From sequence record OQ031072: 64,000 nucleotides of DNA. The stretch is one strand, 5' to 3'. How positions within the stretch are numbered: position 1 is the stretch's first letter; each line of letters starts with the position of its first letter. Under the pieces are notes generated by a model. That model had not been told where the DNA came from. It worked only from the letters and a program-made list of their open reading frames with translations, and did not search any database. Source of the stretch: Shigella phage SFPB. The translations under genes and the position numbers were made by a program. Below, piece after piece: positions 1 to 64,000 of the stretch.

Positions 1-166
1 ATCCAGTTTTCTGCCAAGGTTCCCCCTTGTACCATGCAGCCATTGGGTAACCCATTTCACATACAACCTTTCCGTCTTTTATTTCAAAGAACTCATCAGA
101 TGTGAAATTTTCATTTCGAACTTTCTTGCCCTGTTTCATAGCTTCGAGAGCTTCTTCGTATGTCAT
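1..166 (-). CDS. small phage protein, N-terminal 55 aa only (3' end beyond window); DUF2829-like motif
   Basis: Minus-strand ATG at 166..164 overlapping upstream stop (ATGA); translation MTYEEALEAMKQGKKVRNENFTSDEFFEIKDG...; EAL-x-AMK-x-GKKVR resembles DUF2829-type small phage proteins from memory. Confidence 0.4.
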   Translation of the reverse strand, partial: MTYEEALEAMKQGKKVRNENFTSDEFFEIKDGKVVCEMGYPMAAWYKGEPWQKTG

Positions 167-372
167 TTTTGGTGTCTCCAAAATTCAATGTCAATAAGTT
201 CCTGTGCAATACTCTTCAGATTCCCTTTCAAGAAAACCTTTTCAGAGTTAGGTAGGCTTGCATTATCGATGAGTCTATTCATTCTGTCAAAAAGAGTTTT
301 CTTCCGATTCTTGATAGTCTCTTTTGAAGCACCTTGCATCATGGCGAGATGAGTTCTTCCACGATGGCTCAT
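163..372 (-). CDS. hypothetical protein
   Basis: ORF track 69 aa; start overlaps upstream ORF stop (ATGA). Confidence 0.4.
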   Translation of the reverse strand: MSHRGRTHLAMMQGASKETIKNRKKTLFDRMNRLIDNASLPNSEKVFLKGNLKSIAQELIDIEFWRHQK

Positions 373-569
373 AGACGTTCACCTTTAAGGTAGCCTGTCT
401 TATCCTTGATAATCTTACCTCCAGCAATAAAAATATCAACCTTGCGAAGATTTTCATTAGAAAGCTTGAGGTGCTTATGGCTACTGCAAATGATGATGCA
501 CATAGCCTCAATCTCACTTTGAGAATATCCAGCACATTGCAGTTGAACTTCAATTTCTGAAATAGTCAT
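369..569 (-). CDS. hypothetical small protein (possible HTH)
   Basis: ORF track 66 aa; weak resemblance to LuxR/sigma region-4 HTH; directly downstream of polymerase gene. Confidence 0.3.
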   Translation of the reverse strand: MTISEIEVQLQCAGYSQSEIEAMCIIICSSHKHLKLSNENLRKVDIFIAGGKIIKDKTGYLKGERL

Positions 570-630
570 ACAAGTCTCCTATACAATATATAGTATAAGG
601 TACTCTTCCATGAGCACCTTGTCAACACTA

Positions 631-3330
631 TTAGTGGACTTCAAGCCACGATTTACCAACTTTCCCTGCACCTGTGACCAATGTCTCTTTTCTTAGCCCA
701 AGGTTCTTAGATGCTTGACCATAATACCAGTCAGTTACTGCTTTCACATCTGCTGTCATGCTCTCTGGACATTCCCAGCTTGTTTCATCGTGGTAAGCAC
801 AGAGTAAGCGAGCACCAATAGCTGGTTTACGACCATTCAACTTCATCAAACCCTCATCAATCATACGACGACATGCAAGGTTGATTGCTTCATTCTGAAC
901 TTGTGCTTCTGAACCCATCAGCAAATAGTTCAAGAGTTTGTGTGGAGACTTACACCACAGCCAAGCCCCAGCAACCTTCACAAAACCACCTTTAGCTATT
1001 GCAGCAGTTTTACCAAACACCTCTTCAAGTGCTTTCTTAGTTGCTTTGAAATCAGCTTCCAAGTTGTCTAACAGTTTCTTAATCTTCGGTAAACGCACAA
1101 AGTAAGTCTGCTTAGTCAATGCACCTTCCTGAGTAGTTGCTGCTTTAATTGTTTTAGCAAACTTCTCATCACCTGCACCGAACAACAGGGCATAGATACC
1201 ATTCTTAGCTTTCTTACGCCCCTTGCTAATCTCATGAAGAAGATTCTCATCCTGAGTAGCACGACAAGTCAAGATATCTTGCTCATCATTAAGGCTGAAG
1301 TAGATACTGTTCAGAGTGTGAGCATCAGTCCCTGAGTAAACTACGTACAAATCGTTTTCAGAGTCGTAACGCAGATACTTGTCAATCTCTGGATTCAGAT
1401 ACTGGTCAAAGTGTTTACAGTAGTATCTTCCATCCTCTTGACGGACAAACTCAATCTCTTCTTTACCCTCTGTTACCGCTTTGGTGAAGTCTTTATCACC
1501 CATGAAGTTACAGAGTAGTACAAGCTGTGCAGAGTTCATATCAACAGATACTACGTTGGTTCCCTCTTCACAAATCCACACTGCCCTCATTGGCTCACCG
1601 TACACGGCAGCACCAGAAGGTACGTTTACAATACCATACTGAGTCATACGTCCAGTAGAAGTACCAAACACCATTGCACCTGCACTCAAACGACCATCTG
1701 GACGAATCTGGTTCAGCCAACCTTTCTCATCATCCTTTGAGTTCTCAATAGTCCTGCGTCGGTGCATCAAAGTATAGTACTTCGCAATCTTCTGTCCAAG
1801 CTCACCTTCGATTGTATCATAAGAAGACTCTGTAAGCTTTGGTGAAGTCCTAATCAAGCAAGGCTCAAGCACATCTGTGTACTTCTTAACAGACCAGTTA
1901 TGCTCAATGTAATAGACACCTTCATGCTCAATGTAATTCAATCCACAACGTTCAACCATCTCATCCCACTTAGGATGTTTGCGAATCATCTTTTTGTTGT
2001 CTTTGAATCTGCAAACCTTGATAGGACGACCATCAGAATCTTTTTTATAGTTCCAATCATCAGGAATCCAACCAACGGATTTTAAGTAATCCTTCACCAC
2101 AGCTACCTGAGTCATTCGTGAAACTTCAAACTCAATTGGTGTAAATGGTGCATCAATCAAACCAGTGTAGCGACTAGACTCTAATTCAAAGTGATTAACA
2201 ACGTGAACGTTGTAGTACTTCACAGTTTTCACAGTCTTAACTGGCTTCCAATCTTTACACTTCTTGCCAATCTTCTCATTCAGTTCATTACAAACTGCAC
2301 GAGCATCTTTCATTGCTACAAAACCTTCAGGGTACTCTTCTTTTGTGACCGTGTTAGTTGGAGTGTAGCAGTTGCGCTTCTCAACATTAAAAATCTTTGT
2401 AGTTGGCTTACCATACGGCTTGATAGGGTACTGCTTCAACTCACCTTCACGCATCTGTTCACGATACTTTGTCTTAGGGTACTTGGTAATCCTTTTCAAA
2501 CCATCAACGTGACCAAATGTATCTACATACTCGTTCCAAGACTTGGCAAATTCTTCACCTGTGACTTTACCTTTTGTCTTAATAGTTGGTGGAAGGTGTG
2601 GTTCAACCTCAGCAGCCAACTCGTTAGTTAACTTGTCAAGTTCTTTAACGTGGAACTGCATAAGTTCTACATCAGCTTTCCAACCGTTGATAGCTTGCTG
2701 ACTCATCCAGAAGGATGTTTCTTTAGCTCGCATGTAGGTTTCATAAGTGTCAACACCACACTTCTTAAGTTTGAGGTACTCATTATCAAGAGCACGTTTA
2801 GTTTTGGCGTTAATCTTAATATCTTCTACAACACGAGTAAGAATCTCTGCATTCCAGACACCCCACTCTTCAATCTCTGGTTTACGGACACCTACACGAG
2901 CACCCCATGCAGCTAAACCATGAGCACCTTTGTAACCTTTTGGCGTAGGTCTATCCATCCACTGTACGCGAGATTGGATAAGTGAATCCTGAAAGAAGTC
3001 ACCCCAAGGCTTACACTTAGTATTCTCAAAGTTCCACAGGTCAGGTGCAATGTGATTAAACACCCACCAGTCATAACCAAGACCATTGTGGATACAAAGA
3101 CGTTTAGCTTTCAGTGCAAACTCAACACCTTCACGCAGACCACCTTTGATGTATTTTGTATACTTGTGACCAAGAATAGGCTCATCAGTGAAAACCCACA
3201 CAGCAGGTTCATCACTGTCATCTTTATAGTCTGCGAAAGCCATTACGTGTGCTTTTGTAAACTCAAGGAGCAACCCATCAGTTTCTGTATCACCAACCAA
3301 ATGTAATTTTTCGAAATCTACATTGTCCAT
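631..3330 (-). CDS. DNA polymerase, family A, with 3'-5' exonuclease domain
   Basis: About 900 aa; N-terminal exo motif LVGDTETDGL; C-terminal YHDE motif; likely start MDNVDF at 3330 preceded by GAGGAG RBS on minus strand (track start 3345). Confidence 0.9.
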   Translation of the reverse strand: MDNVDFEKLHLVGDTETDGLLLEFTKAHVMAFADYKDDSDEPAVWVFTDEPILGHKYTKYIKGGLREGVEFALKAKRLCIHNGLGYDWWVFNHIAPDLWNFENTKCKPWGDFFQDSLIQSRVQWMDRPTPKGYKGAHGLAAWGARVGVRKPEIEEWGVWNAEILTRVVEDIKINAKTKRALDNEYLKLKKCGVDTYETYMRAKETSFWMSQQAINGWKADVELMQFHVKELDKLTNELAAEVEPHLPPTIKTKGKVTGEEFAKSWNEYVDTFGHVDGLKRITKYPKTKYREQMREGELKQYPIKPYGKPTTKIFNVEKRNCYTPTNTVTKEEYPEGFVAMKDARAVCNELNEKIGKKCKDWKPVKTVKTVKYYNVHVVNHFELESSRYTGLIDAPFTPIEFEVSRMTQVAVVKDYLKSVGWIPDDWNYKKDSDGRPIKVCRFKDNKKMIRKHPKWDEMVERCGLNYIEHEGVYYIEHNWSVKKYTDVLEPCLIRTSPKLTESSYDTIEGELGQKIAKYYTLMHRRRTIENSKDDEKGWLNQIRPDGRLSAGAMVFGTSTGRMTQYGIVNVPSGAAVYGEPMRAVWICEEGTNVVSVDMNSAQLVLLCNFMGDKDFTKAVTEGKEEIEFVRQEDGRYYCKHFDQYLNPEIDKYLRYDSENDLYVVYSGTDAHTLNSIYFSLNDEQDILTCRATQDENLLHEISKGRKKAKNGIYALLFGAGDEKFAKTIKAATTQEGALTKQTYFVRLPKIKKLLDNLEADFKATKKALEEVFGKTAAIAKGGFVKVAGAWLWCKSPHKLLNYLLMGSEAQVQNEAINLACRRMIDEGLMKLNGRKPAIGARLLCAYHDETSWECPESMTADVKAVTDWYYGQASKNLGLRKETLVTGAGKVGKSWLEVH

Positions 3331-3588
3331 TTTTACTCCTCTCAAATCATTCTGGATAATACCCTACAGCAATTTTCTTCAAAAAGCAAGTTGACAAACT
3401 ACTTGACAAGGTGTTAGTCTTTTCGAAGTGGGTTTTATCTTAATAGACTCCCTTTATAGATTAACTATACAGTTTCTTTAAAAGTCTTAAAAGATTTTTA
3501 ATAGCTTTTAAAAAGCTTTAAAGTTATATGTATAACATACATAAAGATAAGAGATTAAAATCTTTATAGATACTTAACAGAGGCAATC

Positions 3589-4029
3589 ATGCAGAGGATG
3601 TACGTTCACCCAGATATCAATAACCTTGTCCAAGCTTTAGAAAAAGTTGAAGCACTTTACATTGAGGCTCAGAAGGAGTATGCTTATCAACATCGTCGAA
3701 TGGTTGATGTTCAGCATGAGATAGAACTATCAAGTGGATATGACGAAGGTTTAAAGTGCTCGGTATTTGAGCACATGAAAGAGATATCTTCAGAAAGACG
3801 TAAAGCGAAAGACACAATCTTTTTGATAGATACCTTAAAAAATAAGTTGCAAAATGGAACGGACTTAGATAGTCTATCCCAACTGCTTCAGGATGCAGAG
3901 AATACATGGGACAGAAATTACTTCCCACGGTCTGAAAAAGGGCTTGACTTCTCTTCACAAGAAAGCTTAAGATTATCACGACTTACTATTAACAAAATGA
4001 GAGAGATTAAAGATGAAAACTGTAAATGA
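3589..4029 (+). CDS. hypothetical protein
   Basis: ORF track 146 aa. Confidence 0.4.
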   Translation: MQRMYVHPDINNLVQALEKVEALYIEAQKEYAYQHRRMVDVQHEIELSSGYDEGLKCSVFEHMKEISSERRKAKDTIFLIDTLKNKLQNGTDLDSLSQLLQDAENTWDRNYFPRSEKGLDFSSQESLRLSRLTINKMREIKDENCK

Positions 4030-4807
4030 GATTCTGGAAGAAAAAGGTATTGACGAAGCATTCATGCTGAACACCGTTGAGACTCTTGCTATCATTATGC
4101 GTAGCAACTCACTGTCAGGAAAATTTATCCCTGAATCTCTGCGTGTTGTAAAAAACGCTGTAGAGAATGACGAAGATTTCCGTAAAGAGGTTGAATACCT
4201 GCTGTCTAATAAGACTGATGCTCTGAAGACCATCTTCATTGGTGTTGATGCCTTTGCAGCATACATCTTTGATGAAATGTATTCAGGTGGATACATCCAG
4301 ATTACTGAGCAGGGTATTAAAGAACTTGATAACATGAGTGATGAAGACCTTCTGAAAGGTATTTGTACACCAGTTGCTGCTGTAATGGCATCGCTAGAGA
4401 AGCGTATGAATGATAAGTCACCACGTTATGCAAAACTGGATTGGGGCTTTGATGAAGTCTCTGACAAGGCAATTCAGTACGCTGATGAGACAATGAATAA
4501 GCTGTCAGAGATTACTAATGGTCTCTCTTTAGACCCTATTCAGGTTAAGGTAACTTCACTGTTAAACGCTATCTTTAGTATCATGGGTATCCATGCTTTA
4601 CTTGAAGTGTCAAAAATGTTAGAGTCTGACCCAAGCTTTGTAGAGAGCATTTCACAAGGTGCTCATACAGCAGCACTCGGGGATGTATTTAGCCAAACTG
4701 GTGCAGCAGTTCTTAGCACCAAGATTGCAATCAACTTCGGTGAAGAGTTTGTTCAGCAGTTAGAAGCAATGTCTGAGCGTGAACTCACTGGTTCTCAACT
4801 ACAATAA
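4013..4807 (+). CDS. hypothetical protein
   Basis: ORF track 264 aa. Confidence 0.45.
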   Translation: MKTVNEILEEKGIDEAFMLNTVETLAIIMRSNSLSGKFIPESLRVVKNAVENDEDFRKEVEYLLSNKTDALKTIFIGVDAFAAYIFDEMYSGGYIQITEQGIKELDNMSDEDLLKGICTPVAAVMASLEKRMNDKSPRYAKLDWGFDEVSDKAIQYADETMNKLSEITNGLSLDPIQVKVTSLLNAIFSIMGIHALLEVSKMLESDPSFVESISQGAHTAALGDVFSQTGAAVLSTKIAINFGEEFVQQLEAMSERELTGSQLQ

Positions 4808-4864
4808 TTGTGGCATACCCTTAAGCCTCCTTAATTGGGGGCTTTTTATTATGGAGTGACTTAT

Positions 4865-5605
4865 ATGAAAAGTGTTATTGCATTTACTGGAAAAGCTCGT
4901 TCTGGAAAGGATACGTCTTGCAGCATTGTAAAAAATCTATTGAATGAGGCTGGATACACTGTTAAAGTATTTGCGTTTGCCGATAACTTAAAAGCAACTG
5001 CTGGATTTATCTTTGACTTAAACTGGCACGACCTATATGGTGATACGAAAGAAACACCTAAAAAGTTTAGCTTAGATTTTGACAATCTTAACTCCCGTGT
5101 GGCATGGGCTTTCAATATAAACATGAAAAGCAAAGGCATACAAGATGATGCAAAACTTTGTGGGGAAATCACAGACAGGCTTATCAAAGAGTTAAAGAAA
5201 GTTGGTAAACCTACATTGCTTACAAAGCTTGGTTTGAAAAATGAATATATGATTTCCTCAAGACAAATACAGCAAGTCTGGGGTAGTGAGGTTATCCGTA
5301 AAATTCTTGGAGAGCGTTTCTGGATTACAGATTTGGCAGAACGTATTGAAAAATTCTATGGTGATTGCGTTAAGAAAAGTCACATAGGTATTGCACTGGT
5401 ATGTGATTTAAGGTTTGATATTGAAGCTGAGTTCCTTCAAAGCTATGATAGTCAGATAATTGAGATTACAAGAAAAGATGCTATTCAGGTGGCTTCCCAT
5501 AGCTCTGAACGTGGTATCTCCACTAACTTCTCTCGTGATATTATCCAGAATAATGGAACGATGGAAGAATTAGAGAGCAAACTTAAAACCATTATCAATC
5601 TGTAA
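4865..5605 (+). CDS. deoxynucleoside monophosphate kinase-like P-loop kinase
   Basis: MKSVIAFTGKARSGKDT resembles T4 gp1 dNMP kinase N-terminus; GGAG RBS 9 nt upstream of ATG 4865 (track start 4835). Confidence 0.6.
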   Translation: MKSVIAFTGKARSGKDTSCSIVKNLLNEAGYTVKVFAFADNLKATAGFIFDLNWHDLYGDTKETPKKFSLDFDNLNSRVAWAFNINMKSKGIQDDAKLCGEITDRLIKELKKVGKPTLLTKLGLKNEYMISSRQIQQVWGSEVIRKILGERFWITDLAERIEKFYGDCVKKSHIGIALVCDLRFDIEAEFLQSYDSQIIEITRKDAIQVASHSSERGISTNFSRDIIQNNGTMEELESKLKTIINL

Positions 5606-5608
5606 AAG

Positions 5609-5809
5609 GTGTTGAAGATGAGAGAGAATAACTTTAAAGTAATTGACCACCGTACAGTGGAACTCTCATCTCTTTCCAAAGAAGTTATGATGGAGCGACT
5701 TGAAAGGGTCGCTTCAAGAAGGAAAGAGATTGCAGAAGAAATCCATGAGCTTGATAAGATTGAAAACGGTCTTAAGGCAGAACTACAACGAAGAGGTGTG
5801 AATGGCTAA
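5609..5809 (+). CDS. hypothetical protein
   Basis: ORF track 66 aa, coiled-coil-like. Confidence 0.35.
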   Translation: MLKMRENNFKVIDHRTVELSSLSKEVMMERLERVASRRKEIAEEIHELDKIENGLKAELQRRGVNG

Positions 5810-7487
5810 ACAGAGAAAACTGAAAGATGCTGGAACATTTGTAGGTCACTGTGCATGTCCACGCCCTCAATGTTTATCTTCAGATGCAGGTTCTATATAT
5901 CGTCATGATGACGGTTCATATTCAATGACATGTTTCAGTTGTGGAAAAGGTTTTCCAGAGTGGGATTTTGATAAAGGGCAGATTGTGAGTACTCATACTT
6001 CAGGTTCAGAGAATAAAAACCGTACATTTCGTGGTATGGATTTAGATGATGTGAAAGAAAACCTAGAAGCAATGGATTTAAAAGACAGGAAGATTCCTGC
6101 AAAAGTCCTTGAGCGCCTTGGTATTAAAGTTGATATTGACGACAATGGTGACATTGATGCGCACTTCTATCCAACATACAAAAAAGATGAAGATGGTAAG
6201 TTGCAACATGTAGGTTATCGTGTTCGTCACAAATATCCAGATGATTATCACAAAGAGCACTTACGTGGGAAGTTGAAAGACTTTTCTGGTGGTGTCGGAG
6301 ATATCAAAGGTGAACTGGCTATGTTCGGTTCATGGATTGCTCCAGAAGGTGGTAACCGTCTTTTCATCTGGGAAGGTGAGATGGAATGTGCTACAGCAAT
6401 CTACATGACTTCTTTAGCAATTAAAGATAAGTCTAGACGTAAGAATTACTGCCACGTTTCTGTACCATCCGGTGCTAATGTTAAGTCTATCAAAGAGAAC
6501 TATCAGTATATTACTTCCTTTGATGAGATTTACCTATGCTTTGATAATGATGAAGCAGGGGCTAAAGCAACTAAGGAAGCTGCTGGTATCTTACCTATTG
6601 AAAAAGTAAGACTGTTCCAGTATCCTGAAGGTATTAAAGACCTTAGTGAGTGGTGGACTAAGTTCTTCAAAGACAAAGATACAGTCTTGGAAGGATTTAA
6701 ACAACGAATCTACAATGCACCTCGTTACTGCCCTGCTGGTATCAAGAACTTTGCAGATGGTTTCGATGCTATGAAGAATCGTGGTCAGATTCCTTTAATT
6801 CCTTTCCCAGATTCTTTCGGGGATTTGAATAAGTTGACTTATGGCGGGTATGGTTTAGGTGAGATTACAACCCTTGCTGCACCTTCATCTGTAGGTAAGT
6901 CTGCATATACTCGTGAAATGATTTACAAAGCATGGAAAGATACTGAGTACAACATCGGTGTAATTCCTGTAGAAGACACTTACGAAGAACTTATGGAAAT
7001 GCTCTGTGCAATCCATCTTAGTAAGCAGATTTCAGAGATTCCTTACGATGAGCGTAATTGGGATGAGATTAAGGTTGCACATGCTGAGTTGTCAAAAGGT
7101 CGTCGTATTCACATCGTAGACCACCAAGGGGCAATTGACCAAGATAACCTGCTGGAGTTTGTTGACTATCTGGTTAACAGCCTTGATTGTAAGATTATCA
7201 TTCTTGACCCTATTACATTGGCGCTGTCACGCTCTGATACAGATGAAGAAGAAGTTCTGTCTGAGTTACTTCGTCGCTGTAAGCGTTATCAGTATGCTCA
7301 GGTAAACGTGTGTCACGTTCGTAAGAGTGCAGGTGGTCAAAAGGCCAACTCTGAAGGTGGTGATATTTCTGAAGAAGATATCAAGGGTTCTGGTGCATAC
7401 TTCCAGATTTCCATGAACAACATTTTGCTTATGCGTAACAAGGTTGACCCAGACCCTGTTAAAAAGAACTTGACAAAATCAAGTTAA
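5802..7487 (+). CDS. DNA primase-helicase (T7 gp4-like), frame-disrupted near 3' end
   Basis: Zn-finger CxxC...CxxC, TOPRIM (EGEMECA, FDNDEAG), Walker A AAPSSVGKS, Walker B IIILDP; frame ends KKNLTKSS* while helicase C-terminus continues in -1 frame. Confidence 0.85.
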   Translation: MAKQRKLKDAGTFVGHCACPRPQCLSSDAGSIYRHDDGSYSMTCFSCGKGFPEWDFDKGQIVSTHTSGSENKNRTFRGMDLDDVKENLEAMDLKDRKIPAKVLERLGIKVDIDDNGDIDAHFYPTYKKDEDGKLQHVGYRVRHKYPDDYHKEHLRGKLKDFSGGVGDIKGELAMFGSWIAPEGGNRLFIWEGEMECATAIYMTSLAIKDKSRRKNYCHVSVPSGANVKSIKENYQYITSFDEIYLCFDNDEAGAKATKEAAGILPIEKVRLFQYPEGIKDLSEWWTKFFKDKDTVLEGFKQRIYNAPRYCPAGIKNFADGFDAMKNRGQIPLIPFPDSFGDLNKLTYGGYGLGEITTLAAPSSVGKSAYTREMIYKAWKDTEYNIGVIPVEDTYEELMEMLCAIHLSKQISEIPYDERNWDEIKVAHAELSKGRRIHIVDHQGAIDQDNLLEFVDYLVNSLDCKIIILDPITLALSRSDTDEEEVLSELLRRCKRYQYAQVNVCHVRKSAGGQKANSEGGDISEEDIKGSGAYFQISMNNILLMRNKVDPDPVKKNLTKSS

Positions 7488-7792
7488 CGAAATGTCGTCG
7501 TCATGGTAAATCAACTGGTATTGCTGGTCACACTTGGTACAATCCAGATACAGGCCGTCTTGTAAAGGCTGCTGGATGTGGTGTTGATATTGATGGTGCA
7601 GCAGAGAATATTCGTCAGCAGTTTGGTATTGGTGAGGCTGAAGACCATTATGATGACTCTATGCCACACTATGAAGATGTTGATTTTGACCGTGAATCTG
7701 GAGAGATTTACACACAAGAGCAACGTGAAAGCTCCACCATTCCACCTGTGATTAACGAGGATAATGATGACTGTCCGTTCGAAACTGATTGA
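7463..7792 (+). CDS. primase-helicase C-terminal segment (continuation in -1 frame)
   Basis: Open frame translating ...KLTKCRRHGKSTGIAGHTWYNPDTGRL..., resembling T7 gp4 C-terminus; no start codon of its own. Confidence 0.6.
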   Translation, partial: KELDKIKLTKCRRHGKSTGIAGHTWYNPDTGRLVKAAGCGVDIDGAAENIRQQFGIGEAEDHYDDSMPHYEDVDFDRESGEIYTQEQRESSTIPPVINEDNDDCPFETD

Positions 7793-8045
7793 TAGTTATC
7801 TGAAGGAGGGTTTTGAACCCTTCTATTCAGAAGAAAGTAGAAAAAAATTTGTAAAAGAGTGCTTGACTAAGATAGAGCAGTTCGGTAAAGTACTCATCAA
7901 CAAGGGACATGAAGTAAAGTTTGAGCACTTATCAAAAGATAATGTTGAGCAGTTTGCATTAGCGATTGATGGTTTATCTACAGTTTACATCTTTACCTTG
8001 ACTAATAAACATTTTGAATATGAAATATATCGGAGAGATTCATGA
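7764..8045 (+). CDS. hypothetical protein
   Basis: ORF track 93 aa. Confidence 0.35.
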   Translation: MMTVRSKLIDSYLKEGFEPFYSEESRKKFVKECLTKIEQFGKVLINKGHEVKFEHLSKDNVEQFALAIDGLSTVYIFTLTNKHFEYEIYRRDS

Positions 8046-8179
8046 AACATTCTAAAGCATTCGAGAAAGTATTTGGTGATTCCATGAAAGCAACTGCTGG
8101 TAAACCTGCTGAATACTATGTACAGAAGCGAGTTCGCATGGGTAAGACGGCTCGTAAAGCAGCTAAGAAATCTGCTTAA
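8042..8179 (+). CDS. small basic protein (45 aa)
   Basis: ATG 8042 preceded by GGAGAG; MKHSKAFEKVFGDSMKATAGKPAEYYVQKRVRMGKTARKAAKKSA; below track size cutoff. Confidence 0.3.
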   Translation: MKHSKAFEKVFGDSMKATAGKPAEYYVQKRVRMGKTARKAAKKSA

Positions 8180-8184
8180 AGTGT

Positions 8185-8213
8185 TTGACAAGGGAGTACG
8201 AAGTCTGTAAGAT
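8185..8213 (+). promoter_or_regulatory. sigma70-like promoter TTGACA-N17-TAAGAT with hairpin spanning spacer and -10
   Basis: Sequence match to consensus; inverted repeat GGAGTAC/GTACTCC. Confidence 0.45.
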
Positions 8214-8264
8214 TGTACTCCTTGATAGTTGAGTTGAAAGTTAATTTGAGAAAGAGGTATTAAA

Positions 8265-8672
8265 ATGTCTAAAGTTGTTAAAATGAAAGCTCCGGTAGAG
8301 AAGTACAATGGTCAAGAACGTGAGACTCTGCGTTACCTACTGAAAGATGTTTGGTTCTATTACCTGAACACTATTCCACGTCCTCAAAAGGGTAAATCTG
8401 TGGATAAGCATTTTCCGGGCAAAGATTGTAACTACAGCGTTTCAATTCTGGCAAAAGATGGTAACAAGCTCTTTAAAGAGTTCACCAAATCCAAGCGCAA
8501 TGCTGAAGGTTGGGATAAAGTTACTACAGAGGCTGTTGATGCAGATGACTTCGAAGAGAAGTTTGGTTGTGAGCCTCCGTTTGAAGCTGACACCTATCAC
8601 ATCCTGAAGGTTAGCCGTTCAGCAGCATATAAAGACGGTGCTGTGTGGTCAGCAAAACAGAGTTTCCTGTAA
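8265..8672 (+). CDS. SSB-like protein, N-terminal part (T7 gp2.5-like)
   Basis: ORF track 135 aa; sits in replication module; downstream ORF in -1 frame carries LVPY and acidic tail. Confidence 0.45.
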   Translation: MSKVVKMKAPVEKYNGQERETLRYLLKDVWFYYLNTIPRPQKGKSVDKHFPGKDCNYSVSILAKDGNKLFKEFTKSKRNAEGWDKVTTEAVDADDFEEKFGCEPPFEADTYHILKVSRSAAYKDGAVWSAKQSFL

Positions 8673-9124
8673 TGCTGGTTGAAGAAATCAACGGTAAGCG
8701 TGTTGCAGTTAAGCAGCCTATGAAGAAAATCAAGGCAGCAAAATCTGATAAGCACGATGATGATAAGACTTACGATGTAATTCATCCAGATATTGCAGTT
8801 GGTAACGGCTCATTTGGTAGTGTGATTCTGGCGACTCACTTCTACACATTTGAAGGTAACGTTCTGACCAAGCCAATTCAGGAACAATTTATCATTGATA
8901 CTCTGGTTCCTTACACTGGTGGTACTGGTGGTGCTACTGAGACTGAACTGGATGAAGATGAACTGGCAATGCTTGGTCTTGCAGGTGTTGAAGACAACGG
9001 TGAAATCACTGAAGAAGATGCAAAAGATTCTGGTGATGAAGGTAAAGGTGGTGATGACGATGACGACGACCTACCAAACCCAGATGATGACGACGAAGAT
9101 GATTTCGAAACTGACGACGAGTAA
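8645..9124 (+). CDS. acidic C-terminal protein; probable SSB C-terminal part
   Basis: C-terminus GGDDDDDDLPNPDDDDEDDFETDDE; LVPYTGGTGG resembles T7 gp2.5; internal ATG at 8672 overlaps upstream stop (TAATG). Confidence 0.45.
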   Translation: MVSKTEFPVMLVEEINGKRVAVKQPMKKIKAAKSDKHDDDKTYDVIHPDIAVGNGSFGSVILATHFYTFEGNVLTKPIQEQFIIDTLVPYTGGTGGATETELDEDELAMLGLAGVEDNGEITEEDAKDSGDEGKGGDDDDDDLPNPDDDDEDDFETDDE

Positions 9125-9159
9125 TAGTCAGTAACTACTACAAAGCCCTGTACAGACGT

Positions 9160-10227
9160 ATGGGGCTTTTTCGTATGGAGAGTACAATGGAACAATACAC
9201 CTTAACAAAGCTCCCAGAGAGCGTTACACACGTCTTTATTGACTCTGATAGCATTGCTTACAAAGGTGCTTGTGTAGTTGAAAAAGCAAAGTACAAGTAT
9301 GTGAATAAAATCACTGCTGAAGAATCCGACGCTTTTGATAGTGCAAAACTGGCAGCACAATGGCTGTCTGACCAAAGAGTTTTAACTGAAGAGTTAGGAC
9401 TTGACTTTGATGAAGATGAATGGGAAAGACAGACTTGGAAGGAGGCTAAGAGTGAAGCTGAAGCAATTATGGCTACACAGCAAGTTCTTCAGGAGTGGTT
9501 GAAAGTCGTTGGTAAAGAACGCAAATGGATGGGTTACCTTACTGAGAAAGGTGTTCACAAACACAAGGATATCAAAGGTCTTGAACACCAATATCAAGGT
9601 AACAGAAAAGAAGCTGTAACACCTACACACCTAGTTGCTTGTCGTGAGTATCTTCTGTCACGACCAGAGTTTAAGCTCTTAAAAGGGGGCTTCGAAGCAG
9701 ACTCTATCGTTATTGCAAAAGCTGAGAAGATGGGGAAAAAAGCTGCTCTGATGAGTATTGATAAAGACCTTCGTCAAGCTGAAGGAACTTACTGTATTGA
9801 TATGACTTACGAGAAAGCTCCATTAATTTTCATTGCAGATAATAACGTTGGTGAGATTTGGGATTGCCCTATCAAATCTAAACCGAAAGCTAAGAAGACA
9901 GTCGGAGTAGGTTTTAAATTCCTCTGCTATCAAGCTGTAGCAGGTGATAATGCAGACAACTACTTCGGTTTAAAAGGTGCTGGTAAGGTTGCGGTGATGA
10001 ATGCACTGGAAGGTAAAACTACCTACAAAGAGTGCTTAGATGCCATCTATGAACTTTATGCTAAGAAAGAGTCATACACTTATGAATCGTGGGATGGTCA
10101 GATTGTGACAAGAACTCCACTAGAATTAATGGAGCAACACTTCTGGATTGCTTATCAAGAACGAAATCCTAAAGATGATTTTACGTTTAAAAAATACAAT
10201 TGGGAGCCAGTTATGAATGAAGATTAA
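9160..10227 (+). CDS. 5'-3' exonuclease / flap endonuclease-like
   Basis: HVFIDSDSIAYKG and SIDKDL motifs typical of FEN/T7 gp6-like nucleases; replication-module context. Confidence 0.55.
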   Translation: MGLFRMESTMEQYTLTKLPESVTHVFIDSDSIAYKGACVVEKAKYKYVNKITAEESDAFDSAKLAAQWLSDQRVLTEELGLDFDEDEWERQTWKEAKSEAEAIMATQQVLQEWLKVVGKERKWMGYLTEKGVHKHKDIKGLEHQYQGNRKEAVTPTHLVACREYLLSRPEFKLLKGGFEADSIVIAKAEKMGKKAALMSIDKDLRQAEGTYCIDMTYEKAPLIFIADNNVGEIWDCPIKSKPKAKKTVGVGFKFLCYQAVAGDNADNYFGLKGAGKVAVMNALEGKTTYKECLDAIYELYAKKESYTYESWDGQIVTRTPLELMEQHFWIAYQERNPKDDFTFKKYNWEPVMNED

Positions 10228-10717
10228 AGGATTTGGAAATTGCCCTGTTTATGGACATTGGGTTTCACTGTGCGGGGAAATTGACCCCGCTAACTATTTT
10301 GGTTTTGTCTATTTAGTATACTGTAAGAAAACTGGACAATATTATATTGGGAAGAAACAATTTAATAACGTCACTAAGAAAAAGGTTGCTGGAAAGACCA
10401 GACGTAAAGTCGTGACAAAAGAAAGTGATTGGATGACTTATCAAACATCTTCTGAGTACATTAAGAAGGATATTGAATCTTTTGGTGAAAAAGAGTTTGA
10501 CTTCTACATCATCCAGACTTACTATACGCGAGGTGGCTTAGTTTATGGCGAAGCTAACCTACAACATAAGTTTGACGTCATGACAAAAAGGATTGACTCT
10601 AAGCTTCGACTCTTCTACAATGCGAACATTGCAGCAATCAAGTTTCTTACAAAAGAGACTTATGATGAAGCTGAGAAGAGAATCACTAAAATCATGAAAC
10701 TTAATGAGAGAGTTTAA
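10217..10717 (+). CDS. GIY-YIG endonuclease-like protein
   Basis: GFVYLVYCKKTGQYYIGKK matches GIY-YIG motif. Confidence 0.55.
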   Translation: MKIKGFGNCPVYGHWVSLCGEIDPANYFGFVYLVYCKKTGQYYIGKKQFNNVTKKKVAGKTRRKVVTKESDWMTYQTSSEYIKKDIESFGEKEFDFYIIQTYYTRGGLVYGEANLQHKFDVMTKRIDSKLRLFYNANIAAIKFLTKETYDEAEKRITKIMKLNERV

Positions 10718-10934
10718 AATGTTTAATAAAATCAAAAATGACCATGTTTCTAAAATCCAGAGTGGCGTAGCAGCACTGAAGGAAACTATCAGTAAAGCTA
10801 AGTCAGCTACAGAAGCTGAGATGGATGCTCTGGAATCACAAATTCAACATCTGTTAAGCAAACGTGTTGAACTCAAAGAACGAATGGACTATATTGAGTC
10901 TCAACAAAAGTTGTTTGAAGATAAGGAGGCTTAA
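10704..10934 (+). CDS. hypothetical coiled-coil protein
   Basis: ORF track 76 aa. Confidence 0.4.
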   Translation: MREFKMFNKIKNDHVSKIQSGVAALKETISKAKSATEAEMDALESQIQHLLSKRVELKERMDYIESQQKLFEDKEA

Positions 10935-11689
10935 TGTTTAATTCCAGAGAATCCGTAAGAAATTGGAATCTACGTTGTGGCAATAATCCAAAAGAGCCAT
11001 ACAGTACAGAGTATTGGGAATCACTGAAAAGTCAATCTCTGTGTATGATTGAAGAAGCTAGAGAGTTAGTCGCAGCAGTAGAAGCCAAAGACCCTGTTGA
11101 GACCCTTGATGCTCAAGCTGATTTGCAGTATGTACTTGACGGTTTAATTTTCCTGACACAACATGACCATGATGGTGCTATTAAGGCTGTTTGTGAAAAC
11201 AACAACCTCAAATACACAGATGACTATCAAGAAGCTTTACAGCGAATGTTTGATATTGAGAAACGTACTGGTGATGAATGTTACCTGCGTCAATCAATTA
11301 TTGAAGGTAAAGAGTGGTTTGCGATTATTCGCAAGTCTGATGGTAAGATTATGAAACAGTCTAATCTTCCAAAAGTTCAACTTGAAAGTTTTATTGCAGA
11401 AGTTGACGCAAAAGAATTATTTGTGGTAACATCTGACACATGCGTTATCTGCCAAGGACTGATTGGAAGTCTTGGTAGTCTTGGCATTAAAAACTTTTCT
11501 AAAGTTGAACCAATCTCTTCAAAAGCAGATAAAGACTTCTGCCGTGAGAATGGATTATGGCTTGCGGATATTGTGTACTATGATGGTGAGAAGTTCCATG
11601 TAACCTCATATCCGAAATTGAATTATGATGCAATCAACCTCAAGCAGTGGTTGAAAGGAGTCGGTTATAATGGATTCACAGAACATTAA
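10934..11689 (+). CDS. MazG-like nucleotide pyrophosphohydrolase domain protein
   Basis: N-terminus EEARELVAAVEAKDPVETLDAQADLQYVLDG resembles MazG/NTP-PPase helices. Confidence 0.45.
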   Translation: MFNSRESVRNWNLRCGNNPKEPYSTEYWESLKSQSLCMIEEARELVAAVEAKDPVETLDAQADLQYVLDGLIFLTQHDHDGAIKAVCENNNLKYTDDYQEALQRMFDIEKRTGDECYLRQSIIEGKEWFAIIRKSDGKIMKQSNLPKVQLESFIAEVDAKELFVVTSDTCVICQGLIGSLGSLGIKNFSKVEPISSKADKDFCRENGLWLADIVYYDGEKFHVTSYPKLNYDAINLKQWLKGVGYNGFTEH

Positions 11690-11996
11690 TAAAGGTGAAG
11701 AAGTGGTGGCAAAAAGCCACTTCTCCAACTACAACCTCTCTATGACAGTGTTTATGAATGATTCACTGTTAGACAAGTACGGAGAGAAGCCAGAAACGAT
11801 TCTGGATAATGAACAAGTATTAGCAGCAGTGTTGTATAAGTATGGCTTAAATATTGATAAACCGTACTCTTACGAGATTTGCCAGCATAGAAATACTTTT
11901 GGTAAAGTTGTTGTAGCCCCCCTGTTCATGGGTGTAGAGCGCACAGATGACCAGTGGATTTACTTGAAACGAAACTTGGATAGATACCATGTCTAA
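11670..11996 (+). CDS. hypothetical protein
   Basis: ORF track 108 aa. Confidence 0.4.
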   Translation: MDSQNINKGEEVVAKSHFSNYNLSMTVFMNDSLLDKYGEKPETILDNEQVLAAVLYKYGLNIDKPYSYEICQHRNTFGKVVVAPLFMGVERTDDQWIYLKRNLDRYHV

Positions 11997-12324
11997 AACG
12001 AAAAAGTTAACTAAAGAAGAAATTAAATCTGGCGAAGAATTAGGCACTGATAAGTTTGGTGAGACATTACGTCATGGTGACTTTGTAATGTACACTGAAG
12101 ATTGCAAAGGTCGCAGCGATATCAAATTTGGAAGAGTTGTCTGCAAAGTCCGTGGTAACTTTTCAATTGCACGACTTGAAGATGATGTTAGTGAAAAACT
12201 TGATATGGCATTCGATGATGGTATGCGTTACTGGTACATGAATGCAATGTCTAAAGGTTCACTGACAAAAGTATCACAGAAGTTCGTTGAACTCTGGGTA
12301 AGTAAAAAGATTTTTAGCATTTAA
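11989..12324 (+). CDS. hypothetical protein
   Basis: ORF track 111 aa. Confidence 0.4.
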   Translation: MSKTKKLTKEEIKSGEELGTDKFGETLRHGDFVMYTEDCKGRSDIKFGRVVCKVRGNFSIARLEDDVSEKLDMAFDDGMRYWYMNAMSKGSLTKVSQKFVELWVSKKIFSI

Positions 12325-12331
12325 TCTCTAA

Positions 12332-12356
12332 GGGGTCTCTTCGGAGACCCTTTTTC
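12332..12356 (+). terminator. rho-independent terminator (GGGGTCTC-UUCG-GAGACCC + T-run)
   Basis: Perfect stem with UUCG tetraloop followed by TTTTT. Confidence 0.7.
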
Positions 12357-12375
12357 ACCTGTAGGATTTAATATA

Positions 12376-14610
12376 ATGATTACTACTATTCGCAAATCAG
12401 ACGGTACAATCGTACCATTCGAACCAGAGCGTTTAAATAAATGGGCTTCATGGGCTGACAAGAGAGGAATTATCTGGTCAGAGGTTGTCATGGAAGCTAT
12501 GAAGCGTGTCTATGAAGGTTGTACAACAAAAGAAATGCACCAAGCTATGATTGACGTTTGTATTGATAAGCAAACTCAAGAGTACTCTGATATGGCTGGG
12601 AGACTACTTCTTGGCATTATCTACAAAGAAGCTTTTGGTGGATTTACAAAGGTTCCTCAGTTACTTCCATTTGTGATGAAGATGGAGCAGATGGGGCTTT
12701 GGGAACATATGGATTACACACCTGAAGAGATTGACTACTTACAAGGTCACATCGTACATTCAAAAGATATCTCTTATGGGTATGCAGTGCTGAAGCAGTT
12801 CCGTGATAAGTATGGAATCCGTGACATTAAAAGTGGTAAACTGTTTGAGTCTCCACAGTTTATGTTCATGGGTATGGCTATGAAAGCCTTTGAAAGACAG
12901 CCTAAACAGCGTCGTTTAGATGATGTTATTAAGCTCTACACATATCTATCTGACCTGAAGATTAATGCTCCTACACCGTACCTGAACGGTCTGAGAGCTA
13001 CAAAATCTGGCTATGCTTCTTGCTGCCTAATTAAAGCAAATGATACTGCTGAATCTCTTGGCATTGCTACAAAAGTAGCTTATGACATGACCACTAAGCA
13101 AGCAGGTATTGGTATGCTGATGGAGACCAGAACAATTGGTGATGGAATCCGACAAAACACTATTGAGCATATGGGAAAACTCCCTTATTATAAGCTGGTA
13201 CGTGCTGCTGTAGAGGCTAATAAGCAGAAGAGTCGTGGTGGTTCAGCGAACAACTTCTACACTGCTCTTGACCCTCAGATTGAAGATTTACTTCGTCTGA
13301 AGCACCCTACAACGGTTACTTCAAAGCGTATTAATGAGATGGATTACTCATTTGGAACAAACGATTACTTCTGGCAATGTGTGCAGTACGATACAGATTG
13401 GCTACTATTCTCTTACAAGGACGCTCCAAAATTGTATGATATGTTCTACACAGCAAGTGCAGATGAGTTTGCAATGGCTGTTGGACATGCGGTTCACACT
13501 GGTGTTAAACATAAGCGAGTAAAAGCTCGTGAGATTGCTAAGTTGTTTATCCAGCAACGTTATGCAACTGGTCGTGTTTATCCGTTCTTTACGAACAACG
13601 CAAACACACATACGCCGTTCAAAGAACCTTTGAAAATGTCTAACCTGTGCATGGAAATTATATTGCCAGTTTATGGATTTGAGAAAGAGACAGACCTTTA
13701 CAGCTACAATGCTGCTAAAGAAGATGGTGAAGTAGCTCTTTGCTTCCTAGCTAGTTTGGTTGCAGGGAGAATTTCAGAAGATGAATACGCTGACGTTGCT
13801 TATTATGCTCTTGCAATGGTTGACTCCGTTATTGACCTCATGGACTACCCGTATCCGTCGATGCGTAACCATGTACAGAAACGTCGCTCTGTTGGGATTG
13901 GCCTTACAAATGTGGCTCATTACCTTGCAAAGAACTACGTGAACTACTCTTCAAGGGCTGGTAAAACGAAGCTACATGAACTTGCAGAGATGCACTCATT
14001 CTATCTGCATGAGGCTTCACTGAGACTGTCTAAAGAGCGTGGTGTGCCTGAGTACATGAAGTTTACTAAGTACCCTGATGGTTGGGTTCCAACTAAGACA
14101 GCTAACAAGAAGATTGATGAAAAACATGATGCAAAACTAAGATATGATTGGGATGACTTAGCACAACGTATCAAAGAAAATGGTGGAATCCGAAACTCTG
14201 TATTAGAAGCTTACATGCCTAACGAGAGTTCTTCACTGGCAACTAACACGACAAACGGGCTGTACCCTATTCGTGACTTCATCTTAACTAAGAAGTCTGC
14301 AACTGGTAACGTTCTGTTTATTGTACCTGATTATGAAGAGTTGAAGTATGTATACGAAATTGCTTGGGATATTGACACCTTTGATATGATTGATTGCTAT
14401 GCAATTGTTCAAAAATTCACTGGTCAAGCTATCTCTTCAGATTTCTATGTTGACTACTCGAAGTCTAAGAAGGTATCATTAGAGCAAGCTTTGAAGTACA
14501 TGATTTATGCAAACTCTGTAGGTATGAAAACCATGTACTACCTAAACAGTCGTATTGGTGTTGGTAAATCAGCACTTCAAGATGCTTACTGCGAAGGTTG
14601 TGGTGTTTAG
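12376..14610 (+). CDS. nrdA: ribonucleoside-diphosphate reductase alpha subunit (class Ia)
   Basis: 744 aa; N-terminal ATP-cone; active-site SNLCMEI motif. Confidence 0.9.
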   Translation: MITTIRKSDGTIVPFEPERLNKWASWADKRGIIWSEVVMEAMKRVYEGCTTKEMHQAMIDVCIDKQTQEYSDMAGRLLLGIIYKEAFGGFTKVPQLLPFVMKMEQMGLWEHMDYTPEEIDYLQGHIVHSKDISYGYAVLKQFRDKYGIRDIKSGKLFESPQFMFMGMAMKAFERQPKQRRLDDVIKLYTYLSDLKINAPTPYLNGLRATKSGYASCCLIKANDTAESLGIATKVAYDMTTKQAGIGMLMETRTIGDGIRQNTIEHMGKLPYYKLVRAAVEANKQKSRGGSANNFYTALDPQIEDLLRLKHPTTVTSKRINEMDYSFGTNDYFWQCVQYDTDWLLFSYKDAPKLYDMFYTASADEFAMAVGHAVHTGVKHKRVKAREIAKLFIQQRYATGRVYPFFTNNANTHTPFKEPLKMSNLCMEIILPVYGFEKETDLYSYNAAKEDGEVALCFLASLVAGRISEDEYADVAYYALAMVDSVIDLMDYPYPSMRNHVQKRRSVGIGLTNVAHYLAKNYVNYSSRAGKTKLHELAEMHSFYLHEASLRLSKERGVPEYMKFTKYPDGWVPTKTANKKIDEKHDAKLRYDWDDLAQRIKENGGIRNSVLEAYMPNESSSLATNTTNGLYPIRDFILTKKSATGNVLFIVPDYEELKYVYEIAWDIDTFDMIDCYAIVQKFTGQAISSDFYVDYSKSKKVSLEQALKYMIYANSVGMKTMYYLNSRIGVGKSALQDAYCEGCGV

Positions 14611-14665
14611 TTTCAATAACTATGAGGGTCGTAAAAGACCCTCTAAAATTAACTTTGGAGAGTCT

Positions 14666-14941
14666 ATGATAGACTTAATAGAATCCGCAAGAAATAAAGC
14701 AGAAGGTAAATCTGTTTATCTGATGTATAAGCCAAGAAATACACTTTACTATGTTGCCAGTACAGAGGTAATGGTAAAGCAGGATGATGATTCTTGGAAG
14801 AAATGTGTGAGATATATTGACTGCTTTAATGGCGGCAAAGAATATGTTAGAGCACCTGAGTTATTTAATATGGAAAACTGGCTAGTCCTTACAAGACAAG
14901 CTGCGAGAGATATGTTCAGAACAGGAAAATTACCAGAATGA
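14666..14941 (+). CDS. hypothetical protein
   Basis: ATG 14666 after GGAGAG RBS (track ORF 14555 starts upstream across intergenic region). Confidence 0.4.
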   Translation: MIDLIESARNKAEGKSVYLMYKPRNTLYYVASTEVMVKQDDDSWKKCVRYIDCFNGGKEYVRAPELFNMENWLVLTRQAARDMFRTGKLPE

Positions 14942-16011
14942 TTAATTCACATCCAATCTTCTTAGGTGAAGAACGTAAGACTTTTGATTCACTTAATAAA
15001 CACTATCCAAAAATCTTTGAACTGTATAAGCAACAGAAAGCTCAAGACTGGTCTGAAGAGGAATTTCCATTTGAGCAATCACGCTTAGACTTTGAGAGTG
15101 TCCCTCAGTCAATGTCTGGTGTAATGCTTGAGATTCTGAAATGGCAATGGGAAGCAGATACACAGGTTGCTAAGAGTTTAGCTTTTGCATTTGCACCATT
15201 CATCTCTGATGATATCTATGCAACTGCTATCATGAAGCAATCAGAAATTGAGAACCTTCATGCACTAACTTATTCAGAGATTGTTCGTCAGTGTATCAAG
15301 AACCCTGAAACAATCCTTGATGAGATTAACCAGAACGCTGCTGTTCAGGACAGATTGAAGACTGTGAACAGAGCACTGGCAGAACTTCTTGACGAAGGTA
15401 TTAACTATCGTTTAAGCTATGTTCGTCAAGAGCTAATGGAGAAAGACCCTTTACACTTCCACAAAGTAATCTTAAAAGGTCTCTTTGCAGTAACAGCACT
15501 TGAGGGTATTTCCTTCATGGCATCCTTTGCATGTACCTTTGCACTTGATGCACAAGATAAGTTCCAAGGGATTGCACAAGCAGTACAGAAAATTATGCTT
15601 GACGAAATCATTCACACAAAGATTGATATCGAAGCATTAAAAGAAACTTTGAAAGATGAAGAGTGGCAAGAAGCTTTCCGTCAAGTACTCCCAGAAATTA
15701 AAGTAATTCTGGATGAGGTAGTTGAAAGTGAAGAGAAATGGTCTTATTATATTTTCTCTGAAGGACGTGCTGTTGTAGGTTTAAATACAAAACTTCTTCA
15801 CGAATGGGTTTACTACAACGCTGCTCCATTGTATGATATGTTTGGTATTCCAAGAGACTTCGTAGCTCCTGAAGAACCACCTTTGAAATATATGATTAAG
15901 AAGATGGAAATTGATAAAGAGCAAAACGCTAACCAAGAACAACAAAATGGTGCGTACCTTTTGAATACCGTTGTTGATGATTTAAATTCAGGATTTTTAG
16001 AGGTTCCTTAA
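14938..16011 (+). CDS. nrdB: ribonucleoside-diphosphate reductase beta subunit
   Basis: 357 aa immediately downstream of nrdA; size and position consistent with R2 subunit. Confidence 0.8.
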   Translation: MINSHPIFLGEERKTFDSLNKHYPKIFELYKQQKAQDWSEEEFPFEQSRLDFESVPQSMSGVMLEILKWQWEADTQVAKSLAFAFAPFISDDIYATAIMKQSEIENLHALTYSEIVRQCIKNPETILDEINQNAAVQDRLKTVNRALAELLDEGINYRLSYVRQELMEKDPLHFHKVILKGLFAVTALEGISFMASFACTFALDAQDKFQGIAQAVQKIMLDEIIHTKIDIEALKETLKDEEWQEAFRQVLPEIKVILDEVVESEEKWSYYIFSEGRAVVGLNTKLLHEWVYYNAAPLYDMFGIPRDFVAPEEPPLKYMIKKMEIDKEQNANQEQQNGAYLLNTVVDDLNSGFLEVP

Positions 16012-16253
16012 TGACTTATGTAATTTACTCAAAAGATGGATGCCCACAGTGTGTGACTGCTAAGAACTTTGCTCAGGCTCGTGGCTTAGACCATGTTGTT
16101 AGAATGCTTGGGAAAGATTATGAGCTAAGTGACCTGATGGATATTGCAAAGATACCTGTTCGTCAGATGCCTTTCATTATGAAGGTTGAAGACAATGAAA
16201 TGAAACCTGTTGGAACACTACAGAACTTTATGGCAGAGGTGAATAATGCTTAA
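16011..16253 (+). CDS. nrdH: glutaredoxin-like protein (NrdH-like)
   Basis: 80 aa with KDGCPQCV redox CxxC motif, between nrdB and nrdD. Confidence 0.6.
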   Translation: MTYVIYSKDGCPQCVTAKNFAQARGLDHVVRMLGKDYELSDLMDIAKIPVRQMPFIMKVEDNEMKPVGTLQNFMAEVNNA

Positions 16254-16446
16254 ACGTTTATGGGATGGTTTTGTTGAAGATGCTCCGATGATTGCTCTGG
16301 CATTCATGGTTACTAGCCTGTTTACTGATTTAAAACAAGGTGCTCTATTTGGAGCTATGCTAGTATGGGTTATCTTTGAGATATTAGATATCAAACATGA
16401 TTTGAGTGGAAAGCTTAAAAAGCTTATTGAAAAGTTTTCTAAGTAG
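16246..16446 (+). CDS. small membrane protein
   Basis: 66 aa with hydrophobic segments. Confidence 0.35.
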   Translation: MLKRLWDGFVEDAPMIALAFMVTSLFTDLKQGALFGAMLVWVIFEILDIKHDLSGKLKKLIEKFSK

Positions 16447-16457
16447 AATTAATATAA

Positions 16458-16480
16458 GGGTCTCTTCGGAGACCTTTTTT
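16458..16480 (+). terminator. rho-independent terminator (same GGGTCTC-UUCG-GAGACC hairpin as at 12332)
   Basis: Stem-loop + TTTTTT. Confidence 0.7.
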
Positions 16481-16495
16481 GCATTAGGAGTCAGA

Positions 16496-18637
16496 ATGGT
16501 TAAAGTACAAATTATTAAGAAAGACGGTTCACTGGAAAAGCCAAACGTAAATAAAATCGTCGAAGCAGTTACCAAGTCAGCTAATAGAGTTGGCTACAAA
16601 GAGTTACCACTAGAAGTTACCCATGCTCTTGAATCAGCCTTTATGAGACTGCTTGTCAGAGCAACTAATCAGAATGCTATGCTCATCTCTGTAGATGATG
16701 TTCACAGTATTGTAGAAGGGACTCTGGCAGAGGTAAACCATGAAATCTATGAGTCATATTCAACCTACAGAAACTATCGTAAAGAGGTTGCACAGAATTG
16801 GGATGAACTTTACCAGAAAACTAAAGACACACTCTTCTTAGGTGACCGTGAGAATGCTAACTTTGACAGTAGCTTAATCTCTACAAAAGGTTCAATCATC
16901 CGTGGATATTTGACAAAAGAAATCTTTAAGCAGTATCACTTGACACCAGAAGAAGCAAGTGCTATTGAAGATGGATTCATTTATATCCATGACTTAAGAG
17001 ACTTAATCTTCGGTGGTATTAACTGTTGCTTGTTTGACATGGGAAGCGTCTTGAAAGGTGGTTTTGAAATGTCAGGCATCGAATACTGTGAACCAAAGTC
17101 TGTACTTTCAGCTTTACAGGTTATTGGTGACGTTGTACTCTCAGCAACTGCACAGCAATTTGGTGGGTTTACTATCCCAGAGATTGACAAGGTTCTTGTG
17201 CCATATGCTAAGAAGTCTTTTGAGTATCATCTGGAGAAAGCAAAGCAGTATAATATCCCAAGTAAAGAAGTATACCACTACGCTAAAGAGCAACTTCAGA
17301 TTGAGCTAACCCAAGGCTTCCAATCTCTGGAAATGAAACTGAATACAGTTCCTTGCAGCCGTGGTGATTTTGCATTCACAACTTTAACGTTTGGTTTACT
17401 CGAACCAGATATGGCTAGTGAAGATAACCGCTTGCAATTTATGATTGCAAAGACTATTCTTGATGTGAGAATGAATGGTCAAGGCAAGTCTAAGAAGCCT
17501 GTTGTATTCCCTAAACTGGTTTACATTTATGATGAGACAAGGCACATGTTAGACCCTTGGCAGGGAACTCTTTATGACAAAGCTATTGAGTGCTGTTCTA
17601 AAGCTATGTATCCAGACTTCTTAAGTGTTTCTGGTCATGGTTCTGTTGCAGAAGCTTTTGAGCGTTCAGGTGCAGTCATCTCTCCAATGGGTTGTAGGGC
17701 TTTCTTATCACCATATTATGATGAAGATGGTAAAGAGTTCTACACAGGGCGAGCAAATATCGGTGCAGTATCTCTTAATCTGCCAATGATTTACAAGTAT
17801 TCTGAAGAGAATGGTTTAGACTTCTGGACAGAACTTGACAAATACCTTGAAATGATTCGAAGCTTCCATAAGAAGCGTTATGAGATGATTGCTAATATGC
17901 CAGCAAGCTCTAACCCTTTAGCTTTCACACAAGGTGGATTGTATAAAGGACATAAGAAGCCAACTGATAAGATTGGTTGGGATACTGTTAAGTCTTTTAC
18001 AGCATCTTTTGGCGTGACCGCATTAGATGAATTAACAGTGCTTGCTCAAGGTAGAAGATTGCATGAGTCTGATGGTGATATTGCAAGCAAGGTTTTAAGC
18101 TATCTGAATAGCAAGCTGGAGCAGTTTAAGCAGGAAGACGGCTTCCTGTATGCACTTTATGGTACACCTGCTGAGAGTCTTTGTGGTACGCAATTGAAGC
18201 AGTTTAGAAATATGTTCGGAGTTGTTAAAGGTGTTTCTGATAAAGAGTACTTTACAAACAGTTTCCACATGAATGTTGGTGCAGACATTACACCGTTTGA
18301 AAAGCAAGACTTAGAAGAACCTTTCTTCCACTCTTGTAATGGAGGCCATATCATCTACTCAAGGTTAGCCAATCCTGAGAACTTGCAAGCTATCAGGGCT
18401 TGTGTAACAAGGGGTATGGGTAAAGGATTCTATCAAGGTATCAACTTTGACTTAGCAATCTGTGAAAATTGTGGTCACAGACCTAACAAAGATGTTGAAC
18501 TATGCCCTAAGTGCAACTCCCATGATATCTCTGTGATTAATCGTGTGTGTGGTTATCTAGGTTGGACTAAGATTAAAGGTACTTCCAGAATGAACGATGC
18601 AAAAATTGCAGAAATCAAGGACAGAGTATGTATGTAA
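16496..18637 (+). CDS. nrdD: anaerobic ribonucleoside-triphosphate reductase (class III)
   Basis: ATG 16496 after AGGAG RBS; N-terminal ATP-cone; C-terminal Zn-ribbon CxxC...CxxC and glycyl-radical RVCGY motif. Confidence 0.9.
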   Translation: MVKVQIIKKDGSLEKPNVNKIVEAVTKSANRVGYKELPLEVTHALESAFMRLLVRATNQNAMLISVDDVHSIVEGTLAEVNHEIYESYSTYRNYRKEVAQNWDELYQKTKDTLFLGDRENANFDSSLISTKGSIIRGYLTKEIFKQYHLTPEEASAIEDGFIYIHDLRDLIFGGINCCLFDMGSVLKGGFEMSGIEYCEPKSVLSALQVIGDVVLSATAQQFGGFTIPEIDKVLVPYAKKSFEYHLEKAKQYNIPSKEVYHYAKEQLQIELTQGFQSLEMKLNTVPCSRGDFAFTTLTFGLLEPDMASEDNRLQFMIAKTILDVRMNGQGKSKKPVVFPKLVYIYDETRHMLDPWQGTLYDKAIECCSKAMYPDFLSVSGHGSVAEAFERSGAVISPMGCRAFLSPYYDEDGKEFYTGRANIGAVSLNLPMIYKYSEENGLDFWTELDKYLEMIRSFHKKRYEMIANMPASSNPLAFTQGGLYKGHKKPTDKIGWDTVKSFTASFGVTALDELTVLAQGRRLHESDGDIASKVLSYLNSKLEQFKQEDGFLYALYGTPAESLCGTQLKQFRNMFGVVKGVSDKEYFTNSFHMNVGADITPFEKQDLEEPFFHSCNGGHIIYSRLANPENLQAIRACVTRGMGKGFYQGINFDLAICENCGHRPNKDVELCPKCNSHDISVINRVCGYLGWTKIKGTSRMNDAKIAEIKDRVCM

Positions 18638-19083
18638 AGGAGCTTCTTTGCTACAATCCAGAAAATGGTGAAATAAGATGGAAGAGTGACGGCAGCCTTG
18701 CTGGAAGTAAAATTTCAGGAGGCTACATTCTCATAACACTTCCAGATGGTTCCAAAGAATATGCTCACAGACTGGCATTCTTACTTATGGGTGAAGAGAT
18801 ACCTGAGTTAGTAGACCACATCAATGGTATTAGAGATGATAACCGTTGGAGCAACTTAAGAAGCTCTAACAAGGTTGATAATGCTTGTAATGCTAAATTA
18901 AGAGATGACAATAAAACAGGGTATAAAGGTATTTCTTGGGACTCTTCGAGAAAGAGGTGGAGAGTTTCAATAACCTATAACAAAAGGACAGTTTCCAAGA
19001 GATTCAAAAACTTTGAAGATGCTGTAGAGTACATGCAAGACTTAAGATTGGAACTTCATTCACAGTACTGTAGGTTCAAATAA
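18628..19083 (+). CDS. HNH homing endonuclease with AP2-like DNA-binding domain
   Basis: VDHINGIRDDNRWSNLR HNH motif; GYKGISWDSSRKRWRVSI AP2-like; inserted between nrdD and nrdG. Confidence 0.65.
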   Translation: MYVKELLCYNPENGEIRWKSDGSLAGSKISGGYILITLPDGSKEYAHRLAFLLMGEEIPELVDHINGIRDDNRWSNLRSSNKVDNACNAKLRDDNKTGYKGISWDSSRKRWRVSITYNKRTVSKRFKNFEDAVEYMQDLRLELHSQYCRFK

Positions 19084-19093
19084 AGTAGTTGAC

Positions 19094-19133
19094 AAGGTGG
19101 TGTAGGTCTTGATAGGCTTACATCACCTTTTTA
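19094..19133 (+). terminator. long hairpin + T-run
   Basis: AAGGTGGTGTAGG...CTTACATCACCTT inverted repeat followed by TTTTT. Confidence 0.45.
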
Positions 19134-19241
19134 TTAGGAATCACAACATGATTAAGACATTCTTGTTAGTCACCTTAGTAGGCTCTGTCTTACTAGGTTT
19201 CTTGTTAGGGCTTTTATACAACACATTGAAAGGAAAGAGAA

Positions 19242-19634
19242 ATGACTAAATTAAATAAAAATCAAATGAACTGGCTTAAAGACTATGCTTTAGAGTGTGG
19301 CTCTTGTGAGAAAACTCACAGAAAATACTCAGAGTTTTACATAGCATGTACTCTTTTAATAACTGACTCTGTTATTGATGACGCAAAGGATGATGACATT
19401 GAACTCCCTACGGAGTTGAGTGATAAAGTCTTAGTAGTAACTGGAACATGGTCAGATTCATATGGTACAGAAATTGGTGACATGTCTTTCTACAGTATTC
19501 AGCAAACAATGAATCCAAAGTATGTTGCTTTGATGACTCGTGCTCAGGAAGATGAACTGCTTCAGGAATTTATTAAAGAGCATTGTGAAGAGTACGTCAC
19601 AAAACATGTAAGTTTTGAAGTTGAGGTGTGCTAA
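19242..19634 (+). CDS. hypothetical protein
   Basis: ORF track 130 aa. Confidence 0.4.
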   Translation: MTKLNKNQMNWLKDYALECGSCEKTHRKYSEFYIACTLLITDSVIDDAKDDDIELPTELSDKVLVVTGTWSDSYGTEIGDMSFYSIQQTMNPKYVALMTRAQEDELLQEFIKEHCEEYVTKHVSFEVEVC

Positions 19635-20119
19635 TGAACTACATGGAAATACGAAAATTCGATACAGCGAACGGTGAAGGTGCTCGTGTCAGTCTTTTTG
19701 TAGCTGGCTGCAAACATCACTGTGAAGGTTGTTTTAACAAGGAATCTTGGAAGTTTAATGCTGGTAAAGAGTTTACTTATGCAAACCTTTATGGCATTAT
19801 GCAGATAATGAATGATGATGGAATCAGTGGTCTATCTATCCTTGGTGGAGAGCCACTTGATGATAGGAATGTTCAGACAGTAACAAATATCTGTAAGCGG
19901 ATTAAAACCGTATACCCAGACAAATCTATATGGTTATGGACAGGTTACCAGCTACATGAAAAAATTAACTTAGAAGTGATGAAATATGTTGACGTGGTAA
20001 TAGATGGTAAGTATGATGCTTCTAAACCAACACACAAACCATATCGTGGGTCTGACAATCAAATACTTTGGAGAAAAGAATATGGCTGGCAAGGCGACTG
20101 TCAATGGAGAGCAGAATAG
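19628..20119 (+). CDS. nrdG: anaerobic ribonucleotide reductase activating protein (radical SAM)
   Basis: 163 aa; Cys cluster CKHHCEGC near N-terminus; adjacent to nrdD. Confidence 0.8.
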   Translation: MLMNYMEIRKFDTANGEGARVSLFVAGCKHHCEGCFNKESWKFNAGKEFTYANLYGIMQIMNDDGISGLSILGGEPLDDRNVQTVTNICKRIKTVYPDKSIWLWTGYQLHEKINLEVMKYVDVVIDGKYDASKPTHKPYRGSDNQILWRKEYGWQGDCQWRAE

Positions 20120-20144
20120 AGCGGGTTTTCGAAGAGGTGAGATT

Positions 20145-20402
20145 ATGACCATTTCTTGCAATAGCTCACTGTTTGGAGAGTATAAGGTTAACCCTAACAC
20201 TCTTGAAGATTGGCAGAAGTACACAAAGAGTCTTTTTGATACAACTGGATTAGACGCTTTAAAAAAGCTTGCAGAAGTTGAAGTTTTCAGAGTAAAATAT
20301 AAGTCACACATGTCAAACTTCTACGCAACAAATATTGTTGAAGATGACAAAGTGGTTTCCGTAACAGAAGAAGAACTGAAGCAGTTCTGTATTAAACTTT
20401 AA
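20145..20402 (+). CDS. hypothetical protein
   Basis: Internal ATG 20145 after nrdG stop (track start 20004 overlaps nrdG). Confidence 0.35.
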   Translation: MTISCNSSLFGEYKVNPNTLEDWQKYTKSLFDTTGLDALKKLAEVEVFRVKYKSHMSNFYATNIVEDDKVVSVTEEELKQFCIKL

Positions 20403-20417
20403 TAGAGAGATATTAAA

Positions 20418-20675
20418 ATGGGAATTTTTTCAAACATGAAAGCAGGTTTCTTAGCAGCTCTGGCAAAATCAGCAGCTATCGTTTCAATGACTGGTAAGCA
20501 GGTTGGAGTAGACGCTTCAGCAGTTGCACAGGTTCTTGCAAGCCAGATTGAACAGCAACCTTACATCCATGTTGGACGTGGTAAAGGTGGTAAGAAGCAA
20601 GCTCATCGCCAAACTGGTGCAGCAGCAATTAAACGTGCAGCTAAAAAAGCTCGCAACCGTAAACGTAGCAAGTAA
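20418..20675 (+). CDS. hypothetical basic protein
   Basis: 85 aa, Lys/Arg-rich C-terminus. Confidence 0.4.
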   Translation: MGIFSNMKAGFLAALAKSAAIVSMTGKQVGVDASAVAQVLASQIEQQPYIHVGRGKGGKKQAHRQTGAAAIKRAAKKARNRKRSK

Positions 20676-20686
20676 GGATTATTAAA

Positions 20687-20998
20687 ATGGAAAAGGTTTA
20701 TAACACTCGTAAAATTCAGATTTCTATCCTGTGCCAGTTTATGGCTGATAAACACAACTCCCACTATTGTGGTACAGGTTTCCTTACTCTAGGTGGTGGC
20801 TACATTAGCTTCAAAGAAGCTGTGAAGATGTATAATGAGCACCCTGAAGATGACAAAGAGTTGAAACAACTGAAGCTTACTTATGACAAGAAGCGTAAGA
20901 AAATTATCTGCTTGAACAATTTTATCAAGCCAACTGAGAACGTCTATGATGCAATTGGTGAAGAAGGCTTCTTCAAAGTCTTGAAATTAACTCAGTAA
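20687..20998 (+). CDS. hypothetical protein
   Basis: ORF track 103 aa. Confidence 0.4.
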   Translation: MEKVYNTRKIQISILCQFMADKHNSHYCGTGFLTLGGGYISFKEAVKMYNEHPEDDKELKQLKLTYDKKRKKIICLNNFIKPTENVYDAIGEEGFFKVLKLTQ

Positions 20999-21011
20999 AT
21001 GTATATGATTA

Positions 21012-21036
21012 GGGAACTGTAAAAGGTTCCTTTTTA
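21012..21036 (+). terminator. rho-independent terminator
   Basis: GGGAAC...GTTCC hairpin + TTTTTATTTT. Confidence 0.6.
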
Positions 21037-21049
21037 TTTTGGAGAAATC

Positions 21050-21565
21050 ATGTACCATTCAAATCTGAAACGTGCTGCTGCAATGTCTGTTCTTCGTCTT
21101 GATTTTGATGAGCGTCAAGAGTTTATCGATTCACATCAGTATGACCCTTCAAATTCTAACCACATGGTACTTTGGAACCGTGGTAAGTTTCGTGATAGTG
21201 CCTTGTTCCAGTACTACCCTCACTATACTATTGACAACCTCTATGAATACTGTGTTGTCAAGAACACTATTGCAACCCTTAATAAGCTTTGTAGATATTC
21301 TGGAAAGAAAGCTTTCACATTAGGCCACCATAAGCCCGTGACAAAAGGTGGAGAGCACCATTGCTCAAACTGGTTTATCCAGACTCAAGAAGATAACCAG
21401 AAGCAGGGAGAGAAGCTTCCAGAGGCTCCTAAGATGACTTGGGAGGAACAGAAAGCATATCTTAAAAATAATATGCCACCAATGCTTGACAGGGAATATG
21501 CAGTTCTGGCAATATCACTCTTGTTGAAGCTTGAGACAGTTTATGAGGCAACTTATCATGGCTAG
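21050..21565 (+). CDS. HNH endonuclease-like protein
   Basis: LGHHKPVTKGGEHHCSNW resembles HNH core. Confidence 0.4.
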   Translation: MYHSNLKRAAAMSVLRLDFDERQEFIDSHQYDPSNSNHMVLWNRGKFRDSALFQYYPHYTIDNLYEYCVVKNTIATLNKLCRYSGKKAFTLGHHKPVTKGGEHHCSNWFIQTQEDNQKQGEKLPEAPKMTWEEQKAYLKNNMPPMLDREYAVLAISLLLKLETVYEATYHG

Positions 21566-21836
21566 AGAACAATGGGATATCAAAGAGCTAATTAGCGAAG
21601 CTGGAAATGGTAGTGAGATGTATATGATACGTGGTCACGTCCCAGATGCACTTGCTATTGAGATGATAGACCACTACTCCAACGGATTCTATAAAGAGTT
21701 TGGAGAGCCAAATATTGAACGTACTTGGACAAAACCAGTACCAGACGGAACAGGAAACTGTTCAGTTATCTACCATATTGTAGACCCAAAGAAATGTAAA
21801 TCAGCTATGGCTGTAACATTTGTAACTTTTGATTGA
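21531..21836 (+). CDS. hypothetical protein
   Basis: ORF track 101 aa. Confidence 0.35.
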   Translation: MRQFMRQLIMAREQWDIKELISEAGNGSEMYMIRGHVPDALAIEMIDHYSNGFYKEFGEPNIERTWTKPVPDGTGNCSVIYHIVDPKKCKSAMAVTFVTFD

Positions 21837-21846
21837 GAGAAATATT

Positions 21847-22728
21847 ATGAAAACTACTATTCGAGTTCTACTTAATTCAAATTCCAAAGGTTCTCATCAA
21901 GAGACCTTCAACATTATCCAGTTCCCTTCTGGGGAGATTGGTGGTAACTTCTCAGAAGACTTAGTAGACTTTGCTGAACATGCTGCTGGTAAGATTGAAA
22001 ACGTAATATTCACTGTACAAGGTTATGACAAAGACACACTCTTTGCATTGGCTATGGCTAAAGAAGCAATTGACCGTTTGATTCCTCAGAAAGCAACCCT
22101 GAAAACTGTTGTCTTTGGATTCTTACCAAATGCTCGCTATGACCGTCACATGTTTAAAGGTGATGCAGCAGCACTTAAAGTCTTTGCAAATCTTGTAAAT
22201 GCTATGGAGTTCGATGCAGTATGTGCTCTGGATACTCACAGTAATGTTGCAGAGAATTTGTTTAAGAGCTTCTACAACCTCCCTCAAAAAGAGGCAGCAG
22301 TCCACTTTGCAAGTGACCCACGCATTGATTACTTAGTGGCTCCAGATGCAGGTGCAGCTAAGAAGACTGAAGAGGCTGCTAAAGAGGTTGAGAAACCTTA
22401 CATTACAATGGCTAAGGTACGAAACCTGAAAACTGGTGAAATCACTGGTATGCGAATCCTTGATGATGTAGACTTGACAGGTAAGACCGTCATGATTCTG
22501 GATGATATCTGTGACGGTGGTCGAACATTTATCGAGGCTGCAAAGTATCTTCGTGAAGCTGGAGCAGAACGTGTAGAACTGTATGTCACTCATGGGATTT
22601 TCTCTAAAGGTGTTGAAAATCTCCTTGACAATGGTATCGACCATATCTACACTACAAACTCACTAGGGGATGAAAAAGACCGTGGTCTTTCCCACTTCTC
22701 ACAAGTGACCGTAGCAAATATTGAATAA
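21847..22728 (+). CDS. ribose-phosphate pyrophosphokinase (PRPP synthetase)-like; possible ADPR-PP synthetase
   Basis: PRPP-binding loop VMILDDICDGGRTF; ATG 21847 after GAGAG RBS (track start 21829); adjacent to NAMPT-like gene. Confidence 0.7.
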   Translation: MKTTIRVLLNSNSKGSHQETFNIIQFPSGEIGGNFSEDLVDFAEHAAGKIENVIFTVQGYDKDTLFALAMAKEAIDRLIPQKATLKTVVFGFLPNARYDRHMFKGDAAALKVFANLVNAMEFDAVCALDTHSNVAENLFKSFYNLPQKEAAVHFASDPRIDYLVAPDAGAAKKTEEAAKEVEKPYITMAKVRNLKTGEITGMRILDDVDLTGKTVMILDDICDGGRTFIEAAKYLREAGAERVELYVTHGIFSKGVENLLDNGIDHIYTTNSLGDEKDRGLSHFSQVTVANIE

Positions 22729-22772
22729 AAACTTTAGGGGCTGAAAAGCCCCACTTTGAGAGAGATAAAAAG

Positions 22773-24599
22773 ATGACTAAATCAATCTATGCAGTACCAG
22801 CAGGTCTTAATGCAGATGCTTATAAAGCGGGTCATATCTATCAGTATCCAGATGCTACACAGTATCTTATGTTGAACTTAACACCTCGTGGAGATAAATG
22901 GTTTAACTCTCCGTTAGAGATTGATGGTGTTGTAGCTTTTGGTATTCAGCGTTTTGTAAAAGACTATCTGGTAGACCACTGGAATGCAACGTTCTTTGAA
23001 CGTGATAAGAAAGAAGCCATTGACGAAATCTTGGAAATCATGAATGGTGTCCTTGGTGCAGATACTATTGGTCGTCAACATTGGGAAGAACTTCATGACT
23101 TGGGTTACCTACCTGTTGAAGTCTACTCTGTAGAGGAAGGTACAATTGTCCCTATGCGTGTCCCGATGATTGTCTTCAAAAATACTGTAGAGGGATTCCA
23201 TTGGGTAGCTGGTTACCTTGAAGATGCTTTCTCTGCTGAAATCTGGAAAGCTTGTACGATTGCAACTATTGCACTGCATTACAAACGTATTTGTAAGCAA
23301 TGGGCTGATTTAACCTGTGACAACGACTCCCATTTACCTTGGCAGTGTCATGACTTTGCAATGCGTGGCATGTCTGGCTTCACAGATGATGCGTTTAACG
23401 CAGTAGGACACCTGACAAGCTTTAAAGGCACTGACAGCTTCCCTGCTGTCTACACTGCTAAACGTTCTTATGGTCAGTTTATGGAAGTAAGTGATATCGG
23501 CAACTCTGTACCAGCTACTGAACACTCTGTGATGTGCGCAAACATTTCATGGAATATGAAAGACTTGTCAGAGGAAGATATTCATTCACAGTACATCATG
23601 CGGTCTGATAGCTTGCTGGATGCAAAACGTTGGCGTGGTGAGGTTAAAACCTTTGAGCATTTACTGGTAGACGTATATCCAACTGGTATTGCAAGTGTTG
23701 TTTCAGATACTTACAACTTCTGGCGTACTGTTACAGAGATTCTGCCAGAGCTACGTAATGTAATTCTGAATCGTGATGGTAAGTTGGTAATTCGTCCAGA
23801 CTCTGGAGACCCTGTTCACATTGTTACAGGTTACAAAGCCGTTGAATGGGAAACTGCTAAGTCAATGTTCTACAAGCACATGAAAGGTCTTGCACCAGAT
23901 AATACCCATCTGCATGACACAATCTTGAATTGTGAAATGTCTGATATTGGTTTTGGGTTCTCTGCTTGGTTAATCTCTGAAGGTTATGAGATGGTTGTTG
24001 AAAATGAAGATTTTGATTATATTGATACAATCAACCTGATTACCGCTCAGAAAACTGGACAGTTTACTGTGAAGCGTATGTTAACAGCAGAAATTGATGG
24101 AGCTATCCACACGCTGTATAACATATTTGGTGGCACTGTTAACTCCAAAGGGTACAAAGTACTGGATGAGCACATTGGGCTAATCTACGGTGATTCTATC
24201 ACTCTGGAAAGGGCTAATGAGATTCTGTCACGTCTTGCTGATAAAGGTTTTGCAAGTTCTAACGTGGTGTTTGGTGTAGGCTCATATACCTATCAGTACC
24301 TGACCCGTGACACCTTTGCATTTGCTGTTAAAGCAACTCTTGCACAGATGGATGGTCAAGAAATTATGCTGGCTAAAGACCCTAAAACTGACAGTGGTCT
24401 TAAGAAGTCTGCTTTTGGTGGGGTTGTCCCTATGTGGGATGGTGACAAGCTGGTAGCTGTAGATGGTTTTGGATTTGCAGAGTTTGAAGGTGCAATTGAC
24501 AATTGCCATAGTGCTTTGAAACTGGTATTTAGCAATTCACAGGCTTGTAACCGTGTTAACCTGCGTGATGTTCGAAATACTATTGACAAGCAACTTTAA
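22773..24599 (+). CDS. nicotinamide phosphoribosyltransferase (NAMPT/NadV) family protein
   Basis: 608 aa; NAMPT motifs NADAYKAGH and RPDSGDP. Confidence 0.8.
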   Translation: MTKSIYAVPAGLNADAYKAGHIYQYPDATQYLMLNLTPRGDKWFNSPLEIDGVVAFGIQRFVKDYLVDHWNATFFERDKKEAIDEILEIMNGVLGADTIGRQHWEELHDLGYLPVEVYSVEEGTIVPMRVPMIVFKNTVEGFHWVAGYLEDAFSAEIWKACTIATIALHYKRICKQWADLTCDNDSHLPWQCHDFAMRGMSGFTDDAFNAVGHLTSFKGTDSFPAVYTAKRSYGQFMEVSDIGNSVPATEHSVMCANISWNMKDLSEEDIHSQYIMRSDSLLDAKRWRGEVKTFEHLLVDVYPTGIASVVSDTYNFWRTVTEILPELRNVILNRDGKLVIRPDSGDPVHIVTGYKAVEWETAKSMFYKHMKGLAPDNTHLHDTILNCEMSDIGFGFSAWLISEGYEMVVENEDFDYIDTINLITAQKTGQFTVKRMLTAEIDGAIHTLYNIFGGTVNSKGYKVLDEHIGLIYGDSITLERANEILSRLADKGFASSNVVFGVGSYTYQYLTRDTFAFAVKATLAQMDGQEIMLAKDPKTDSGLKKSAFGGVVPMWDGDKLVAVDGFGFAEFEGAIDNCHSALKLVFSNSQACNRVNLRDVRNTIDKQL

Positions 24600-24612
24600 A
24601 ACAGTATGATAA

Positions 24613-24636
24613 GAGGCTCCTACGGGAGCCTTTTTA
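24613..24636 (+). terminator. rho-independent terminator
   Basis: GGCTCC-TACG-GGAGCC + TTTTT. Confidence 0.7.
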
Positions 24637-24640
24637 ATTT

Positions 24641-24868
24641 GTGGAGAAGAATATGAGATTTAACACGGATTTATTTTATACAGATAGCACTGGATTCTTT
24701 GGTGGATATTGTGTAGCATCTTGGCAGTTATGGTTCTCAGAAGAGTACAGGGGTGATATGCAGGTTTTTGTAGAAGATTATAAGTTCCCTACAAAACCTA
24801 CTAAACGCCAGATTAGAAAGCTTCGCAGAGAGTTTCGTAAAACTTGCAAAGGGATTAACAGACTATGA
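24641..24868 (+). CDS. hypothetical protein
   Basis: ORF track 75 aa. Confidence 0.4.
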   Translation: MEKNMRFNTDLFYTDSTGFFGGYCVASWQLWFSEEYRGDMQVFVEDYKFPTKPTKRQIRKLRREFRKTCKGINRL

Positions 24869-25200
24869 AAATTAAACAGATGAATGTTAATTTAATCATT
24901 GAAGAACGTTGGGAAAACATCAAGCGCCATGAAGATGGTCATAAGTTTATCAATGAACTGTTTCAAGCAGCACAATCAGAGTTAGCTTCTGAGATTTATA
25001 CAACGGTTACTTTGAAGGTTTATATCAAAGGTCTTCCACAGAACCATCAAGAAGCTCTTGATTTGTTTCAAGAAGAATTTTACAATCCAAACAAAAAGAT
25101 ACTTGAGAATAGTTTTGCAGTATCTTCGAGTATTGTCCATGACAGGAGTTTTGTCCTATTCAGAACTATAGGAGACAAGGTATGCAAGGTTATTGGTTAG
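24865..25200 (+). CDS. hypothetical protein
   Basis: ORF track 111 aa. Confidence 0.4.
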   Translation: MKIKQMNVNLIIEERWENIKRHEDGHKFINELFQAAQSELASEIYTTVTLKVYIKGLPQNHQEALDLFQEEFYNPNKKILENSFAVSSSIVHDRSFVLFRTIGDKVCKVIG

Positions 25201-25361
25201 AAATTGTTCTTTCACTCGGTTGTATAGTTGCTATTGCAGTATTACTATGCAAGTACTTCTCAGAGACTGAACCTTGTGATGAATGTGAAGGTTCTGGGGT
25301 AGTTGGTATAGGGCATTGTTGCCCTTACTGTAATGGAACTGGAAAGAAATTTAAAAAGTAA
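25182..25361 (+). CDS. small membrane protein with C-terminal CxxC...CxxC (59 aa)
   Basis: MQGYWLEIVLSLGCIVAIAVLLC...CDECEG...CCPYCNG; below track cutoff. Confidence 0.3.
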   Translation: MQGYWLEIVLSLGCIVAIAVLLCKYFSETEPCDECEGSGVVGIGHCCPYCNGTGKKFKK

Positions 25362-25389
25362 CTTGACAGTGGCATCTATAAAATTATAT
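25362..25389 (+). promoter_or_regulatory. sigma70-like promoter TTGACA-N16-TATATA upstream of rIIA-like gene
   Basis: Consensus match. Confidence 0.5.
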
Positions 25390-25423
25390 AGTTTGCCACA
25401 TCGACAACTAAGGAGATACTCTT

Positions 25424-27796
25424 ATGCGCATGGTAAATGACCACGCAACGGTAATTAAAAGCTCAAGTACACTGGAAACCTCTCAGGCTCAGATTAAGAT
25501 GACACCTGAAATGTTCAGTCTTCTAAGCTCAGGTGTTTACACATATAAAGAACGTGCTGTAATTCGTGAATTGTCATGTAACGCAGTAGATGCTCACATT
25601 GATTCTGGTAACGTTGATAAACCTTTCTTGGTTCACTTACCAACTCGTTTCGAGCCATTCTTTGAAGTTCGTGACTTTGGTACTGGATTGACTCATGATA
25701 AAGTAATGGACCTCTACATGAACTACGGAGAGTCAACAAAGAATGATTCAAATGACTACATCGGAGCTATGGGTATCGGTTCAAAGTCACCGTTTGCGAT
25801 TGCTCAATCATTTACTGTATCAAGCTACGTTGATGGTGTTGTTAACAAGTACTCTGTATATCTTGAGAATGGTATCCCTCAAGTTACTAAGTTGACTACT
25901 AACCCAACTACAGAGCCAAATGGTTTAGCTGTTCGAGTAGCGGTATCTGATAACCGTATTAACAAGTTTCATGAAGAAGCGAGCAATGTATACTCGTACT
26001 TTAAAGTTAAGCCAGAGTGTAATGTTGAGTACTATGACATTCTTGAAGCAATGACTTCCATTTCTCGTGAAGATGGTGTCTATGATGCAATGAAGTACAA
26101 AGAGAACTGGCGCTCAAATAGTAACAGTGTCCATTTCAACGTAATCATGGGAGATATTGCTTATCCTGTTGAAATGGGCGAGTTGCTTGGTTCAGAGTTT
26201 ACAAGTATTCTGCCTCAGTTCTTCCGTAGTGCTGTAGACCTTGTTAATATCTACATGCCAATTGGTTCAGTGGCTATTGCTGCATCTCGTGAAGCATTAC
26301 AGATGAATGAGACCACTAAGACAAAGATTGTTGAAGCCGTGAAGAAAATCACTAAGACAATCGTTGAAGATGTGGTTAAAGAGATTGCTAATAAGCCAAC
26401 GCTGATTGATGCTGCTCAGGCTTATGATACCATGAGGAAAGAGGCTCGTGAAATCTTTAATCACGTCCAAGATTCTCTGGAGTGGCAAGGTCAGAACTTG
26501 AAAAAGCTTGAACAAAAGCTATTGGGTATTCGTCGTGGTCAGTTAACTGAAGCAGATGGTTCTCCATCATTCTTGAAAGATGATGCAGGTAACTTAAGGC
26601 TTGACAAAGACGGTAATCCAGTCCCTAATATTGGTAATCTGTATGAGCCTGTAGCATATTACAAGTACAGCAGTCTGGAGAATCGTATTCGAGCAACTTC
26701 AGCAACATATTCACAAGATGCTGCCATGTTTAGTATCTTTGGTGCAATGAGTAAAGATAAGTTGAGCAACTATTTGTTCCTTATCAATGACCGTCGAAAC
26801 AAGAACGGGTCTGAAAAGACGACTGGTAAAAATCAGATTATCCGTGGAGCTTGCCGTGACCGTGAACAGGAAGATTCTAACTTCCGTCGCTACAATGGTA
26901 TTGCTTTCTTGTTCAGCAGTCAGCAGCAATTTGATGAATTTGTAGCTCTGCATATGCTTGACAAGACTCTGTTAAGTGTGCATACAATGTCATCTAAAGA
27001 GCACCACTATGAGAAACGTACCATTGTACGTGGAGTGGTGAAGCTGTACAAAGCATTTATATGTCCAAATACTTACATGATTCGTTATACAGAGGTTAAA
27101 GAGAACTTTGATGAGATTGAAGAACCACAACTGTATATCAAAGCACAGAGTGATGAAGTGATTGGTGGAATCTTCTCATGTTCACCAGAACGTGCTGCAA
27201 CGTTGATGACAGAGTTAACTGGACAGTCTGTTTATGTCTTCCGTAAAGCCAACTGGAAAAAGATTCCTGAAGACTGGACAGAAGTCAATGAACAAGTAAT
27301 GAAAGATTTTATTGATAACACTCATTGGATTGAGTATCACCGTTACTTGACTCACCAATATATGACTAATAATCATGATATCACTGATTGTAATGTGATT
27401 TCTCGAAACTTTATGTTTGCTGATAAGCGTAAGTCCAGAGGCCACATTTACAGTAAAGACTTTAAGAAGACTATTTTCTTAGAGGGGAATGAAGAGGCTA
27501 TAGAAGCAATGTTTGGACGCTTGGCATATACTGCTGCACCAGTTGCTTACAAAGATATTACCAGCACTCTTGATACCATTCGCAGGAATATGAGAGGCTC
27601 TTGTAAGCCAAGAAAGGTTCTGGATAACGCTAAGAAGCGTCTTGAAAGTAAGTTCAAAGATTACTTTGAGAAACGCCGTAAAGAAAACTTCTTGCTTTCT
27701 AATCTGGATTGGAATAAAGTATCACCAGTCGAAGTTGGTAAGTTTTTAGGTTTTGACACTAAGAGCATTCCAGAAGATACTGTATGCTGGGATTAA
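25424..27796 (+). CDS. rIIA: rIIA-like protein (GHKL ATPase N-terminal domain)
   Basis: 790 aa; HATPase_c-like boxes ELSCNAVDA, RDFGTGL, GAMGIGSKS; followed by rIIB-like gene. Confidence 0.65.
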   Translation: MRMVNDHATVIKSSSTLETSQAQIKMTPEMFSLLSSGVYTYKERAVIRELSCNAVDAHIDSGNVDKPFLVHLPTRFEPFFEVRDFGTGLTHDKVMDLYMNYGESTKNDSNDYIGAMGIGSKSPFAIAQSFTVSSYVDGVVNKYSVYLENGIPQVTKLTTNPTTEPNGLAVRVAVSDNRINKFHEEASNVYSYFKVKPECNVEYYDILEAMTSISREDGVYDAMKYKENWRSNSNSVHFNVIMGDIAYPVEMGELLGSEFTSILPQFFRSAVDLVNIYMPIGSVAIAASREALQMNETTKTKIVEAVKKITKTIVEDVVKEIANKPTLIDAAQAYDTMRKEAREIFNHVQDSLEWQGQNLKKLEQKLLGIRRGQLTEADGSPSFLKDDAGNLRLDKDGNPVPNIGNLYEPVAYYKYSSLENRIRATSATYSQDAAMFSIFGAMSKDKLSNYLFLINDRRNKNGSEKTTGKNQIIRGACRDREQEDSNFRRYNGIAFLFSSQQQFDEFVALHMLDKTLLSVHTMSSKEHHYEKRTIVRGVVKLYKAFICPNTYMIRYTEVKENFDEIEEPQLYIKAQSDEVIGGIFSCSPERAATLMTELTGQSVYVFRKANWKKIPEDWTEVNEQVMKDFIDNTHWIEYHRYLTHQYMTNNHDITDCNVISRNFMFADKRKSRGHIYSKDFKKTIFLEGNEEAIEAMFGRLAYTAAPVAYKDITSTLDTIRRNMRGSCKPRKVLDNAKKRLESKFKDYFEKRRKENFLLSNLDWNKVSPVEVGKFLGFDTKSIPEDTVCWD

Positions 27797-27803
27797 AAAT
27801 AGT

Positions 27804-27832
27804 TTGACAGGGGCTGAAAAGCCCCTTAGAAT
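27804..27832 (+). promoter_or_regulatory. sigma70-like promoter TTGACA-N17-TAGAAT with GGGGCT/AGCCCC hairpin in spacer
   Basis: Consensus match. Confidence 0.5.
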
Positions 27833-27875
27833 ACGAACCACTAAGTAATTTTAAACAACAAAGAGAGATATTGAA

Positions 27876-28988
27876 ATGACTACTAAGACTAAAGCACAAA
27901 TCGACGCAGAAATCTATGCACTGGTTAAAGAAGGTAAACTGACCAAAACTGCAATCGCTCTGAAGTATAACACTTCAACCCGTTCGGTAGGTCGTGCTGT
28001 AGAGCGTCATGAAGCAACGCTGCTGTCAGGGAAAACCAAAGCAAAACCTGCAAAGACTCTGAAAGATATTGCTAAGAAAGCTAAAGCAACCAAGAAAGTA
28101 TCTAAGCAGAAAACTGTTGCAAAAGCTGTTAAAGAAGCAGTCAAAACAGAACCTGTGAATGCTCTGCATGAAGCAATGCAGAATAACAGCCAGATTGAAT
28201 ACATGATTACTGGTGATTCTGTTATCATGACTTTCGGTGCAGAGTCTGAGATTGTTGAGTCAACTCATCCTAACTACACTGATATTGTAATGGCTGTTGT
28301 TTCAGGTGAGTACAAGAAAGCTTTTGAACTGATGAACATTCACAAGTCTATTGAGAACTTCACTCAAGGTGCTGTAACCATCAAAGGTGACAACCTGTAT
28401 TACGGTGCTGTTCAGATGCGCTCAACTCTGGTAGACCGTATTCTGGATATGATGAAGAAAGGTGATAATGGTTTTGTTCGACTGATTGCATTCTTCGAAA
28501 AACTTATGGAAAACCCATCAAAAGATTCTGTAGAACAACTTTGGGGCTTCGTATCACACCTTGATGTTGAAATTGATGAAGAAGGTTATATCATCGGCTG
28601 GAAGAAAGTCACAACCCGTGGTGGTAAACTGTTTGACTCTCGTACCTGCAAAGTTCCAAATGATTTGGGTAACATTGTAGAGATGCCACGTTGGATGGTT
28701 GATAATAACCGTCATGTAACCTGCTCTCAGGGTCTGCACGTTGGTGCTTGGGATTATGTAACTAGCTTCTCTGGTGACACTATCCTGAAAGTTCGTGTTC
28801 ATCCTCGTGATGTTGTTTCAGTACCAACTGACTACAACGACATGAAAATGCGAGCTTCCCGTTATGAAGTTGCAGCGATTGTAAATAGTCGCCGTGAAGT
28901 CATCAAAGAGTGGGATGGTTCAGAAGCACTCCACGTAGTTGTAGGTACTGCTGGTGAACTGATTTCTCAGCGTAAACGTGAAGTCTAA
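27876..28988 (+). CDS. rIIB: rIIB-like protein
   Basis: 370 aa directly downstream of rIIA-like gene; N-terminal region resembles T4 rIIB. Confidence 0.55.
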   Translation: MTTKTKAQIDAEIYALVKEGKLTKTAIALKYNTSTRSVGRAVERHEATLLSGKTKAKPAKTLKDIAKKAKATKKVSKQKTVAKAVKEAVKTEPVNALHEAMQNNSQIEYMITGDSVIMTFGAESEIVESTHPNYTDIVMAVVSGEYKKAFELMNIHKSIENFTQGAVTIKGDNLYYGAVQMRSTLVDRILDMMKKGDNGFVRLIAFFEKLMENPSKDSVEQLWGFVSHLDVEIDEEGYIIGWKKVTTRGGKLFDSRTCKVPNDLGNIVEMPRWMVDNNRHVTCSQGLHVGAWDYVTSFSGDTILKVRVHPRDVVSVPTDYNDMKMRASRYEVAAIVNSRREVIKEWDGSEALHVVVGTAGELISQRKREV

Positions 28989-29003
28989 TAAGTAAATTCC
29001 TAA

Positions 29004-29029
29004 AGGGGCTGCTTCGGCAGCCTTTTTTA
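29004..29029 (+). terminator. rho-independent terminator
   Basis: GGCTGC-TTCG-GCAGCC + TTTTTT. Confidence 0.7.
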
Positions 29030-29089
29030 TTTGAAAAATGTGCAGGTTAGTGTATAATTGTCTGCATGTTTAACAAAATAGGAGTGCAA

Positions 29090-29638
29090 ATGAAGAAATT
29101 TGTTTTAGGTTTGTGCTTATTCTTTACAGCACATTTAGCTACAGCGTCTGACTGTCCAGAGCTTACAATCAGTCAGAAAGTTAATATGTTAAAAGCATAT
29201 AACTATGGCGAAGGACAGATGGGAAAAGGTTGGGGAATCCCTTTAGCAGCTATAGCCTTACAAGAGTCACAATTAGGTGTCATGTTAGAAAATAAAAAGA
29301 CTCATGATTATGGTGTTTTCCAAAATCACTTGAAGACTGTTGTAAAGCGTAACAAGGTATCTCCAAAGGTTGCTAAGAAGAAGCTAGTAAGTGACTTCCA
29401 TTACTCAGCGAAAGAGGCTCATAAGGAGCTATTATTCTGGACTAAGGTTCATGGTAACCCAGATGGAAAGTACTCTATGAAGCGTGTCCTAGCTTCTTAT
29501 AATGCTGGTTACAAATACAAGATTCCAAAGGCTAGACAATACTCTCAAGATGTGTACAATAACATGAAACTGCTGGCTCAATGTGAGTTTGCAACAAACA
29601 TTAAAAAGGTAAAATATGAGCGAATCAAAACAATTTGA
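29090..29638 (+). CDS. secreted lytic transglycosylase-like protein
   Basis: Signal peptide MKKFVLGLCLFFTAHLATA; SLT-like motifs ALQESQLG and SYNAGYKY; ATG 29090 after AGGAG. Confidence 0.45.
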   Translation: MKKFVLGLCLFFTAHLATASDCPELTISQKVNMLKAYNYGEGQMGKGWGIPLAAIALQESQLGVMLENKKTHDYGVFQNHLKTVVKRNKVSPKVAKKKLVSDFHYSAKEAHKELLFWTKVHGNPDGKYSMKRVLASYNAGYKYKIPKARQYSQDVYNNMKLLAQCEFATNIKKVKYERIKTI

Positions 29639-30311
29639 CATGGTTCTGTGTCATGCTTATGATATCAAGCCACTTGATTTAGATATCAGTTCTGCAAGTT
29701 GGTCAGATATTGCTAAAGCTGACTTTGCAGATACAGCAAGAAATGTTGTGTGTAGCTTTGAAGACTTCCACTCAACAAAGACACAGATTCCTTGTCAGGA
29801 TTTGCTAACAGGTAAAACTGTATATGTTGGTCGTAACAGCCTTATCTTGGTTGCAAAGAACTTGGAAGAAAAACGTAAAATGGTCTTAGCAGACATTGAT
29901 GGTGTTCTTACAAGTTTTGACAAGAAACTTAATGCAACTCTGTTAGATGATGGTACTTACTCACAGTATACTAACTTGGTAGACTCTCGCAGAGCTAAAC
30001 CAACATATGTTTTTAACATCCTGTGTGGTATATCAAGAAATGCTGATATAGGATTCTTAACTGCTCGTGGAGAATCACAAAGAGTTGTCACACATCTTTT
30101 CCTGAATGAGAATGTAGACAGTGATTTCCTACTGTTTATGCGTGGATTTGGTGACAATGAGATTAGTGCAGAAAGTTTGAAAGTTCGTATGCTTCAGTCT
30201 TGCATTCTACCTTACTATGATGTAGTATGCTTTATAGAAGATACGGTGAAGAACGTGGCAAAGGTTGAAAGAATCTTACCACACATCAAAACAATGCTTG
30301 TTAAAAACTGA
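29616..30311 (+). CDS. HAD-family phosphatase (possible 5'-deoxynucleotidase)
   Basis: HAD motif I LADIDGVL. Confidence 0.45.
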   Translation: MSESKQFDMVLCHAYDIKPLDLDISSASWSDIAKADFADTARNVVCSFEDFHSTKTQIPCQDLLTGKTVYVGRNSLILVAKNLEEKRKMVLADIDGVLTSFDKKLNATLLDDGTYSQYTNLVDSRRAKPTYVFNILCGISRNADIGFLTARGESQRVVTHLFLNENVDSDFLLFMRGFGDNEISAESLKVRMLQSCILPYYDVVCFIEDTVKNVAKVERILPHIKTMLVKN

Positions 30312-30322
30312 GAGAGTAAACC

Positions 30323-30787
30323 ATGCAAAACATTATTACAGTAGCTATCGATGCTTCCGGTAACAAATCACAGGTAGTTCGTGAGATTATCAAAAGTAAT
30401 TTCGATGGTAAAATCTTTCGTGCAGTAAACGTGAAAGCTGATGGTAACATTCGTGAGTATCGTGCAATGTTGAATGTTACAAAACACGTTAAGGGTGTTG
30501 GTTCAACTACTGCTCATAAAGAAAATCTGATGACTATCTATGATATGGGTATGGCTTCAGAGTTAGGTGCAAAAGGGATTGTACAATCTGGTGCTCCTTA
30601 CCGTTCTTTCAATCTGGAAACTGCTCTTATGCTTTCCTTTACAAGTGGTTCTCAAACTACCACTTACCTCTTCACAGATACTGCAACGGTTTCTGCGATT
30701 AAGGACAATACCATTAAGGCTGGTGTAGCTGCTGCTTCAAAAGCCTCAACAATGGCAGCAAATGTCCTTGCGAAAGTTCTTGGTTAA
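30323..30787 (+). CDS. hypothetical protein
   Basis: ORF track 154 aa. Confidence 0.4.
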   Translation: MQNIITVAIDASGNKSQVVREIIKSNFDGKIFRAVNVKADGNIREYRAMLNVTKHVKGVGSTTAHKENLMTIYDMGMASELGAKGIVQSGAPYRSFNLETALMLSFTSGSQTTTYLFTDTATVSAIKDNTIKAGVAAASKASTMAANVLAKVLG

Positions 30788-30797
30788 AGTTATTATA

Positions 30798-30821
30798 GAG
30801 GCTCCTTCGGGAGCCTTTTTC
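30798..30821 (+). terminator. rho-independent terminator
   Basis: GGCTCC-TTCG-GGAGCC + TTTTT. Confidence 0.7.
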
Positions 30822-30839
30822 ATTTCTAGGAGAAGTTAA

Positions 30840-31187
30840 ATGACGTTTAAAGAATTTTGTCAAGCAGCTTTTGTAATCATTTTCTTAACAGGTGTTGGTG
30901 CTTGGGGAGGTTACACTTACAAGACCAGCCAAGTTAATGAAAAGGAGCTAACTAACCAGAGACTTGTAAGCGTTGCTAAAGATGCTTATCAAGAAGGTTT
31001 ATCAAATCTTAGCTCCAATTACAAAAATGATTTGAAAGATGTGCTTGCTAAAAACAAACACACCAAAGAGGTATTGAACTATGAAAAAACTAAGACAGTC
31101 TTTATTAATGATTGTGCTACTGAGCCTTATGTCAGGGTGTTCAACGAACAAAGTGAGCAGTACCTTCAAAAACTCCCAAGTAAGTGA
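30840..31187 (+). CDS. putative i-spanin (N-terminal TM + coiled coil)
   Basis: TM segment FVIIFLTGVGAWGGYTY; overlapped out-of-frame by lipoprotein ORF. Confidence 0.35.
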   Translation: MTFKEFCQAAFVIIFLTGVGAWGGYTYKTSQVNEKELTNQRLVSVAKDAYQEGLSNLSSNYKNDLKDVLAKNKHTKEVLNYEKTKTVFINDCATEPYVRVFNEQSEQYLQKLPSK

Positions 31188-31347
31188 GAGTGACAAGTAT
31201 ACTCAAGAAGAAGCACGTTATGAGGTTAAAGGCACTAAAGGTGAAGACCTTGCAAGTGCTCTTGAGTTTTATCGTGATGGTTACTATGAATGTACTATTA
31301 AGGCAAACAATTTAATTGATATGATTTTGTTAGGGAATAAGCAGTAA
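31081..31347 (+). CDS. putative o-spanin lipoprotein
   Basis: Signal peptide + lipobox LMSGC; starts inside preceding gene in another frame. Confidence 0.35.
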   Translation: MKKLRQSLLMIVLLSLMSGCSTNKVSSTFKNSQVSESDKYTQEEARYEVKGTKGEDLASALEFYRDGYYECTIKANNLIDMILLGNKQ

Positions 31348-31616
31348 TGACAGAGAAGAATGAAACATTTTTTGTGGAAGGTTATCTTCTGTTACCAAGA
31401 CCAAGTAACACTTACATGAGATTTGACATTATGCCAACGGTTATGGATTATGTAACTTGTCACATCTTTATGCAGGGTGTTTCTGCACAACTTAAACATG
31501 TTGGAAGAGATTGCAAAATACGTGTTGACAACCATCCTGAAATCAACGAGAATCACTACACATGGTTCGGGGAAGATTCTAAAGAAATCTATGCAGTCCT
31601 TAAAACAAGGAAGTGA
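31347..31616 (+). CDS. hypothetical protein
   Basis: ORF track 89 aa. Confidence 0.4.
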   Translation: MTEKNETFFVEGYLLLPRPSNTYMRFDIMPTVMDYVTCHIFMQGVSAQLKHVGRDCKIRVDNHPEINENHYTWFGEDSKEIYAVLKTRK

Positions 31617-31622
31617 GGGTTA

Positions 31623-31952
31623 GTGATGCAACTAGATGGTAAGAATTATGTAGCCGTCTTCTCAGACGGTGAAAAGGAAATTGGTACAGCACAAGTCTGT
31701 CACAGTGGTAAAGAGTTTCTCTATGGGGTTGTTGCATTCATTGGTACTCGTGGTGATATGAAATCTTTTAAAGATTGTGTTGACAAGCTTGAAGAATCCA
31801 TAGAGAATCATTGGTGTCTGATATGGCTTAATGCAGAGAATGTTAAAGAACGCTATGCAAAAGTTGGTATCCATATTGAAAGCATCGAACATGTTGACCT
31901 GTTTGAACTAACTGAAAAGGTGATGTATGAAAGCAATTCTGGTAAGAAGTAA
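31623..31952 (+). CDS. hypothetical protein
   Basis: ORF track 109 aa. Confidence 0.4.
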   Translation: MMQLDGKNYVAVFSDGEKEIGTAQVCHSGKEFLYGVVAFIGTRGDMKSFKDCVDKLEESIENHWCLIWLNAENVKERYAKVGIHIESIEHVDLFELTEKVMYESNSGKK

Positions 31953-32187
31953 AGTTACACGTCAAGTGTTAGCAGGGGCTATATTTGTTGGACGGGATGA
32001 GGTGATGCCATTTGGTTCACGAATCTATAAAGGTTCTGTACTATCACATAGCCACTTTAAGGCTGGTGATTTTTGTCACTATATTAACAGGGGCTATCTA
32101 AGAGAGGAACTCGGATATTGGAAGACCCGCATTAAGGAAAGATACGGTGACAGAGTATTCTTACAAGAGGTAATCTCAAATGGCTGA
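31927..32187 (+). CDS. hypothetical protein
   Basis: ORF track 86 aa. Confidence 0.35.
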   Translation: MKAILVRSKVTRQVLAGAIFVGRDEVMPFGSRIYKGSVLSHSHFKAGDFCHYINRGYLREELGYWKTRIKERYGDRVFLQEVISNG

Positions 32188-32380
32188 TTTCTGCACTAAG
32201 TGTTCTGTTGAGATGTTTGGAAAAGACACAGGGGACTTAAAAGGCCTCTTTACAAAAGCAGAGTTTGAAGCTGGTTCAGCAATGCCAGTAATCTGTGAAG
32301 GTTGTGGTGCTTTATGGGTAGACCATGAAGGTAACCGAGTTAAACCATCTGAAGATAACGAACGTTGGGAGCATTACTAA
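32180..32380 (+). CDS. small zinc-ribbon protein
   Basis: 66 aa with CTKC...CEGC. Confidence 0.35.
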   Translation: MADFCTKCSVEMFGKDTGDLKGLFTKAEFEAGSAMPVICEGCGALWVDHEGNRVKPSEDNERWEHY

Positions 32381-32381
32381 T

Positions 32382-33176
32382 ATGGGTATCGTAAAAATTA
32401 TTAAAGGTGATATCTTTAAAGACTTTGATGGTAAGAAATTTGATATCATTGGTCACGGTTGCAACTGCATGAACTTGATGGGTGCAGGTATCGCAGCAAC
32501 AATTGCCAAACGTTACCCAAAAGCTTATGAAACTGATGCTGAAGTTTATGCTACAGTAGGTGGTGAAAATCATAACCCTAAGCATCTAATGCTTGGTAAC
32601 ATCTCTGTAGCACGTTTTAAGCAGGGTCGAATTGCTAACCTTTACACTCAGGTTATCACTGGCAAAGATGCACGATACAACGCCTTAGAAGCAGCTTTAC
32701 AGCGTCTTAACAACTACTGTAAAGTTAATCAACTTAAGAAAGTTGGACTTCCTATGATTGGTGCAGGGATTGGTGGTCTTGACAGCATGGCTGTGCTGTC
32801 TATCATCAATCAGACCATGAAAGATGTTGACGTTTATATGTATGTCTATGAAGATAAGATGTACAGTCAGTTGACTAGTCCGGTTACTGGTTGGGAAAAC
32901 TTTAGTGAACCTCAATACTTTGATGGTGTTGCCGTGGTAGGCAAGGATAAAGTTACTCTCAAGGTGAAGCGTAATGGTAAGGTACACACCAGTTACCCTC
33001 CGGTTGATAAGTACAATCGAAGTAACGCTCAAGTTACCCACCCGTTACAAGGCCATTGTCACAGAGCCGTAACATTTGGTGATGATGCAAGTGTGTATAT
33101 CGGTGCTGCTACAGAAGAGTTTGCAGAGGATTATATCACACATGAGAATGTTAACTATGTTGAAGCACGTAACTAA
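32382..33176 (+). CDS. macro-domain (ADP-ribose binding/processing) protein
   Basis: GDIFKDFDGKKFDIIGHGCNCMNLMGAGIAATI matches macro-domain GDIT...NAAN...GGGV core; ATG 32382 (track start 32325 overlaps upstream ORF). Confidence 0.5.
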   Translation: MGIVKIIKGDIFKDFDGKKFDIIGHGCNCMNLMGAGIAATIAKRYPKAYETDAEVYATVGGENHNPKHLMLGNISVARFKQGRIANLYTQVITGKDARYNALEAALQRLNNYCKVNQLKKVGLPMIGAGIGGLDSMAVLSIINQTMKDVDVYMYVYEDKMYSQLTSPVTGWENFSEPQYFDGVAVVGKDKVTLKVKRNGKVHTSYPPVDKYNRSNAQVTHPLQGHCHRAVTFGDDASVYIGAATEEFAEDYITHENVNYVEARN

Positions 33177-33201
33177 TAAGTTACCTAAATAGACATAGAC
33201 A

Positions 33202-33250
33202 AGCCCTCCAAAGTTTGAGTTTAAAATCTCAGGTAAGGAGGGCTTTTTCA
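33202..33250 (+). terminator. hairpin + T-run
   Basis: AGCCCTCC...GGAGGGCT + TTTTT. Confidence 0.5.
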
Positions 33251-33430
33251 TTTCAAATTTGTGCAGGTGCAATTGCATAGAACTCTGGACAGATTTCTTT
33301 AGCTGAACTCCAAAGGGAAAATTCATTTTCAATTTGTGCAGGTCTAGACTCCAAAGAGCTTTTTCATTTTCAATCTGTGCAGATGCAGTTGGACTCCAAA
33401 GGGAAAATTCATTTTCAATTTGTGCAGGTA
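33250..33430. repeat. tandem direct repeats (about 40 bp unit, 3-4 copies; core TTCATTTTCAATTTGTGCAGG)
   Basis: Copies near 33250, 33326, 33362, 33406 with ACTCCAAAG(G/A)G spacers. Confidence 0.6.
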
Positions 33431-33602
33431 GGTAGCTATAGGAAGCCAGCCCCACCATCCCCTCTTACTCCCCTTCCTCCCAAAAGTCAAGAGAAAAATT
33501 TGTAGAGAACTAAAAAATAATTCTTGACTAGTTTTCTGTTTTCTGTTAGTTGCGTACACGCGTTTCATTCACAACATGCCAAAAATATTTTTAAAAATTT
33601 TG

Positions 33603-33631
33603 TTGACTCTATGAATCCAGTTTTGTAGTAT
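33603..33631 (+). promoter_or_regulatory. sigma70-like promoter TTGACT-N17-TAGTAT (first cassette)
   Basis: Consensus match. Confidence 0.55.
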
Positions 33632-33685
33632 TTGCATCAACGGGGCAAGATAAAGCCCCAACAATCCTAAACTGGAGAATCTAGA

Positions 33686-33892
33686 ATGTTATATCAACGG
33701 GAATTAATGATTGTAGACAATAACAAAACTAAAAAACGTCGCTTCTTTATGTTAATCTGTGACGTGTGGCAAAGAATATCTGAAAAGGATTATGACAAGT
33801 ATGTTGATACATCAATCAGGTCGGATTGTTATTTGACAAATCACACAAGACAGTTTACAAGACATACAGCAGTTTACTACTATGACGTTTAA
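33686..33892 (+). CDS. hypothetical small protein (cassette-driven)
   Basis: ORF track 68 aa; cassette + ATG. Confidence 0.45.
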   Translation: MLYQRELMIVDNNKTKKRRFFMLICDVWQRISEKDYDKYVDTSIRSDCYLTNHTRQFTRHTAVYYYDV

Positions 33893-33903
33893 AGGGCTTG
33901 ACA

Positions 33904-34065
33904 ATGATTAAAGAAGGCAATGTAATAAGCTACAAAGATTTAGACGGATACCCAAAAATTGGGAAAGTTTTCTACCTTTACAAGTCAGTGATGGATAATG
34001 ACTGCATAGCCCTAACAAATGGCGACAAGATAACCATGAAAGATTTTATAAAAATTATTTCATAA
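33904..34065 (+). CDS. hypothetical small protein (53 aa)
   Basis: ATG 33904; below track cutoff. Confidence 0.3.
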   Translation: MIKEGNVISYKDLDGYPKIGKVFYLYKSVMDNDCIALTNGDKITMKDFIKIIS

Positions 34066-34154
34066 AGTGCTTTACATGGGGTTTAAAAAGGTAGTATCTT
34101 AAGCCCCAGATAAAGAGCTTTACCACTAAACAATCCTAAACTGGAGATTCTAAA

Positions 34155-34538
34155 ATGAAAAAATATTATATGCCAAAATTCATCAAGAAAGAAAACTTTC
34201 GTGATGCTCTGGAAAAATACATGAATGAGCAGTTCAAAGGTAAATTAATTGTTGTCCACGCATACAATTTTAAGTATGATGTAAATGGAAACAAGACAAA
34301 TCACTATACCGCTACGATGCTGGATGGTACACTCTCAGGTGAAAAAGCCATTATCAATGCACTGGCTGGACGTGGTAAAACGTTGATACGTTGTGATAAA
34401 CGCCGATATCAGGGCAGTTCTTATGGTTATGAGGATGCAGTCTATCACCTTGATAACATGGGTTACAATGTCGAAAAAGCTGGCGTGTCTCAAATGATTG
34501 GTAGTGATGGATATGTGACAATTTTTAAAATTAACTAA
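34155..34538 (+). CDS. hypothetical protein (cassette-driven)
   Basis: ORF track 127 aa; cassette upstream. Confidence 0.5.
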   Translation: MKKYYMPKFIKKENFRDALEKYMNEQFKGKLIVVHAYNFKYDVNGNKTNHYTATMLDGTLSGEKAIINALAGRGKTLIRCDKRRYQGSSYGYEDAVYHLDNMGYNVEKAGVSQMIGSDGYVTIFKIN

Positions 34539-34625
34539 TAAAGTGCTTTACATGGGGTTTATAGTTCAATAAGATAAGCCCCAGATAAAGAACTTTATTA
34601 CTAACCTAAACTGGAGATTCAAAAA

Positions 34626-34883
34626 ATGGCTACCATTAAAAACATCGTAATTACTGCAAAATCCCGTGATGATGCTCGTGCAACTGCTAAAAAATTAAAT
34701 GGTAAAGTGGTTGACAACGGAAAAGATTCTACTGTAAGATGGGGCGTAAAGACAGACAAAAAATTAACTCTTAAACATAGCTCTTACAATATGTTTAAAG
34801 GTGTAAAAACTATCGGTAACACTAACGTGTTTACAAAACAGGGTTACAAAATGCACTTAGCATTAATTGGCAATTTAATCTAA
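34626..34883 (+). CDS. hypothetical protein (cassette-driven)
   Basis: ORF track 85 aa; cassette upstream. Confidence 0.5.
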   Translation: MATIKNIVITAKSRDDARATAKKLNGKVVDNGKDSTVRWGVKTDKKLTLKHSSYNMFKGVKTIGNTNVFTKQGYKMHLALIGNLI

Positions 34884-34889
34884 AAGTAC

Positions 34890-34918
34890 TTTACATGGGG
34901 TTTATAAGTCGATAGTAT
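34890..34918 (+). promoter_or_regulatory. cassette promoter TTTACA-N17-TAGTAT inside GGGG/CCCC stem-loop
   Basis: Representative cassette copy. Confidence 0.5.
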
Positions 34919-34969
34919 AAGCCCCAGATAAAGAGCTTTACCAACAATCCTAAACTGGAGATTCAAAAA

Positions 34970-35482
34970 ATGAAATCAGTCGAAAGCACCTTTGAAGTTC
35001 AAAAAGAAAAATTTACTATCATCTTTGAAGCAATGAATGTTTATGAGCCTTCCCATTGTGTGGATAACTGGCAATTCACTGATGAGCATAAAGGAGGAGT
35101 TACAATCAAAGTTAAAAACTCAGAACGTAACGGCTACAAATATGCAATTCCTATGCACTATGCGCTTTCACAGCTTGCCAGTGATTACGCAAAACAGGGA
35201 AGGGATAACCCATCATTAGCCGCTTACAAGAGCTTACAAGATGAACTAGAAAGGGATTTAGGGGCTAATAGCTACATTCTATACGCCTCAGTAGTTGACG
35301 CTGAAGGCAACACGGTTTTAAATAGTTTTTCCCTTGCGTATGGTTTTGATTGGTGCTATCTTGACGGGGAAGATTTAGATTCACGCTTAAAAGAGGAAGT
35401 AAGCAATTCAGGTGCTGAAGAGGAAGTTTTAGAGCGCTTGGAAGATTTAAAAGATAGTGTGATGAATATCTTTAATATCTAA
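34970..35482 (+). CDS. hypothetical protein (cassette-driven)
   Basis: ORF track 170 aa. Confidence 0.5.
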   Translation: MKSVESTFEVQKEKFTIIFEAMNVYEPSHCVDNWQFTDEHKGGVTIKVKNSERNGYKYAIPMHYALSQLASDYAKQGRDNPSLAAYKSLQDELERDLGANSYILYASVVDAEGNTVLNSFSLAYGFDWCYLDGEDLDSRLKEEVSNSGAEEEVLERLEDLKDSVMNIFNI

Positions 35483-35567
35483 AAGTACTTTACATGGGGG
35501 TTATCAAGTTGCTAAGATAGCCCCAGATAAAGAGCTTTACCAACAATCCTAAACTGGAGAATCTAAA

Positions 35568-35858
35568 ATGAAAATTCCTGCTAATGTACGCTCAAAGTTA
35601 AGCCAATTACTACAAAACATTTCTTTTGTAGAATCTCATAGACGTTCACAGGATGTTATAGAGTGGTATCATGGGAAGATTAACAAGAAAGAAGTTTTAA
35701 TCTGTATTTGGAACTTTCAAAAAGAACATGGCAAGCCATTGCTTCAGGTTGACATTTATGATAATACTAGCAAATCAGCAGTAAAATCAAAAGCTGATAT
35801 GATTGATTCATATGAAATTAGTCACACTGGTAGATTATCACACGTTGGGAAGGTTTAA
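35568..35858 (+). CDS. hypothetical protein (cassette-driven)
   Basis: ORF track 96 aa. Confidence 0.5.
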   Translation: MKIPANVRSKLSQLLQNISFVESHRRSQDVIEWYHGKINKKEVLICIWNFQKEHGKPLLQVDIYDNTSKSAVKSKADMIDSYEISHTGRLSHVGKV

Positions 35859-35859
35859 A

Positions 35860-36186
35860 ATGTTACTTTCTGGTATCGCAATTCTGATTTCAATTGTGGC
35901 GCTATGTAAAGCTTATCAAGCCTCAGCATATGCAGATAAGGCCATCACAAGGAAAGTTAAAATAAACCTTGTAAGTAGCTTCTTAGAGCGTTTAAGCGTG
36001 GAACAATTACAACGTTTAGAGATGGGCTTCAGGTTTAAGGCAGACACTTATCAAATCAGTGATGTTTTATCCGGTAACTTTGAGCTTGTTAATGATTACA
36101 ATACGTTACTAAATGCTATTCAAGCTACTGATTTAAAAGAATATTATCCGGCTATTGCACAAGAAATTAATAAACGCAAAAAATAG
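35860..36186 (+). CDS. membrane protein (N-terminal TM)
   Basis: ATG 35860 after GGAAGG; MLLSGIAILISIVALC (track start 35803 overlaps upstream gene). Confidence 0.4.
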   Translation: MLLSGIAILISIVALCKAYQASAYADKAITRKVKINLVSSFLERLSVEQLQRLEMGFRFKADTYQISDVLSGNFELVNDYNTLLNAIQATDLKEYYPAIAQEINKRKK

Positions 36187-36269
36187 CTTGCAAAGGCAAA
36201 TCAAAACAAGTAAAGTACTCATCAACGGGGCAAGCAAGCCCCCAACAATCCTAAACTGGAGAATCTAAG

Positions 36270-36542
36270 ATGTATACAACTAATAATGGCAGAACTTTAA
36301 ATGTAACTTTAAAGCACTATGTAGATGGTGTATTAAACTTTGAAGACTTGCAAGCAGAACAGCACTTGTTAGCTTGGCAAGTAGCAGGATTACAAAAAAC
36401 CGCCACCGGATATGGGAAGAAAATCCCTACATCTTGGAAAGTTCGATACCTTGGAAAGTTACGCAGAATTTATCAAGATGTTTACAGTAATAGTGGTGTA
36501 AGTTACATTATTGTTAGTGGTAAAAAGTTACATCTTGCTTAA
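36270..36542 (+). CDS. hypothetical protein (cassette-driven)
   Basis: ORF track 90 aa. Confidence 0.5.
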   Translation: MYTTNNGRTLNVTLKHYVDGVLNFEDLQAEQHLLAWQVAGLQKTATGYGKKIPTSWKVRYLGKLRRIYQDVYSNSGVSYIIVSGKKLHLA

Positions 36543-36629
36543 TAAAGTGCTTTACATGGGGTTTATAAGTCGATAGTATAAGCCCCAGATAAAGAACTTT
36601 ATCACTAACCTAAACTGGAGATTCAAAAA

Positions 36630-37031
36630 ATGGCTACGAACAAAGATATAGCAGTACTGAAAGCACGTTTGACCGTTAACCGTATTAATGCTATCACATC
36701 AACCGCACCAGATGAGGTTTTACATAACATTATCGGTAAAATTCAGGGTGTAATTTTAGACGTTGAAAACATCAGAAATTCACTTGCAAATGTTGCACAG
36801 GGTGTTACACTTGACGGCGCACAATATGAAATGGCTGATATGCTTTCAAAGTCAAAAGTTCTTAATAAAGAATTAGACTTGAAAATGTTTCGATTTGCTG
36901 TTAAAGTGTGGTTATCTGTTGAGTTTGATGCTAACTTTGCAATTGCTGATTTCTTTGCAACGTGGTTACAACGTAATTTAGAAAAGCAAGATTTTCAAGA
37001 TATCTGCGATACAATTTACGCAGAACTTTAA
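36630..37031 (+). CDS. hypothetical protein (cassette-driven)
   Basis: ORF track 133 aa. Confidence 0.5.
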   Translation: MATNKDIAVLKARLTVNRINAITSTAPDEVLHNIIGKIQGVILDVENIRNSLANVAQGVTLDGAQYEMADMLSKSKVLNKELDLKMFRFAVKVWLSVEFDANFAIADFFATWLQRNLEKQDFQDICDTIYAEL

Positions 37032-37127
37032 AAAACGTTTGACACTAATTTTTAGATAGATTAAAGTACTCATCAACGGGGCAAGACAGAAGCCCCAACA
37101 ATCCTAAACTGGAGATTCAAAAATGAA

Positions 37128-37679
37128 ATGCTTTCACGGAACTACTCAAGAAAATTTTGTAAACCTGCTGAGTGGTGGAGAAAACCTTCAGGGGCTTGGA
37201 ATTGCTCAGACAGTGACGGGTGTTTTTATGTTTACCCTGTTAGTAAGTTCTATGATGTAGAGGATATGGACGCAGAACAAATCACTGAAGAGGGTATTAG
37301 AAACGCTCTGGATAGCGCAAGTATCACAGCGGCTTTCCAGATGAAATCACAAAAAATCGTTATCTTGGAACTTGATATTCCAGAAGATGAATTACAAGAT
37401 GACTGGAGCTGTGAGAACATGAGCGATGTTGCAAGCTTTACAGAATACTTTGATAGGGCTTGGATTAAAAAGATTTACACAACTGAATTTAATGCTATGT
37501 ATGCACCGTTTTTTGTACCTAACTTGAACAATAGAAATCTGGGCTATGTACCTGATGAATTACATAACATTGCTGTAATGATTCAACGTAGCGATGAGAT
37601 GAATAACGTGTTTTGTGATTTGTGCGACAACTTGCAATCTAACATAACAGAAAGCACTGTAAGCGACGTTTTAGCGTAA
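37128..37679 (+). CDS. hypothetical protein (cassette-driven)
   Basis: ORF track 183 aa; cassette-spaced ATG at 37123 is in another frame, start uncertain. Confidence 0.45.
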   Translation: MLSRNYSRKFCKPAEWWRKPSGAWNCSDSDGCFYVYPVSKFYDVEDMDAEQITEEGIRNALDSASITAAFQMKSQKIVILELDIPEDELQDDWSCENMSDVASFTEYFDRAWIKKIYTTEFNAMYAPFFVPNLNNRNLGYVPDELHNIAVMIQRSDEMNNVFCDLCDNLQSNITESTVSDVLA

Positions 37680-37742
37680 ACCATACAATCACACTAACAA
37701 CATTCAAAAGCCCTGTATAGGGGCTTACAAGGGGTTTAAATC

Positions 37743-37979
37743 ATGTTAACGACTATCTATCTCATGCTTGCCGTTTGCTCTGGTGCAAATAATTGTCATT
37801 ATGGCATTATGGAATCTTTCGAAGGCACTAAACAAAATGCAGTAGAGGCTTGCAATATTGCTAGACAGGACTACCCGAAATCGTCTATAATGGGCTGTTA
37901 TGTCTTACAAGGTGAAGACGAAAGCACAGAATACTACGAAAACGTTAATGAAGATGAGTTTTTAGAGATTTACAAATAA
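37743..37979 (+). CDS. small protein with N-terminal hydrophobic segment
   Basis: ORF track 78 aa; MLTTIYLMLAVCSG. Confidence 0.4.
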   Translation: MLTTIYLMLAVCSGANNCHYGIMESFEGTKQNAVEACNIARQDYPKSSIMGCYVLQGEDESTEYYENVNEDEFLEIYK

Positions 37980-38053
37980 AGTACTTTACATGGGGCTTTA
38001 AACCTTGCTACTATAAGCCCCAGATAAAGAGCTTTCCTAAACTGGAGATTCAA

Positions 38054-38203
38054 ATGATGACGCATACTATTGAGACAGTTTTTAACAACCCTGTATTCTC
38101 AGAGATGATTTTCTCATTTATCATGATGTTACTAGTAAAAATCATGAAAAAAGCAGAAAAACTACATTTAAAGAAAAAATCTATTGTAAACCGTATTAAG
38201 TAA
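38054..38203 (+). CDS. small membrane protein (49 aa, cassette-driven)
   Basis: Cassette + ATG; hydrophobic core IFSFIMMLLV; below cutoff. Confidence 0.3.
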   Translation: MMTHTIETVFNNPVFSEMIFSFIMMLLVKIMKKAEKLHLKKKSIVNRIK

Positions 38204-38250
38204 AGTTACAGTATCTATCAAGCCCACTTCCTAAACTGGAGAATCTGAAA

Positions 38251-38592
38251 ATGGCACATGTAACCATAATTACTGATAAAGAAAATTCATCTTGGTCTAC
38301 AAAAGTAAGTGATAAAGTGTCGCCTTTACAGTGCCTAAAATACTTTGAGCAATGGAATCGCGGCGAGGATGTTAGCCCGTTTCATGTGATGCGTATAGTT
38401 CACACTGACAAAGAAGGGAATAAAACAACCTTAAACAGTGAATACTATGCAACACGATTTGAAACAAAAGTTAACACAATGAAAATATTACGTGAATCCG
38501 GCTATGGTCACATTGCCGCTTTAATCTGGAGTGATTTACTCAAAGACCAAAAAATGACCTATGTCAAGACAGAAAAAATCTTTATAAGCTAA
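38251..38592 (+). CDS. hypothetical protein (cassette-driven)
   Basis: ORF track 113 aa. Confidence 0.5.
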   Translation: MAHVTIITDKENSSWSTKVSDKVSPLQCLKYFEQWNRGEDVSPFHVMRIVHTDKEGNKTTLNSEYYATRFETKVNTMKILRESGYGHIAALIWSDLLKDQKMTYVKTEKIFIS

Positions 38593-38787
38593 TCAATGAC
38601 TTACAAAATTCTTTGAAAAAACTGTTGACAATACCCCTTGACATTGATAGATTTGTTCGAGGGGTTTATCTAAAAGGGATTCACTTAAAAGATTCTTTAT
38701 AGATAAGCGTAAAAAGTACTTGCAAAGGTCTAATCATATCTATATAGTATCTTCAAAAGGCAACTTCCTAAACTGGAGAATCACTAA

Positions 38788-38928
38788 ATGTTAGATATCA
38801 TTAAAAACCCTATCCTTTGCGGTATGATTGTCTCTGTTGTGTTGCCATTAGCAATACTCATCATTGGTGAAATCTCAGATAAACTTTTTGATAAAAAACT
38901 ACTTGCAATACAGAATCAAAACAAGTAA
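38788..38928 (+). CDS. small membrane protein (46 aa, cassette-driven)
   Basis: Cassette + ATG; below cutoff. Confidence 0.3.
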   Translation: MLDIIKNPILCGMIVSVVLPLAILIIGEISDKLFDKKLLAIQNQNK

Positions 38929-38992
38929 AGTATTTATCAACGGGGAGGAGACTTCCCCACTAAAACAAAATTCCTAAACTGGAGAATCTAGA

Positions 38993-39520
38993 ATGAATAA
39001 GTTCCAAGCAATTAATCATATCCGTTCCAATGCAGTAATGAGCAAGCCAGTAAAAGACACCTTCGAATTTCGCTGTAATGACAAGTTGTTTGCAGTCATT
39101 ACGAAAGGGGAAGATAAAAAGTATTATGTACATCGCCAAAACGTTAAGGCGGTAACAGCAGATAACTTTATGCAAGCTGTTGCAAAAATTCTACCGGATT
39201 TTATGGAACTGGTAGCAGAACTTTGTGAACACTGCATCAAGTCATCAAAGGCAGAATTAAACCGCTTTAAAATGGCTTATGAGCGTTCTATCAAGTCTCA
39301 TAACATGTATATCATGCCATTGGCTTTTGGTACTCAGGCAATGGGAACAGGTTGTCATCCTTGCCACCTTTACGATGTAGAAAGCATTTACCTTAGTGAG
39401 ACAAAAGATATTGATTTTAGTTTACAGTTAGGACAAGCATTAAACGATATGATTAAATTACACGAAAAATCCGTAAAAGATATGCAAAAAGAGCTTGACG
39501 AAATCATCGTAAATCTATAA
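38993..39520 (+). CDS. hypothetical protein (cassette-driven)
   Basis: ORF track 175 aa. Confidence 0.5.
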   Translation: MNKFQAINHIRSNAVMSKPVKDTFEFRCNDKLFAVITKGEDKKYYVHRQNVKAVTADNFMQAVAKILPDFMELVAELCEHCIKSSKAELNRFKMAYERSIKSHNMYIMPLAFGTQAMGTGCHPCHLYDVESIYLSETKDIDFSLQLGQALNDMIKLHEKSVKDMQKELDEIIVNL

Positions 39521-39580
39521 AGTACTTATCAACGGGGAGGGAATGACCTTCCCCAACAATCCTAAACTGGAGACTAGAAA

Positions 39581-39844
39581 ATGAATAATCAAGAAATCAC
39601 TATCCTGTTACAAATTGGCACTGACAAAGAAGATATCCAACTTTGCAAACGTATTGAGAGTGATTGGTTCAACGGTGAAATCATCGCAGAATCTTATGAA
39701 GTAGTTGGATTCATGAATGGTGAAGTTGTAAGCCATTTTGGTTTAACTAAATCTGAAGCCGTTGCAAAGTATGACGTTTTATCTTGTGAGATTCTTACAA
39801 AATACAATGAAAAAAGACTTGCAACTTATGCAGCAATGAATTAA
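39581..39844 (+). CDS. hypothetical protein (cassette-driven)
   Basis: ORF track 87 aa. Confidence 0.5.
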   Translation: MNNQEITILLQIGTDKEDIQLCKRIESDWFNGEIIAESYEVVGFMNGEVVSHFGLTKSEAVAKYDVLSCEILTKYNEKRLATYAAMN

Positions 39845-39907
39845 TATTACTTTCAACGGGGAGGAGACTCCCCACTAAAACAAAATTCTAAACTGGAGAC
39901 TAGAAAG

Positions 39908-40084
39908 ATGAATTTTGAACAGCGTATGATTAGTAAATTTGGTGCTAAACGTTGGGAAGAGATGAAAAAAGAGCACGAAGAAAGAAAAAATGAAGAAACG
40001 GTAGTTATCACTGGTGTAGACTTACTAAATCACTCAGTTACTAACTATATCTTATCTGGTAACTCTTATAAGAAAGTTATCTAA
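39908..40084 (+). CDS. hypothetical small protein (58 aa, cassette-driven)
   Basis: Cassette + ATG; below cutoff. Confidence 0.3.
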   Translation: MNFEQRMISKFGAKRWEEMKKEHEERKNEETVVITGVDLLNHSVTNYILSGNSYKKVI

Positions 40085-40156
40085 TAAGTGTTGACAAGGG
40101 GTGTAAAAGCCCCTACTATTTAGAACCTAAACAATCCTAAACTGGAGAATCTGAAA

Positions 40157-40408
40157 ATGGCTACTATCCGCGCAACTGTTAATAATTTTGGCTTCCACGT
40201 ATTAGATGTTAAATTCGATATGGTTGGAACTGCCGATGCTTTCGGCATGGTTGATATGTGTCTAAAAGCAACTATTCAGGACTACAATCAATCTGAGTGG
40301 TTCTGGAAAGAAGTAAAACAAGAAGTCTTAAAGGATGGCGTATCCTCTTACTATTGGGGTGATTCTCTTATCACGCTTTACTATGAAGTTGACGGCTTCA
40401 ATAACTAA
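40157..40408 (+). CDS. hypothetical protein (cassette-driven, last of array)
   Basis: ORF track 83 aa. Confidence 0.5.
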   Translation: MATIRATVNNFGFHVLDVKFDMVGTADAFGMVDMCLKATIQDYNQSEWFWKEVKQEVLKDGVSSYYWGDSLITLYYEVDGFNN

Positions 40409-40449
40409 CAAGACGCCGCAACGGGGCAAATAGCCCCAGACCCTATACA

Positions 40450-40472
40450 AGCCCCTTCAATGGGGCTTTTTG
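40450..40472 (+). terminator. rho-independent terminator
   Basis: AGCCCC-TTCAAT-GGGGCT + TTTTT. Confidence 0.7.
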
Positions 40473-42017
40473 ACGTCTATACAATCTCTTTCTAGACTCT
40501 TACCAGACATTTAGAATAATAACTCTATAGATTACTCTATAACCTCTTATCAAATCAACTAACTTTTCCCTTAAATATAAGCCCATAACCCGAAAGGGAA
40601 GGGCAATCCCTAAAACGCTCTATAACGCTCTATACGGGCTTATCATCTCATCTTAAGCAATCATATTAAACCATTCTTAAAAGCCCTTCATAGAGCTTTC
40701 TAGAGCCTTAAAAGAATCTTATAAGGATATAAGCTTTATTATCTCGTTAGTATCTTGTGAATGGTTAAACAGGGGCTTGATAATAGCTTTAAAGTATGTT
40801 ATGGAGACTAAAAAGAGCTTAAAAGTAACGTAAAAGATGCTTAAAAGTAACGTAAAAGTTAGCCCCCTTTACATTCTCTTAACAAAATCTTAACAAATGC
40901 AACATAGTTATGCTTATTAGAGACTTGTTAAGCCTCAGTTAAATCCTTGTTAGAGGTATGTTAAAAGCTTGTTAGACACTTTGAAGTCCCTGTATAAGCC
41001 CCTAGAAAGCCCTATAAAGAGCTATACAGGTATTTGGGGTGTAGTTACTAGGGAGAATCTTAGAAGAGGCTATACAGAGCTACAGAGAACTTTTAAGAGG
41101 GCTTTATAGAGAATCACTAAGAAGGGAAGGGAACTATAGACCAAGAGATAGTGACCATGTTAATAGCTTGTTAAAAAGGTTTAGAACTTGTTAGCATCTT
41201 GTTAATTATCTTAACAAAATAACTATTAAGATTTAACTATTTAGCAACTTATAAGCAACTTGTTAGATTCTTGTTAGTAATGTTACAGAATGGTTAAGTT
41301 CTTGTTAGTTCTGTTAAGGGATTGTTAAGAACTCTGAAGAGATGTTAAGAGCTTGAGAGAGTTGTTAAGAGATTGTTAATGATATTTTAAGATTTTGCAA
41401 AGGGGATGTTACAGGGCTGTTAAGGGCTACCAAGCAGATATACACCCATGAGGTAGATTCTACCGAATCCACTAGTAGATATTTTTAGATTCTCCAAAGA
41501 CCCTAAAAAGTAACCTACCTAGTCTATTTTATAAAAATTTTATAGAACTGAATAACTATCTATACACTATCTTATATAAAACAGGAATTAACAGGCTTAT
41601 AAGATACCTTGTTAGTACCGTGTTAGACCTTGTAGGATAAGCCTTTACAGGGAATACCTGTTTAGTGTTATATAACAGTCTATATAGAGGCTTAGTTGAC
41701 CCTAGTGAACCATCTATAGAGAGTACTCTCTGTGACATAGAGATTAAGATGGATATAGGGGCTTCTAAGGGGCTATGAAGAGACTAGGAAGGTGATTATA
41801 TAGGTTTGGAAGAGGGCTTGTTAGAGAGCTTTGTAGAGGGCTATTTAGAAGGGGCTATATAGTTTCACTAGATAGAGACTAAGAGGCTATATAGATACTA
41901 TATAATACTATATAGAGAGTATGCTTAGATAGGTTGTTTAGAAGGTCTAGATATTTTATCACATATCATGGTGACCCAAGATGAACGGAGTGAATCCAAA
42001 TTTTATAAAATAATAAA
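40473..42017. repeat. ORF-free repeat-dense region; candidate origin or terminus-associated region
   Basis: No credible ORF; many short repeats (CTTGTTAG/TTGTTAAGA family, GCTATA(T/C)AGAG family); bounded by convergent terminators. Confidence 0.5.
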
Positions 42018-42036
42018 AGCCCCAAAAGAGGGGCTG
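42018..42036 (-). terminator. hairpin terminator at end of minus-strand operon
   Basis: AGCCCC-AAAAGA-GGGGCT with A-run on plus side. Confidence 0.5.
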
Positions 42037-42044
42037 TAAAGTTC

Positions 42045-42710
42045 TTAGCAAAGGTTATCTATGACAGCCTGAATAGCTGGAATAGTTGTGTGATAAAAAT
42101 GAGTGTTTCCGTTATGGGCTTCTCTCACTTGTAACATGATAGAGTGACCCTTTACAGGGAAGCATTGAATGTGATAACGATTCCCGTTAAATACTACTCC
42201 ACCACCTGAACAGAACCCTTCCAAGACTGACTTAGCAAGGAACTCTTCTTTCCCTGTGACCTTTATGAAGACACCCCTGTTAACTTGTGAATGGTAAATG
42301 TCTTCCATAAACAGCATCTGTTGTCCACCAAGTGAAACCATAGAGATACCTTTACGATTCTGCTCTTTAACATATATCTCAAGTTTCTTCAAAGTCTCTT
42401 CATAGAACGGATAAGACTTCTTCACAAAGATACCTTCAAGTGGCTCATCACCAGCATCTTCACGTTCATCTTTAAGTCTCTCTACAAGACAATTAAGACT
42501 TCTTCTCTCGCTATCGTCAAGATACTTATTGATATCTTCCAAGCTAAGTACCAAGTACTTTCTCTCTAAGTTAAATTCTTTGGTCATCTCTATCAAATCC
42601 TTAAAAGCTTTTTCAGTAACCTTCTTCCATTCTTCTGAGTTCTTCTTCTGAGGGAGTACCATATCTCTCAAGAACTTGAAACTCTTCTTCAGACGGGCTT
42701 CCATAATCAT
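42045..42710 (-). CDS. hypothetical protein
   Basis: ORF track 221 aa. Confidence 0.45.
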   Translation of the reverse strand: MIMEARLKKSFKFLRDMVLPQKKNSEEWKKVTEKAFKDLIEMTKEFNLERKYLVLSLEDINKYLDDSERRSLNCLVERLKDEREDAGDEPLEGIFVKKSYPFYEETLKKLEIYVKEQNRKGISMVSLGGQQMLFMEDIYHSQVNRGVFIKVTGKEEFLAKSVLEGFCSGGGVVFNGNRYHIQCFPVKGHSIMLQVREAHNGNTHFYHTTIPAIQAVIDNLC

Positions 42711-42715
42711 ACTCT

Positions 42716-43174
42716 TCAGAAATCGATTCTGTAGTCTGAACGGCTATAGTTTGCTGTAATGAATCCATCGTAACCTACCAACCATCTTCCATAGGTGTTA
42801 AAAATTGAAGTGTTATCAGCACTCATAATATCACCTTCATAGCCTAAATCGTCAATCTCTCTAACAAGCTTAATAGAGCCGACTGTTTCACCTGTTGGTG
42901 CATGTTTGATGATGTATACACGATTTAATTTACAATCTTCTTCTTCTTCACGTAAATCATATGGCTTCAGTAAATCTCTATCTGCTTGTAAGTTGGACTC
43001 TGAAAAAGCTGCATGAACCATGTAAGCTTCTGAACACTCCCAGATAAAGCTATGAAGAAGAACCTTTGCAGCATTTCTTGAACAATCAAATTCTGCAACG
43101 ATATCTTTGTACATGTCATCTTTAGTTCCGTTGTTAAGCAAAGCTTTACGGACTACCTCTTTAACATTCTTCAT
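42716..43174 (-). CDS. hypothetical protein
   Basis: Track ORF 169 aa; likely start MKNVKE at 43174. Confidence 0.4.
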   Translation of the reverse strand: MKNVKEVVRKALLNNGTKDDMYKDIVAEFDCSRNAAKVLLHSFIWECSEAYMVHAAFSESNLQADRDLLKPYDLREEEEDCKLNRVYIIKHAPTGETVGSIKLVREIDDLGYEGDIMSADNTSIFNTYGRWLVGYDGFITANYSRSDYRIDF

Positions 43175-43457
43175 CTTTCCAATCCTCATCCCTCTCAATC
43201 TGAAACTCATCAGGCAACTCTGCAATAGCTTTCAAGTAATATGCTTCTTGAATACTACAGAGGTCTTCATAACCACCATTCATAAGCCAGTTGTAACCAG
43301 CAGGTACACCATCTTCATCACAGAACCCTGTGTAGAACATCGCTTTATGAATCATGTTAAGTGGCTTGTAAGCAACTTCAACGATGTAGAAAGTGTTATC
43401 TTTCCAACCACCCTTTGGAGGATGGATACCTTTAACGCCTCTGGATTGTGGAGTCAT
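43161..43457 (-). CDS. hypothetical protein
   Basis: ORF track 98 aa. Confidence 0.4.
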   Translation of the reverse strand: MTPQSRGVKGIHPPKGGWKDNTFYIVEVAYKPLNMIHKAMFYTGFCDEDGVPAGYNWLMNGGYEDLCSIQEAYYLKAIAELPDEFQIERDEDWKDEEC

Positions 43458-43498
43458 AGATTTTCCTCTAAACAGGGGCTTTTACACCCCTTGACAGA

Positions 43499-43708
43499 TT
43501 ACTCTTCAGCAGATTCTTTATCTTTCTTTGAAGAAGTCTTTTTATCTTTCTTCTTAGTCTCAGTTGCTGCAATAGCAATGTCAACAAGCTGTGCTAAGTC
43601 AGATTTAATCACTGTTACTGGTTGTTCGTTGTAGAAACCTTTCTCAAGGTACTCTTTGAACTCTTCCAGAGTGTTAAAGCCAAAAGGCTTGACAGGTGTT
43701 CTAATCAT
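43499..43708 (-). CDS. hypothetical protein (Lys-rich C-terminus)
   Basis: ORF track 69 aa. Confidence 0.4.
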   Translation of the reverse strand: MIRTPVKPFGFNTLEEFKEYLEKGFYNEQPVTVIKSDLAQLVDIAIAATETKKKDKKTSSKKDKESAEE

Positions 43709-43778
43709 TTACCCTCCGAGATATCTTTTAAGATTTTCTGGTTAATCATTTCCGCAATAGCATAGCGGATACAAACTA

Positions 43779-44285
43779 CTAAAATTTTAGGTTGCATTCT
43801 TTACTTACCTCTTCAAACTTACTCTCAAACTCTACAATCTTCTTCTTGTAAGTTGTCATTCTCAAACATGAGAGGATGATACCAACTATTGGAATCACAT
43901 ACAAGAACCAAATCTCAGAAATTTTCTTCTCAGCTTGGTTAAACGTTAAATCCTGCATGTACATGCCACCGAATGAGATTACACAAATCATAGCAAGGAA
44001 TACAGATAACATGATTGCTATTCCTGCCCACCCTCTGGTATTATGTTCAGCATTTCTACGCTTATTTTCCAGATTGATAAGTTCGTTGTAGTCTGCTGAG
44101 AAGTCTCTGTAGAAAGCTTTCAAGTACTCTCTGCTGTAACCTTCAAAACATCCTGTACCAAACCAATTTTCACCTCCAAAGTGTGAAATAGTTCCTTCTT
44201 CACCGTTTGCTTTCACAATCTTGAAAGATACATGGTGTCTTGACTTCTCATAAGAAATCTGGTCTCTTGAATCTTCATAAATCAT
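43779..44285 (-). CDS. membrane protein (two predicted TM helices)
   Basis: ORF track 168 aa; hydrophobic AGIAIMLSVFLAMICVI and IWFLYVIPIVGIILSCL. Confidence 0.4.
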   Translation of the reverse strand: MIYEDSRDQISYEKSRHHVSFKIVKANGEEGTISHFGGENWFGTGCFEGYSREYLKAFYRDFSADYNELINLENKRRNAEHNTRGWAGIAIMLSVFLAMICVISFGGMYMQDLTFNQAEKKISEIWFLYVIPIVGIILSCLRMTTYKKKIVEFESKFEEVSKECNLKF

Positions 44286-44500
44286 TGTTCAATCCTCTTT
44301 AATCGTGCATTCCACTCTCTGTCAATCATTCTCTGGAATGTCTTACCTCTTGGAGTAACATTCTTAAGTGACTCTTCAGTACATACCAGAATATCACCTC
44401 TGGCAAACTTGCCATAGCACTGTTTAGTCTTCTTAGCTCGTCTGTACTGCTCAGAAACAGAGAGCTTCCAGTATTCACCTAGAGTTGTAAACTTTTTCAT
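44282..44500 (-). CDS. hypothetical protein
   Basis: ORF track 72 aa. Confidence 0.4.
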   Translation of the reverse strand: MKKFTTLGEYWKLSVSEQYRRAKKTKQCYGKFARGDILVCTEESLKNVTPRGKTFQRMIDREWNARLKRIEQ

Positions 44501-45237
44501 TCTTTCACCATTGCATTGTAGAATTGCCTTTGAATCTCTTCAGCAATCTGATAAGGTGTTAAACCAGCTTTTAACATCATCCTTACTGTGTACTCAATGT
44601 CATTCTTATTAACCACATGGTCTGTGACACTGATTGCTTCTTTTAACTCTTCAGCTTTCTTTTTAGCATCTTCACAAGCATTGGTCAACATGGAGTCAAA
44701 TTTCTTTTGTGGTGTAGTCCAAGCATGGCTATGTGGATTCGCATCACAGAAATACTTGAAGTAATCTCTGACATTATCTACGACCAGAGTTTGATGACCG
44801 TTTTCTTTAGCTTGATATCTAGACTCTTGCTCAGGTACATCTGCGAGTCTGTGTGTAGGAGCCTCAATAGTAACATCAATCGTTCTAACCTTTGGAGTTA
44901 CCTCTTTCTTCAGAGTCGGAGTTGCCTCAAAAGTTGCCTTTTCAGACTCTTCATCTTTAACAATTCCAGTATCTACCAAAGCAATACCAAGGAGGTCTCT
45001 AAAGCTTCCTGTGAATACCAGATTTTCTATATCAGCAGTTGAATAAACTTTACCAGCCCACAAATGTCCTTCTGCAAGGTTTTGAGAATCTGGGTACAGC
45101 TTGAAGTGTATATTTTTCAAAGGTCTGAAGTACACCACACCACTATCAGAGACATGTGTGACCGTGGCTGCAACTCTACGCAATGGGTTTTCCTTGACAT
45201 ATATAAATATTGTATCTGATTCATTAACTTTGTTCAT
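44497..45237 (-). CDS. hypothetical protein
   Basis: ORF track 246 aa. Confidence 0.45.
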   Translation of the reverse strand: MNKVNESDTIFIYVKENPLRRVAATVTHVSDSGVVYFRPLKNIHFKLYPDSQNLAEGHLWAGKVYSTADIENLVFTGSFRDLLGIALVDTGIVKDEESEKATFEATPTLKKEVTPKVRTIDVTIEAPTHRLADVPEQESRYQAKENGHQTLVVDNVRDYFKYFCDANPHSHAWTTPQKKFDSMLTNACEDAKKKAEELKEAISVTDHVVNKNDIEYTVRMMLKAGLTPYQIAEEIQRQFYNAMVKE

Positions 45238-45307
45238 TTTATCTCTCCAACAAAAAAGGGAACCACCTTTCGATAGCTCCCATCATACAAAATTCTAGAT
45301 ATTACTG

Positions 45308-45901
45308 TCAAGTATATTTTCTAGGCAGTAACTTACTTTTTCTGCTTCGAACATCTTCAAGGATAGCTATGAAGTCATCAGAAGCACCCTTCCAAGGGCT
45401 GAAGTTTGGGATATGCTGACGAATAGCTTCAATAATCGTCTTCATACCTGTGTTCTTCGTCCACCAATCTGAGCTTGAAGCAGTCATAACAAAGAACTGC
45501 TCATCATCGGTTAAGATGACCTCTTTAGTGAATGGGGAGGTGTACGTGGTGATAACTGAACCGCCATTCATGTAATATGTACGCTTGTGGACTTTATCAA
45601 GCATATCATGTAGGTCACCAAACAGTTTCACAACCTCTTGGTGGTTAATGTCTTTCTCAAGGTCTAAACGGTACTTCAGAAGTGCTTCATCAACTTCTTT
45701 AGATGAGAACTTAAAGTACTGCACATCTTCAATGATACATGCAGAGATGTTGTTCACATCCATAGTCAATTTGACAACTTTTGCTGGTGAGTTAATGTTT
45801 GGCTGGAACGCAGCAAGCACACCCTGAACATTACCGTAGTGTTGAACTAATGCAACTTGTGGAGAATCAACTCCACCATTTTCTTTAATGTTTACACTCA
45901 T
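45308..45901 (-). CDS. hypothetical protein
   Basis: ORF track 197 aa. Confidence 0.45.
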   Translation of the reverse strand: MSVNIKENGGVDSPQVALVQHYGNVQGVLAAFQPNINSPAKVVKLTMDVNNISACIIEDVQYFKFSSKEVDEALLKYRLDLEKDINHQEVVKLFGDLHDMLDKVHKRTYYMNGGSVITTYTSPFTKEVILTDDEQFFVMTASSSDWWTKNTGMKTIIEAIRQHIPNFSPWKGASDDFIAILEDVRSRKSKLLPRKYT

Positions 45902-45902
45902 A

Positions 45903-46247
45903 CTATAACTTCCTCACTAAATACTTTTTAAGTGGTGTCTTCGGTTTTTCAAAGACCTCAATAGAATCTATTTTGATGCCCTCACCACGCATACCTGTGG
46001 ATTGGTAGATGTAGAACTCAAGCATCCCTATATTTTTAGCTGGCATATCATGCTTAACAAAGATGGTCACTGAATCTTCACTTTTAAAGATTACTGTACC
46101 ATCTTTATACACAAGCTTATCAGGTTGTTTATAGTCAAGCATATCAAACATCAGAAATAGTCTTTGCTGACATTTGTCCAGCCTTGATGACAGGGCTTCT
46201 TGTATATCTGCAAAATTCTTATAAACAACGATGTGGAGCTTAAGCAT
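45903..46247 (-). CDS. hypothetical protein
   Basis: Track ORF 145 aa; likely start MLKLHIV at 46247 overlapping upstream stop. Confidence 0.4.
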   Translation of the reverse strand: MLKLHIVVYKNFADIQEALSSRLDKCQQRLFLMFDMLDYKQPDKLVYKDGTVIFKSEDSVTIFVKHDMPAKNIGMLEFYIYQSTGMRGEGIKIDSIEVFEKPKTPLKKYLVRKL

Positions 46248-46533
46248 CTGCGTATTCTCTGACGAAGAAGTAGTTGATTTTGTTATCAGATACCAGAAGG
46301 TCATAGCAAGTAATTTCGAACTTACTCTTTTCAGCATCATAGCTGGTGTATGGCTCAGAAACTTGCTTTGTTGACACTTTTGGGTTATTAGGGTTTAAAA
46401 GGCCACCATAAAGTTTCTTAATGGCCTTTGATACCACACTCCAGATAACATCATCAGTGAGTTCTTCGTACAGGTCAAACTCAGCTTCGTAGCTGAAGTC
46501 ATTAATCGGAAAGATAACCTGTACTTTACTCAT
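46240..46533 (-). CDS. hypothetical protein
   Basis: ORF track 97 aa. Confidence 0.4.
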   Translation of the reverse strand: MSKVQVIFPINDFSYEAEFDLYEELTDDVIWSVVSKAIKKLYGGLLNPNNPKVSTKQVSEPYTSYDAEKSKFEITCYDLLVSDNKINYFFVREYADA

Positions 46534-46534
46534 A

Positions 46535-46915
46535 TCAAACTACCTGTGTAACTTGCAACGCTTCTGTTACGGAGATATCACCGACTTTTTCTTCTTTGAT
46601 GAAGGTGAAAGTTAGAAGAGTTGGTTCTTTAACCTCATCTTCCCGAGGTACACCATTCAGTTCATCAAAGATAGCTTGTGTAGTCCAATCTTCCTGACCG
46701 TCTGGGTAGTGGTAAGCATATTTGTTAAAGTTCAGGTCAAACCATCCAAAAATTGGACAACCATCTGCATCATCCCCTCGGTGGTCTAATGTGCTACCTG
46801 ATTCAAACTGTAACTTCAGTTTCCCATTGTCTTGGAAAATAATTGCTTTTGCAAAATCGCGGCAATCGTTATCATCGTGACCTGAAGTGTCAACCAATAC
46901 ATCAATCTTATTCAT
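46535..46915 (-). CDS. hypothetical protein
   Basis: Track ORF 159 aa; likely start MNKIDV at 46915 overlapping upstream stop. Confidence 0.4.
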   Translation of the reverse strand: MNKIDVLVDTSGHDDNDCRDFAKAIIFQDNGKLKLQFESGSTLDHRGDDADGCPIFGWFDLNFNKYAYHYPDGQEDWTTQAIFDELNGVPREDEVKEPTLLTFTFIKEEKVGDISVTEALQVTQVV

Positions 46916-47318
46916 AATAACCTCTCTCAGCTTTCTCAATTTTATCCAGAAGTTTAATACACTCATTGTTATGGTATGTAGCCTCACTCTGGTGTAACTT
47001 CTTCTTCTGCTCAAGTAGAACTTTATAGTAACCTGATAACTGCTCTCTTGTCAAGGGGTGCTCTGAAATAATATCAAGAGAACTTTCACCTAAAGGTGAG
47101 AACATGCCATTGTCATCCACGTTGTACAGTTCACCAGCAAAGAAACCTTTGTTAGCCATTGTGATAGGTGAACGTTCAATGACCTCAACAACAAACTTTG
47201 TGAACACCTTATCTCCCATCGTAATCAACTTGGTTCCTGCAATACGAACCTTCATACCACTTCTTGTGTACTTGAAAGTACCATTATCATCTGCCCAAAG
47301 CTTCATAGTTTTCTCCAT
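46908..47318 (-). CDS. hypothetical protein
   Basis: ORF track 136 aa. Confidence 0.4.
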   Translation of the reverse strand: MEKTMKLWADDNGTFKYTRSGMKVRIAGTKLITMGDKVFTKFVVEVIERSPITMANKGFFAGELYNVDDNGMFSPLGESSLDIISEHPLTREQLSGYYKVLLEQKKKLHQSEATYHNNECIKLLDKIEKAERGYYE

Positions 47319-47321
47319 AGA

Positions 47322-47346
47322 AATAAAAAAGGCTCCCGAAGGAGCC
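47322..47346 (-). terminator. rho-independent terminator (minus strand)
   Basis: GGCTCC-CGAA-GGAGCC with A-run on plus strand. Confidence 0.6.
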
Positions 47347-47356
47347 TCTTAATCTA

Positions 47357-47827
47357 CTATTTTGGATAAACAGCGTCAAGGTAAATCTTGGCTTCCAAAC
47401 TACGTCTATTTTGTAGACCCTTGGAAGTTACTTTTTGACCATTCACTGTAATCTTGTTCCACCACTGCATAGCTTCTGCACAACCAACTTTATTACCAGC
47501 ATTGTGACGCTTGATAAAAGTTGAATCCTGCATAGCACCGATACCAATGTTGTAAGTCTCTACAACAAGTGCGTCAAATTCGTTCTGCGTAGTCGGAACC
47601 TTAATTGCTCTGTTTACTGCACCTACATAACTTTCAACATCTGCAAGGAGATATTGAACAGCTTGTTCAGCAGTAATCTTCATCCCCATTGTTACAGGTC
47701 TTCCGTTGATACGGATTGTTCCATAACCAATTGTAGGGATTCCAGCAGAGTCTTTATAGGCTTCTAAGCGAAGCCCTTCAAAGAACTTAATGGCTTCTAA
47801 GCCTTTACTTGAGAGTTGCATTATCAA
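47357..47827 (-). CDS. endolysin, GH24 lysozyme
   Basis: LEAYKDSAGIPTIGYGT matches GH24 catalytic motif. Confidence 0.85.
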   Translation of the reverse strand: MIMQLSSKGLEAIKFFEGLRLEAYKDSAGIPTIGYGTIRINGRPVTMGMKITAEQAVQYLLADVESYVGAVNRAIKVPTTQNEFDALVVETYNIGIGAMQDSTFIKRHNAGNKVGCAEAMQWWNKITVNGQKVTSKGLQNRRSLEAKIYLDAVYPK

Positions 47828-48456
47828 CCTCCTACTGCGTTAATAACCACCTTGGCAGATTGGGATGTGATTGAGCCACCTACACCAGTTACAACACAAG
47901 AGTAAGTACCTTCATCATCAGCTTTAGAAGTCGGTGTCTTTTCATATGTTGCAGATGTTGCTGAAGGGATATCTACATCATCTTTCTTCCACTGATAACC
48001 AGTTGCACCAGTGGCAACAACTGAAAGTGTAAGTGTTCCACCCTCGTTAACAGTTTGGTCAGTTGGCTGCTGTGTAATAACTGGAGGTGTGATTGCATCC
48101 TTCAACTTTGCATTAAGCATGGAGAAAGGTTTAACCCTTGCAAGCCATTCACAGTAAATAGTGTCAACATCTTTACCGTTGATGATTGCATACTGCAAAT
48201 CCATGAAGAAGTCAGCAGTTCTCATTTGAGCACCTACAGAGTATAGGAGTTCTTCAGAGAATGGAACTGTGTAGCTTGGGGTGTAGTTGAAATCGGTAAC
48301 CTCAGCAATGTCTGACTCAGGCCACGGAGAGCTATATGTCAGTGGTAGCACAGCTTCTTGATACGTTCTGAAGTCGTATCTCTTACCAGCTTTAACATTC
48401 GCAATAAAAACTTTTACGAACTCTTTAAAATCTGGATATGTTTTTGCTTTAATCAT
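47824..48456 (-). CDS. protein with C-terminal Ig-like domain
   Basis: C-terminus ...TLTLSVVATGATGYQWKKDDVDI...GTYSCVVT Ig-like; N-terminal domain paralogous to next ORF. Confidence 0.45.
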   Translation of the reverse strand: MIKAKTYPDFKEFVKVFIANVKAGKRYDFRTYQEAVLPLTYSSPWPESDIAEVTDFNYTPSYTVPFSEELLYSVGAQMRTADFFMDLQYAIINGKDVDTIYCEWLARVKPFSMLNAKLKDAITPPVITQQPTDQTVNEGGTLTLSVVATGATGYQWKKDDVDIPSATSATYEKTPTSKADDEGTYSCVVTGVGGSITSQSAKVVINAVGG

Positions 48457-56664: not shown

Positions 56665-56670
56665 AATATT

Positions 56671-56746
56671 AGCAGTGTAGCATAACTGGAAATGCACCAG
56701 CCTCTGAAGCTGAAAGATTAAGGTTCAAATCCTTATACTGCTGCCA
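56671..56746 (+). tRNA. tRNA-Gln (anticodon CTG)
   Basis: Acceptor AGCAGTG/TACTGCT; loop CTCTGAA; G73; CCA. Confidence 0.55.
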
Positions 56747-56777
56747 CTTCTAAGGGTTCTTACGAGAGTCCTTAAAT

Positions 56778-56854
56778 GTGGCCTTATCATAAATGGATAA
56801 TGACCCATGCTGTGAACATGGTCTATACGGGTTCGATTCCCGTAGGTCACCCCA
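56778..56854 (+). tRNA. tRNA-His (anticodon GTG)
   Basis: Anticodon stem CCATG/CATGG, loop CTGTGAA; C73; CCA. Confidence 0.6.
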
Positions 56855-56861
56855 ATTTAAT

Positions 56862-56937
56862 AGCTCAATTAGCTTATATGGTTAAAGCGCGTGTCTGAAA
56901 AACATGAGAACAGGGTTCAAATCCCGATGGGCTACCA
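56862..56937 (+). tRNA. tRNA-Phe (anticodon GAA)
   Basis: Loop CTGAAAA; A73; CCA; T-stem weak. Confidence 0.5.
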
Positions 56938-56953
56938 ACTTTATAGGTGCATA

Positions 56954-57688
56954 ATGAAAGAGATGACAGAACAAAGTAAAGAGATTTTTAATCTCCTTAA
57001 AACCGGTAATGGTTTCTCAAACCCTCTTATTACTGGTGCAGCAGTTCTTGGTGGTACAGTTGCCGCTTCTCAGTCATTAGTAACTTCTATTGGTTCTGTA
57101 TCAGACCCAGCCACACAGCAAATTCTTATTGCTGCTGGACTGACAACAGCCTTATTAGGAAGCTTCACAACAAGCCTTGGAAGTACAACTTCAACGACAA
57201 GTACACTCACTGAGTATGGACAAAAGTCTGTAGATGAGTTTTCACAGCGTATGCAGGTAGCTAAAGGCTACTCTAACGTCATGGGAGCAGTAGGTGAGCA
57301 AGTTGGATGTACACCATTTAGTGGCATTATGGGTGTAGCTACTGAGTACGGCAATAAAGCGATGGATTTGATTAATACCTCCATAGACGCTGTAAACAGC
57401 GTTCTAAGCGATTTGCAAGATGCAATCGATAAAGGACTAGGGACAATCTCTGAACTCGCTACACAGGCTGTTACAGCGATTAATGAGGGCATTGCAAAGA
57501 TTACTGCATATGCTAACGAAGTAGCTCAGATGATTGCAGATGAAGCAGCATTGATTGCAGAATACCTGAAAACAAATATTAATGGTTTCCTTGCAAATGT
57601 TCTACCAAGCTGGTTTGATGATTCATGTAAAACTGGTGTGATTGATACTATTGCAACTCCAGAGATGAAAGAAGCTCTGAACAAATAA
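56954..57688 (+). CDS. hypothetical Ala/Ser/Thr-rich protein with N-terminal hydrophobic segment
   Basis: ATG 56954 just after tRNA-Phe (track start 56891 overlaps tRNA). Confidence 0.45.
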   Translation: MKEMTEQSKEIFNLLKTGNGFSNPLITGAAVLGGTVAASQSLVTSIGSVSDPATQQILIAAGLTTALLGSFTTSLGSTTSTTSTLTEYGQKSVDEFSQRMQVAKGYSNVMGAVGEQVGCTPFSGIMGVATEYGNKAMDLINTSIDAVNSVLSDLQDAIDKGLGTISELATQAVTAINEGIAKITAYANEVAQMIADEAALIAEYLKTNINGFLANVLPSWFDDSCKTGVIDTIATPEMKEALNK

Positions 57689-57689
57689 T

Positions 57690-57781
57690 GGAAGATTAAC
57701 CCTAAAGGTAAGGGAGCAGTTTGCTAAACTGCCAGTAACCGAGAAATCGGCGTACCAGTTCAAGTCTGGTATCTTCCTCCA
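57690..57781 (+). tRNA. tRNA-Ser (anticodon GCT), long variable arm
   Basis: Acceptor GGAAGAT/ATCTTCC; anticodon stem GCAGT/ACTGC, loop TTGCTAA; CCA. Confidence 0.6.
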
Positions 57782-57787
57782 AATTAT

Positions 57788-57863
57788 GTGTCGGTGTCAG
57801 AAATGGTTATGTGCCTGTCTGCAAAACAGGTTTATGAGGGTTCGAGTCCCTTCCGATACTCCA
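57788..57863 (+). tRNA. tRNA-Cys (anticodon GCA)
   Basis: Anticodon stem CCTGT/ACAGG, loop CTGCAAA; U73; CCA. Confidence 0.6.
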
Positions 57864-57895
57864 ATTTATATTAATATCTCTCTCAAAGTTATTAT

Positions 57896-57956
57896 GCCCT
57901 GCTATGAGTATTCTCCCTTTCGCTACCGGAGAGTATTTTTAGACAGGGCTTTTTTA
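57896..57956 (+). terminator. rho-independent terminator ending tRNA array
   Basis: GCCCTG...CAGGGC + TTTTTT. Confidence 0.55.
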
Positions 57957-58020
57957 TAGAGTTATACTTTATGGGCAGACCTATACAGTATGTCTCTGGC
58001 ATACATTGTGGTTTCTCCTT

Positions 58021-58044
58021 GACGGTCTCTGCACCGTCTTTTTT
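58021..58044 (+). terminator. rho-independent terminator
   Basis: GACGGT-CTCTGC-ACCGTC + TTTTTT. Confidence 0.6.
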
Positions 58045-58082
58045 CAGGAGAATCACTATAACTTTAATTTTGGAGAAATACA

Positions 58083-58289
58083 ATGAACGAGACTAATGTT
58101 TACAAAGAACTATATGAAACTCAGAAACAGGCTCAGATGCTTCAAGCAACTGTAATGGCTGTGGCTGAACGTTTAATTGTTGCAACTGGTATTAATCCAC
58201 AAGAAGCAACGATGGATAAACTTCTTAATTTAGTAGATGAAAAGTTTGGTGTAGAACCTAAACAGGAATCTGAAGAAGTTTCTGAATAA
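58083..58289 (+). CDS. hypothetical protein upstream of terminase
   Basis: ORF track 68 aa. Confidence 0.4.
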   Translation: MNETNVYKELYETQKQAQMLQATVMAVAERLIVATGINPQEATMDKLLNLVDEKFGVEPKQESEEVSE

Positions 58290-58295
58290 TTCTAT

Positions 58296-59753
58296 TTGCA
58301 GAGGTGCTTAATGGACTTAAATGTTATTAAGCAGAAGCGAGTGGAAGATGTAAGGAAAGTCCTAGCAGGTGAGTTGGGGCTTTCTGAAGAAGTAAAAGAT
58401 ATTATCAAATCCTTTGGTAAAGACCCCTCTAAATTCCTTCCAACTCAAATTCTGACTTTATTAAGGTACACCCCAGACCAAGTAAGACTCATCTTTAAAT
58501 TGATGACTGACAAGAACTATGTAGCTCCACAGCCTGGCTCTCAAGAGGTATTCTTGAACACTAATGCTGACTTGGTACTATATGGTGGTGCTGCTGGTGC
58601 TGGTAAGACTGCTGCCCTATTAATGGACTCACTAAGGTTTATTGAAGACCCAAACTATAACGCTGTTTATTTCCGTCGAAATACAACACAGTTACAAGGT
58701 GGTTTGTGGCCTGCGGCTAAGAAGTTATTTGGTAAGTTTGGTGGAGTTCCACATGAACAGAAAATGACTATCACTTTCCCTTCTGGAGCAACTATCAAGT
58801 TTACTTATTTGGAACTTGAGAAACACTCAGAAGGTCACCAAGGTATCGAATACTCAGCTATTTATTTCGACGAAGGTACACACTTCTCGGCTTCACAGAT
58901 TTCATATCTTCAGACACGTTTACGTTCTGGTGCTGAAGGTGACTCATATATGAAAATCTCAATGAACCCAGATAGAGACCACTTTATTTATGATTGGGTA
59001 GAACCTTTCCTAGATGATGCTGGATATCCAGACCCAGAGAAGTGCGGTAGGATTCGTTGGTATGTTATGAATGATGGTGTCATGGTTTCTGATTGGGATA
59101 GAGATAAAATTCTTGAAATGTTCCCTCTTGAGATTCCTCAAACATATACCTTTATTTCCGGTACAATTGATGACAACCCTATTCTAGATTTCCTTGAACC
59201 TAAGTATCGTGGTAAATTAGAAAACAACACACCAGTTAACGTTGCACGTTTACGTTTTGGTAACTGGAAAGCTCGTGCTGAAGGTTCAAACTATTGGCAA
59301 AGACAATGGTGTGAAATTGTTGATAGTGTTCCAGCAGATGTATTTGACGTAAGAGCATGGGACTTAGCAGCAACATTACCTTCTGAGGTTAACCCTAACC
59401 CTGACTGGACAGCAGGTGTTAAAATGGGTAAATCTAAAAAAGATGGTTGCTATTATGTGATTAACGTAGTAAGATTTAGAGATAGACCTTCTGGAGTTGA
59501 AACACAAATTAACCAAACTGCTGAAGGTGATGGTAAGCGCACAGGTATTTTTATCCCTCAAGACCCCGGCGCTGCTGGTAAATCCTACGCAACCTCCTTA
59601 TTAGAAAACTTGCTGAGAAAGGTTTCCGAGCAAGAGCTAAACCAACAAATAAAGATAAAGTCACCCGTTTTGCGGGTTTCTCTGCTGCTTCTGAGGCAGG
59701 ACTTGTCAAAATTGTTAGAGGCTCTTGGAATGAAGCATATTTCCAAGAACTAG
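58296..59753 (+). CDS. terminase large subunit (ATPase domain), frame-disrupted before nuclease domain
   Basis: Walker A LYGGAAGAGKTA; DPGAAGKSYA motif; frame ends in atypical sequence while terminase C-terminus continues in -1 frame. Confidence 0.8.
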   Translation: MQRCLMDLNVIKQKRVEDVRKVLAGELGLSEEVKDIIKSFGKDPSKFLPTQILTLLRYTPDQVRLIFKLMTDKNYVAPQPGSQEVFLNTNADLVLYGGAAGAGKTAALLMDSLRFIEDPNYNAVYFRRNTTQLQGGLWPAAKKLFGKFGGVPHEQKMTITFPSGATIKFTYLELEKHSEGHQGIEYSAIYFDEGTHFSASQISYLQTRLRSGAEGDSYMKISMNPDRDHFIYDWVEPFLDDAGYPDPEKCGRIRWYVMNDGVMVSDWDRDKILEMFPLEIPQTYTFISGTIDDNPILDFLEPKYRGKLENNTPVNVARLRFGNWKARAEGSNYWQRQWCEIVDSVPADVFDVRAWDLAATLPSEVNPNPDWTAGVKMGKSKKDGCYYVINVVRFRDRPSGVETQINQTAEGDGKRTGIFIPQDPGAAGKSYATSLLENLLRKVSEQELNQQIKIKSPVLRVSLLLLRQDLSKLLEALGMKHISKN

Positions 59754-59911
59754 AAGGTTTTTGTGGCGATGGTCGTACTAAGGATGACCAAGTGGATGCT
59801 ACCAGTGATGCTTTCAACAGTCTAAACGAAGTTAAACTATTCAAGCCACCTTCAATGGGTGCTCATACAGATATTATGAAGAGTAATCCATATCAGGGGC
59901 TAAGACGCTAA
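59582..59911 (+). CDS. terminase large subunit C-terminal segment (continuation in -1 frame)
   Basis: Translation ...RKLAEKGFRARAKPTNKDKVTRFAGFSAASEAGLVKIVRGSWNEAYFQELEGFCGDGRTKDDQVDATSDAFNSL... with terminase KxDDxVDA..AF motif. Confidence 0.65.
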   Translation: MLRNLLIRKLAEKGFRARAKPTNKDKVTRFAGFSAASEAGLVKIVRGSWNEAYFQELEGFCGDGRTKDDQVDATSDAFNSLNEVKLFKPPSMGAHTDIMKSNPYQGLRR

Positions 59912-59923
59912 TAGGTAGAAAGA

Positions 59924-61387
59924 ATGGCAGATATCACAGAAACACAAGAAAGCCTTCCTCCATTCAGAATGGGTGAGGTTGGGAGTCTTGGCCTTAAAGT
60001 TCGCTCAGGAAGAATCTATGAAGAACCTAGACAGGCTTTAAGATTCCCAGAAAGTATTAAGACTTTCCAACTTATGATGAGAGACCCTTCAGTAGCAGCC
60101 TCTGTAAATATTATTAAGATGTTTGTCAGAAAGGTTAACTGGAGATTCGTACCACCGAAGGGAAAAGAGAAAGATGCCAAGATGATTGAAAGGGCTAATT
60201 TCTTTAACTCACTAATGAATGACATGGAGCACGATTGGGCTGACTTTATTAACTCTGTAATGTCATTCTGTACTTACGGTTTCTGTGTAAACGAGAAAGT
60301 TTATAAGAAACGTCAAGGTAAGAAAGGTAAGTACCCTTCAAAATATAATGATGGTTTAATTGGTTGGGCTAAATTACCAATCCGTAATCAGACTACATTA
60401 GATAAATGGTACTTTGACTCTGACTATAGAAAAGTTATTGGTGTTAGACAGAACCTGCGTAATGTTTCCCATATTGCAGGAGCAATTAATCTTGGTGAAC
60501 AACCATTGACAAGAAAGCTTCCTAGTAAATTCTTATTGTTCAAGTATGACGATGAATACGGTAACCCAGAGGGACGTTCACCATTACTTAATGCTTATGT
60601 TCCTTGGAAATACAAAGTTCAAATTGAAGAGTTTGAAGCAGTTGGTGTTTCCAGAGACTTAGTAGGTATGCCAAAGATTGGTCTTCCACCTGATTACTTA
60701 GGTGAAGATGCAGAGCCTGAAAAGAAAGCTTTTGTTAAATACTGCCAAGAAGTAGTAAATGATTTAATTGCTAATGACAGAGCAGGTTTAATTTGGCCTA
60801 GATTTATCGACCCAGAAACTAAAGAAGATATCTTTGAGTTCTCATTAGTTTCTCGACAGGGTGCTAAAGCTTATGATACAGGTTCTATCATTGATAGATA
60901 CTCTAAGCAAATTATGATGGCGTTTATGTCTGATGTTCTTGCTATGGGACAGTCAAAATATGGTTCATTCTCTCTGGCAGATTCTAAGACAAGCTTACTG
61001 GCAATGTCAGTTGATATTCTTCTGAAGCAAGTGAAGAATGTAATTAACCGTGATTTGGTTGCTCAGACTTATGCACTAAATATGTGGGATGATGAAGAAC
61101 ACGTAGAAATTGTGTATGATGATATTGAGACACCAGACCTTGAAGCTATTGCATCATTCATTCAGAAGACAGTTGCAGTTGGTGCTCTGGAAGTTGATAA
61201 GCCATTGTCTGACAAGCTTAGAGAATATCTTGACCTTGAACCTGCTGATGAGTCTAAACCAGTATCTGAGAAACTATCTCCAAACACTCAAAGTCGTTCT
61301 GGTGATGGTTATCAAACTGCTGGAGAAGGGACTGCTAAAACTCCTTCAGCTAAAGACCCAAGCACAGCTAATAAGGCAAACAAATAA
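59924..61387 (+). CDS. portal protein
   Basis: 487 aa between terminase and prohead protease. Confidence 0.65.
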   Translation: MADITETQESLPPFRMGEVGSLGLKVRSGRIYEEPRQALRFPESIKTFQLMMRDPSVAASVNIIKMFVRKVNWRFVPPKGKEKDAKMIERANFFNSLMNDMEHDWADFINSVMSFCTYGFCVNEKVYKKRQGKKGKYPSKYNDGLIGWAKLPIRNQTTLDKWYFDSDYRKVIGVRQNLRNVSHIAGAINLGEQPLTRKLPSKFLLFKYDDEYGNPEGRSPLLNAYVPWKYKVQIEEFEAVGVSRDLVGMPKIGLPPDYLGEDAEPEKKAFVKYCQEVVNDLIANDRAGLIWPRFIDPETKEDIFEFSLVSRQGAKAYDTGSIIDRYSKQIMMAFMSDVLAMGQSKYGSFSLADSKTSLLAMSVDILLKQVKNVINRDLVAQTYALNMWDDEEHVEIVYDDIETPDLEAIASFIQKTVAVGALEVDKPLSDKLREYLDLEPADESKPVSEKLSPNTQSRSGDGYQTAGEGTAKTPSAKDPSTANKANK

Positions 61388-61887
61388 TGGCAGAAGTTAT
61401 CTCTATTTCCAATGCTACGCGAGTGCATTCTTATAGAGGTGTCTTAATTATCACTGATGAATTAACTGTAGAGGCTGGCTCAAGGGTCAGCCTTTCAGGG
61501 TATGTTAGTGATGGTGGAACCTCTGACGTTTTCACTATTTGCAGGTTACTTGATGCTCCAATGAGCGGAAAACAGTTTATTTCAAACAATTGTAACGAAA
61601 TTGTTAAAATTCCATTTGACAGTTCATGCCTTTTGGGTGTAAAGTTATATAACTGTGAGAATAAACGTGTTAACGTTAATAGTGTTGAAGCTGCGTTCAT
61701 TACCATTGATACAGCATTTCAATCTCCAATGACAGTAAATAAAGAGTCTAACAGACTTGAGTACATTTTTTCACAAAATGATTACAAAGTACTTGTCAAA
61801 GGTAAAGTTTATGATATGATTGTAAATGTGGTAGATGAATCTGGTAACCATTCAACAATCCTTAAACAAAAAGTAAGGTTTAATTAA
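61387..61887 (+). CDS. hypothetical protein (head module)
   Basis: ORF track 166 aa. Confidence 0.4.
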   Translation: MAEVISISNATRVHSYRGVLIITDELTVEAGSRVSLSGYVSDGGTSDVFTICRLLDAPMSGKQFISNNCNEIVKIPFDSSCLLGVKLYNCENKRVNVNSVEAAFITIDTAFQSPMTVNKESNRLEYIFSQNDYKVLVKGKVYDMIVNVVDESGNHSTILKQKVRFN

Positions 61888-62219
61888 TGGGAACATTAAC
61901 GATTGATGGTAAGAATAAAATCCTAGCCACACTAACCCCGACAACTATTGTATTACACAATGTAGACCCAACGGCAGACCCTACAGCAAACAAGGTTACT
62001 CAGCCAGTGGCTATCTTCTTCTCAGAACCTAATAATGGATTAATTGCCTCAGAAGACACAGTTAATATTACTGTTCCGGCTTCTGCTACAGTTTCTCATT
62101 TTAGCTTATGGGATGACAACTCTAAGTGCGTGGCAACAGGTGCTCTAAGTAGCCCTCAGTTCTTTGCTGAAGAAGGAATTTATGTTATCTCTTCAGTATC
62201 CATTGACTTAAATAAATAG
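61887..62219 (+). CDS. hypothetical protein (head module)
   Basis: ORF track 110 aa. Confidence 0.4.
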   Translation: MGTLTIDGKNKILATLTPTTIVLHNVDPTADPTANKVTQPVAIFFSEPNNGLIASEDTVNITVPASATVSHFSLWDDNSKCVATGALSSPQFFAEEGIYVISSVSIDLNK

Positions 62220-62230
62220 GGTGAGTAAAA

Positions 62231-62443
62231 ATGAGTTCGAATATCTTCAGACTTGCTGACAGATTATTCAACCAACCTTTACTAGCTACAGAATCATTAG
62301 CCCACTCAGCAGCGACTTATGTTAATAACCGCTTGTTAGGTGAGGTACAAGCAGCAGTAAACTTCGATAAGCCAAAAGGTGAAGCAAGGAGTCTTTTAAA
62401 GTTAAAGAAGACATTGCTATCATCCCTATTATGGGTGGCCTAA
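62231..62443 (+). CDS. prohead protease N-terminal segment (upstream frame)
   Basis: MSSNIFRLADRLFNQPLLATE... resembles N-terminus of S49-type phage head proteases; main protease frame is -1 relative. Confidence 0.5.
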   Translation: MSSNIFRLADRLFNQPLLATESLAHSAATYVNNRLLGEVQAAVNFDKPKGEARSLLKLKKTLLSSLLWVA

Positions 62444-63579
62444 CACATCGTATGACCTTCATGGATGCAATGTGTACTGGTGGACTAAGTTCTTATGAAG
62501 GTTTACGCAGAGGCTTTGACGAAGCCCTAGCAGATGAGTCTATTAAGACTATCGTGCTGCACGTTGATTCAGGTGGTGGTGAAGCGTCAGGTTGTTTTGA
62601 GTTGGCACGTCACATCATGGCTTCAAGAGGCCAAAAGAAAATTATTGCTTATGTAGATGAGTTTGCTTGCTCTGCTGCATATGCTCTTGCATCTTCCGCT
62701 GAAGAAATTATTGCATCACCAGATGCAGATGTTGGTTCAATTGGTGTGATTATGGTTCACCAAGAATTAACTAAAGCATTTGAAAAGAATGGCGTAACTA
62801 TTAACGTTATTAAAGCTGGTGAATTTAAAGGTATGGGTTCCCCATTCCAAGCATTATCAGAAGAAAGCAAGAATAGACTTCAAAAGAGAATTGATGACAC
62901 TTACAAGACTTTTACTAGTTTTGTTGCAGACTCACGTAATATCTCCGAAGAAGCTGTAAAGAATACTGAGGCGAATGTTTATTCTGCTCAGGAAGCTCTT
63001 GAACTTGGTTTAATTAACTCTATCATGTCTCAAGATGATTTCTTAAATTACTTACAAGGTTCTGAAGAAGCTCCTGTAAGTTTAAACACAAACAATTCAG
63101 GTGAAGAAATGACTGAACAAGAAAAGCAAGAACTAGAAGCTCTGCGTCTTCAGGTTGCTCAAATGAAAGCTAAGGAACAGGAAGCAGTTCTTACAGATTT
63201 AACTGGTAAGGTTTCTGCATCTGCTGAAGCTTTTGGGTTTGATGCAAAAGAAGCTGCAACAGCTATTTTAGGTGCTGGTCTTGACAACCCTCTGAGTGTT
63301 CTGTTTATGAATGCTATGGAAGGTGCTAACCAGAAACTTAATGAAACTATCGCGTCCCATGCTTCTGCCATGTCTGAGAAGGATTCTGAAATCACTAAGC
63401 TGAAAGAAGCTGCTGGTGCTGTTCTGGAACACTCAAACGCTATGGAAGAACTTGGCAATGACGGCGAAGCAGAAGTGGATGATGGTAAAGATACCACTCC
63501 AGAAGCAAATGTTAATGCTAACGCTGACCAACGCAAACTGGCTCTCCAGAATGCTTTGAATACTCTTATCAAGAAATAA
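62431..63579 (+). CDS. prohead protease (S49/ClpP-like) with C-terminal coiled-coil scaffold-like region
   Basis: VLHVDSGGGEASG and CSAAYALASSA motifs; coiled-coil C-terminus; frame open upstream to 62383. Confidence 0.75.
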   Translation: MGGLTHRMTFMDAMCTGGLSSYEGLRRGFDEALADESIKTIVLHVDSGGGEASGCFELARHIMASRGQKKIIAYVDEFACSAAYALASSAEEIIASPDADVGSIGVIMVHQELTKAFEKNGVTINVIKAGEFKGMGSPFQALSEESKNRLQKRIDDTYKTFTSFVADSRNISEEAVKNTEANVYSAQEALELGLINSIMSQDDFLNYLQGSEEAPVSLNTNNSGEEMTEQEKQELEALRLQVAQMKAKEQEAVLTDLTGKVSASAEAFGFDAKEAATAILGAGLDNPLSVLFMNAMEGANQKLNETIASHASAMSEKDSEITKLKEAAGAVLEHSNAMEELGNDGEAEVDDGKDTTPEANVNANADQRKLALQNALNTLIKK

Positions 63580-63591
63580 GGAACACAAATA

Positions 63592-63969
63592 ATGGCATAT
63601 CAAGGTTTTACTAAATTAGGTGAAAGAGAACCTCTTAACGATATCATCCTTTGGGAAGAAATTACCCCAACTGGTCACTCTCGTAAAGAGTATGCTCCAG
63701 TGGCAAGCACAGAATACCGTGTTGGTGAAGTTCTGAAGGCTGACGGCTCTAAAGTAGCTGCTGGTCAAGAAGCTCAGGCAGATTCTGTATGTATCGTTAA
63801 CTTCTATGCAGACCTGCAACTGTCTTATCATGGTCAGTTAAAAGTCGTTGGTATCTACCGTGACGCTGAACTGAAAGACTTGCTGAAGCTAGAGAGTGGT
63901 GTTGATGCTGCTGCTGTCAAGTCTGCTCTTAAGGCGAAAGGTATTGATTTCGTCCCAACTGGCCTGTAA
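63592..63969 (+). CDS. head decoration-like protein
   Basis: 125 aa immediately after protease/scaffold gene; call is positional. Confidence 0.35.
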   Translation: MAYQGFTKLGEREPLNDIILWEEITPTGHSRKEYAPVASTEYRVGEVLKADGSKVAAGQEAQADSVCIVNFYADLQLSYHGQLKVVGIYRDAELKDLLKLESGVDAAAVKSALKAKGIDFVPTGL

Positions 63970-64000
63970 TTAATAATAAGACATTCTGGAGAATTTTACA

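Follow-up and report, generated by a model that had tools for sequence, protein, structure and literature searches.

A conserved direct-repeat array and its putative role as a set of protein-binding sites in Felix O1-like phages

Phage Felix O1 and related phages have a long-standing, classic place in diagnostics and biocontrol, and the locus considered here raises the question of what a group of short direct repeats is doing in the 509-bp non-coding gap (33177-33685) that follows the macro-domain gene in one of them, Shigella phage SFPB (OQ031072). Positions refer throughout to the window, i.e. the whole stretch of 64,000 nucleotides that was analysed. The source phage was placed as an Ounavirinae (Felix O1-like, Moogle/Susp-type) myophage: the segment 32300-34600 matched 241 phage records, and all of the close ones belong to the Ounavirinae. 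Citrobacter phage HP1 (Mooglevirus) was the best match for this segment, with 94% identity overall and 98.5% over the gap; Moogle, SUSP1 and Shigella Sf13-19 came next. In a sequence-only reading, the repeats had been suggested to be iteron-like protein-binding sites, serving as an origin, in partition or packaging, or as repressor operators.

Organisation of the array and its surroundings

Four copies of the consensus TTCATTTyCAAnyTGTGCAGrT, referred to as R1 to R4, were found on the same strand of the gap (Table 1). When the window was searched with TTCATTTTCAATTTGTGCAGGT at ≤3 mismatches, four matches were returned from the 64 kb, all on the + strand, against a chance expectation of 0; none of 100 shuffled controls gave any match. 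A companion motif, ACTCCAAAG(G/A)G, opens the R2, R3 and R4 units at 33307, 33348 and 33393. TRF reported the stretch 33307-33427 with a period of 45, 2.9 copies, 77% matches and a score of 150. The repeats had been described as 3-4 tandem copies of 40 bp; four copies are real, but they do not make up a uniform 40-bp array, the start-to-start distances being 75, 41 and 45 bp, and R1 had been partly missed because it is fused to a terminator. The other features first described around the repeats held up, namely the terminator immediately upstream, to whose T-run R1 is joined, the macro-domain gene and the small-gene array on either side, and a related motif near 29030, which corresponds to a fifth copy upstream of an SLT-like gene.

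Table 1. Features of the gap and of the separate fifth copy, with positions in the window
Feature	Position	Strand	Details
Fifth, weaker copy TTATTTGAAAAATGTGCAGGT	29027-29047	+	32.7 bits
Macro-domain/phosphatase gene	32382-33176		5' side of gap; Pfam Macro, E=7e-8; Felix O1 ORF13
Intrinsic terminator of macro-gene operon	33201-33248	+	Stem AAGCCCTCC/GGAGGGCTT, inner hairpin, then TTTTTC
R1: TTCATTTCAAATTTGTGCAGGT	33247-33268	+	2 mismatches to TTCATTTTCAATTTGTGCAGGT; matrix score 49.5 bits
R2 unit: ACTCCAAAGGGAAAA + TTCATTTTCAATTTGTGCAGGT	33307-33343, core 33322-33343	+	0 mismatches; 45.3 bits
R3 unit: ACTCCAAAGAGCTTTT + TTCATTTTCAATCTGTGCAGAT	33348-33384, core 33363-33384	+	2 mismatches; 46.2 bits
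R4 unit: ACTCCAAAGGGAAAA + TTCATTTTCAATTTGTGCAGGT	33393-33429, core 33408-33429	+	0 mismatches; 51.0 bits
C-rich, G-poor box CCAGCCCCACCATCCCCTCTTACTCCCCTTCCTCCC	33446-33481	+	Second conserved element, 3' of array
Conserved block AAAAGTCAAGAGAAAAATTTGTAG...AATAATTCTTGACT	33482-33529	+	Between-group identity 0.88 at 33481-33520
First early promoter of small-gene array	33582-33631	+	A/T-rich upstream block, then TTGACT-17-TAGTAT at 33603-33631
Small-gene array	from 33686		3' side of gap; products without known function (Pfam and PHROGs)

The terminator upstream of the array has stem arms at 33201-33209 and 33237-33245, the left one being CCTCCAAAG, and a T-run at 33244-33248 that doubles as the 5' part of R1. 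It was the sole stable helix in both the minimum-free-energy and the centroid folds, and its stem is kept in relatives by way of G-U pairs and compensatory changes (e.g. GGAGGGC to GGTGGCC in L076). The Felix O1 homologue is t13 (7947-7994), which at -21.8 kcal/mol is the most stable terminator of that genome (PMC3185647). A G+C-rich hairpin followed by a T-run was seen only 5' of R1, with R2 to R4 offering at most 3-5 weak pairs. R3 resembles R1 with the interior of the terminator hairpin removed (…CTCCAAAG-AG-CTTTTTCATTT…), and its stretch CTCCAAAG(A/G)GCTTTTTCATTT is near-invariant among 24 relatives, one of which has GTTTTT; R2 and R4 carry GAAAAT where the T-run would stand.

A weight matrix was built from 56 distinct orthologous sites and used to scan both strands of the window together with the 27 kb of HP1 that are absent from it (genome ~89 kb). 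Only five sites were recovered, the array copies scoring 45-51 bits and the copy at 29027 less (Table 1), and no other site reached 12 bits. Information content was near its maximum at TCATTT and GTGCAG and low across the 7 bp between them, so that each site can be described as two invariant half-sites, TCATTT(T) and (T/C)GTGCA, held apart by a free spacer of fixed 7-bp length and preceded by an A- or T-run. All five sites lie on the transcribed strand, and all are situated in gaps between a terminator and a promoter.

The copy at 29027 shares 21 of 25 aligned positions with R1, counting the preceding T-run, and stands directly 3' of the rIIB terminator (hairpin 29007-29022) in the same register as R1. 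It overlaps the -35 box and spacer of TTGAAA-16-TATAAT (29031-29058), a sigma-70 promoter matching at 11 of 12 positions, with the SLT-like gene beginning at 29066. This copy is kept in HP1, SUSP1 and Felix O1. No copy of its type was found in the first 17 kb of the Kolesnikvirus Hafnia phage SPARTY, and the lack of a promoter-overlapping fifth copy in Kolesnikvirus was counted against a transcriptional reading.

Further conserved elements lie 3' of R4. Within the C-rich box, CCCACC(A/C)TCCCCTCT was matched at 14 of 15 positions in SPARTY, and in 7 aligned Felixounavirus sequences the box is swapped for a different allele; derivation of this allele by inversion of the box was unsupported, as an equal or better score was reached by 73 of 300 shuffles. 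The promoter listed for the small-gene array was the only sigma-70-type site in a scan of 33150-33700 and is conserved in the alignment; its -35 box begins 173 bp past the end of R4, and the Kolesnikvirus counterpart lies 203 bp past the last copy there. The similarity of this distance in the two genera was counted for a transcriptional reading. Searches of 19 flanking ORFs against Pfam and PHROGs returned families of unknown function only, with no DNA-binding domain and no initiator domain among them, and the genes 3' of the array are mosaic.

Conservation of the sites across lineages

Repeats of this kind might have proved absent or variable in close relatives. Instead, the array was found after the macro gene and in the same orientation in all 28 of the distinct Moogle-, Susp- and Felixounavirus sequences aligned, nearly all of which have four copies; the 28 include one chimeric contig that is cut after the third copy. 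wV8 (L033) carries a 2-bp deletion in the third copy, and two further Felix-like genomes (L076 and L188) have three copies. Between the Moogle and Felix groups, identity was 0.90 at R1 (33227-33266), 0.82-0.86 across R2 and R3 (33305-33384) and 0.74 at R4, compared with 0.44-0.57 in the spacers and at the 3' end of the macro gene; the macro proteins of the two groups are 63-64% identical. The left half of R4 reads GGTCGGGCAAGAAAAA in Felixounaviruses, which is near-identical to the third Kolesnikvirus copy.

More distant relatives keep the same arrangement. In SPARTY, whose macro protein is 35% identical, the array again follows the macro gene and a terminator, with the motif TyATTTT-N6-yGTGCATAr at a spacing of 37/37/39 bp. 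An 88-kb IMG/VR viral contig without detectable DNA similarity to the window is syntenic (SLT-like protein 43% and macro protein 39% identical) and contains four copies of AAwTCATTTyAAnnnyGTGCATwG, one of them being GTGGATAG. Other motif matches in viral contigs turned out to be coding repeats. Several metagenomic contigs end near the array, and these ends are assembly effects (a Nextera adapter, a chimera, and a 55-bp self-overlap in the L173-source contig).

The 3' part of the site changes between lineages but is uniform within each genome, being GTGCAGGTA in Felix-, Moogle- and Suspviruses and GTGCATAG in Kolesnikvirus and the L173 lineage, with TCATTT unchanging. One variant shared by all copies of a genome amounts to concerted evolution, as would be predicted for sites that change together with the protein binding them. 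One sequence (L016) is a recombinant within the array, with R1-R2 Felix-like and R3-R4 Moogle-like, and recombination between phages inside the array could inflate its apparent conservation.

Recombination of this kind is central to the possibility that the copies are neutral leftovers of duplicated terminator tails, homogenised among co-infecting phages at the edge of a variable gene array. R1 and R3 do look like the right arm of a terminator followed by its T-run (GGAGGGCTTTTTCATTT and AGAGCTTTTTCATTT), a third terminator, at 30797, shares the tail TTTTTCATTTC though without GTGCAG, and both the L016 breakpoint and the mosaic genes downstream would fit. We nevertheless consider a neutral origin very unlikely, given that recent transfer predicts uniformly high identity rather than islands, and that the invariant cores persist amid variable spacers while the neighbouring protein has fallen to 35-39% identity. 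The array is, on these comparisons, among the best-conserved stretches of the region, and its copies are under strong selection as primary sequence.

The motif was not found described in the literature on Felix O1, wV8, VpaE1, UAB_Phi87, Moogle, Bas63 (PhageMaP) or SUSP1 (CRISPRi-ART). The Felix O1 genome paper gives t13 and several longer direct repeats, the present motif not being among the elements described, and itself notes that the timing of transcription and the passage of many terminators lack an explanation (PMC3185647). The array is a genuine cis element, under strong selection and new to the literature.

Candidate functions of the sites

Several GenBank records place a small minus-strand coding gene over the array, and ORFs of 45-137 amino acids do run across it, in many relatives as well as in the window (33045..33458). 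Start, frame and length of these ORFs, however, vary by lineage, with 2- and 4-bp indels separating groups; in Kolesnikvirus every frame is broken by stop codons, which leaves the array without a spanning ORF. Third-position variation is lacking in the invariant blocks, and the RefSeq entry for Felix O1 has no CDS between ORF13 and ORF15. A minus-strand gene is therefore scarcely credible, and the annotated ORFs are best regarded as spurious.

A function at the level of RNA was also considered, in which a single-stranded signal, carried by antisense or read-through RNA from the gap, would bind a protein or modulate processing or termination. The motif is strictly oriented with transcription, the gap is probably transcribed (an 'ORF14' RT-PCR product has been reported in Felix O1), and the C-rich, G-poor tract 3' of the array resembles a Rho loading site. 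Against this, the most stable terminator of Felix O1 stands upstream, so that little + strand RNA should reach the motif, and some Felixounaviruses have another sequence in place of the C-rich tract. Nor is the array a structured RNA: Rfam returned nothing for the array at gathering score or at E<=10, folding showed no excess over shuffled controls (z = -0.81 and -0.23 for the two strands), and an alignment of 24 sequences supported the terminator helix only, with one compensatory pair in all. Taken together, an RNA signal seems quite improbable.

Packaging and partition, both put forward at the outset, can be rejected, and the array is not the genome end. The direct terminal repeat maps to 40862-41431, from the 570-bp repeat annotated at both record ends of HP1 and the 613-bp repeat of Ro111lw (PhageTerm), which leaves the array 7.4 kb inside the right repeat; in the relative UAB_Phi87, terminal repeats of 608 bp have been shown experimentally (PMC4837284). 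Partition would be pointless in a phage that is virulent and has terminal repeats.

Known recognition sequences were then compared by eye with the conserved positions across lineages, and no fit was seen to the sigma-54, sigma-E, CRP, IHF, Fis, LexA, boxA, Chi or T7-type promoter consensus. DnaA boxes (TTWTNCACA) were likewise rejected for the window, where the copies (ACCTGCACA or ATCTGCACA) agree at 6 of 9 positions and none comes within one mismatch; Kolesnikvirus copies agree at 8 of 9 (CTATGCACA three times, and TTATGCACG), and good resemblance is confined to that genus and the L173 lineage. A CsrA-type GGA sponge was discarded because the alignment shows no conservation of GGA motifs within the Felix group. 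No Enterobacterales genome contained the repeat motif in paired copies, and a search of 5,426 E. coli genomes with the unit gave no match, so that a host regulon gains no support.

The two-part core with its fixed spacer, the strict orientation, the small number of sites, the selection on primary sequence, the concerted change and the placement between terminator and promoter together point to a set of binding sites. Our tentative reading, to which we give somewhat less than an even chance, is that the four copies and the copy at 29027 are putative asymmetric duplex-DNA sites for one, probably phage-encoded, protein acting on transcription. Such a protein, most likely a phage product, would recognise all five sites and control transcription where an upstream operon terminates and a new sigma-70 promoter takes over. 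At 29027 it would sit on the promoter -35 box and spacer, and at 33247-33429 it would form a four-site nucleoprotein block between the t13 terminator and the first early promoter, which may insulate, shut off or time the early small-gene unit. Simple occlusion cannot explain the four-copy array, because the nearest sigma-70 promoter is 173 bp away. The conserved stretch at R2 and R3 is ~35-38 bp long, exceeding one typical site, so that more than one ligand or a further constraint is possible.

The original interpretation is thus supported in part. Its core, sequence-specific protein-binding sites, agrees with all the computed evidence, with binding predicted from the DNA: position, orientation and, almost always, copy number are conserved, the cores are invariant, a variant is shared between copies, and neither RNA structure nor an ORF accounts for the pattern. 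Among the functions originally listed, operator or regulator sites give the best fit.

Published expression data for Felix O1 touch on both of the site-bearing regions. By RT-PCR, the amplicons for 'ORF14' and ORF3 reach their maximum at 25 min and those for the flanking ORF13 and ORF16 at 5 min (PMC3185647). By its number, 'ORF14' should lie in the gap, and ORF3 stands behind the fifth copy. These timings would accord with an event in the gap that follows its own schedule, the support being weak because 58% of the tested ORFs fall into the 25-min class and the assay is not strand-specific.

The same late peak could be accommodated if the copies were themselves factor-dependent, middle-type promoters, with TCATTT as activator box at about -30 and a weak -10 beginning with the TA after GTGCAGG, so that transcription would re-start later past the terminator. 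The copies do point with transcription and come right after terminators, where re-initiation is needed, and in many orthologues of R1, R2 and R4 the GCAGG is followed by a hexamer resembling TAnnnT (TAGAGT, TATTAT, TATAGT, TAATCT, TAGACT). However, no copy passes a sigma-70 scan: no -35/-10 pair was detected on either strand of 33247-33430, and minus-strand matches within the Kolesnikvirus array are not conserved. In many orthologues the putative -10 is missing A2 or T6, R3 has no such box at all, and the true TATAAT at the fifth copy is in another register, 6-7 bp further downstream. With only five sites in the genome, the copies do not amount to a promoter class, and the authors of the Felix O1 study found no polymerase-modifying factor (PMC3185647). 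For these reasons, we regard middle promoters as rather unlikely.

An origin of replication would place an initiator on the four direct repeats, with opening of adjacent A/T-rich DNA helped by transcription from the early promoter. Four same-orientation repeats of ~22 bp, their concerted evolution, which is typical of iterons, and A/T-rich DNA 60-200 bp downstream (GC 0.33 at 33500-33699) followed by a strong promoter are all in keeping with this. The fit is nonetheless poor in several respects. Spacing is irregular and varies with lineage (75/41/45 in the window, 73/39/45 in Felix O1, 37/37/39 in Kolesnikvirus), which means that helical phasing is not kept; the downstream GC of 0.33 compares with 0.31-0.35 in the neighbouring coding array, and there is no turning point of GC skew at the array. 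Annotation and profile searches of the 19 flanking ORFs gave no initiator-like gene, a novel initiator being possible, and the replication module of HP1 (polymerase, helicase and helicase loader, with no annotated initiator) lies ~30 kb off, at a divergent promoter region. The lone fifth copy, moreover, sits on a promoter elsewhere. Origin iterons, as first proposed, are therefore possible but unlikely.

Finally, by analogy with the injection stop of T5, the array could mark a DNA-entry boundary, at which the right end with the early genes would enter first and then pause until early proteins allowed release. The array is situated 8.0-8.2 kb, or ~9% of the genome, from the right physical end, and DNA entering from there would reach it just after the early promoter; in T5, first-step DNA is 7.9% of the genome. 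The array shares with the T5 signal its non-coding nature, its wealth of repeats and a conservation above that of adjoining genes (bioRxiv 10.1101/866236), and the 8/9 matches of the Kolesnikvirus copies echo the DnaA boxes noted in T5. On the other hand, two-step entry is not known from any phage of the Felix O1 type, the array is not at a constant distance from the end (~5.4 kb by estimate in Felix O1), the window copies agree with the DnaA box at only 6 of 9 positions, and large inverted repeats are neither present in Kolesnikvirus nor evident in the window. The fifth copy would also be left unexplained. We consider an entry boundary very improbable indeed; were it true, two-step genome delivery would extend to the Felix O1 subfamily of myophages.

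With five sites and two invariant half-sites, the element offers a precise small target in the search for the missing regulator of the subfamily, or possibly for an origin or entry signal. Phage engineers who replace the adjacent dispensable early-gene array should either avoid the four-copy array or probe it deliberately.

Comparison with known systems

The T5 injection stop (repeat region 3) resembles the array in lying at the inner edge of a terminal early region, ~8-9% from the end (bioRxiv 10.1101/866236). The array differs in its size (0.2 kb versus 1.2 kb) and in being composed of direct repeats only, without large inverted repeats or palindromes; the window has no good DnaA boxes, and two-step entry has never been reported for Ounavirinae.

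With the lambda origin and the iterons of theta-type plasmids, the array shares direct, asymmetric copies of ~20 bp in the same orientation, concerted evolution, and A/T-rich DNA with a promoter nearby. In contrast to the ~22-bp spacing of these systems, that of the array is irregular (37-77 bp) and unconserved, no initiator gene, skew or further origin signal was detected with it, and an extra copy is found on a promoter 4 kb away.

The PeSL elements of T4-type phages combine a promoter with a stem-loop and are repeated at every cassette. Like them, the array is a short conserved non-coding module that borders variable small early genes and has a recombination breakpoint within it (L016). Its motif, unlike a PeSL, is neither promoter nor stem-loop and is found only at the upstream edge of the gene array.

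In phage P1, asymmetric 17-bp operators for C1 are scattered over the genome, and in phi29 four p4 sites lie in the region of the early/late switch. The present sites are set apart from these by a cluster 173 bp upstream of the promoter and by the terminator-like A/T run to which each site is welded. They are like them in being non-palindromic, fixed in orientation and few per genome, in lying at promoters or between transcription units, and in being clustered intergenically. As far as the DNA itself allows a class to be named, the array fits a familiar kind, the protein-binding direct-repeat arrays of phage control regions, with binding here predicted.

Sequence features at and beside the array

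The array carries traces of recombination. In one IMG/VR contig (3300045988_001525; L016), copies 1 and 2 are Felix-like and the sequence from copy 3 on matches the Moogle type exactly, which makes this contig a natural recombinant whose breakpoint falls within the array. Two further contigs, L024 and L021 (IMG/VR, metagenome 3300045988), break off or switch here; one terminates in a Nextera adapter (CTGTCTCTTATACACATC) just past the C-rich box and the other changes to unrelated G+C-rich DNA past copy 3. These breaks were rejected as biology and attributed to assembly artefacts of the public collection.

Part of the motif is shared with a terminator elsewhere in the window. The tail of a third intrinsic terminator, with which a ribosome-binding site is directly continuous, reads TTTTTCATTTC, identical to that of copy 1, and lacks GTGCAG; the T-run-CATTT portion of the motif is thus a tail common among the terminators of this phage.

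The array is followed by a C-rich, almost G-free tract, whose minus strand presents four G-runs, each of at least three. Kolesnikvirus shares 14 of the 15 positions of its core, CCCACCnTCCCCTCT, and an unrelated allele takes the place of the tract in seven of the Felixounavirus sequences aligned. Our guesses for this tract are that it serves in Rho loading or as a structural element of the DNA.

Features of the window and of the SPARTY record
Feature	Location	Strand	Remark
C-rich, almost G-free tract	33446-33481		CCAGCCCCACCATCCCCTCTTACTCCCCTTCCTCCC, 36 nt; immediately 3' of array
ORF over array	33045-33458	-	
Two sigma-70-like sites	L158 3275-3340 (SPARTY)	minus	
Third intrinsic terminator	30797-30839		GGCTCC-TTCG-GGAGCC
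Hairpin + CAATCCTAAACTGGAG leader	33640-33685 and 37093-37114		
tRNA cluster	52101-57860	all +	23 genes

Minus-strand annotations and predicted sites

Hypothetical proteins spanning the array on the minus strand are annotated in several GenBank records (Michonne131, mistaenkt_18, Phi87_49/50 and the ESh21 CDSs), and a corresponding ORF can be read in the window. Neither frame nor length is conserved among these CDSs, and no CDS is listed between ORF13 and ORF15 in the Felix O1 RefSeq entry. These hypothetical proteins are most likely annotation artefacts. On the opposite strand of the array of the Kolesnikvirus phage SPARTY, two good sigma-70-like sites were found (TTGCCA-17-TAAAAT and TTGCCA-17-GAAAAT), which are absent from the other lineages; these predicted sites could drive a lineage-specific antisense transcript.

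Terminal repeats, operon genes and cassette leaders

Short periodic repeats (periods of 10-12, 20-22 and 31 by TRF) crowd positions 40811-41916, and the direct terminal repeats of the relatives HP1 (570 bp) and Ro111lw (613 bp) align to 40862-41431. The first 1 kb of the SPARTY record is likewise dense with TCTTAACA- and CTTAGAAG-type repeats. As candidates for packaging or end-related signals, these repeats are to be preferred to the four-copy array.

The tRNA gene cluster is as expected in a Felix O1-like phage. Upstream of the macro-domain gene of the related phage SUSP1, in the operon closed by the terminator at the array, lies gp089 (L002 2769-2930), a 53-aa protein of unknown function that was reported to be important for infection by SUSP1, with rescue by complementation (CRISPRi-ART, PMC11879866).

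Within the small-gene array, a small hairpin followed by CAATCCTAAACTGGAG, in a ribosome-binding context, is repeated upstream of several genes, and its 14-bp core is labelled as a repeat_region in the Mordin record. These elements are conserved cassette leaders and recall the shuffling modules of T4-type phages.

Follow-up and report, generated by a model that had tools for sequence, protein, structure and literature searches.

A probable early-gene array built from PeSL-type regulatory cassettes in Shigella phage SFPB

Genes and cassettes of the array

A stretch of ~6.9 kb in the genome of Shigella phage SFPB (Ounavirinae, Felix O1-type; record OQ031072) contains 15 copies of a unit of ~85 bases, composed of a host-type promoter, an RNA hairpin, and a fixed ribosome-binding leader, with one or two unrelated small genes behind each. 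Coordinates refer to the 64,000-nt window analyzed, and all features listed lie on its + strand. Units span from the stop codon of the preceding gene to the next ATG. The 15 cassettes serve 18 small genes and are bounded by two canonical intrinsic terminators. The left one (33201-33250; hairpin AAGCCCTCC...GGAGGGCTT followed by TTTTT, -21 kcal/mol) closes the preceding operon and is the equivalent of Felix O1 t13 (listed in PMC3185647), and the one at the array end (40449-40471; AAGCCCC-TTCAAT-GGGGCTT plus TTT) is the equivalent of t23 (PMC3185647, Table 2). The counterparts of the array are ORF15-23 of Felix O1 and genes 98-111 of Bas63.

Six cassettes belong to variant 1. C03 (34063-34154; two-tier, covariation-supported hairpin 34064-34121 around the stop codon, -35 TTTACA 34071-76 and its -10, leader 34135-47) precedes the accessory g03 (127 aa, 34155-34538, phrog_4495), which is absent from Moogle, mistaenkt, and Felix O1. 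C04 (34539-34625; hairpin 34540-96, -35 34547-52, -10 TAAGAT 34570-75, leader 34605-17) precedes the accessory, basic g04 (85 aa, 34626-34883, phrog_5089), and C05 (34881-34969; hairpin 34883-34939, -35 34890-95, -10 TAGTAT 34913-18, leader 34949-61) the core, acidic g05 (170 aa, 34970-35482, phrog_4190, Felix O1 ORF16), for which a structure model was uninformative. C06, with one extra G (35480-35567; hairpin 35482-35538, -35 35489-94, -10 TAAGAT 35513-18, leader 35548-60), drives g06 (96 aa, 35568-35858, phrog_4401) and the overlapping, coupled g07 (108 aa, 35860-36186, phrog_4375). The chimeric C09 (36543-36629; hairpin 36544-36600, leader 36609-21) is followed by the core g09 (133 aa, 36630-37031, phrog_4327, Felix O1 ORF20), and C12, which has a short leader (37977-38053; hairpin 37978-38035, -35 37985-90, -10 TACTAT 38009-14, leader 38036-48), by the accessory g12 (49 aa, 38054-38203, phrog_31746).

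Variant 2 begins with C01 (33603-33685; -35 TTGACT 33603-08, -10 TAGTAT 33626-31, 5'-UTR hairpin 33642-59, leader 33666-78), which drives g01 (68 aa, 33686-33892, phrog_5293) and the coupled g02 (53 aa, 33904-34065, phrog_14219), both of unknown function and kept in relatives. C08 (36187-36269; -35 TTGCAA 36188-93, -10 TAAAGT 36211-16, 5'-UTR hairpin 36227-42, leader 36250-62) precedes the core g08 (90 aa, 36270-36542, phrog_3436). C10 (37032-37122; -35 TTGACA 37039-44, -10 TAAAGT 37062-67, hairpin 37078-96, leader 37103-15) precedes g10 (37123-37679), beyond which g11 (78 aa, 37743-37979) has no cassette, only its own SD and the stem-loop AAGCCCTGTATAGGGGCTT (37708-26). The promoter of C15 (38903-38992; -35 TTGCAA 38903-08, -10 TAAAGT 38926-31, hairpin 38942-58, leader 38973-85) is encoded in the 3' end of g14, and the core g15 (175 aa, 38993-39520, phrog_4725, Felix O1 ORF22) follows. 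C16 (39495-39580; -35 TTGACG 39495-500, -10 TAAAGT 39518-23, hairpin 39534-54, leader 39561-73) and the degenerate C17 (39819-39907; -35 TTGCAA 39819-24, -10 TAATAT 39842-47, hairpin 39858-73, leader TCTAAACTGGAGA 39887-99) precede the accessory g16 (87 aa, 39581-39844, phrog_7022) and g17 (58 aa, 39908-40084, no PHROG).

Three cassettes are built differently. C13 (38184-38250; promoter TTGTAA-N17-TACAGT within the end of g12, leader 38230-42) retains only ...AGCCCACTTCC of a decayed hairpin and precedes the core g13 (113 aa, 38251-38592, phrog_4318, Felix O1 ORF21). C14 (38720-38787; TTGCAA-N17-TATAGT, no hairpin, leader 38767-79) precedes the accessory g14 (46 aa, 38788-38928, phrog_7482). 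C18 (40085-40156; TTGACA 40091-96, -10 TACTAT 40114-19, leader 40136-48), before the core g18 (83 aa, 40157-40408, phrog_4559, Felix O1 ORF23), holds its whole hairpin AGGGGTGTAAAAGCCCCT (40097-40114) within the 17-nt spacer. An ORF-less spacer at 38593-38719 (TTGACA-N17-TAGATT and a CCCCT...AGGGG hairpin) is a probable cassette remnant, and a hairpin-only half cassette (CAAC-GGGGCAAATAGCCCC-AGA) lies at 40423-40437.

The array described in the initial annotation is real, with 15 leaders where 1.7 are expected in 64 kb, but we count 15 cassettes rather than its "at least 16", and its rule of one ORF per cassette is broken by g02 and g07, coupled to the preceding gene, and by g11. The two ORFs that it gave as 45 aa and 183 aa belong to a single gene, g10, a member of an ADP-ribosyltransferase-fold family (185 aa when intact), which in SFPB is split because an A5 run (~37181-84) has lost 1 nt. 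As it had stated, none of the 18 proteins has a recognizable (Pfam) domain. Several probably are membrane proteins, as it also proposed, given the hydrophobic segments typical of these in g07 (N-terminal, by hydropathy), g12, and g14 and the signal-like N terminus of g11. A host-takeover or anti-defense role, its broader suggestion, is hinted at by the fold of g10, whose homolog in Bas63, gp107, is conditionally essential (PMC11482910), and by the early expression of some homologs (below), but 17 of the 18 proteins fall into PHROGs of unknown function.

Promoters, leaders, and hairpins

The leader (C/T)CTAAACTGGAGA occurs in every cassette and is absent from the rest of the 64 kb. With up to two mismatches, CCTAAACTGGAGA has 16 matches in the window; 15 of them fall within 33666 to 40148 on the + strand, with 1.7 expected by chance (0 of 100 shuffles reach 16). 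Both variants reported in the initial annotation were recovered, variant 1 (AAGTRCTTTACATGGGG) six times against 0.03 expected and variant 2 (AAGTACTYATCAACGGGG) at four places in the array, with further, degenerate copies at g01 and g17. A shared regulator or RNase might bind the leader, as suggested there; searches of the 64-kb window and of the whole Felix O1 genome found no antisense copy of it. GGAG lies 6 to 9 nt before the ATG, mostly 8 to 9, and not 8 to 10 as first given.

Upstream of all 15 leaders is a sigma70-type -35/-10 pair, 11 of which were called independently by a generic promoter scan; the promoter type first assigned stands, but spacers are 17 to 18 nt and the -35 hexamers also include TTGCAA, TTGTAA, TTGACT, and TTGACG besides TTGACA and TTTACA. 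Among 85 distinct variant-1 copies, the -35 element CTTTACA never changes, nor do T32, A33, and T37 of the -10 (its positions 1, 2, and 6), whereas -10 positions 3 to 5 and the spacer vary. The invariant positions form the pattern of base-specific sigma70 contacts. The early-promoter consensus of T4/PST given in PMC4122927 likewise has TTTACA as its -35.

Hairpins are present in 13 of the 15 cassettes, and not in each as had been claimed, those of g13 and g14 lacking one: six are two-tier (-19.7 to -21.9 kcal/mol alone, -23 to -27 kcal/mol when folded within the cassette), one lies inside the spacer (g18), and six are in the 5' UTR (-8 to -14 kcal/mol). In variant 1, the main variant, comparative analysis indicates that the GGGG...CCCC stem-loop of the initial annotation caps a longer, two-tier hairpin of 21 bp, which is selected at the RNA level and was not recognized there. 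This hairpin, seen in 73 distinct cassette copies from many Ounavirinae and in agreement with the predicted MFE structure, encloses the stop codon of the preceding gene together with the -35 and a portion of the -10; its tiers are separated by a symmetric internal loop (2x2), and its 3' arm, AGATAAAGAGCTTT, is nearly invariant. Over the 73 copies, pairing holds in 95.0% of cells, compared to 34 to 55% when the partner is slid, and double changes occupy 101 cells, compared to 23 +/- 5 in shuffles (0 of 500 reach 101), counts that overstate the independent events because the cassettes are a few "haplotypes" copied around. At five pairs the changes are compensatory, as where Erwinia phages have GGTG/CACC in place of GGGG/CCCC. 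G.U outnumbers A.C by 134 to 13 in this stem, which points to selection on the sense-strand RNA. The variant-2 hairpins are shorter (5 to 8 bp) and lie 2 to 8 nt from the predicted 5' end of their own mRNA; 97% of 44 distinct sequences fold at -6 kcal/mol or better, compared to 13% of shuffles. As the cassette hairpins have no U-tract, none was called by a terminator scan, and canonical terminators stand at both array ends, efficient termination by these hairpins is doubtful.

The design has already been described as "PeSL" cassettes in T4-like phages (Arbiol 2010), and the SFPB array shows all sequence-testable features of the published definition; the likeness noted in the initial annotation holds feature by feature. 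A GGAGAWTC-ATG SD module is common to the array and the PeSLs of RB49: RB49 has 11 copies of GGAGAWTC followed by ATG at its PeSLs (0.4 expected), and the array has 13, compared to none in the other 57 kb. The C18 layout is the commonest one in RB49. Whole-cassette homology to RB49 PeSLs is statistically not established (best nhmmer E-value, 0.003, with comparable matches in the control).

Variation among related phages

Comparison of genomes shows the cassettes to be conserved across the Ounavirinae subfamily and units to have been gained, lost, and exchanged, and cassettes converted, at the cassette repeats, in keeping with the "hyperplastic" region envisaged earlier. Some relatives carry whole units that others lack, and identity switches occur at the g10 and g15 cassettes. 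Against seven relatives, 37 of 42 synteny breakpoints fall in cassettes, which make up 23% of the span (P = 3e-19), as do 13 of 18 distinct breakpoint clusters (P = 1e-5), an enrichment partly expected without a special mechanism because indels survive only where gene boundaries are kept and the ends of BLAST segments naturally fall in repeats that are shared. C10 is a recombination hot spot, with seven breakpoints. Gene order is collinear among enterobacterial members and rearranged in phiEa104. At g09, judged by the sequence, the cassette has given way to a chimera that combines two non-orthologous cassettes of the same genome type: it is identical to C04 at 99 of 115 positions but has the hairpin loop of C05, is unlike the same-position cassette in five relatives, and carries a conversion tract that enters the coding sequence up to codon 3. 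The leader 12-mer is uniform within lineages (10 to 15 identical copies in Mooglevirus and Suspvirus genomes) and differs between them, which indicates homogenization.

In Felix O1, eight ORFs of the array were assayed (14, 16, 17, and 19 to 23), and transcripts were reported from every one. Four, ORF16, ORF20, ORF21, and ORF22 (homologs of g05, g09, g13, and g15), are maximal at 5 min, and the other half peak at 25 min; this RT-PCR timing does not separate the cassette variants (PMC3185647, including Table 3).

Proposed working of the array and alternatives

We conclude that the region is probably an array of early genes whose building blocks are regulatory cassettes of the PeSL type. Each unit would supply a promoter for host sigma70 RNA polymerase, a G/C-clamped hairpin, and a fixed, unstructured 5' leader with GGAG 8 to 9 nt before the ATG, so that a small gene dropped between two cassettes would be expressed on its own. 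Because the transcript of a variant-1 cassette would start at the end of the 3' arm, its 21-bp hairpin could form only in read-through RNA from an upstream promoter and would therefore act there as an insulator, either by transcription attenuation or as a site of RNase III-type processing and 3'-end stabilization. By either route, promoter output would not pile up along the array, and every gene would be translated from one shared short leader. The variant-2 hairpin, near the predicted mRNA 5' end, could additionally protect against 5'-end-dependent decay.

More specifically, the variant-1 hairpin may be a processing site of the RNase III type, like those that separate the early genes of phage T7, which would sharpen the insulator step rather than rival the cassette model. 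Read-through RNA would then be cleaved in the lower stem or the 2x2 internal loop; the upstream mRNA would keep a hairpin at its 3' end, and the downstream mRNA would have a 5' UTR nearly equal to that of the primary transcript. The 21 pairs in two tiers (-23 to -27 kcal/mol), with their symmetric internal loop, make about two helical turns, the size that Escherichia coli RNase III requires, and the selection on the RNA strand, the nearly invariant 3' arm, and the missing U-tract also fit. However, the variant-2 hairpins are too short, so that the two variants would need different explanations, and in RB49 a PeSL stem-loop by itself reduced the expression of a downstream reporter to the same extent as the rrnB T1 terminator, an effect interpreted by the authors as termination or attenuation. 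We regard an RNase III-type site as possible but rather less likely than not.

That the cassettes are conserved only as optimal expression signals and have no particular role in genome plasticity, with turnover by ordinary illegitimate or homologous recombination that selection makes look cassette bounded, appears unlikely. The need of surviving indels to respect gene boundaries and the collinear order in enterobacterial members agree with it, as does expression tuning suggested by an AAA or GCU second codon in 7 of the 15 cassette-led genes, but it accounts poorly for the g09 chimera with its tract into coding sequence, identity switches exactly at cassettes, lineage-specific leaders, and the differing unit order of Erwinia phages. 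Slightly less probable again is that the palindromes act as DNA, with RNA irrelevant, as cruciforms or as sites for a recombinase or early-promoter repressor; the hairpin overlaps the -35 and -10, so the promoter would be under the control of whatever bound or formed there, protein or cruciform. GGGG...CCCC as a target for a DNA-binding protein was a speculation of the PeSL authors, and recombination does occur at cassettes, as at g09, yet neither a duplex-DNA site nor a symmetric cruciform would show the excess of G.U over A.C (a hairpin of single-stranded + strand DNA could), and stem sequences change freely while pairing is kept, unlike a sequence-specific protein site. Repeated, palindromic intergenic sequence, which the Felix O1 and wV8 authors recorded only as "direct repeats," might also arise if one gene and the sequence upstream of it were duplicated in tandem or if selfish MITE/REP-like elements inserted between genes, but this we regard as highly improbable. 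Gene duplication is refuted by the 18 proteins, which have no similarity in all-against-all BLASTP and fall into 17 separate PHROGs; selfish elements fit poorly with copies all in one orientation and exactly from stop codon to ATG, with conservation that follows promoter, stem, and SD logic and not transposon ends, and with the lack of copies outside the array in the whole Felix O1 genome.

Under the preferred reading of an array of PeSL-type cassettes, the ~85 nt of shared sequence would also serve as a substrate for homologous recombination, by which whole expression units may be shuffled while the genes stay unbroken.

The array and its repeated unit

We conclude that the region at 33201-40471, in which 18 small plus-strand genes (g01 to g18) lie between two terminators, very probably represents a set of promoter-early stem-loop (PeSL)-type cassettes in a second, unrelated phage subfamily. 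Each of its 15 cassettes, numbered after the gene that it drives, extends for about 85 nt from the A/T-rich stop codon of the upstream gene to the Shine-Dalgarno (SD) sequence and ATG of the next. Two variants can be distinguished, one with a two-tier hairpin over the promoter (variant 1) and the other with a short hairpin in the 5' untranslated region (variant 2). Because g02, g07, and g11 have no cassette of their own, three cassettes serve two genes each; the other 12 drive one gene each, making 18 genes in total.

The leader that ends the unit, CCTAAACTGGAGA, occurs 15 times within the window, always on the plus strand and between 33666 and 40148, where about 1.7 copies would be expected by chance at the same stringency. 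The other 57 kb of the window contains no copy, and in the whole Felix O1 genome the leader is likewise confined to the corresponding array. The upstream sequences are also strongly overrepresented, with six copies for variant 1 (0.03 expected) and four within the array for variant 2 (0.06 expected). A -35/-10 pair with a 17- to 18-nt spacer lies at a constant distance from the leader in 15 of 15 cassettes, and a generic promoter scan recovers 11 of these promoters. With 15 copies in 6.9 kb, the units are clustered among variably present small ORFans.

The cassettes, described as repeated in the initial annotation, are an element of the whole subfamily. An 86-nt variant-1 cassette used as a query matches 1,450 places in 287 phage records, all from Ounavirinae, and even the distantly related phiEa21-4 group of Erwinia phages is among them. 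We gathered 85 distinct variant-1 copies from complete genomes and by scanning viral contigs. Among these the -35 sequence CTTTACA and three positions of the -10 (1, 2, and 6) are invariant, with no constraint visible at the remaining -10 positions or in the spacer, a conservation pattern that, in this comparison, is that of a working sigma70 promoter. The free variation of the hairpin loop also shows the copies to be old enough to have diverged wherever divergence is permitted.

Some smaller features accompany the leader. In all 15 copies (e.g., 34947-34960), a tiny hairpin UCC-UAAACU-GGA is possible, with UCC pairing to the GGA of the SD; equivalents are CCU...AGG in Felix O1-type phages and CCUU...AAGG in Erwinia phages, all too short for a test of pairing. 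This hairpin could modulate ribosome access or could be a feature recognized by a protein. An antisense copy of the leader, which might indicate a regulatory RNA, was found neither in the window at up to two mismatches nor in Felix O1 at up to one. The second codon is AAA (g03, g05, g06, and g10) or GCU (g04, g09, and g18) in 7 of the 15 cassette-led genes; these codons are among the most favorable second codons for expression in Escherichia coli. Outside the array, a variant-2-family promoter (TTGACT-N17-TAAAGTACTCATCAAC) with neither hairpin nor leader is located at 7862-7905, apparently within a coding sequence.

The 7-kb array region matches 252 phage records, all of Felix O1-like myoviruses (Ounavirinae). 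Its nearest relatives are Shigella phage ESh22, Citrobacter phage KMM4, Escherichia phage mistaenkt, and Citrobacter phage Moogle, and its counterparts are ORF15-23 of Felix O1 and genes 0098-0111 of Bas63. Upstream lie rIIA, rIIB, polynucleotide kinase, the spanins, and a macro-domain gene. Both edges are marked by canonical terminators with a U-tract, at 33201-33250 (the counterpart of Felix O1 t13) and at 40449-40471 (the counterpart of t23). The interval from the upstream terminator to the first promoter of the array contains, at 33226-33429, four direct copies of a unit of about 43 nt (...CTCCAAAGGGAAAATTCATTTTCAATTTGTGCAGGT), spaced by 75, 41, and 45 nt, at a site where small minus-strand ORFs are annotated in relatives; these repeats could be iterons or an array for a regulatory protein. 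Downstream, 1.5 kb of noncoding DNA (40500-42040) is dense in short repeats (about 20 copies of CTTGTTAG/CTTGTTAA, 5 of GGCTATATAGA, and 3 of AAAAGTAACGTA), and gene orientation and GC skew both flip there. The mistaenkt record begins about 470 nt past the last array gene and has a repeat region annotated at this place; terminal repeats of 608 bp are reported for the Felix O1-like phage UAB_Phi87. We consider this region a candidate replication origin and/or genome terminus.

A two-tier hairpin over the promoter

A hairpin is present in 13 of the 15 cassettes, and its placement covers three of the five positions published for PeSL stem-loops: C18 has it inside the promoter spacer, variant 1 has it overlapping the -10, and in variant 2 it lies downstream of the -10. 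The GGGG...CCCC clamp of variant 1 is the middle part of a longer, two-tier hairpin of 21 pairs. Its lower stem of 11 pairs joins the stop codon/-35 region (TAAAGTGCTTTA), including the stop codon TAA itself, to AGATAAAGAGCTTTA; a 2x2 internal loop separates this stem from an upper one of 10 pairs, which takes in the 3' part of the -10. Thermodynamic folding yields the identical structure, at -23 to -27 kcal/mol.

Covariation was counted on an ungapped, anchor-based alignment of 73 distinct variant-1 copies, which replaced a MAFFT alignment with a gap inside the 3' arm and one mis-registered hairpin class. Pairing is retained in 95.0% of cells, compared with 34 to 55% when partners are slid by one to three columns, and both sides have changed in 101 cells; shuffling gives 23 +/- 5 such cells, and none of 500 shuffles reaches 101. 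True compensatory swaps occur at five pairs; a G-C to U-A swap is seen at two positions, one of them being the GGTG/CACC of Erwinia phages, and the stem top displays five pair types. Across the repeated unit, promoter, stem, and SD positions are under purifying or compensatory selection. Variant-2 hairpins comprise 44 different sequences, 97% of which fold at -6 kcal/mol or below, compared with 13% of shuffles. A search of Rfam with both strands of 33000-42500 returned no match at an E value of 1 or less.

What the hairpin does can be approached from its sequence and position. G.U wobbles number 134 in the variant-1 stem and A.C combinations 13, so the hairpin is favored on the plus strand only. 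This points to selection as sense-strand RNA; in principle, the same asymmetry could also reflect a hairpin formed by single-stranded DNA of the plus strand. The predicted variant-1 start site coincides with the end of the upper stem's 3' arm, and the full hairpin would therefore exist only in RNA that arrives from an upstream promoter. The hairpins are followed by AGAUAAAG or AACAAUCC. An intrinsic (Rho-independent) terminator was considered for variant 1 and rejected: since AGAUAAAG follows and there is no U-tract, the hairpin is not a canonical terminator, and none was called by the terminator scan.

We propose, on the basis of the strand asymmetry, that the hairpin would keep the units independent by acting on read-through RNA. 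Host RNA polymerase would fire at each cassette early in infection. Independence might be achieved by attenuation, which has been measured for one RB49 stem-loop (PMC2839356), or by RNase III-type processing. The 21 pairs in two tiers of variant 1 match RNase III substrates in size (mostly double-stranded RNA of at least some 20 bp, in which an internal loop is common), and the 5 to 8 bp of variant-2 hairpins fall below it. Within the cassette model, RNase III-type processing specifically would suit the variant-1 geometry, and we rate it as possible rather than probable. In variant 2, the 5'-proximal hairpin may also stabilize its own mRNA.

The early genes of T7 offer a comparison, as neighboring genes there are separated by RNase III processing hairpins that, like variant 1, are long and imperfect and have an internal loop. 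Polycistronic RNA is the only substrate of the T7 hairpins, and a stabilizing 3' stem remains after cleavage. In contrast to the array cassettes, the T7 sites contain no promoters, because three promoters at the left end serve all of the T7 early genes.

Apparent remnants of cassettes also occur within the array. At 38593-38719, a promoter-like site with a CCCCT...AGGGG hairpin and no ORF resembles a decayed cassette piece, and a hairpin-only "half cassette" lies at 40423-40437, right before the array terminator.

Unrelated cargo and exchange of units

The 18 array proteins are mutually unrelated, and therefore the repeats are not the residue of gene duplication. They match 17 different PHROGs, all of unknown function, with one protein lacking a match. 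No Pfam domain was found in the array proteins, and a sequence search of PDB chains with the three largest (g05, g10, and g15) gave no match below an E value of 0.26. Membrane-type hydrophobic segments are present in g07, g12, and g14. The g10 family has an ADP-ribosyltransferase fold with conserved NAD-site residues in the order H..Y..E. This fits a remark in the Bas63 essentiality study, in which gp107, needed on E. coli S17-1, was likened to the NAD-binding domain of Tpt1 (PMC11482910). In the window, g10 (37123-37679) is broken at 37181-37184, where one A has been lost from the A5 run of ESh22 and Moogle (GAGAAAAACC to GAGAAAACC), so that the gene is split and the conserved HGT motif is gone. 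The public SFPB annotation has the identical 183-amino-acid ORF, and the frameshift reflects either a genuine pseudogene or a sequencing error in the homopolymer.

Immediately upstream of the array, the gene at 32325-33176 encodes a macro-domain protein (Pfam Macro, E = 8e-8), which is annotated as a "phosphatase" in relatives. A domain for binding or removal of ADP-ribose is thus encoded a few kilobases from a gene with an ADP-ribosyltransferase fold, and the two may be a functional pairing. In Felix O1, transcripts of the homologs ORF16, 20, 21, and 22 reach their maximum at 5 min, and those of ORF14, 17, 19, and 23 do so at 25 min (PMC3185647). That the array is a host-takeover or anti-defense island is a reasonable guess with one gene in its favor.

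The units turn over as wholes. When seven relatives were compared with the window by BLASTN, cassettes, which make up 23% of the span, contained 37 of 42 internal alignment ends (P = 3e-19) and, once shared events were collapsed, 13 of 18 breakpoint clusters (P = 1e-5). Some of this enrichment is expected, since an indel has to leave genes intact in order to survive. Close relatives thus differ by indels and replacements located at the elements or next to them. The g03, g04, g12, g14, g16, and g17 units are present or absent as blocks among relatives, and Erwinia phage phiEa104 has a different unit order. Protein identity to mistaenkt is 55 to 93% for g01 to g10 and then 91 to 100% for g11 to g16; identity to ESh22 is above 90% and falls to 59% at g15. 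Both switches coincide with a cassette.

The clearest trace of exchange is a cassette conversion at g09. A single cassette type occupies this position in five relatives and the window carries another, which is identical to its own g04 cassette at 99 of 115 positions, has the hairpin loop of its own g05 cassette, and belongs to a replaced tract that reaches the first three codons. The sequence ATGGCTAC, common to the starts of g04 and g09, lies within the exchanged tract. Unrelated cargo, unit-wise turnover, and cassette conversion are shown by these comparisons; we suggest that the shared 85 nt or so would guide homologous recombination.

The leaders were compared by a motif table, as differing spacer lengths make right-anchored pairwise identity uninformative. 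In this table, the leader 12-mer is uniform inside Mooglevirus and Suspvirus genomes (10 to 15 identical copies), is of three kinds in Felixounavirus genomes, and is different again in Erwinia phages; such within-lineage uniformity is, to judge from the motifs, a signature of homogenization. In the Erwinia members (phiEa104, 9.7-15.3 kb), the variant-1 promoter-hairpin remains about 87% identical over 68 nt, although identity among cargo proteins is only 32 to 46%; their leader and SD are different (CCCTTATAAAGGAA).

Relation to PeSLs and significance

PeSLs were defined in the coliphages RB49 and phi1 by Arbiol, Comeau, Kutateladze, Adamia, and Krisch in 2010 (PMC2839356). They begin at the upstream stop codon in A/T-rich sequence, end with an SD and ATG, and cluster in hyperplastic regions beside indels; experiments on those of RB49 demonstrated promoter activity, terminator activity, and mini-circles arising by recombination of neighboring elements, all of which would be predictions for the array cassettes. 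Common to both are a sigma70-type promoter, a GGGG...CCCC stem-loop that lies in the promoter spacer, overlaps the -10, or follows it, and clustering between small ORFans at indels and replacements. C18 has the commonest RB49 layout, and the resemblance of the RB49 units extends into the initiation region (...ACTGGAGAATCAAAAATG). The module GGAGAWTC-ATG is present 11 times in the 50 kb of RB49 examined, always at PeSL positions (0.4 expected), and 13 times in the window, always within the array, with none in the remaining 57 kb. As far as can be judged at this level, every PeSL feature that is checkable on sequence is found in the array, and the main analogy of the initial annotation, with cassettes of T4-type phages, was right.

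There are also differences. The array phage belongs to the Ounavirinae, which are unrelated to the Straboviridae; variant 1 adds the 11-bp lower stem between the stop-codon/-35 region and sequence past the start site; and the array cassettes have an invariant 13-nt leader. Profiles of the cassettes align at full length (nhmmer) with the PeSLs of RB49 ORF210 (E = 0.003) and ORF205 (E = 0.03). However, we do not claim whole-cassette homology, because ordinary promoters in the control reach similar E values. A tblastn search with the 18 proteins found no convincing cargo homologs in 50 kb of RB49, the best matches being short (g11, E = 1.5e-4 over 47 residues; g05, E = 0.006). An initial-transcribed motif, ACACATCAA, was considered as a further common feature and rejected, as it is not enriched. 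Several RB49 PeSLs (NC_005066, 114.5-123.7 kb) have an outer stem around GGGG...CCCC in which GTGTTG of the -35 region pairs with CAATAC of the -10 region, and therefore a two-tier hairpin may be a general, undescribed feature of PeSLs.

The elements of PST/T4 and nt-1/KVP40 (PeSLs/PmSLs; Comeau, Arbiol, and Krisch 2014, PMC4122927) differ in having the stem-loop upstream of the promoter, other stem sequences (AGNA...TCNT and A3-4G3...C3T3-4), and no reported conserved leader. The PST/T4 consensus TTTACW-N17-TAYWAT is that of the variant-1 promoter, and the decayed "1/2 PeSLs" beside indels resemble C13 and both apparent remnants in the array. The morons of lambdoid phages (Hendrix and colleagues; discussed in PMC2839356) are likewise autonomous expression units inserted between genes. 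They differ in being single promoter-gene-terminator units with unrelated flanks, canonical terminators, and no repeated linker that guides exchange.

The Ounavirinae units have been on record for some time. The Felix O1 paper (Whichard et al. 2010, PMC3185647) noted them only as direct repeats, one of 57 bp (CTTTACATGGGGCTT...CCCCAGATAAAGAGCTTTACCACT), which is variant 1, and one of 39 bp (TTGACACTGG...ATTACACATCAAC), which is the variant-2 promoter; it listed five other promoters and called temporal regulation unknown. The wV8 GenBank record (NC_012749) enters them as DR_1 to DR_9. In these records the repeats are not read as promoters, and no hairpin, leader, or role in gene turnover is described. 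In the open-access literature, we found neither a description of the Ounavirinae units as promoters or as PeSL-like nor RNA-seq or transcription start site data for them. The cassette model explains repeats left uninterpreted since 2009-2010 and supplies predicted early promoters that were missing for a group in wide use for Salmonella and E. coli typing, biocontrol, and therapy. It adds comparative evidence, lacking for the original PeSLs, that points to selection of the stem-loop as sense-strand RNA, a predicted stem-loop much longer than that described, and a putative translation-initiation module common to the array and the RB49 PeSLs.

A broader joint reading is that PeSLs serve unrelated coliphage families, Krischvirus (RB49-type T4-like phages) and Ounavirinae, as a shared regulatory "currency," with the same translation-initiation module, interchangeable promoter-hairpin units, and a two-tier hairpin that is an RNase III-type processing signal. 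We regard this combination as unlikely. If true, gene cassettes could move between phage families in mixed infections, and read-through transcripts would be converted into uniform single-gene mRNAs, a built-in insulator by which strong promoters could be stacked 15 deep.

The array is a defined, naturally modular series of "expression slots" with turnover of accessory genes, including a family with an ADP-ribosyltransferase fold. Because accessory genes turn over in it, it is a sensible place in which to seek host-takeover and counter-defense genes, and it offers a ready chassis for payload genes in Felix O1-type phages. With GGAGAWTC-ATG present in two phage families, exchange between the families or a trans-acting factor that both use can be put directly to the test, and the PeSL concept reaches beyond the T4-like phages.

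Follow-up and report, generated by a model that had tools for sequence, protein, structure and literature searches.

A gene-free locus of Shigella phage SFPB is homologous to the direct terminal repeat of Felix O1-like phages and contains mirrored, helically phased hexamer arrays

Felix O1 was earlier inferred to carry short terminal repeats, and direct terminal repeats (DTRs) have been described in several phages of its type. In UAB_Phi87, unique ends were located by Bal31 digestion and run-off sequencing, which gave a DTR of 608 bp (PMC4837284); the repeat is printed as AACATTTTCTTAACAA...GATGTTAAGGGCTACCAA (PMC4837284 Fig. S1). PhageTerm yielded DTRs of 581 bp in Pr103Blw and 613 bp in Ro111lw, and short DTRs are also reported in Kolesnikvirus; the pattern in these relatives is an approximately two-fold coverage over the repeat with peaks of read starts at its edges (PMC8303462, PMC6454146, PMC11984208). 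The TerL of Felix O1-type phages, Citrobacter and Erwinia phages included, has been placed in a DTR clade, the 'Felixounalikevirus DTR group' (PMC4837284), and according to published accounts TerS is not recognisable in these phages. More generally, each junction in the concatemers of exact-DTR phages contains a single repeat, which is duplicated in the course of cutting and packaging by terminase (PMC5000459). The role of TerS has been reviewed (PMC13595956). The existence of a DTR at the genome ends of Felix O1-like phages is already known.

Two other kinds of packaging site bear on the present locus. At the R sites of lambda cosB and at pacL/pacR of SPP1, several short boxes lie on one helix face beside the cleavage site. 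The T7 repeat is also flanked by short-repeat arrays (SRL/SRR) of unknown function.

We analysed a 64,000-nt stretch of DNA from Shigella phage SFPB (OQ031072), hereafter the window. A first-pass annotation had singled out positions 40473–42017 as an ORF-free, repeat-dense region where two transcription blocks converge, and had proposed that it is a replication origin, a packaging- or terminus-associated region, or a structured non-coding locus. In megablast, the region matched 253 phage records, every one a Felix O1-like myophage (Ounavirinae). The closest were Mooglevirus: Shigella phage Henu11 (93%), followed at 87–91% by 3HA14, Sf13–Sf19 and the Citrobacter phages Michonne, Mordin and Moogle. 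The source of the window is a Mooglevirus/Felix O1-like myophage of the Ounavirinae. Its genes include those for DNA polymerase, primase-helicase, exonuclease, NrdA/B/D, NAMPT, rIIA/rIIB, TerL (58296–59753; phrog_979), portal and protease, and it encodes 25 tRNAs.

The description of the region as ORF-free and lying between converging blocks was upheld. On its left, a run of small plus-strand ORFs ends at 40408; on its right, a minus-strand block extends from 42045 to ~49000 (first ORF, 42045–42710). The only ORFs of at least 40 aa inside the region, 40969–41109 (plus strand, TTG start, 46 aa) and 41556–41738 (minus strand, 60 aa), are broken in most of the 20 relatives aligned, through stops or frameshifts; in 8 of the relatives the homologous stretch has no ORF of at least 40 aa. 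RNA folding and the annotation of relatives agreed that both blocks are terminated at the edges of the region, and a terminator scan found the minus-strand site:

40423–40472, plus strand: two tandem hairpins closing the block of small early genes, the second an intrinsic terminator
42005–42035, minus strand: intrinsic terminator closing the minus-strand gene block (scan match 42035–42018)

The plus-strand terminator (40449–40472) has the form AAGCCCC-UUCAAU-GGGGCUU followed by a U-run and folds at −26.5 kcal/mol (z = −4.1), its T-run lying slightly below the threshold of the consensus scanner. The minus-strand terminator (42035–42018) folds at −12.2 kcal/mol (z = −3.1). In the Michonne and Mordin records, the sites homologous to both are annotated as terminators.

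The identity of the region was established by comparison with relatives whose ends are recorded. In a sensitive search, several records started exactly at query position 390, which is 40862 in the window, and had a second match in the same record. The records of vB_CbrM_HP1 (Mooglevirus) and of I14.1 and ZX4221 (Felixounavirus) carry exact terminal repeats of 570, 581 and 591 bp, respectively, with 0 mismatches, and the repeats from these two genera all map onto 40862–41431. In the HP1 record, a repeat_region is annotated at both ends. Erwinia phage M7 (Kolesnikvirus) has an exact terminal repeat of 444 bp, again with 0 mismatches, whose boundaries are homologous and shifted by 2–3 nt.

The UAB_Phi87 data were compared with the same boundaries. 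The deposited record of this phage is not opened at the ends, so the ends were taken from the supplement of the paper. The homology-mapped DTR is 614 bp; the printed repeat starts 8 nt inside it on the left and runs 2 nt past it on the right (614 − 8 + 2 = 608). From the homology boundaries, terminal SpeI fragments of 2747 and 4435 bp are predicted, and the Bal31-sensitive SpeI fragments were reported as 2819 and 4322 bp (PMC4837284). Predicted and reported sizes agree within 3%, yet they lie 72–113 bp apart, which we counted against the assignment. Also counted against it were the divergence of the relatives from which the ends were deduced, which are 75–93% identical to the window, and the variation of the exact cut positions by 2–8 nt among methods: the relatives' methods place the left virion end at 40859–40870 and the right end at 41431–41433.

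By homology, these comparisons demonstrate that 40862–41431 is the counterpart of the Felix O1-like short DTR, held as a single collapsed copy of roughly 570 bp. Relative to the described DTRs of this type (UAB_Phi87, 608; Ro111lw, 613; Pr103Blw, 581; vB_CbrM_HP1, 570; M7, 444 bp), the sequence is homologous, and the boundary motifs, the length class and the location match, with the small-gene block of the rII side to one side and the minus-strand block to the other. Nothing essential differs; the window holds one collapsed copy. Of the proposals in the first-pass annotation, the packaging- or terminus-associated region was the one that proved correct, the virion DNA ends of the relatives mapping at 40862 and 41431. 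As close relatives have a documented DTR, the finding, although real, is an ordinary one.

A search of the window for a second copy of 40862–41431 found none. The single copy lies between the unique sequences of the right and left ends, which indicates that the window represents the genome as circularised or at a concatemer junction, the form into which assemblers usually collapse DTR genomes. Mature virion DNA would begin at ~40862, extend rightwards through the entire genome and finish at ~41431, with the segment present at both ends. For annotation, homology fixes the physical start and end of the genome at about 40862 and 41431, and the assembly, being collapsed, is one repeat copy (about 570 bp) short. 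The parts of the locus, with the virion placement of the flanks as predicted from these ends, are as follows:

40473–40861, no strand: non-coding flank on the left; unique sequence that adjoins the right-end DTR copy on its inner side in the virion
40523, 40535, 40618 and 40628, plus strand: CTCTATA in the left flank
40676, 40707, 40818 and 40840, plus strand: CTTAAAAG in the left flank
40811–40858: 22-bp tandem in which TAAAAG recurs with an 11-bp register as far as the DTR edge
40862–41431, no strand: DTR homolog, 570 bp, corresponding to the exact terminal repeats of relatives
40862–40897, minus strand: left sub-terminal array, GCCCCC then TTTACA/TTAACA/TTAACA in an 11-bp register (minus-strand TGTTAR at 40879 and 40890)
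40926–40975, plus strand: TGTTAR block A (40926, 40948, 40959 and 40970; spacings 22, 11 and 11)
40985–41150, no strand: central DTR segment free of TGTTAR, with AGCCC, GCTATACAG and CTTTATAG units
41158–41216, plus strand: TGTTAR block B (41158, 41169, 41189 and 41200 forward; 41211 reverse)
41261–41431, plus strand: right sub-terminal TGTTAR array (41261, 41272, 41303, 41312, 41323, 41343, 41363, 41374 and 41418)
41445–41483, no strand: hypervariable spacer directly outside the right DTR boundary (conservation 0.24)
41484–42012, no strand: non-coding flank on the right; unique sequence that adjoins the left-end DTR copy on its inner side in the virion
41524–41546 and 41610–41626: right-flank elements, an invariant AT-rich 21-mer and a phased TGTTAG pair, respectively
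41683, 41715 and 41911, reverse orientation only: CTCTATA in the right flank

Taken as a whole, the region is very probably the chromosome terminal region of the phage, a DTR whose ends would be cut under the guidance of repeat arrays. Its internal architecture is the sole part that might deserve follow-up.

The count of over 12 copies of a CTTGTTAG/TTGTTAAGA motif given by the first-pass annotation was accurate: the region contains 8 and 5 exact copies, respectively, or 13 together, and the entire window 16 and 6. The TGTTAR core occurs 24 times in the 1545 bp of the region against 3.5 expected (binomial p = 1e-13). Twenty of these 24 copies lie inside 40862–41431, and the hexamer array is essentially coextensive with the DTR. 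The right sub-terminal array also has TGTTAC at 41281 and 41407. Each relative's DTR carries 16–22 forward and 3–6 reverse TGTTAR copies. The M7 repeat retains the array, with 16 copies in 444 bp, though its sequence is otherwise unalignable.

A second motif, GCTATA(T/C)AGAG, had been given about 10 copies. This number stands for a loose core only, the strict 11-mer occurring once (41069). The 4 copies of GCTATAYAG in the window all fall in the region; the loose core CTATA[CGT]AG is found at 8 positions in the region, which holds 12 of the window's 17 strand-matches. The palindromes noted among these copies are real, as four loose-core sites are CTATATAG palindromes (41680, 41855, 41887 and 41908). 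Units of the CTTAAAAG type recur in two other intergenic regions, so this part of the repeat vocabulary is not end-specific.

The hexamers are helically phased. The dimer TGTTAR-N5-TGTTAR occurs 9 times in the 64 kb, all within 40879–41626, with 0.09 occurrences expected. Within blocks, adjacent TGTTAR copies are spaced by 11, 11, 11, 20, 11, 11, 9, 22, 9, 11, 20, 20, 11, 33 and 11 bp. The global Rayleigh periodicity over all TGTTA positions of the DTR is moderate (R about 0.5) because the arrays form separate blocks, and the local spacings are more informative. Read inward 5' to 3', both virion ends as located by homology present G..GCCC followed by TTAACA-type hexamers in an 11-bp register. 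TAACA offsets are 8/19/30 from the left end and 10/21/(32)/(43)/54/65 from the right end. Such mirror-image 11-bp registers are present in four phages: HP1, I14.1, ZX4221 and, shifted, M7; in the first three, TAACA again lies 8, 19 and 30 from the end. The two ends are 1–2 nt off perfect symmetry, which we counted against the pattern.

The flanks are polar. Both are tiled by units of 10–12 bp, with opposite polarity, those of the left flank being in a single orientation. CTCTATA, forward at its four left-flank sites, is reversed at 41105, 41683, 41715 and 41911. The polarity of AGCCC versus GGGCT switches near 41050, in the central DTR segment, as does that of CTCTATA. Local GC skew flips in accord with this switch, near 40750–40950. 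In M7, the flanks have an equivalent layout built from a unit of their own, CTTCTAAG tiling the left flank and TGTTAAGA/GGTTAAGA the right.

The locus is also conserved above its neighbours. Among 21 sequences, which are phylogenetically related and in which the neighbouring genes are fast-evolving accessory genes, conservation of the non-coding locus was 0.81–0.84 as compared with 0.57–0.61 for the flanking ORFs. The left flank averaged 0.81 against 0.61 for the adjacent ORF, and the right flank 0.81 against 0.57. In the identical search mode, 68 records covered at least 80% of the locus and 17 covered as much of the adjacent 2 kb of coding sequence. Within the DTR, hexamer bases were conserved at 0.94 versus 0.80 for the other bases (p = 1e-12; 21 sequences), and nearly all bases of block B, which lies where the DTR is most AT-rich (GC 0.23–0.25), were invariant across relatives. 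Conservation was strongest precisely at the two cut sites. The left boundary (TA before the cut, GCCCCCTT after it) and the right boundary (GGGCTACC before, AAGCAGATATACA after) are invariant in 21 relatives, and alignment with the Erwinia Kolesnikviruses is still possible only over 41343–41444, which spans the right boundary. By contrast, the window has an insertion of ~30 bp in the hypervariable spacer 41445–41483.

The lengths of the DTRs are quantised. Among relatives they range over 567–623 bp, with clusters at 570 + n × ~10.8 bp (R = 0.81 for unique lengths; p ≈ 0.002). No selection need be invoked, as this quantisation could arise by slippage of tandem 11-bp units. The papers on Felix O1-like DTRs cited here report that the repeat exists and how long it is, or print its sequence (PMC4837284 Fig. 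S1); the mirrored phased arrays, the polar flanks, the conservation above that of genes and the length quantisation are undescribed in them.

These features suggest a model for end formation. The TGTTAR/TTAACA hexamers, in a helical register of ~11 bp, would begin 8–10 nt inside each end and in opposite orientations. The arrays probably serve as a scaffold bound by whichever component of the packaging machinery recognises the ends. With TerS not recognisable in the group, this component could be TerL or some small subunit. Since the boundaries are mirror images, the same kind of complex could act at each and nick opposite strands at the two boundaries, which lie 570 bp from each other. Two complete ends would then arise by strand-displacement synthesis across the repeat, as in the classical T7-type model. 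Also part of this nucleoprotein site would be the conserved flanks, whose motif arrays are oppositely oriented, and the pair of inward-facing terminators; together they would exclude transcription from it.

In its most specific form, the model states that the mirrored TTAACA arrays are the recognition code of a TerS-less terminase, with one complex per repeat edge and with a DTR length of whole helical turns keeping the two in register. We offer this tentatively, as a possibility short of probable. Boxes near both cuts were observed, and a TerS gene was not identifiable, either among the neighbouring ORFs searched with PHROGs and Pfam or in the 68-aa ORF upstream of TerL. Specifically, a search of 20 neighbouring ORFs for a DNA-binding or TerS candidate (PHROGs, Pfam) returned only proteins of unknown function. 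The 68-aa ORF (58083–58289) is conserved, belongs to phrog_4397 (unknown function) and has no Pfam match; its AlphaFold model predicts a plain two-helix hairpin (pLDDT 80). We counted both results against the model.

The described packaging sites resemble the locus in part. As in T7, T3 and SP6, the repeat is a gene-free exact repeat of a few hundred bp, present once per concatemer junction, duplicated during packaging and delimited by precise, sequence-specific cuts (PMC5000459; PMC13595956). Unlike T7, the phage is a myovirus with a TerL of a different clade (PMC4837284), without a phage RNA polymerase and without a recognised small terminase. Its transcription blocks run towards the junction from both directions and end in terminators there, in contrast to the one-way transcription of T7, and its repeat is 3–4 times longer and itself made of phased hexamers with mirror-image ends. 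With cosB- and pac-type sites, the locus shares the arrangement of boxes expected of a DNA-wrapping recognition protein. It differs from them in having no identifiable TerS homolog, two cut sites 570 bp apart with oppositely oriented arrays, and far more boxes (about 20), and in that an IHF site was not found. The locus is an unusually legible short-DTR junction, with invariant cut sites, ~20 mirrored phased hexamers and polar flanks, and could suit study of how terminases recognise and duplicate exact terminal repeats.

The main live alternative concerns mechanism and leaves the identity of the DTR unaffected. The arrays may act at the DNA ends otherwise than in terminase recognition, for example in protection from RecBCD after injection, in the pairing or recombination of repeats into circles or concatemers, or in the control of ejection. 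Such a non-packaging role, in end protection or end pairing, is compatible with the mirror symmetry: both virion ends present an identical inward-reading array, as a protein that binds or pairs ends would require. The lack of a recognisable TerS in the Felix O1-type group also speaks for it, as does the presence of CTTAAAAG-type units in two other intergenic regions. Nevertheless, the phased TGTTAR dimer was confined to the region in the 64 kb scanned, and the strongest conservation falls exactly at the two cut sites. We regard a role apart from terminase recognition as rather unlikely.

It is less likely still that the locus is, or includes, a replication origin in which phased iterons bind an initiator and AT-rich patches unwind. 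The arrays resemble the iterons of lambda ori and of plasmid origins in being direct repeats at helical spacing beside AT-rich DNA, and iterons phased at 11 bp fit an origin or another DNA-binding role equally well. Patches with a GC content of 0.23–0.25 at 41150–41300 and about 41500–41600, the invariant 21-mer at 41524–41546 and the local GC-skew flip near 40750–40950 would also suit an origin, but neither phased repeats nor AT-rich patches are diagnostic of one. However, a DnaA box with up to 1 mismatch was not found anywhere in 40473–42017, nor was an IHF consensus. The adjacent ORFs have no initiator-like (Rep/O-like) match, and the polymerase and primase-helicase genes lie 34–40 kb off. 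Moreover, the hexamers recur at 11 bp, whereas origin iterons are typically 17–22 bp, and the mirrored arrays are anchored on the two cut sites at the genome ends and not on an unwinding element. GC skew, which had been suggested as a check, changes sign in the window solely where gene orientation switches; because it tracks gene orientation, it is uninformative on replication. With 0 DnaA boxes and no adjacent initiator-like gene, the origin proposed in the first-pass annotation gained no positive support.

That the locus encodes structured non-coding RNAs or small proteins is scarcely credible and was rejected: nucleotide conservation is high without long ORFs, a few consensus stems beat column-shuffled controls and small ORFs are annotated here in some relatives, but no Rfam family matches inside the region, the stems are invariant and lack compensatory changes, both ORFs are broken in most relatives, the terminators face inward on both sides and promoter-like matches are at chance level. 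In a sigma-70 promoter scan, there were 10 matches against 9.2 expected. A sliding RNAalifold analysis of 21 relatives was compared with column shuffles, a lenient null for palindromic DNA, and only the two terminators were strong. Elsewhere, consensus folding energies reached only −4 to −10 kcal/mol per 140 nt; the remaining weak stems correspond to never-varying inverted repeats in the DNA, so the structured non-coding locus of the first-pass annotation did not hold up. The small ORFs annotated inside the region in several database records are spurious. An Rfam scan of 39500–43000 at an E of 1 or less gave no match inside the region; a single sub-threshold match, to U3, fell outside 40473–42017.

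Units of the CTTAAAAG, CTTTTAAG and GCTTTAAAG types, with a spacing of ∼11 bp, occur in the two divergent intergenic regions of the window and resemble the units that flank the direct terminal repeat (DTR) on its left. Both regions are candidates for a regulatory or origin-associated role, and their units indicate that some of the repeat vocabulary is genome-wide. In phage garuso (MN850566.1), the depositors marked as repeat_region, without comment, both the left sub-terminal TTAACA array, just inside the left DTR end, and a right-flank TAAGAAGG(T/A)TGT tandem. The repeats of the DTR region had therefore been noticed earlier but left uninterpreted.

Repeat features in the window and in two relatives
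3478-3530, divergent intergenic region between DNA polymerase and the next plus-strand gene, CTTAAAAG/CTTTTAAG/GCTTTAAAG-type units
49955-50063, divergent intergenic region upstream of the RNA-binding protein/tRNA block, CTTAAAAG/CTTTTAAG/GCTTTAAAG-type units
MN850566.1 1864-1893 and 2914-2947, repeat_region annotations of garuso, made by the depositors
JN225449.1 15152-15765, repeat locus of UAB_Phi87

Directly outside the right DTR boundary lies a stretch of ∼30-39 bp (41445-41483) found in this window alone; the relatives are hypervariable at the matching site. The stretch appears to be partially duplicated from the GTAGAT(A/T)T motif after it.

A different repeat, the 14-mer AACAATCCTAAACT, was found nine times on the plus strand of 33660-40143 (eight copies exact; 0.9 expected at ≤2 mismatches), and every copy directly precedes a small early ORF's RBS. 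In Mordin, whose record carries copies of this type as repeat_region, a GGGGC...GCCCC hairpin preceded the 14-mer in all five copies inspected. The sites look like a reused intergenic cassette that combines a hairpin with a translation-initiation region. The 57-bp repeats described in the Felix O1 paper are probably related to it.

The figures published for UAB_Phi87 are not entirely consistent with one another. Its terminal SpeI fragments, as reported, total 7141 bp (2819 + 4322), versus 6568 bp for the junction-spanning SpeI fragment in JN225449.1, indicating a repeat of ∼573 bp, not 608 bp. The genome is 87,669 bp in the paper versus 87,603 bp in the record, a gap of 66 bp and not of one repeat.

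Two database records are anomalous. Phage I14.1 (PP892526.1; 89 kb) is classed in GenBank as a Tequintavirus (Demerecviridae), but its genome and DTR are both Felixounavirus-like. The 147-kb record of "Staphylococcus phage SA1" (GU169904.1) contains a match to the Felix O1-type locus studied here with 97% coverage, which suggests that the record is chimeric or contaminated.

The slot just before TerL is the usual small-terminase position. In the window, it holds a conserved 68-aa ORF (58083-58289, plus strand) that stops 6 nt ahead of TerL. This ORF belongs to phrog_4397, of unknown function, had no match in Pfam and was modelled as a two-helix hairpin (pLDDT 80). Its homologs are named "Tail fiber assembly protein" in UniRef, a label that looks doubtful given the ORF's position and size.

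Finally, the tRNA cluster encloses a 265-aa ORF (56891-57688, plus strand; DUF7217, phrog_2114), which overlaps tRNA-Phe (56862-56937) at its GTG start and runs right up to tRNA-Ser (57690) at its stop.

What the first reader, a model, noticed from the sequence alone, without database searches (positions are those of the whole stretch)
42045..47318. Minus-strand operon of 12 unknown genes between the repeat region and the lysozyme
Seen: twelve consecutive minus-strand ORFs (60-246 aa), many with ATGA/TAATG-type overlaps, no recognisable catalytic motifs, one two-TM membrane protein (43779..44285), terminated by a hairpin at 42018..42036. Inference: accessory cluster of unknown role; given its position beside the endolysin it could include holin/antiholin or host-interaction functions.
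Basis: inference. Interest (0 to 1): 0.4.

Follow-up and report, generated by a model that had tools for sequence, protein, structure and literature searches.

The report
Unknown accessory operons in FelixO1-like phage
The window comes from a FelixO1-like (Mooglevirus) phage, and the flagged stretch holds 13 real, conserved genes of unknown function, arranged in two separately promoted units, that are neither virion parts nor recognisable lysis genes; it is ordinary phage "dark matter" already present in hundreds of sequenced relatives.

Summary
Twelve minus-strand ORFs, a two-TM protein and a terminal hairpin are at the stated coordinates, and there is also a conserved 30-aa ORF (43705-43797).

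The window is a Mooglevirus (Ounavirinae). The stretch is 98.7% identical to Shigella phage Henu11 and syntenic with about 250 FelixO1-like genomes.

All 13 ORFs are under purifying selection (dN/dS 0.02-0.49). Each matches only a PHROG of unknown function. Pfam, NCBIfam, PADLOC, PDB sequence searches and two AlphaFold models with fold searches gave no function.

It is two units, not one operon: g12-g8 and g7-g1. Each is preceded by a conserved sigma-70-like promoter whose -10 hexamer abuts the upstream terminator hairpin.

Published data on orthologues:
- They are transcribed mostly mid-infection (Felix O1 RT-PCR).
- They are absent from virion proteomes (Felix O1, Sf14).
- They scored "Not Fit" in a SUSP1 CRISPRi-ART screen.
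- Curated holin and spanin candidates lie elsewhere in the genome.

So "accessory, non-structural" is supported, while "holin/antiholin" is not. The "D-Ala-D-Ala carboxypeptidase" label that some records give g11 is unsupported.

Two leads remain:
- g11 carries a swapped, highly variable N-terminal half.
- The g8 orthologue is the strongest negative outlier in the SUSP1 screen.

Interest is low.

The parts
47351..47379 (-). Sigma-70-like promoter for unit 1 (TTGACG-17-TAGATT), inside the 3' end of the lysozyme gene. Its -10 hexamer ends exactly where the terminator hairpin begins.
   Evidence: The CTTGAC -35 element is invariant in 8 phages of three genera. This part is coding, so that conservation is weak evidence. 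ASO1B annotators predicted a promoter at the same place.
47327..47350 (-). Intrinsic terminator of the Hoc-like/lysozyme unit (GGCUCC-UUCG-GGAGCC plus U-run).
   Evidence: dG -15.7 kcal/mol, z -3.9. Identical core in all 8 relatives compared. Annotated as a terminator in Mordin.
46908..47318 (-). g12, 136 aa as the longest ORF. The likely true start is 47306 (132 aa). phrog_4266. Felix01p068, SUSP1 agp123 and Sf14 gp18 orthologue.
   Evidence: dN/dS 0.10-0.17. Only one 50%-identity cluster in 1.84 billion representatives.
46535..46915 (-). g11, 126 aa, acidic (pI 4.3), phrog_4348. Felix01p066 and SUSP1 agp122 orthologue. Predicted mostly-beta fold with one helix and a C-terminal beta-hairpin. 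Labelled 'D-alanyl-D-alanine carboxypeptidase' in some records; that label is not supported here.
46721..46915 (-). Variable cassette: the N-terminal half of g11 (codons 1-65), exchanged relative to the otherwise 99-100% identical Henu11.
   Evidence: N-half: 45% aa identity, pS 0.75. C-half: 97% identity, pS 0.05. The DNA identity profile dips to 0.63-0.77 only here. 125 clusters at 90% identity against 16 (g8) and 24 (g5). Alignment A3.
46240..46533 (-). g10, 97 aa, acidic (pI 4.5), phrog_4385. Felix01p064 orthologue.
45903..46247 (-). g9, 114 aa, basic (pI 9.1), phrog_4040. Felix01p062 orthologue.
45308..45901 (-). g8, 197 aa, phrog_4109. Felix01p060 and SUSP1 agp119 orthologue. Sub-threshold DUF5092 hit. 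No fold match. Its SUSP1 orthologue is the most negative gene in the CRISPRi-ART screen.
45282..45311 (-). Sigma-70-like promoter for unit 2 (TTGACA-18-TATGAT, 11 of 12). The -35 overlaps the g8 stop codon. The -10 abuts the hairpin.
   Evidence: Hexamers are invariant and the spacer sequence varies across Mooglevirus, Suspvirus and Felixounavirus.
45258..45281 (-). Intrinsic terminator of unit 1 (GGGAGCUAUC-GAAA-GGUGGUUCCC plus U-run).
   Evidence: dG -16.0 kcal/mol, z -5.0. SUSP1 keeps the stem through compensatory changes. Annotated as a terminator in Mordin and ASO1B.
44497..45237 (-). g7, 246 aa, phrog_5380. Present in Mooglevirus and Suspvirus, absent from the Felixounavirus genomes compared.
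44282..44500 (-). g6, 72 aa, basic (pI 10.1), phrog_4459. Felix01p056 orthologue.
43779..44285 (-). g5, 168 aa inner-membrane protein, phrog_4343. Felix01p053 orthologue. Has an about 85-aa conserved N-terminal soluble domain, two TM helices and a conserved charged C-terminal tail. Predicted N-in/C-in topology.
   Evidence: Weak GpsB/DivIVA-like helix match at E 0.07. Topology follows from the positive-inside rule applied to the sequence (inference).
Mordin_102, Sf14 gp10 and SUSP1 agp115 orthologue.
   Evidence: dN/dS 0.07-0.20.
43499..43708 (-). g4, 69 aa, phrog_4457. Conserved N-terminal 50 aa with a variable Lys/Ser/Glu-rich tail. Has no TM segment, so the weak Phage_holin_9 hit (E 0.037) is discounted.
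43161..43457 (-). g3, 98 aa, acidic, phrog_9967. Member of a large metagenomic family of small phage proteins with no Pfam model. Consensus: PP.GGWK..T.YLV.VA....NPIH.A.FYTGFL...G.PGGYN.
   Evidence: In an N4-like Vibrio phage the homologue sits among small genes just upstream of a gene annotated DNA-directed RNA polymerase.
42716..43174 (-). g2, 152 aa, phrog_4713. Mosaic: 98% identical to Henu11, 86% to Silverhawkium, 53-56% to Sf14 and Mordin.
42045..42710 (-). g1, 221 aa (start uncertain: 42710, 42704 or 42662), phrog_4330. Residues about 46-125 form a module also found in T4-like phages of Cronobacter, Enterobacter and Klebsiella and in a Pantoea phage.
42018..42035 (-). Intrinsic terminator that ends unit 2. 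It faces the 1.6-kb non-coding repeat region.
   Evidence: dG -12.2 kcal/mol. Annotated as a terminator in Mordin, Michonne and ASO1B.

Best explanation
The stretch consists of two adjacent transcription units of non-structural accessory genes shared by FelixO1-like phages (Ounavirinae).
- Unit 1 (g12-g11-g10-g9-g8, 47318-45308) is conserved across all genera compared.
- Unit 2 (g7-g6-g5-g4b-g4-g3-g2-g1, 45237-42045) is a more mosaic zone with gene gain, loss and allele replacement.

Each unit starts at a host-type (sigma-70-like) promoter whose -10 hexamer directly abuts the terminator hairpin of the unit upstream. RNA polymerase arriving from upstream would transcribe the whole hairpin and stop. 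Polymerase starting at the promoter would begin inside the 5' arm of the hairpin, so its transcript cannot form the terminator and would run into the unit. This step is inferred. It would let the lysozyme unit, unit 1 and unit 2 be expressed independently by host polymerase.

The products most likely act inside the infected cell on host targets, for example in host takeover, counter-defence or exclusion. They are not virion parts or the core lysis machinery. They matter only under conditions not met on laboratory strains. The functional assignment is inference; no biochemical activity could be assigned to any of the 13 proteins.
For: Shown here:
- All 13 ORFs are real genes under purifying selection.
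- They are syntenic in about 250-295 Ounavirinae genomes.
- The terminators at 47350-47327, 45281-45258 and 42035-42018 are stable and conserved, with compensatory changes in SUSP1.
- The promoter hexamers are conserved across three genera while the spacer sequence varies.
- The arrangement of a -10 hexamer ending at the first base of the hairpin occurs at 5 of 16 hairpins in the window. Shuffled upstream sequence gives 0.04 expected, and 0 of 2000 shuffles reached 5.
- Unit 2 gene content differs between relatives: g7 is absent in Felixounavirus, an extra gene is present in Mordin and Sf14, and g3 was not detected in the SUSP1 or dune loci compared.
- The g11 N-terminal half is an exchanged, highly polymorphic cassette.

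From the literature on orthologues:
- Felix O1 genes 24-26, 28, 29 and 32-35 give maximal RT-PCR signal at 25 min. Gene 31 peaks at 5 min and gene 30 at 60 min. None of gp24-34 is in the virion proteome (PMC3185647).
- The Sf14 structural-protein table (cryo-EM plus mass spectrometry) lists none of gp5-gp18 (PMC11821841).
- SUSP1 agp112-agp123 are all 'Not Fit' in CRISPRi-ART (PMC11879866).
- The g3 homologue in an N4-like Vibrio phage lies among small genes just upstream of a gene annotated DNA-directed RNA polymerase.
Against: - No protein resembles any known host-takeover, anti-defence or exclusion protein in sequence or fold.
- Unit 1 is core-like: 60-80% aa identity across genera and tight translational coupling. 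That pattern is less typical of counter-defence islands and would also fit a conserved housekeeping or assembly-helper role.
- The CRISPRi-ART screen has many false negatives. The lysozyme, the putative holin and about half of agp001-agp030 (mostly the structural block) are also 'Not Fit', so dispensability of any single gene is weakly shown.
- The Felix O1 timing data are end-point RT-PCR.
- The promoters and the start-site-inside-hairpin mechanism are predictions. No 5'-end data exist.
Confidence: 0.55

Rival explanations
1. Lysis-control module. The two-TM protein g5 is the holin, or an antiholin or lysis-timing regulator, working with the adjacent lysozyme. Neighbours such as g8 modulate lysis timing.
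For: - g5 has two TM helices and a charged C-terminal tail, with predicted N-in/C-in topology like class II holins.
- The cluster lies downstream of the endolysin on the same strand.
- The holin of Ounavirinae has never been shown experimentally. Felix O1 authors listed five candidates, and Sf14 gp55 is labelled 'holin or lysozyme'.
- Guides against the g8 orthologue in SUSP1 are depleted about 8- to 100-fold only in the presence of phage. Earlier or more complete lysis could produce this.
Against: - g5 is separated from the lysozyme by two terminators and five genes.
- Its conserved parts are the 85-aa soluble N-terminal domain and the extreme C-terminus, while the TM helices vary. Holins show the opposite pattern.
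- At 168 aa it exceeds class II holins, which the literature gives as 65-95 aa.
- It has no holin family hit.
- Lysis-gene specialists annotated a different gene as the holin, and Felix O1 authors did not list the g5 orthologue.
- Lysis genes are scattered in this group.
- T4 rI and rIII are not negative in the same type of screen, so negative scores do not simply mark loss of lysis inhibition.
Confidence: 0.1
2. Morphogenesis helpers or low-copy virion proteins. Unit 1, directly downstream of the Hoc-like decoration protein and lysozyme, encodes assembly chaperones or minor structural proteins.
For: - Unit 1 is conserved in every Ounavirinae genome compared, with overlapping or 1-nt-spaced genes suggesting co-translation of a complex.
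- It neighbours a proven capsid decoration gene, the Sf14 gp20 homologue.
- The CRISPRi-ART screen misses about half of the structural-block genes.
- The small gene at 40157-40408 across the repeat region is a Felix O1 virion protein, showing that small virion proteins lie outside the main structural block.
Against: - None of the orthologues is among the virion proteins reported by shotgun MS for Felix O1, and none is in the Sf14 structural table.
- The units have host-type promoters, and Felix O1 timing is mostly middle, whereas structural genes 72, 73, 76 and 77 and the neighbouring genes 36 and 37 are late.
- No structural or chaperone family or fold match was found.
- All five unit-1 orthologues are 'Not Fit'. 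At roughly 50% sensitivity, missing all five by chance is unlikely.
Confidence: 0.1
3. Regulators of the phage's own programme, such as transcription, replication or RNA metabolism. Candidates include g7, with a helical C-terminal domain, and the small basic proteins g6 and g9 acting on nucleic acids.
For: - g6 (pI 10.1) and g9 (pI 9.1) are small and basic.
- Felix O1-like phages encode no RNA polymerase or recognised sigma or anti-sigma factor, so their temporal control is unexplained.
- The cluster borders a 1.6-kb iteron-like non-coding region.
Against: - No DNA- or RNA-binding domain was detected in any protein.
- The SUSP1 orthologues are not needed for growth.
- g7 is missing from Felixounavirus, so it cannot be a core regulator.
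Confidence: 0.1
4. Non-functional or decaying ORFs, that is, annotation noise.
For: - Several are unannotated in the closest record. Henu11 lists only 8 of the 13.
- No function is known for any of them.
Against: - dN/dS is 0.02-0.49 for all 13, with saturated synonymous divergence.
- Reading frames are intact across three genera.
- Each has an RBS, or a start overlapping the upstream stop (translational coupling).
- Transcripts were detected in Felix O1.
Confidence: 0.02

Closest known systems
Orthologous gene blocks of other Ounavirinae: Felix O1 genes 24-34 (Felix01p050-p068), SUSP1 AVU07_agp112-agp123, Sf14 gp5-gp18, Mordin_94-107, Henu11 gp50-57
   Same: Same genes in the same order and strand, between the non-coding repeat region and the lysozyme. 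The same terminators are present. Identity is 98.7% at DNA level to Henu11, and 43-100% at protein level to the loci compared (g7, and in some loci g3, have no match).
   Different: - The window and Henu11 lack the extra 151-aa gene that Mordin and Sf14 carry between g4 and g3.
- Felixounavirus lacks g7.
- The window carries a different allele of the g11 N-terminal half from Henu11, Sf14 and Mordin.
- None of these orthologues has an assigned function.
Blocks of small non-essential early or middle genes of large lytic phages, such as the many dispensable ORFs of T4 and the early region of N4-like phages
   Same: Works like them in these respects:
- Runs of short, tightly packed genes.
- Host-type promoters.
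- Not virion components.
- Dispensable on laboratory hosts.
- Mosaic content.
- The g3 homologue sits in such a block in an N4-like Vibrio phage, and the g1 module occurs in T4-like phages.
   Different: No individual gene is homologous to a characterised T4 or N4 accessory protein. Membership of any specific functional class (anti-restriction, host shut-off, exclusion) was not shown.
Class II holins (phage 21 S21 type)
   Same: g5 has two TM helices, predicted N-in/C-in topology and a charged C-terminal tail.
   Different: - It is 168 aa with an 85-aa conserved soluble N-terminal domain.
- Its TM helices are the least conserved part.
- It is not adjacent to the endolysin.
- It has no holin family match.
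- A different gene is the curated holin candidate.
VanY / LAS-type D-alanyl-D-alanine carboxypeptidases (the label some GenBank records give g11 orthologues)
   Same: Nothing beyond the propagated name.
   Different: - No Pfam, NCBIfam or PDB hit to any peptidase.
- No conserved His/Asp/His metal triad appears among the invariant columns.
GpsB/DivIVA N-terminal domain
   Same: A 35-residue stretch of g5 (FEGYSxEYLKAFYRDFxxDYNEL...) aligns with the GpsB helix [22 protein letters not shown]. This is the most conserved part of g5.
   Different: The match is E 0.07 only. The Pfam DivIVA model did not hit. g5 is an integral membrane protein of a phage of Gram-negative hosts, which to my knowledge lack GpsB/DivIVA. 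Treated as a lead only.

Membership tests
Virion structural (tail/capsid) proteins | Sequence or fold similarity to structural protein families | tested here: not met
   PHROG hits are all 'unknown function'. There are no Pfam structural domains. Fold searches for g8 and g11 gave no structural-protein match.
Virion structural (tail/capsid) proteins | Presence of the product in purified virions | not testable with these tools
   Literature on orthologues only. The Felix O1 MS list (Gp23, 36, 49, 53...) contains none of gp24-34. The Sf14 structural table contains none of gp5-gp18.
Holin (class II) - g5 | Small membrane protein with at least one TMD and a charged C-terminal tail | tested here: inconclusive
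   Two TMDs and a charged tail are present. At 168 aa, with an 85-aa soluble N-terminal domain, it is outside the usual 65-95 aa of class II holins.
Holin (class II) - g5 | Match to a known holin family | tested here: not met
   No holin Pfam, PHROG or NCBIfam hit. phrog_4343 is 'unknown function'.
Holin (class II) - g5 | Genetic linkage or co-transcription with the endolysin | tested here: not met
   Two terminators and five genes lie between them. Lysis genes are scattered in this phage group, and the curated holin candidate is elsewhere.
Holin (class II) - g5 | Hole formation or lethality on induction, and control of lysis timing | not testable with these tools
   SUSP1 agp116 knock-down scored 0.16, 'Not Fit', but the lysozyme did too, so the result is uninformative.
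D-Ala-D-Ala carboxypeptidase (VanY/LAS or PBP type) - g11 | Peptidase domain detectable by profile search | tested here: not met
   No Pfam hit at E 0.1 or better, and no NCBIfam hit. A profile of 42 homologues against PDB gave only enolase at E 2.1.
D-Ala-D-Ala carboxypeptidase (VanY/LAS or PBP type) - g11 | LAS or PBP fold with conserved catalytic residues | tested here: not met
DUF5092 (PF17010) - g8 | Score at or above the Pfam gathering threshold | tested here: not met
   24.8 bits against a cut-off of 27, E 2.4e-5, covering residues 31-111 only. A possible distant relationship to a family that is itself uncharacterised.
phrog_9967 family of small phage proteins - g3 | Full-length profile match and shared conserved motif | tested here: met
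   E 8e-65 over 98/98 positions. All 125 diverse members tested hit the same PHROG. Shared P14, G17, W18, Y24, N34, H37, G44, F45, P52, Y55. The family's function is unknown.
Rho-independent terminators | Stable GC-rich hairpin followed by a U-run, conserved at gene-unit ends | tested here: met
   dG -12.2 to -16.0 kcal/mol, z -2.5 to -5.0. Conserved with a compensatory variant in SUSP1. Termination itself was not measured.
Sigma-70 promoters | -35/-10 hexamers with 16-19 nt spacing, conserved while the spacer varies | tested here: met
   45311-45282 matches 11 of 12, and 47379-47351 matches 9 of 12. Conservation across three genera. Non-random position relative to hairpins.
Sigma-70 promoters | Transcription start mapped downstream of the -10 | not testable with these tools
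   No 5'-end data found for any Ounavirinae phage.
Known anti-phage-defence or defence proteins | Match to PADLOC models or to solved anti-defence structures | tested here: not met
   PADLOC gave only E 0.0014-0.018 chance-level hits. PDB sequence search found nothing. Only g8 and g11 could be modelled, and neither gave a convincing fold match. PADLOC holds defence proteins, not counter-defence proteins, so this test is narrow.

The most novel reading that the evidence does not exclude
Unit 1 could be an uncharacterised, Ounavirinae-specific module that tunes how the phage kills its host, or that counters a host factor.
- g11 would be its specificity subunit: an exchangeable, highly polymorphic N-terminal domain (weakly PH-like in the model) mounted on an invariant C-terminal beta-hairpin.
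- g8 would be a factor whose loss makes infection far more destructive to the cell. Its SUSP1 orthologue is the most negative of 138 genes in CRISPRi-ART. Six guides scored about -3 to -6.5 (per-guide means, replicate values -2.2 to -7.7) in all three phage replicates and about 0 without phage.

Separately, the recurrent arrangement of a promoter -10 abutting a terminator hairpin may be a dedicated insulator design that resets transcription between gene cassettes.
Probability: 0.15. Interest if true: 0.55.

Novelty: already known. Interest (0 to 1): 0.22.

Why it matters
As it stands the finding matters little. These genes are already deposited in about 250 FelixO1-like genomes as hypothetical proteins, and published expression, proteome and knock-down data already cover their orthologues.

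The check has practical value in five ways:
- It fixes gene starts and adds a missed 30-aa gene.
- It shows the stretch is two promoter-terminator-bounded units.
- It removes an unsupported enzyme label (g11 as D-Ala-D-Ala carboxypeptidase).
- It argues against the holin idea.
- It points to two testable leads, the polymorphic g11 N-terminal half and the g8 knock-down outlier.

These leads are relevant because Mooglevirus and Felixounavirus phages are being developed for Shigella, Salmonella and E. coli therapy, where accessory genes decide host range against defence-rich clinical strains.

Tried and rejected
- **Domain searches.** Pfam, PHROGs, NCBIfam and PADLOC scans of all proteins gave only PHROGs of unknown function. 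Sub-threshold hits (DUF5092, Peptidase_M15_2, Phage_holin_9, RdRP, PycTM, CARF) were judged to be chance.
- **PDB sequence searches.** phmmer of the concatenated 1696-aa protein set gave no hit at E 10 or better. Profiles of g3, g11 and g5 gave truncated haemoglobin at E 0.06 (rejected), enolase at E 2 (rejected) and GpsB at E 0.07 (kept as a weak lead).
- **Exhaustive HMMER search.** Eight concatenated proteins were searched against 1.84 billion representatives. Every family except g3 is confined to a handful of clusters. A Pfam scan of 125 g3 relatives found no common domain.
- **Apparent fusions.** g6-g3 and g3-g2 'fusion' hits (P0199, P0277, P0302) turned out on inspection to be g3 domains with unrelated Zn-ribbon-like or other extensions. 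They were rejected as Rosetta-stone evidence.
- **Paralogy.** None was found within the window.
- **Rfam.** Nothing was found for 39500-50500 at E below 0.3.
- **Lysis-inhibition idea.** I tested whether negative CRISPRi-ART scores mark loss of lysis inhibition, using T4 rI and rIII as calibrators. They score +0.6, so the idea is not supported.
- **Literature.** Searches for Felix O1 or Mooglevirus transcriptomes or holin experiments found no RNA-seq and no experimental holin.

Full report
**Identity of the window.** The 5.4-kb stretch 42000-47400 is 98.7% identical over 98% of its length to Shigella phage Henu11 (Mooglevirus, Ounavirinae). It matches 246 phage records by megablast and 257 by blastn. 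Almost all are Felix O1-like phages of Escherichia, Salmonella, Shigella and Citrobacter. The rest of the window fits the Felix O1 map:
- rIIA/rIIB at 25424-28988.
- i-/o-spanins at 30840-31315.
- A run of small plus-strand genes up to 40408.
- A 1.6-kb non-coding repeat region.
- A minus-strand block at 42045-49681 that includes the lysozyme (47357-47821) and a Hoc-like decoration protein (47824-48456).
- A DUF5681 gene, a vWA/DUF2828 gene and 25 tRNAs.

**Check of the observation.** All twelve ORFs are present. Ribosome-binding sites, orthologue lengths and PHROG alignments place the real starts of g2, g9 and g11 downstream of the longest-ORF starts, and probably that of g12 too. A thirteenth conserved ORF of 30 aa (43705-43797) lies between the membrane protein and g4. 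It is annotated in Mordin, Sf14 and SUSP1 and has its own PHROG.

Most junctions are overlaps of 4, 8, 14 or 19 nt or 1-nt spacers. Pairwise dN/dS against Mordin, Silverhawkium, SUSP1 and dune is 0.02-0.49 for every ORF, with synonymous sites often saturated, so these are genes and not chance ORFs. The two-TM protein and the terminal hairpin are as described.

**Anatomy: two units, not one operon.** Three strong hairpin-plus-U-run terminators lie on the minus strand:
- After the lysozyme: 47350-47327, UUCG tetraloop, dG -15.7.
- Between g8 and g7: 45281-45258, GAAA tetraloop, dG -16.0.
- After g1: 42035-42018, dG -12.2.

Immediately upstream of the first two sit sigma-70-like promoters:
- TTGACG-17-TAGATT at 47379-47351.
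- TTGACA-18-TATGAT at 45311-45282, matching 11 of 12 consensus positions.

In an alignment of eight phages from three genera, the hexamers and the hairpins are conserved while the promoter spacer differs. The SUSP1 hairpin keeps pairing through compensatory changes.

In both cases the -10 hexamer ends exactly at the first base of the hairpin. The same zero-gap arrangement occurs at 5 of 16 terminator-like hairpins in the window (also at 16456, 24611 and 30797 on the plus strand). Shuffled upstream sequence gives 0.04 expected, 0 of 2000 shuffles reached five, and 0.19% of random positions qualify.

Established promoter geometry puts the start site about 7 nt after the -10. A transcript started there would lack the GC-rich base of the hairpin and could not terminate. 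A transcript arriving from upstream would terminate. This reset mechanism is my inference; no 5'-end data exist.

The Felix O1 authors noted that they could not explain how transcription passes the many terminators. ASO1B annotators had predicted a promoter next to each of these terminators.

**Conservation pattern.** Unit 1 (g12-g8) is present in every genome compared, at 60-81% protein identity to other genera. Unit 2 is patchier:
- g7 is absent from Felixounavirus.
- Mordin and Sf14 carry an extra 151-aa gene between g4 and g3.
- g3 was not detected in the SUSP1 or dune loci.
- g1 and g2 are mosaic. g2 is 98% identical to Henu11 but 53-56% to Sf14 and Mordin.

Outside Ounavirinae, tblastn finds only three things:
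- A g3 relative in N4-like Vibrio phages.
- A 77-aa module of g1 in T4-like phages of Cronobacter, Enterobacter and Klebsiella, plus a shorter match in Pantoea phage Nafs113.
- A weak g8 match in one Listeria phage record.

**Search for function.**
- Every protein hits one PHROG of unknown function.
- Nothing reaches a Pfam or NCBIfam threshold. PADLOC gives nothing credible.
- The concatenated proteins have no PDB sequence relative at E 10 or better.
- The label 'D-alanyl-D-alanine carboxypeptidase' that several GenBank records give g11 orthologues therefore has no support.
- An exhaustive HMMER search of eight of the proteins against 1.84 billion representatives shows that g12, g9, g10, g7, g6, g2 and g1 are confined to a few clusters. 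g3 belongs to a large family, accounting for most of the 426 hits, with a conserved PP.GGWK...NPIH.A.FYTGF...GYN motif and no Pfam model.
- In an N4-like Vibrio phage the g3 relative lies in a run of small genes just before a gene annotated DNA-directed RNA polymerase.

**The membrane protein g5.** The 19-sequence alignment shows that the soluble N-terminal 85 residues and the last 15 residues are nearly invariant, whereas the two TM helices vary. Charge distribution predicts N-in/C-in topology (positive-inside rule applied to the sequence). Its most conserved helix aligns weakly (E 0.07) with the GpsB/DivIVA N-terminal helix. I keep this as a lead only.

It does not look like a holin. It is too large, its conserved parts are the wrong ones, it has no family match, and two terminators separate it from the lysozyme.

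The Center for Phage Technology annotations state that lysis genes are scattered in these phages. They place the putative holin at the end of the late operon after the tail fibre (CPT_Moogle54, SUSP1 agp028), outside this window. The Felix O1 authors' five holin candidates also exclude this block.

**Published experiments on orthologues.**
- *Felix O1.* This block is part of 'transcripton 40-24'. Genes 24, 25, 26, 28, 29, 32, 33, 34 and the lysin 35 gave maximal RT-PCR signal at 25 min. Gene 31 peaked at 5 min and gene 30 at 60 min. The virion proteome contains Gp23 and Gp36 but none of Gp24-34.
- *Sf14.* The structural-protein table (cryo-EM plus mass spectrometry) contains gp20, the Hoc-like protein, but none of gp5-gp18.
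- *SUSP1.* The transcriptome-wide CRISPRi-ART screen scored all of agp112-agp123 'Not Fit'.

The SUSP1 screen is insensitive. The lysozyme, the putative holin and about half of agp001-agp030 (mostly the structural block) were also 'Not Fit'. The result therefore argues that most of the block is dispensable on a laboratory strain, not that each gene is.

**Two leads.**

First, g11 is far more polymorphic than its neighbours. It has 125 clusters at 90% identity, against 16 for g8 and 24 for g5. The variation is in the N-terminal half and in a poly-Glu linker, while the C-terminal 60 residues are almost invariant. Against Henu11:
- The N-half is 45% identical with saturated synonymous differences (pS 0.75).
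- The C-half is 97% identical with pS 0.05.
- The flanking DNA is 99-100% identical.

So a segment of about 200 bp (about 46721-46915) was exchanged by recombination between old alleles. Such a pattern fits a protein with a conserved docking part and a variable recognition part. This is inference.

Second, the g8 orthologue agp119 has the most negative gene score in the SUSP1 screen (-4.81). Its six guides scored about -3 to -6.5 (per-guide means) in all three phage replicates and about 0 without phage. A tail-fibre gene (agp026, -4.59) and two small genes are the other negative outliers. T4 rI and rIII are not negative, so this is not simply loss of lysis inhibition. I cannot explain it.

**Verdict.** The stretch is a real, conserved pair of accessory gene units of FelixO1-like phages. 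The units are expressed from host-type promoters, are non-structural, and are apparently dispensable in the laboratory. No biochemical function could be assigned.

Its 'accessory' interpretation is supported, and its holin/antiholin suggestion is not.

The genes are already in public genomes, and their orthologues have been covered by expression, proteome and knock-down studies. Novelty is therefore nil at the level of the feature, and interest is low. The g11 cassette, the g8 knock-down outlier and the promoter-abutting-terminator design are the only points worth a follow-up.

Noticed in passing
window 40450-42040: A 1.6-kb non-coding stretch lies between convergent terminators (40445-40467 on the plus strand, 42035-42018 on the minus strand). 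It is packed with degenerate short motifs (YTTGTTAR, CTATA(C/T)AG), often 10-11 nt apart. Fifteen of the window's 40 YTTGTTAR matches fall within 40879-41824. It looks iteron-like and may be a replication origin or packaging region.
   Followed up: partly
window 16456 (+), 24611 (+), 30797 (+), 47350 (-), 45281 (-): A recurrent cassette: a sigma-70-like promoter whose -10 hexamer ends exactly at the first base of a terminator hairpin. It occurs at 5 of 16 hairpins, against 0.04 expected from shuffles. The hairpin at 30797 has the same sequence core (GGCTCCTTCGGGAGCC) as the one at 47350.
   Followed up: partly
window 47824-48456 and 48453-48821: The Hoc-like capsid decoration protein (Sf14 gp20 homologue) has only one Ig-like domain here (210 aa). 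Sf14 has three, and SUSP1 and KPS64 have two. The upstream 122-aa gene (phrog_4463) is a paralogue of its N-terminal capsid-binding domain.
   Followed up: partly
SUSP1 AVU07_agp119 (orthologue of window 45308-45901): This is the most negative gene score (-4.81) of 138 genes in the SUSP1 CRISPRi-ART screen. All six guides were depleted about 8- to 100-fold with phage and about 0 without. Other negative outliers are tail fibre agp026 (-4.59), agp132 (-3.69) and agp052 (-2.83). Unexplained.
   Followed up: partly
window 50072-50443: The DUF5681 protein is the first gene of the plus-strand block that diverges from the minus-strand block. Its SUSP1 orthologue agp130 is 'Fit' (2.43) in CRISPRi-ART. 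It is an important gene of unknown function.
   Followed up: no
window 40157-40408: This 83-aa protein (phrog_4559) is the last plus-strand gene before the repeat region. Its Felix O1 orthologue (Gp23, Felix01p049) was detected in virions by mass spectrometry, far from the structural gene block.
   Followed up: no
window 43161-43457 (g3) and proteins P0177-P0310: g3 belongs to a large family of small phage proteins (phrog_9967) that accounts for most of the 426 hits in a library of 50%-identity cluster representatives. No Pfam model covers it. Members often carry unrelated N-terminal extensions, some Cys-rich.
   Followed up: partly
window 52101-57863: A block of 25 tRNA genes on the plus strand. 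ARAGORN reported no tmRNA, although the Moogle genome announcement reports an ssrA gene.
   Followed up: no
locus L001 (Henu11 OM953433): The closest GenBank record annotates only 8 of the 13 genes in this stretch. g10, g6, g4b, g4 and g3 are intact in its sequence but not called.
   Followed up: yes
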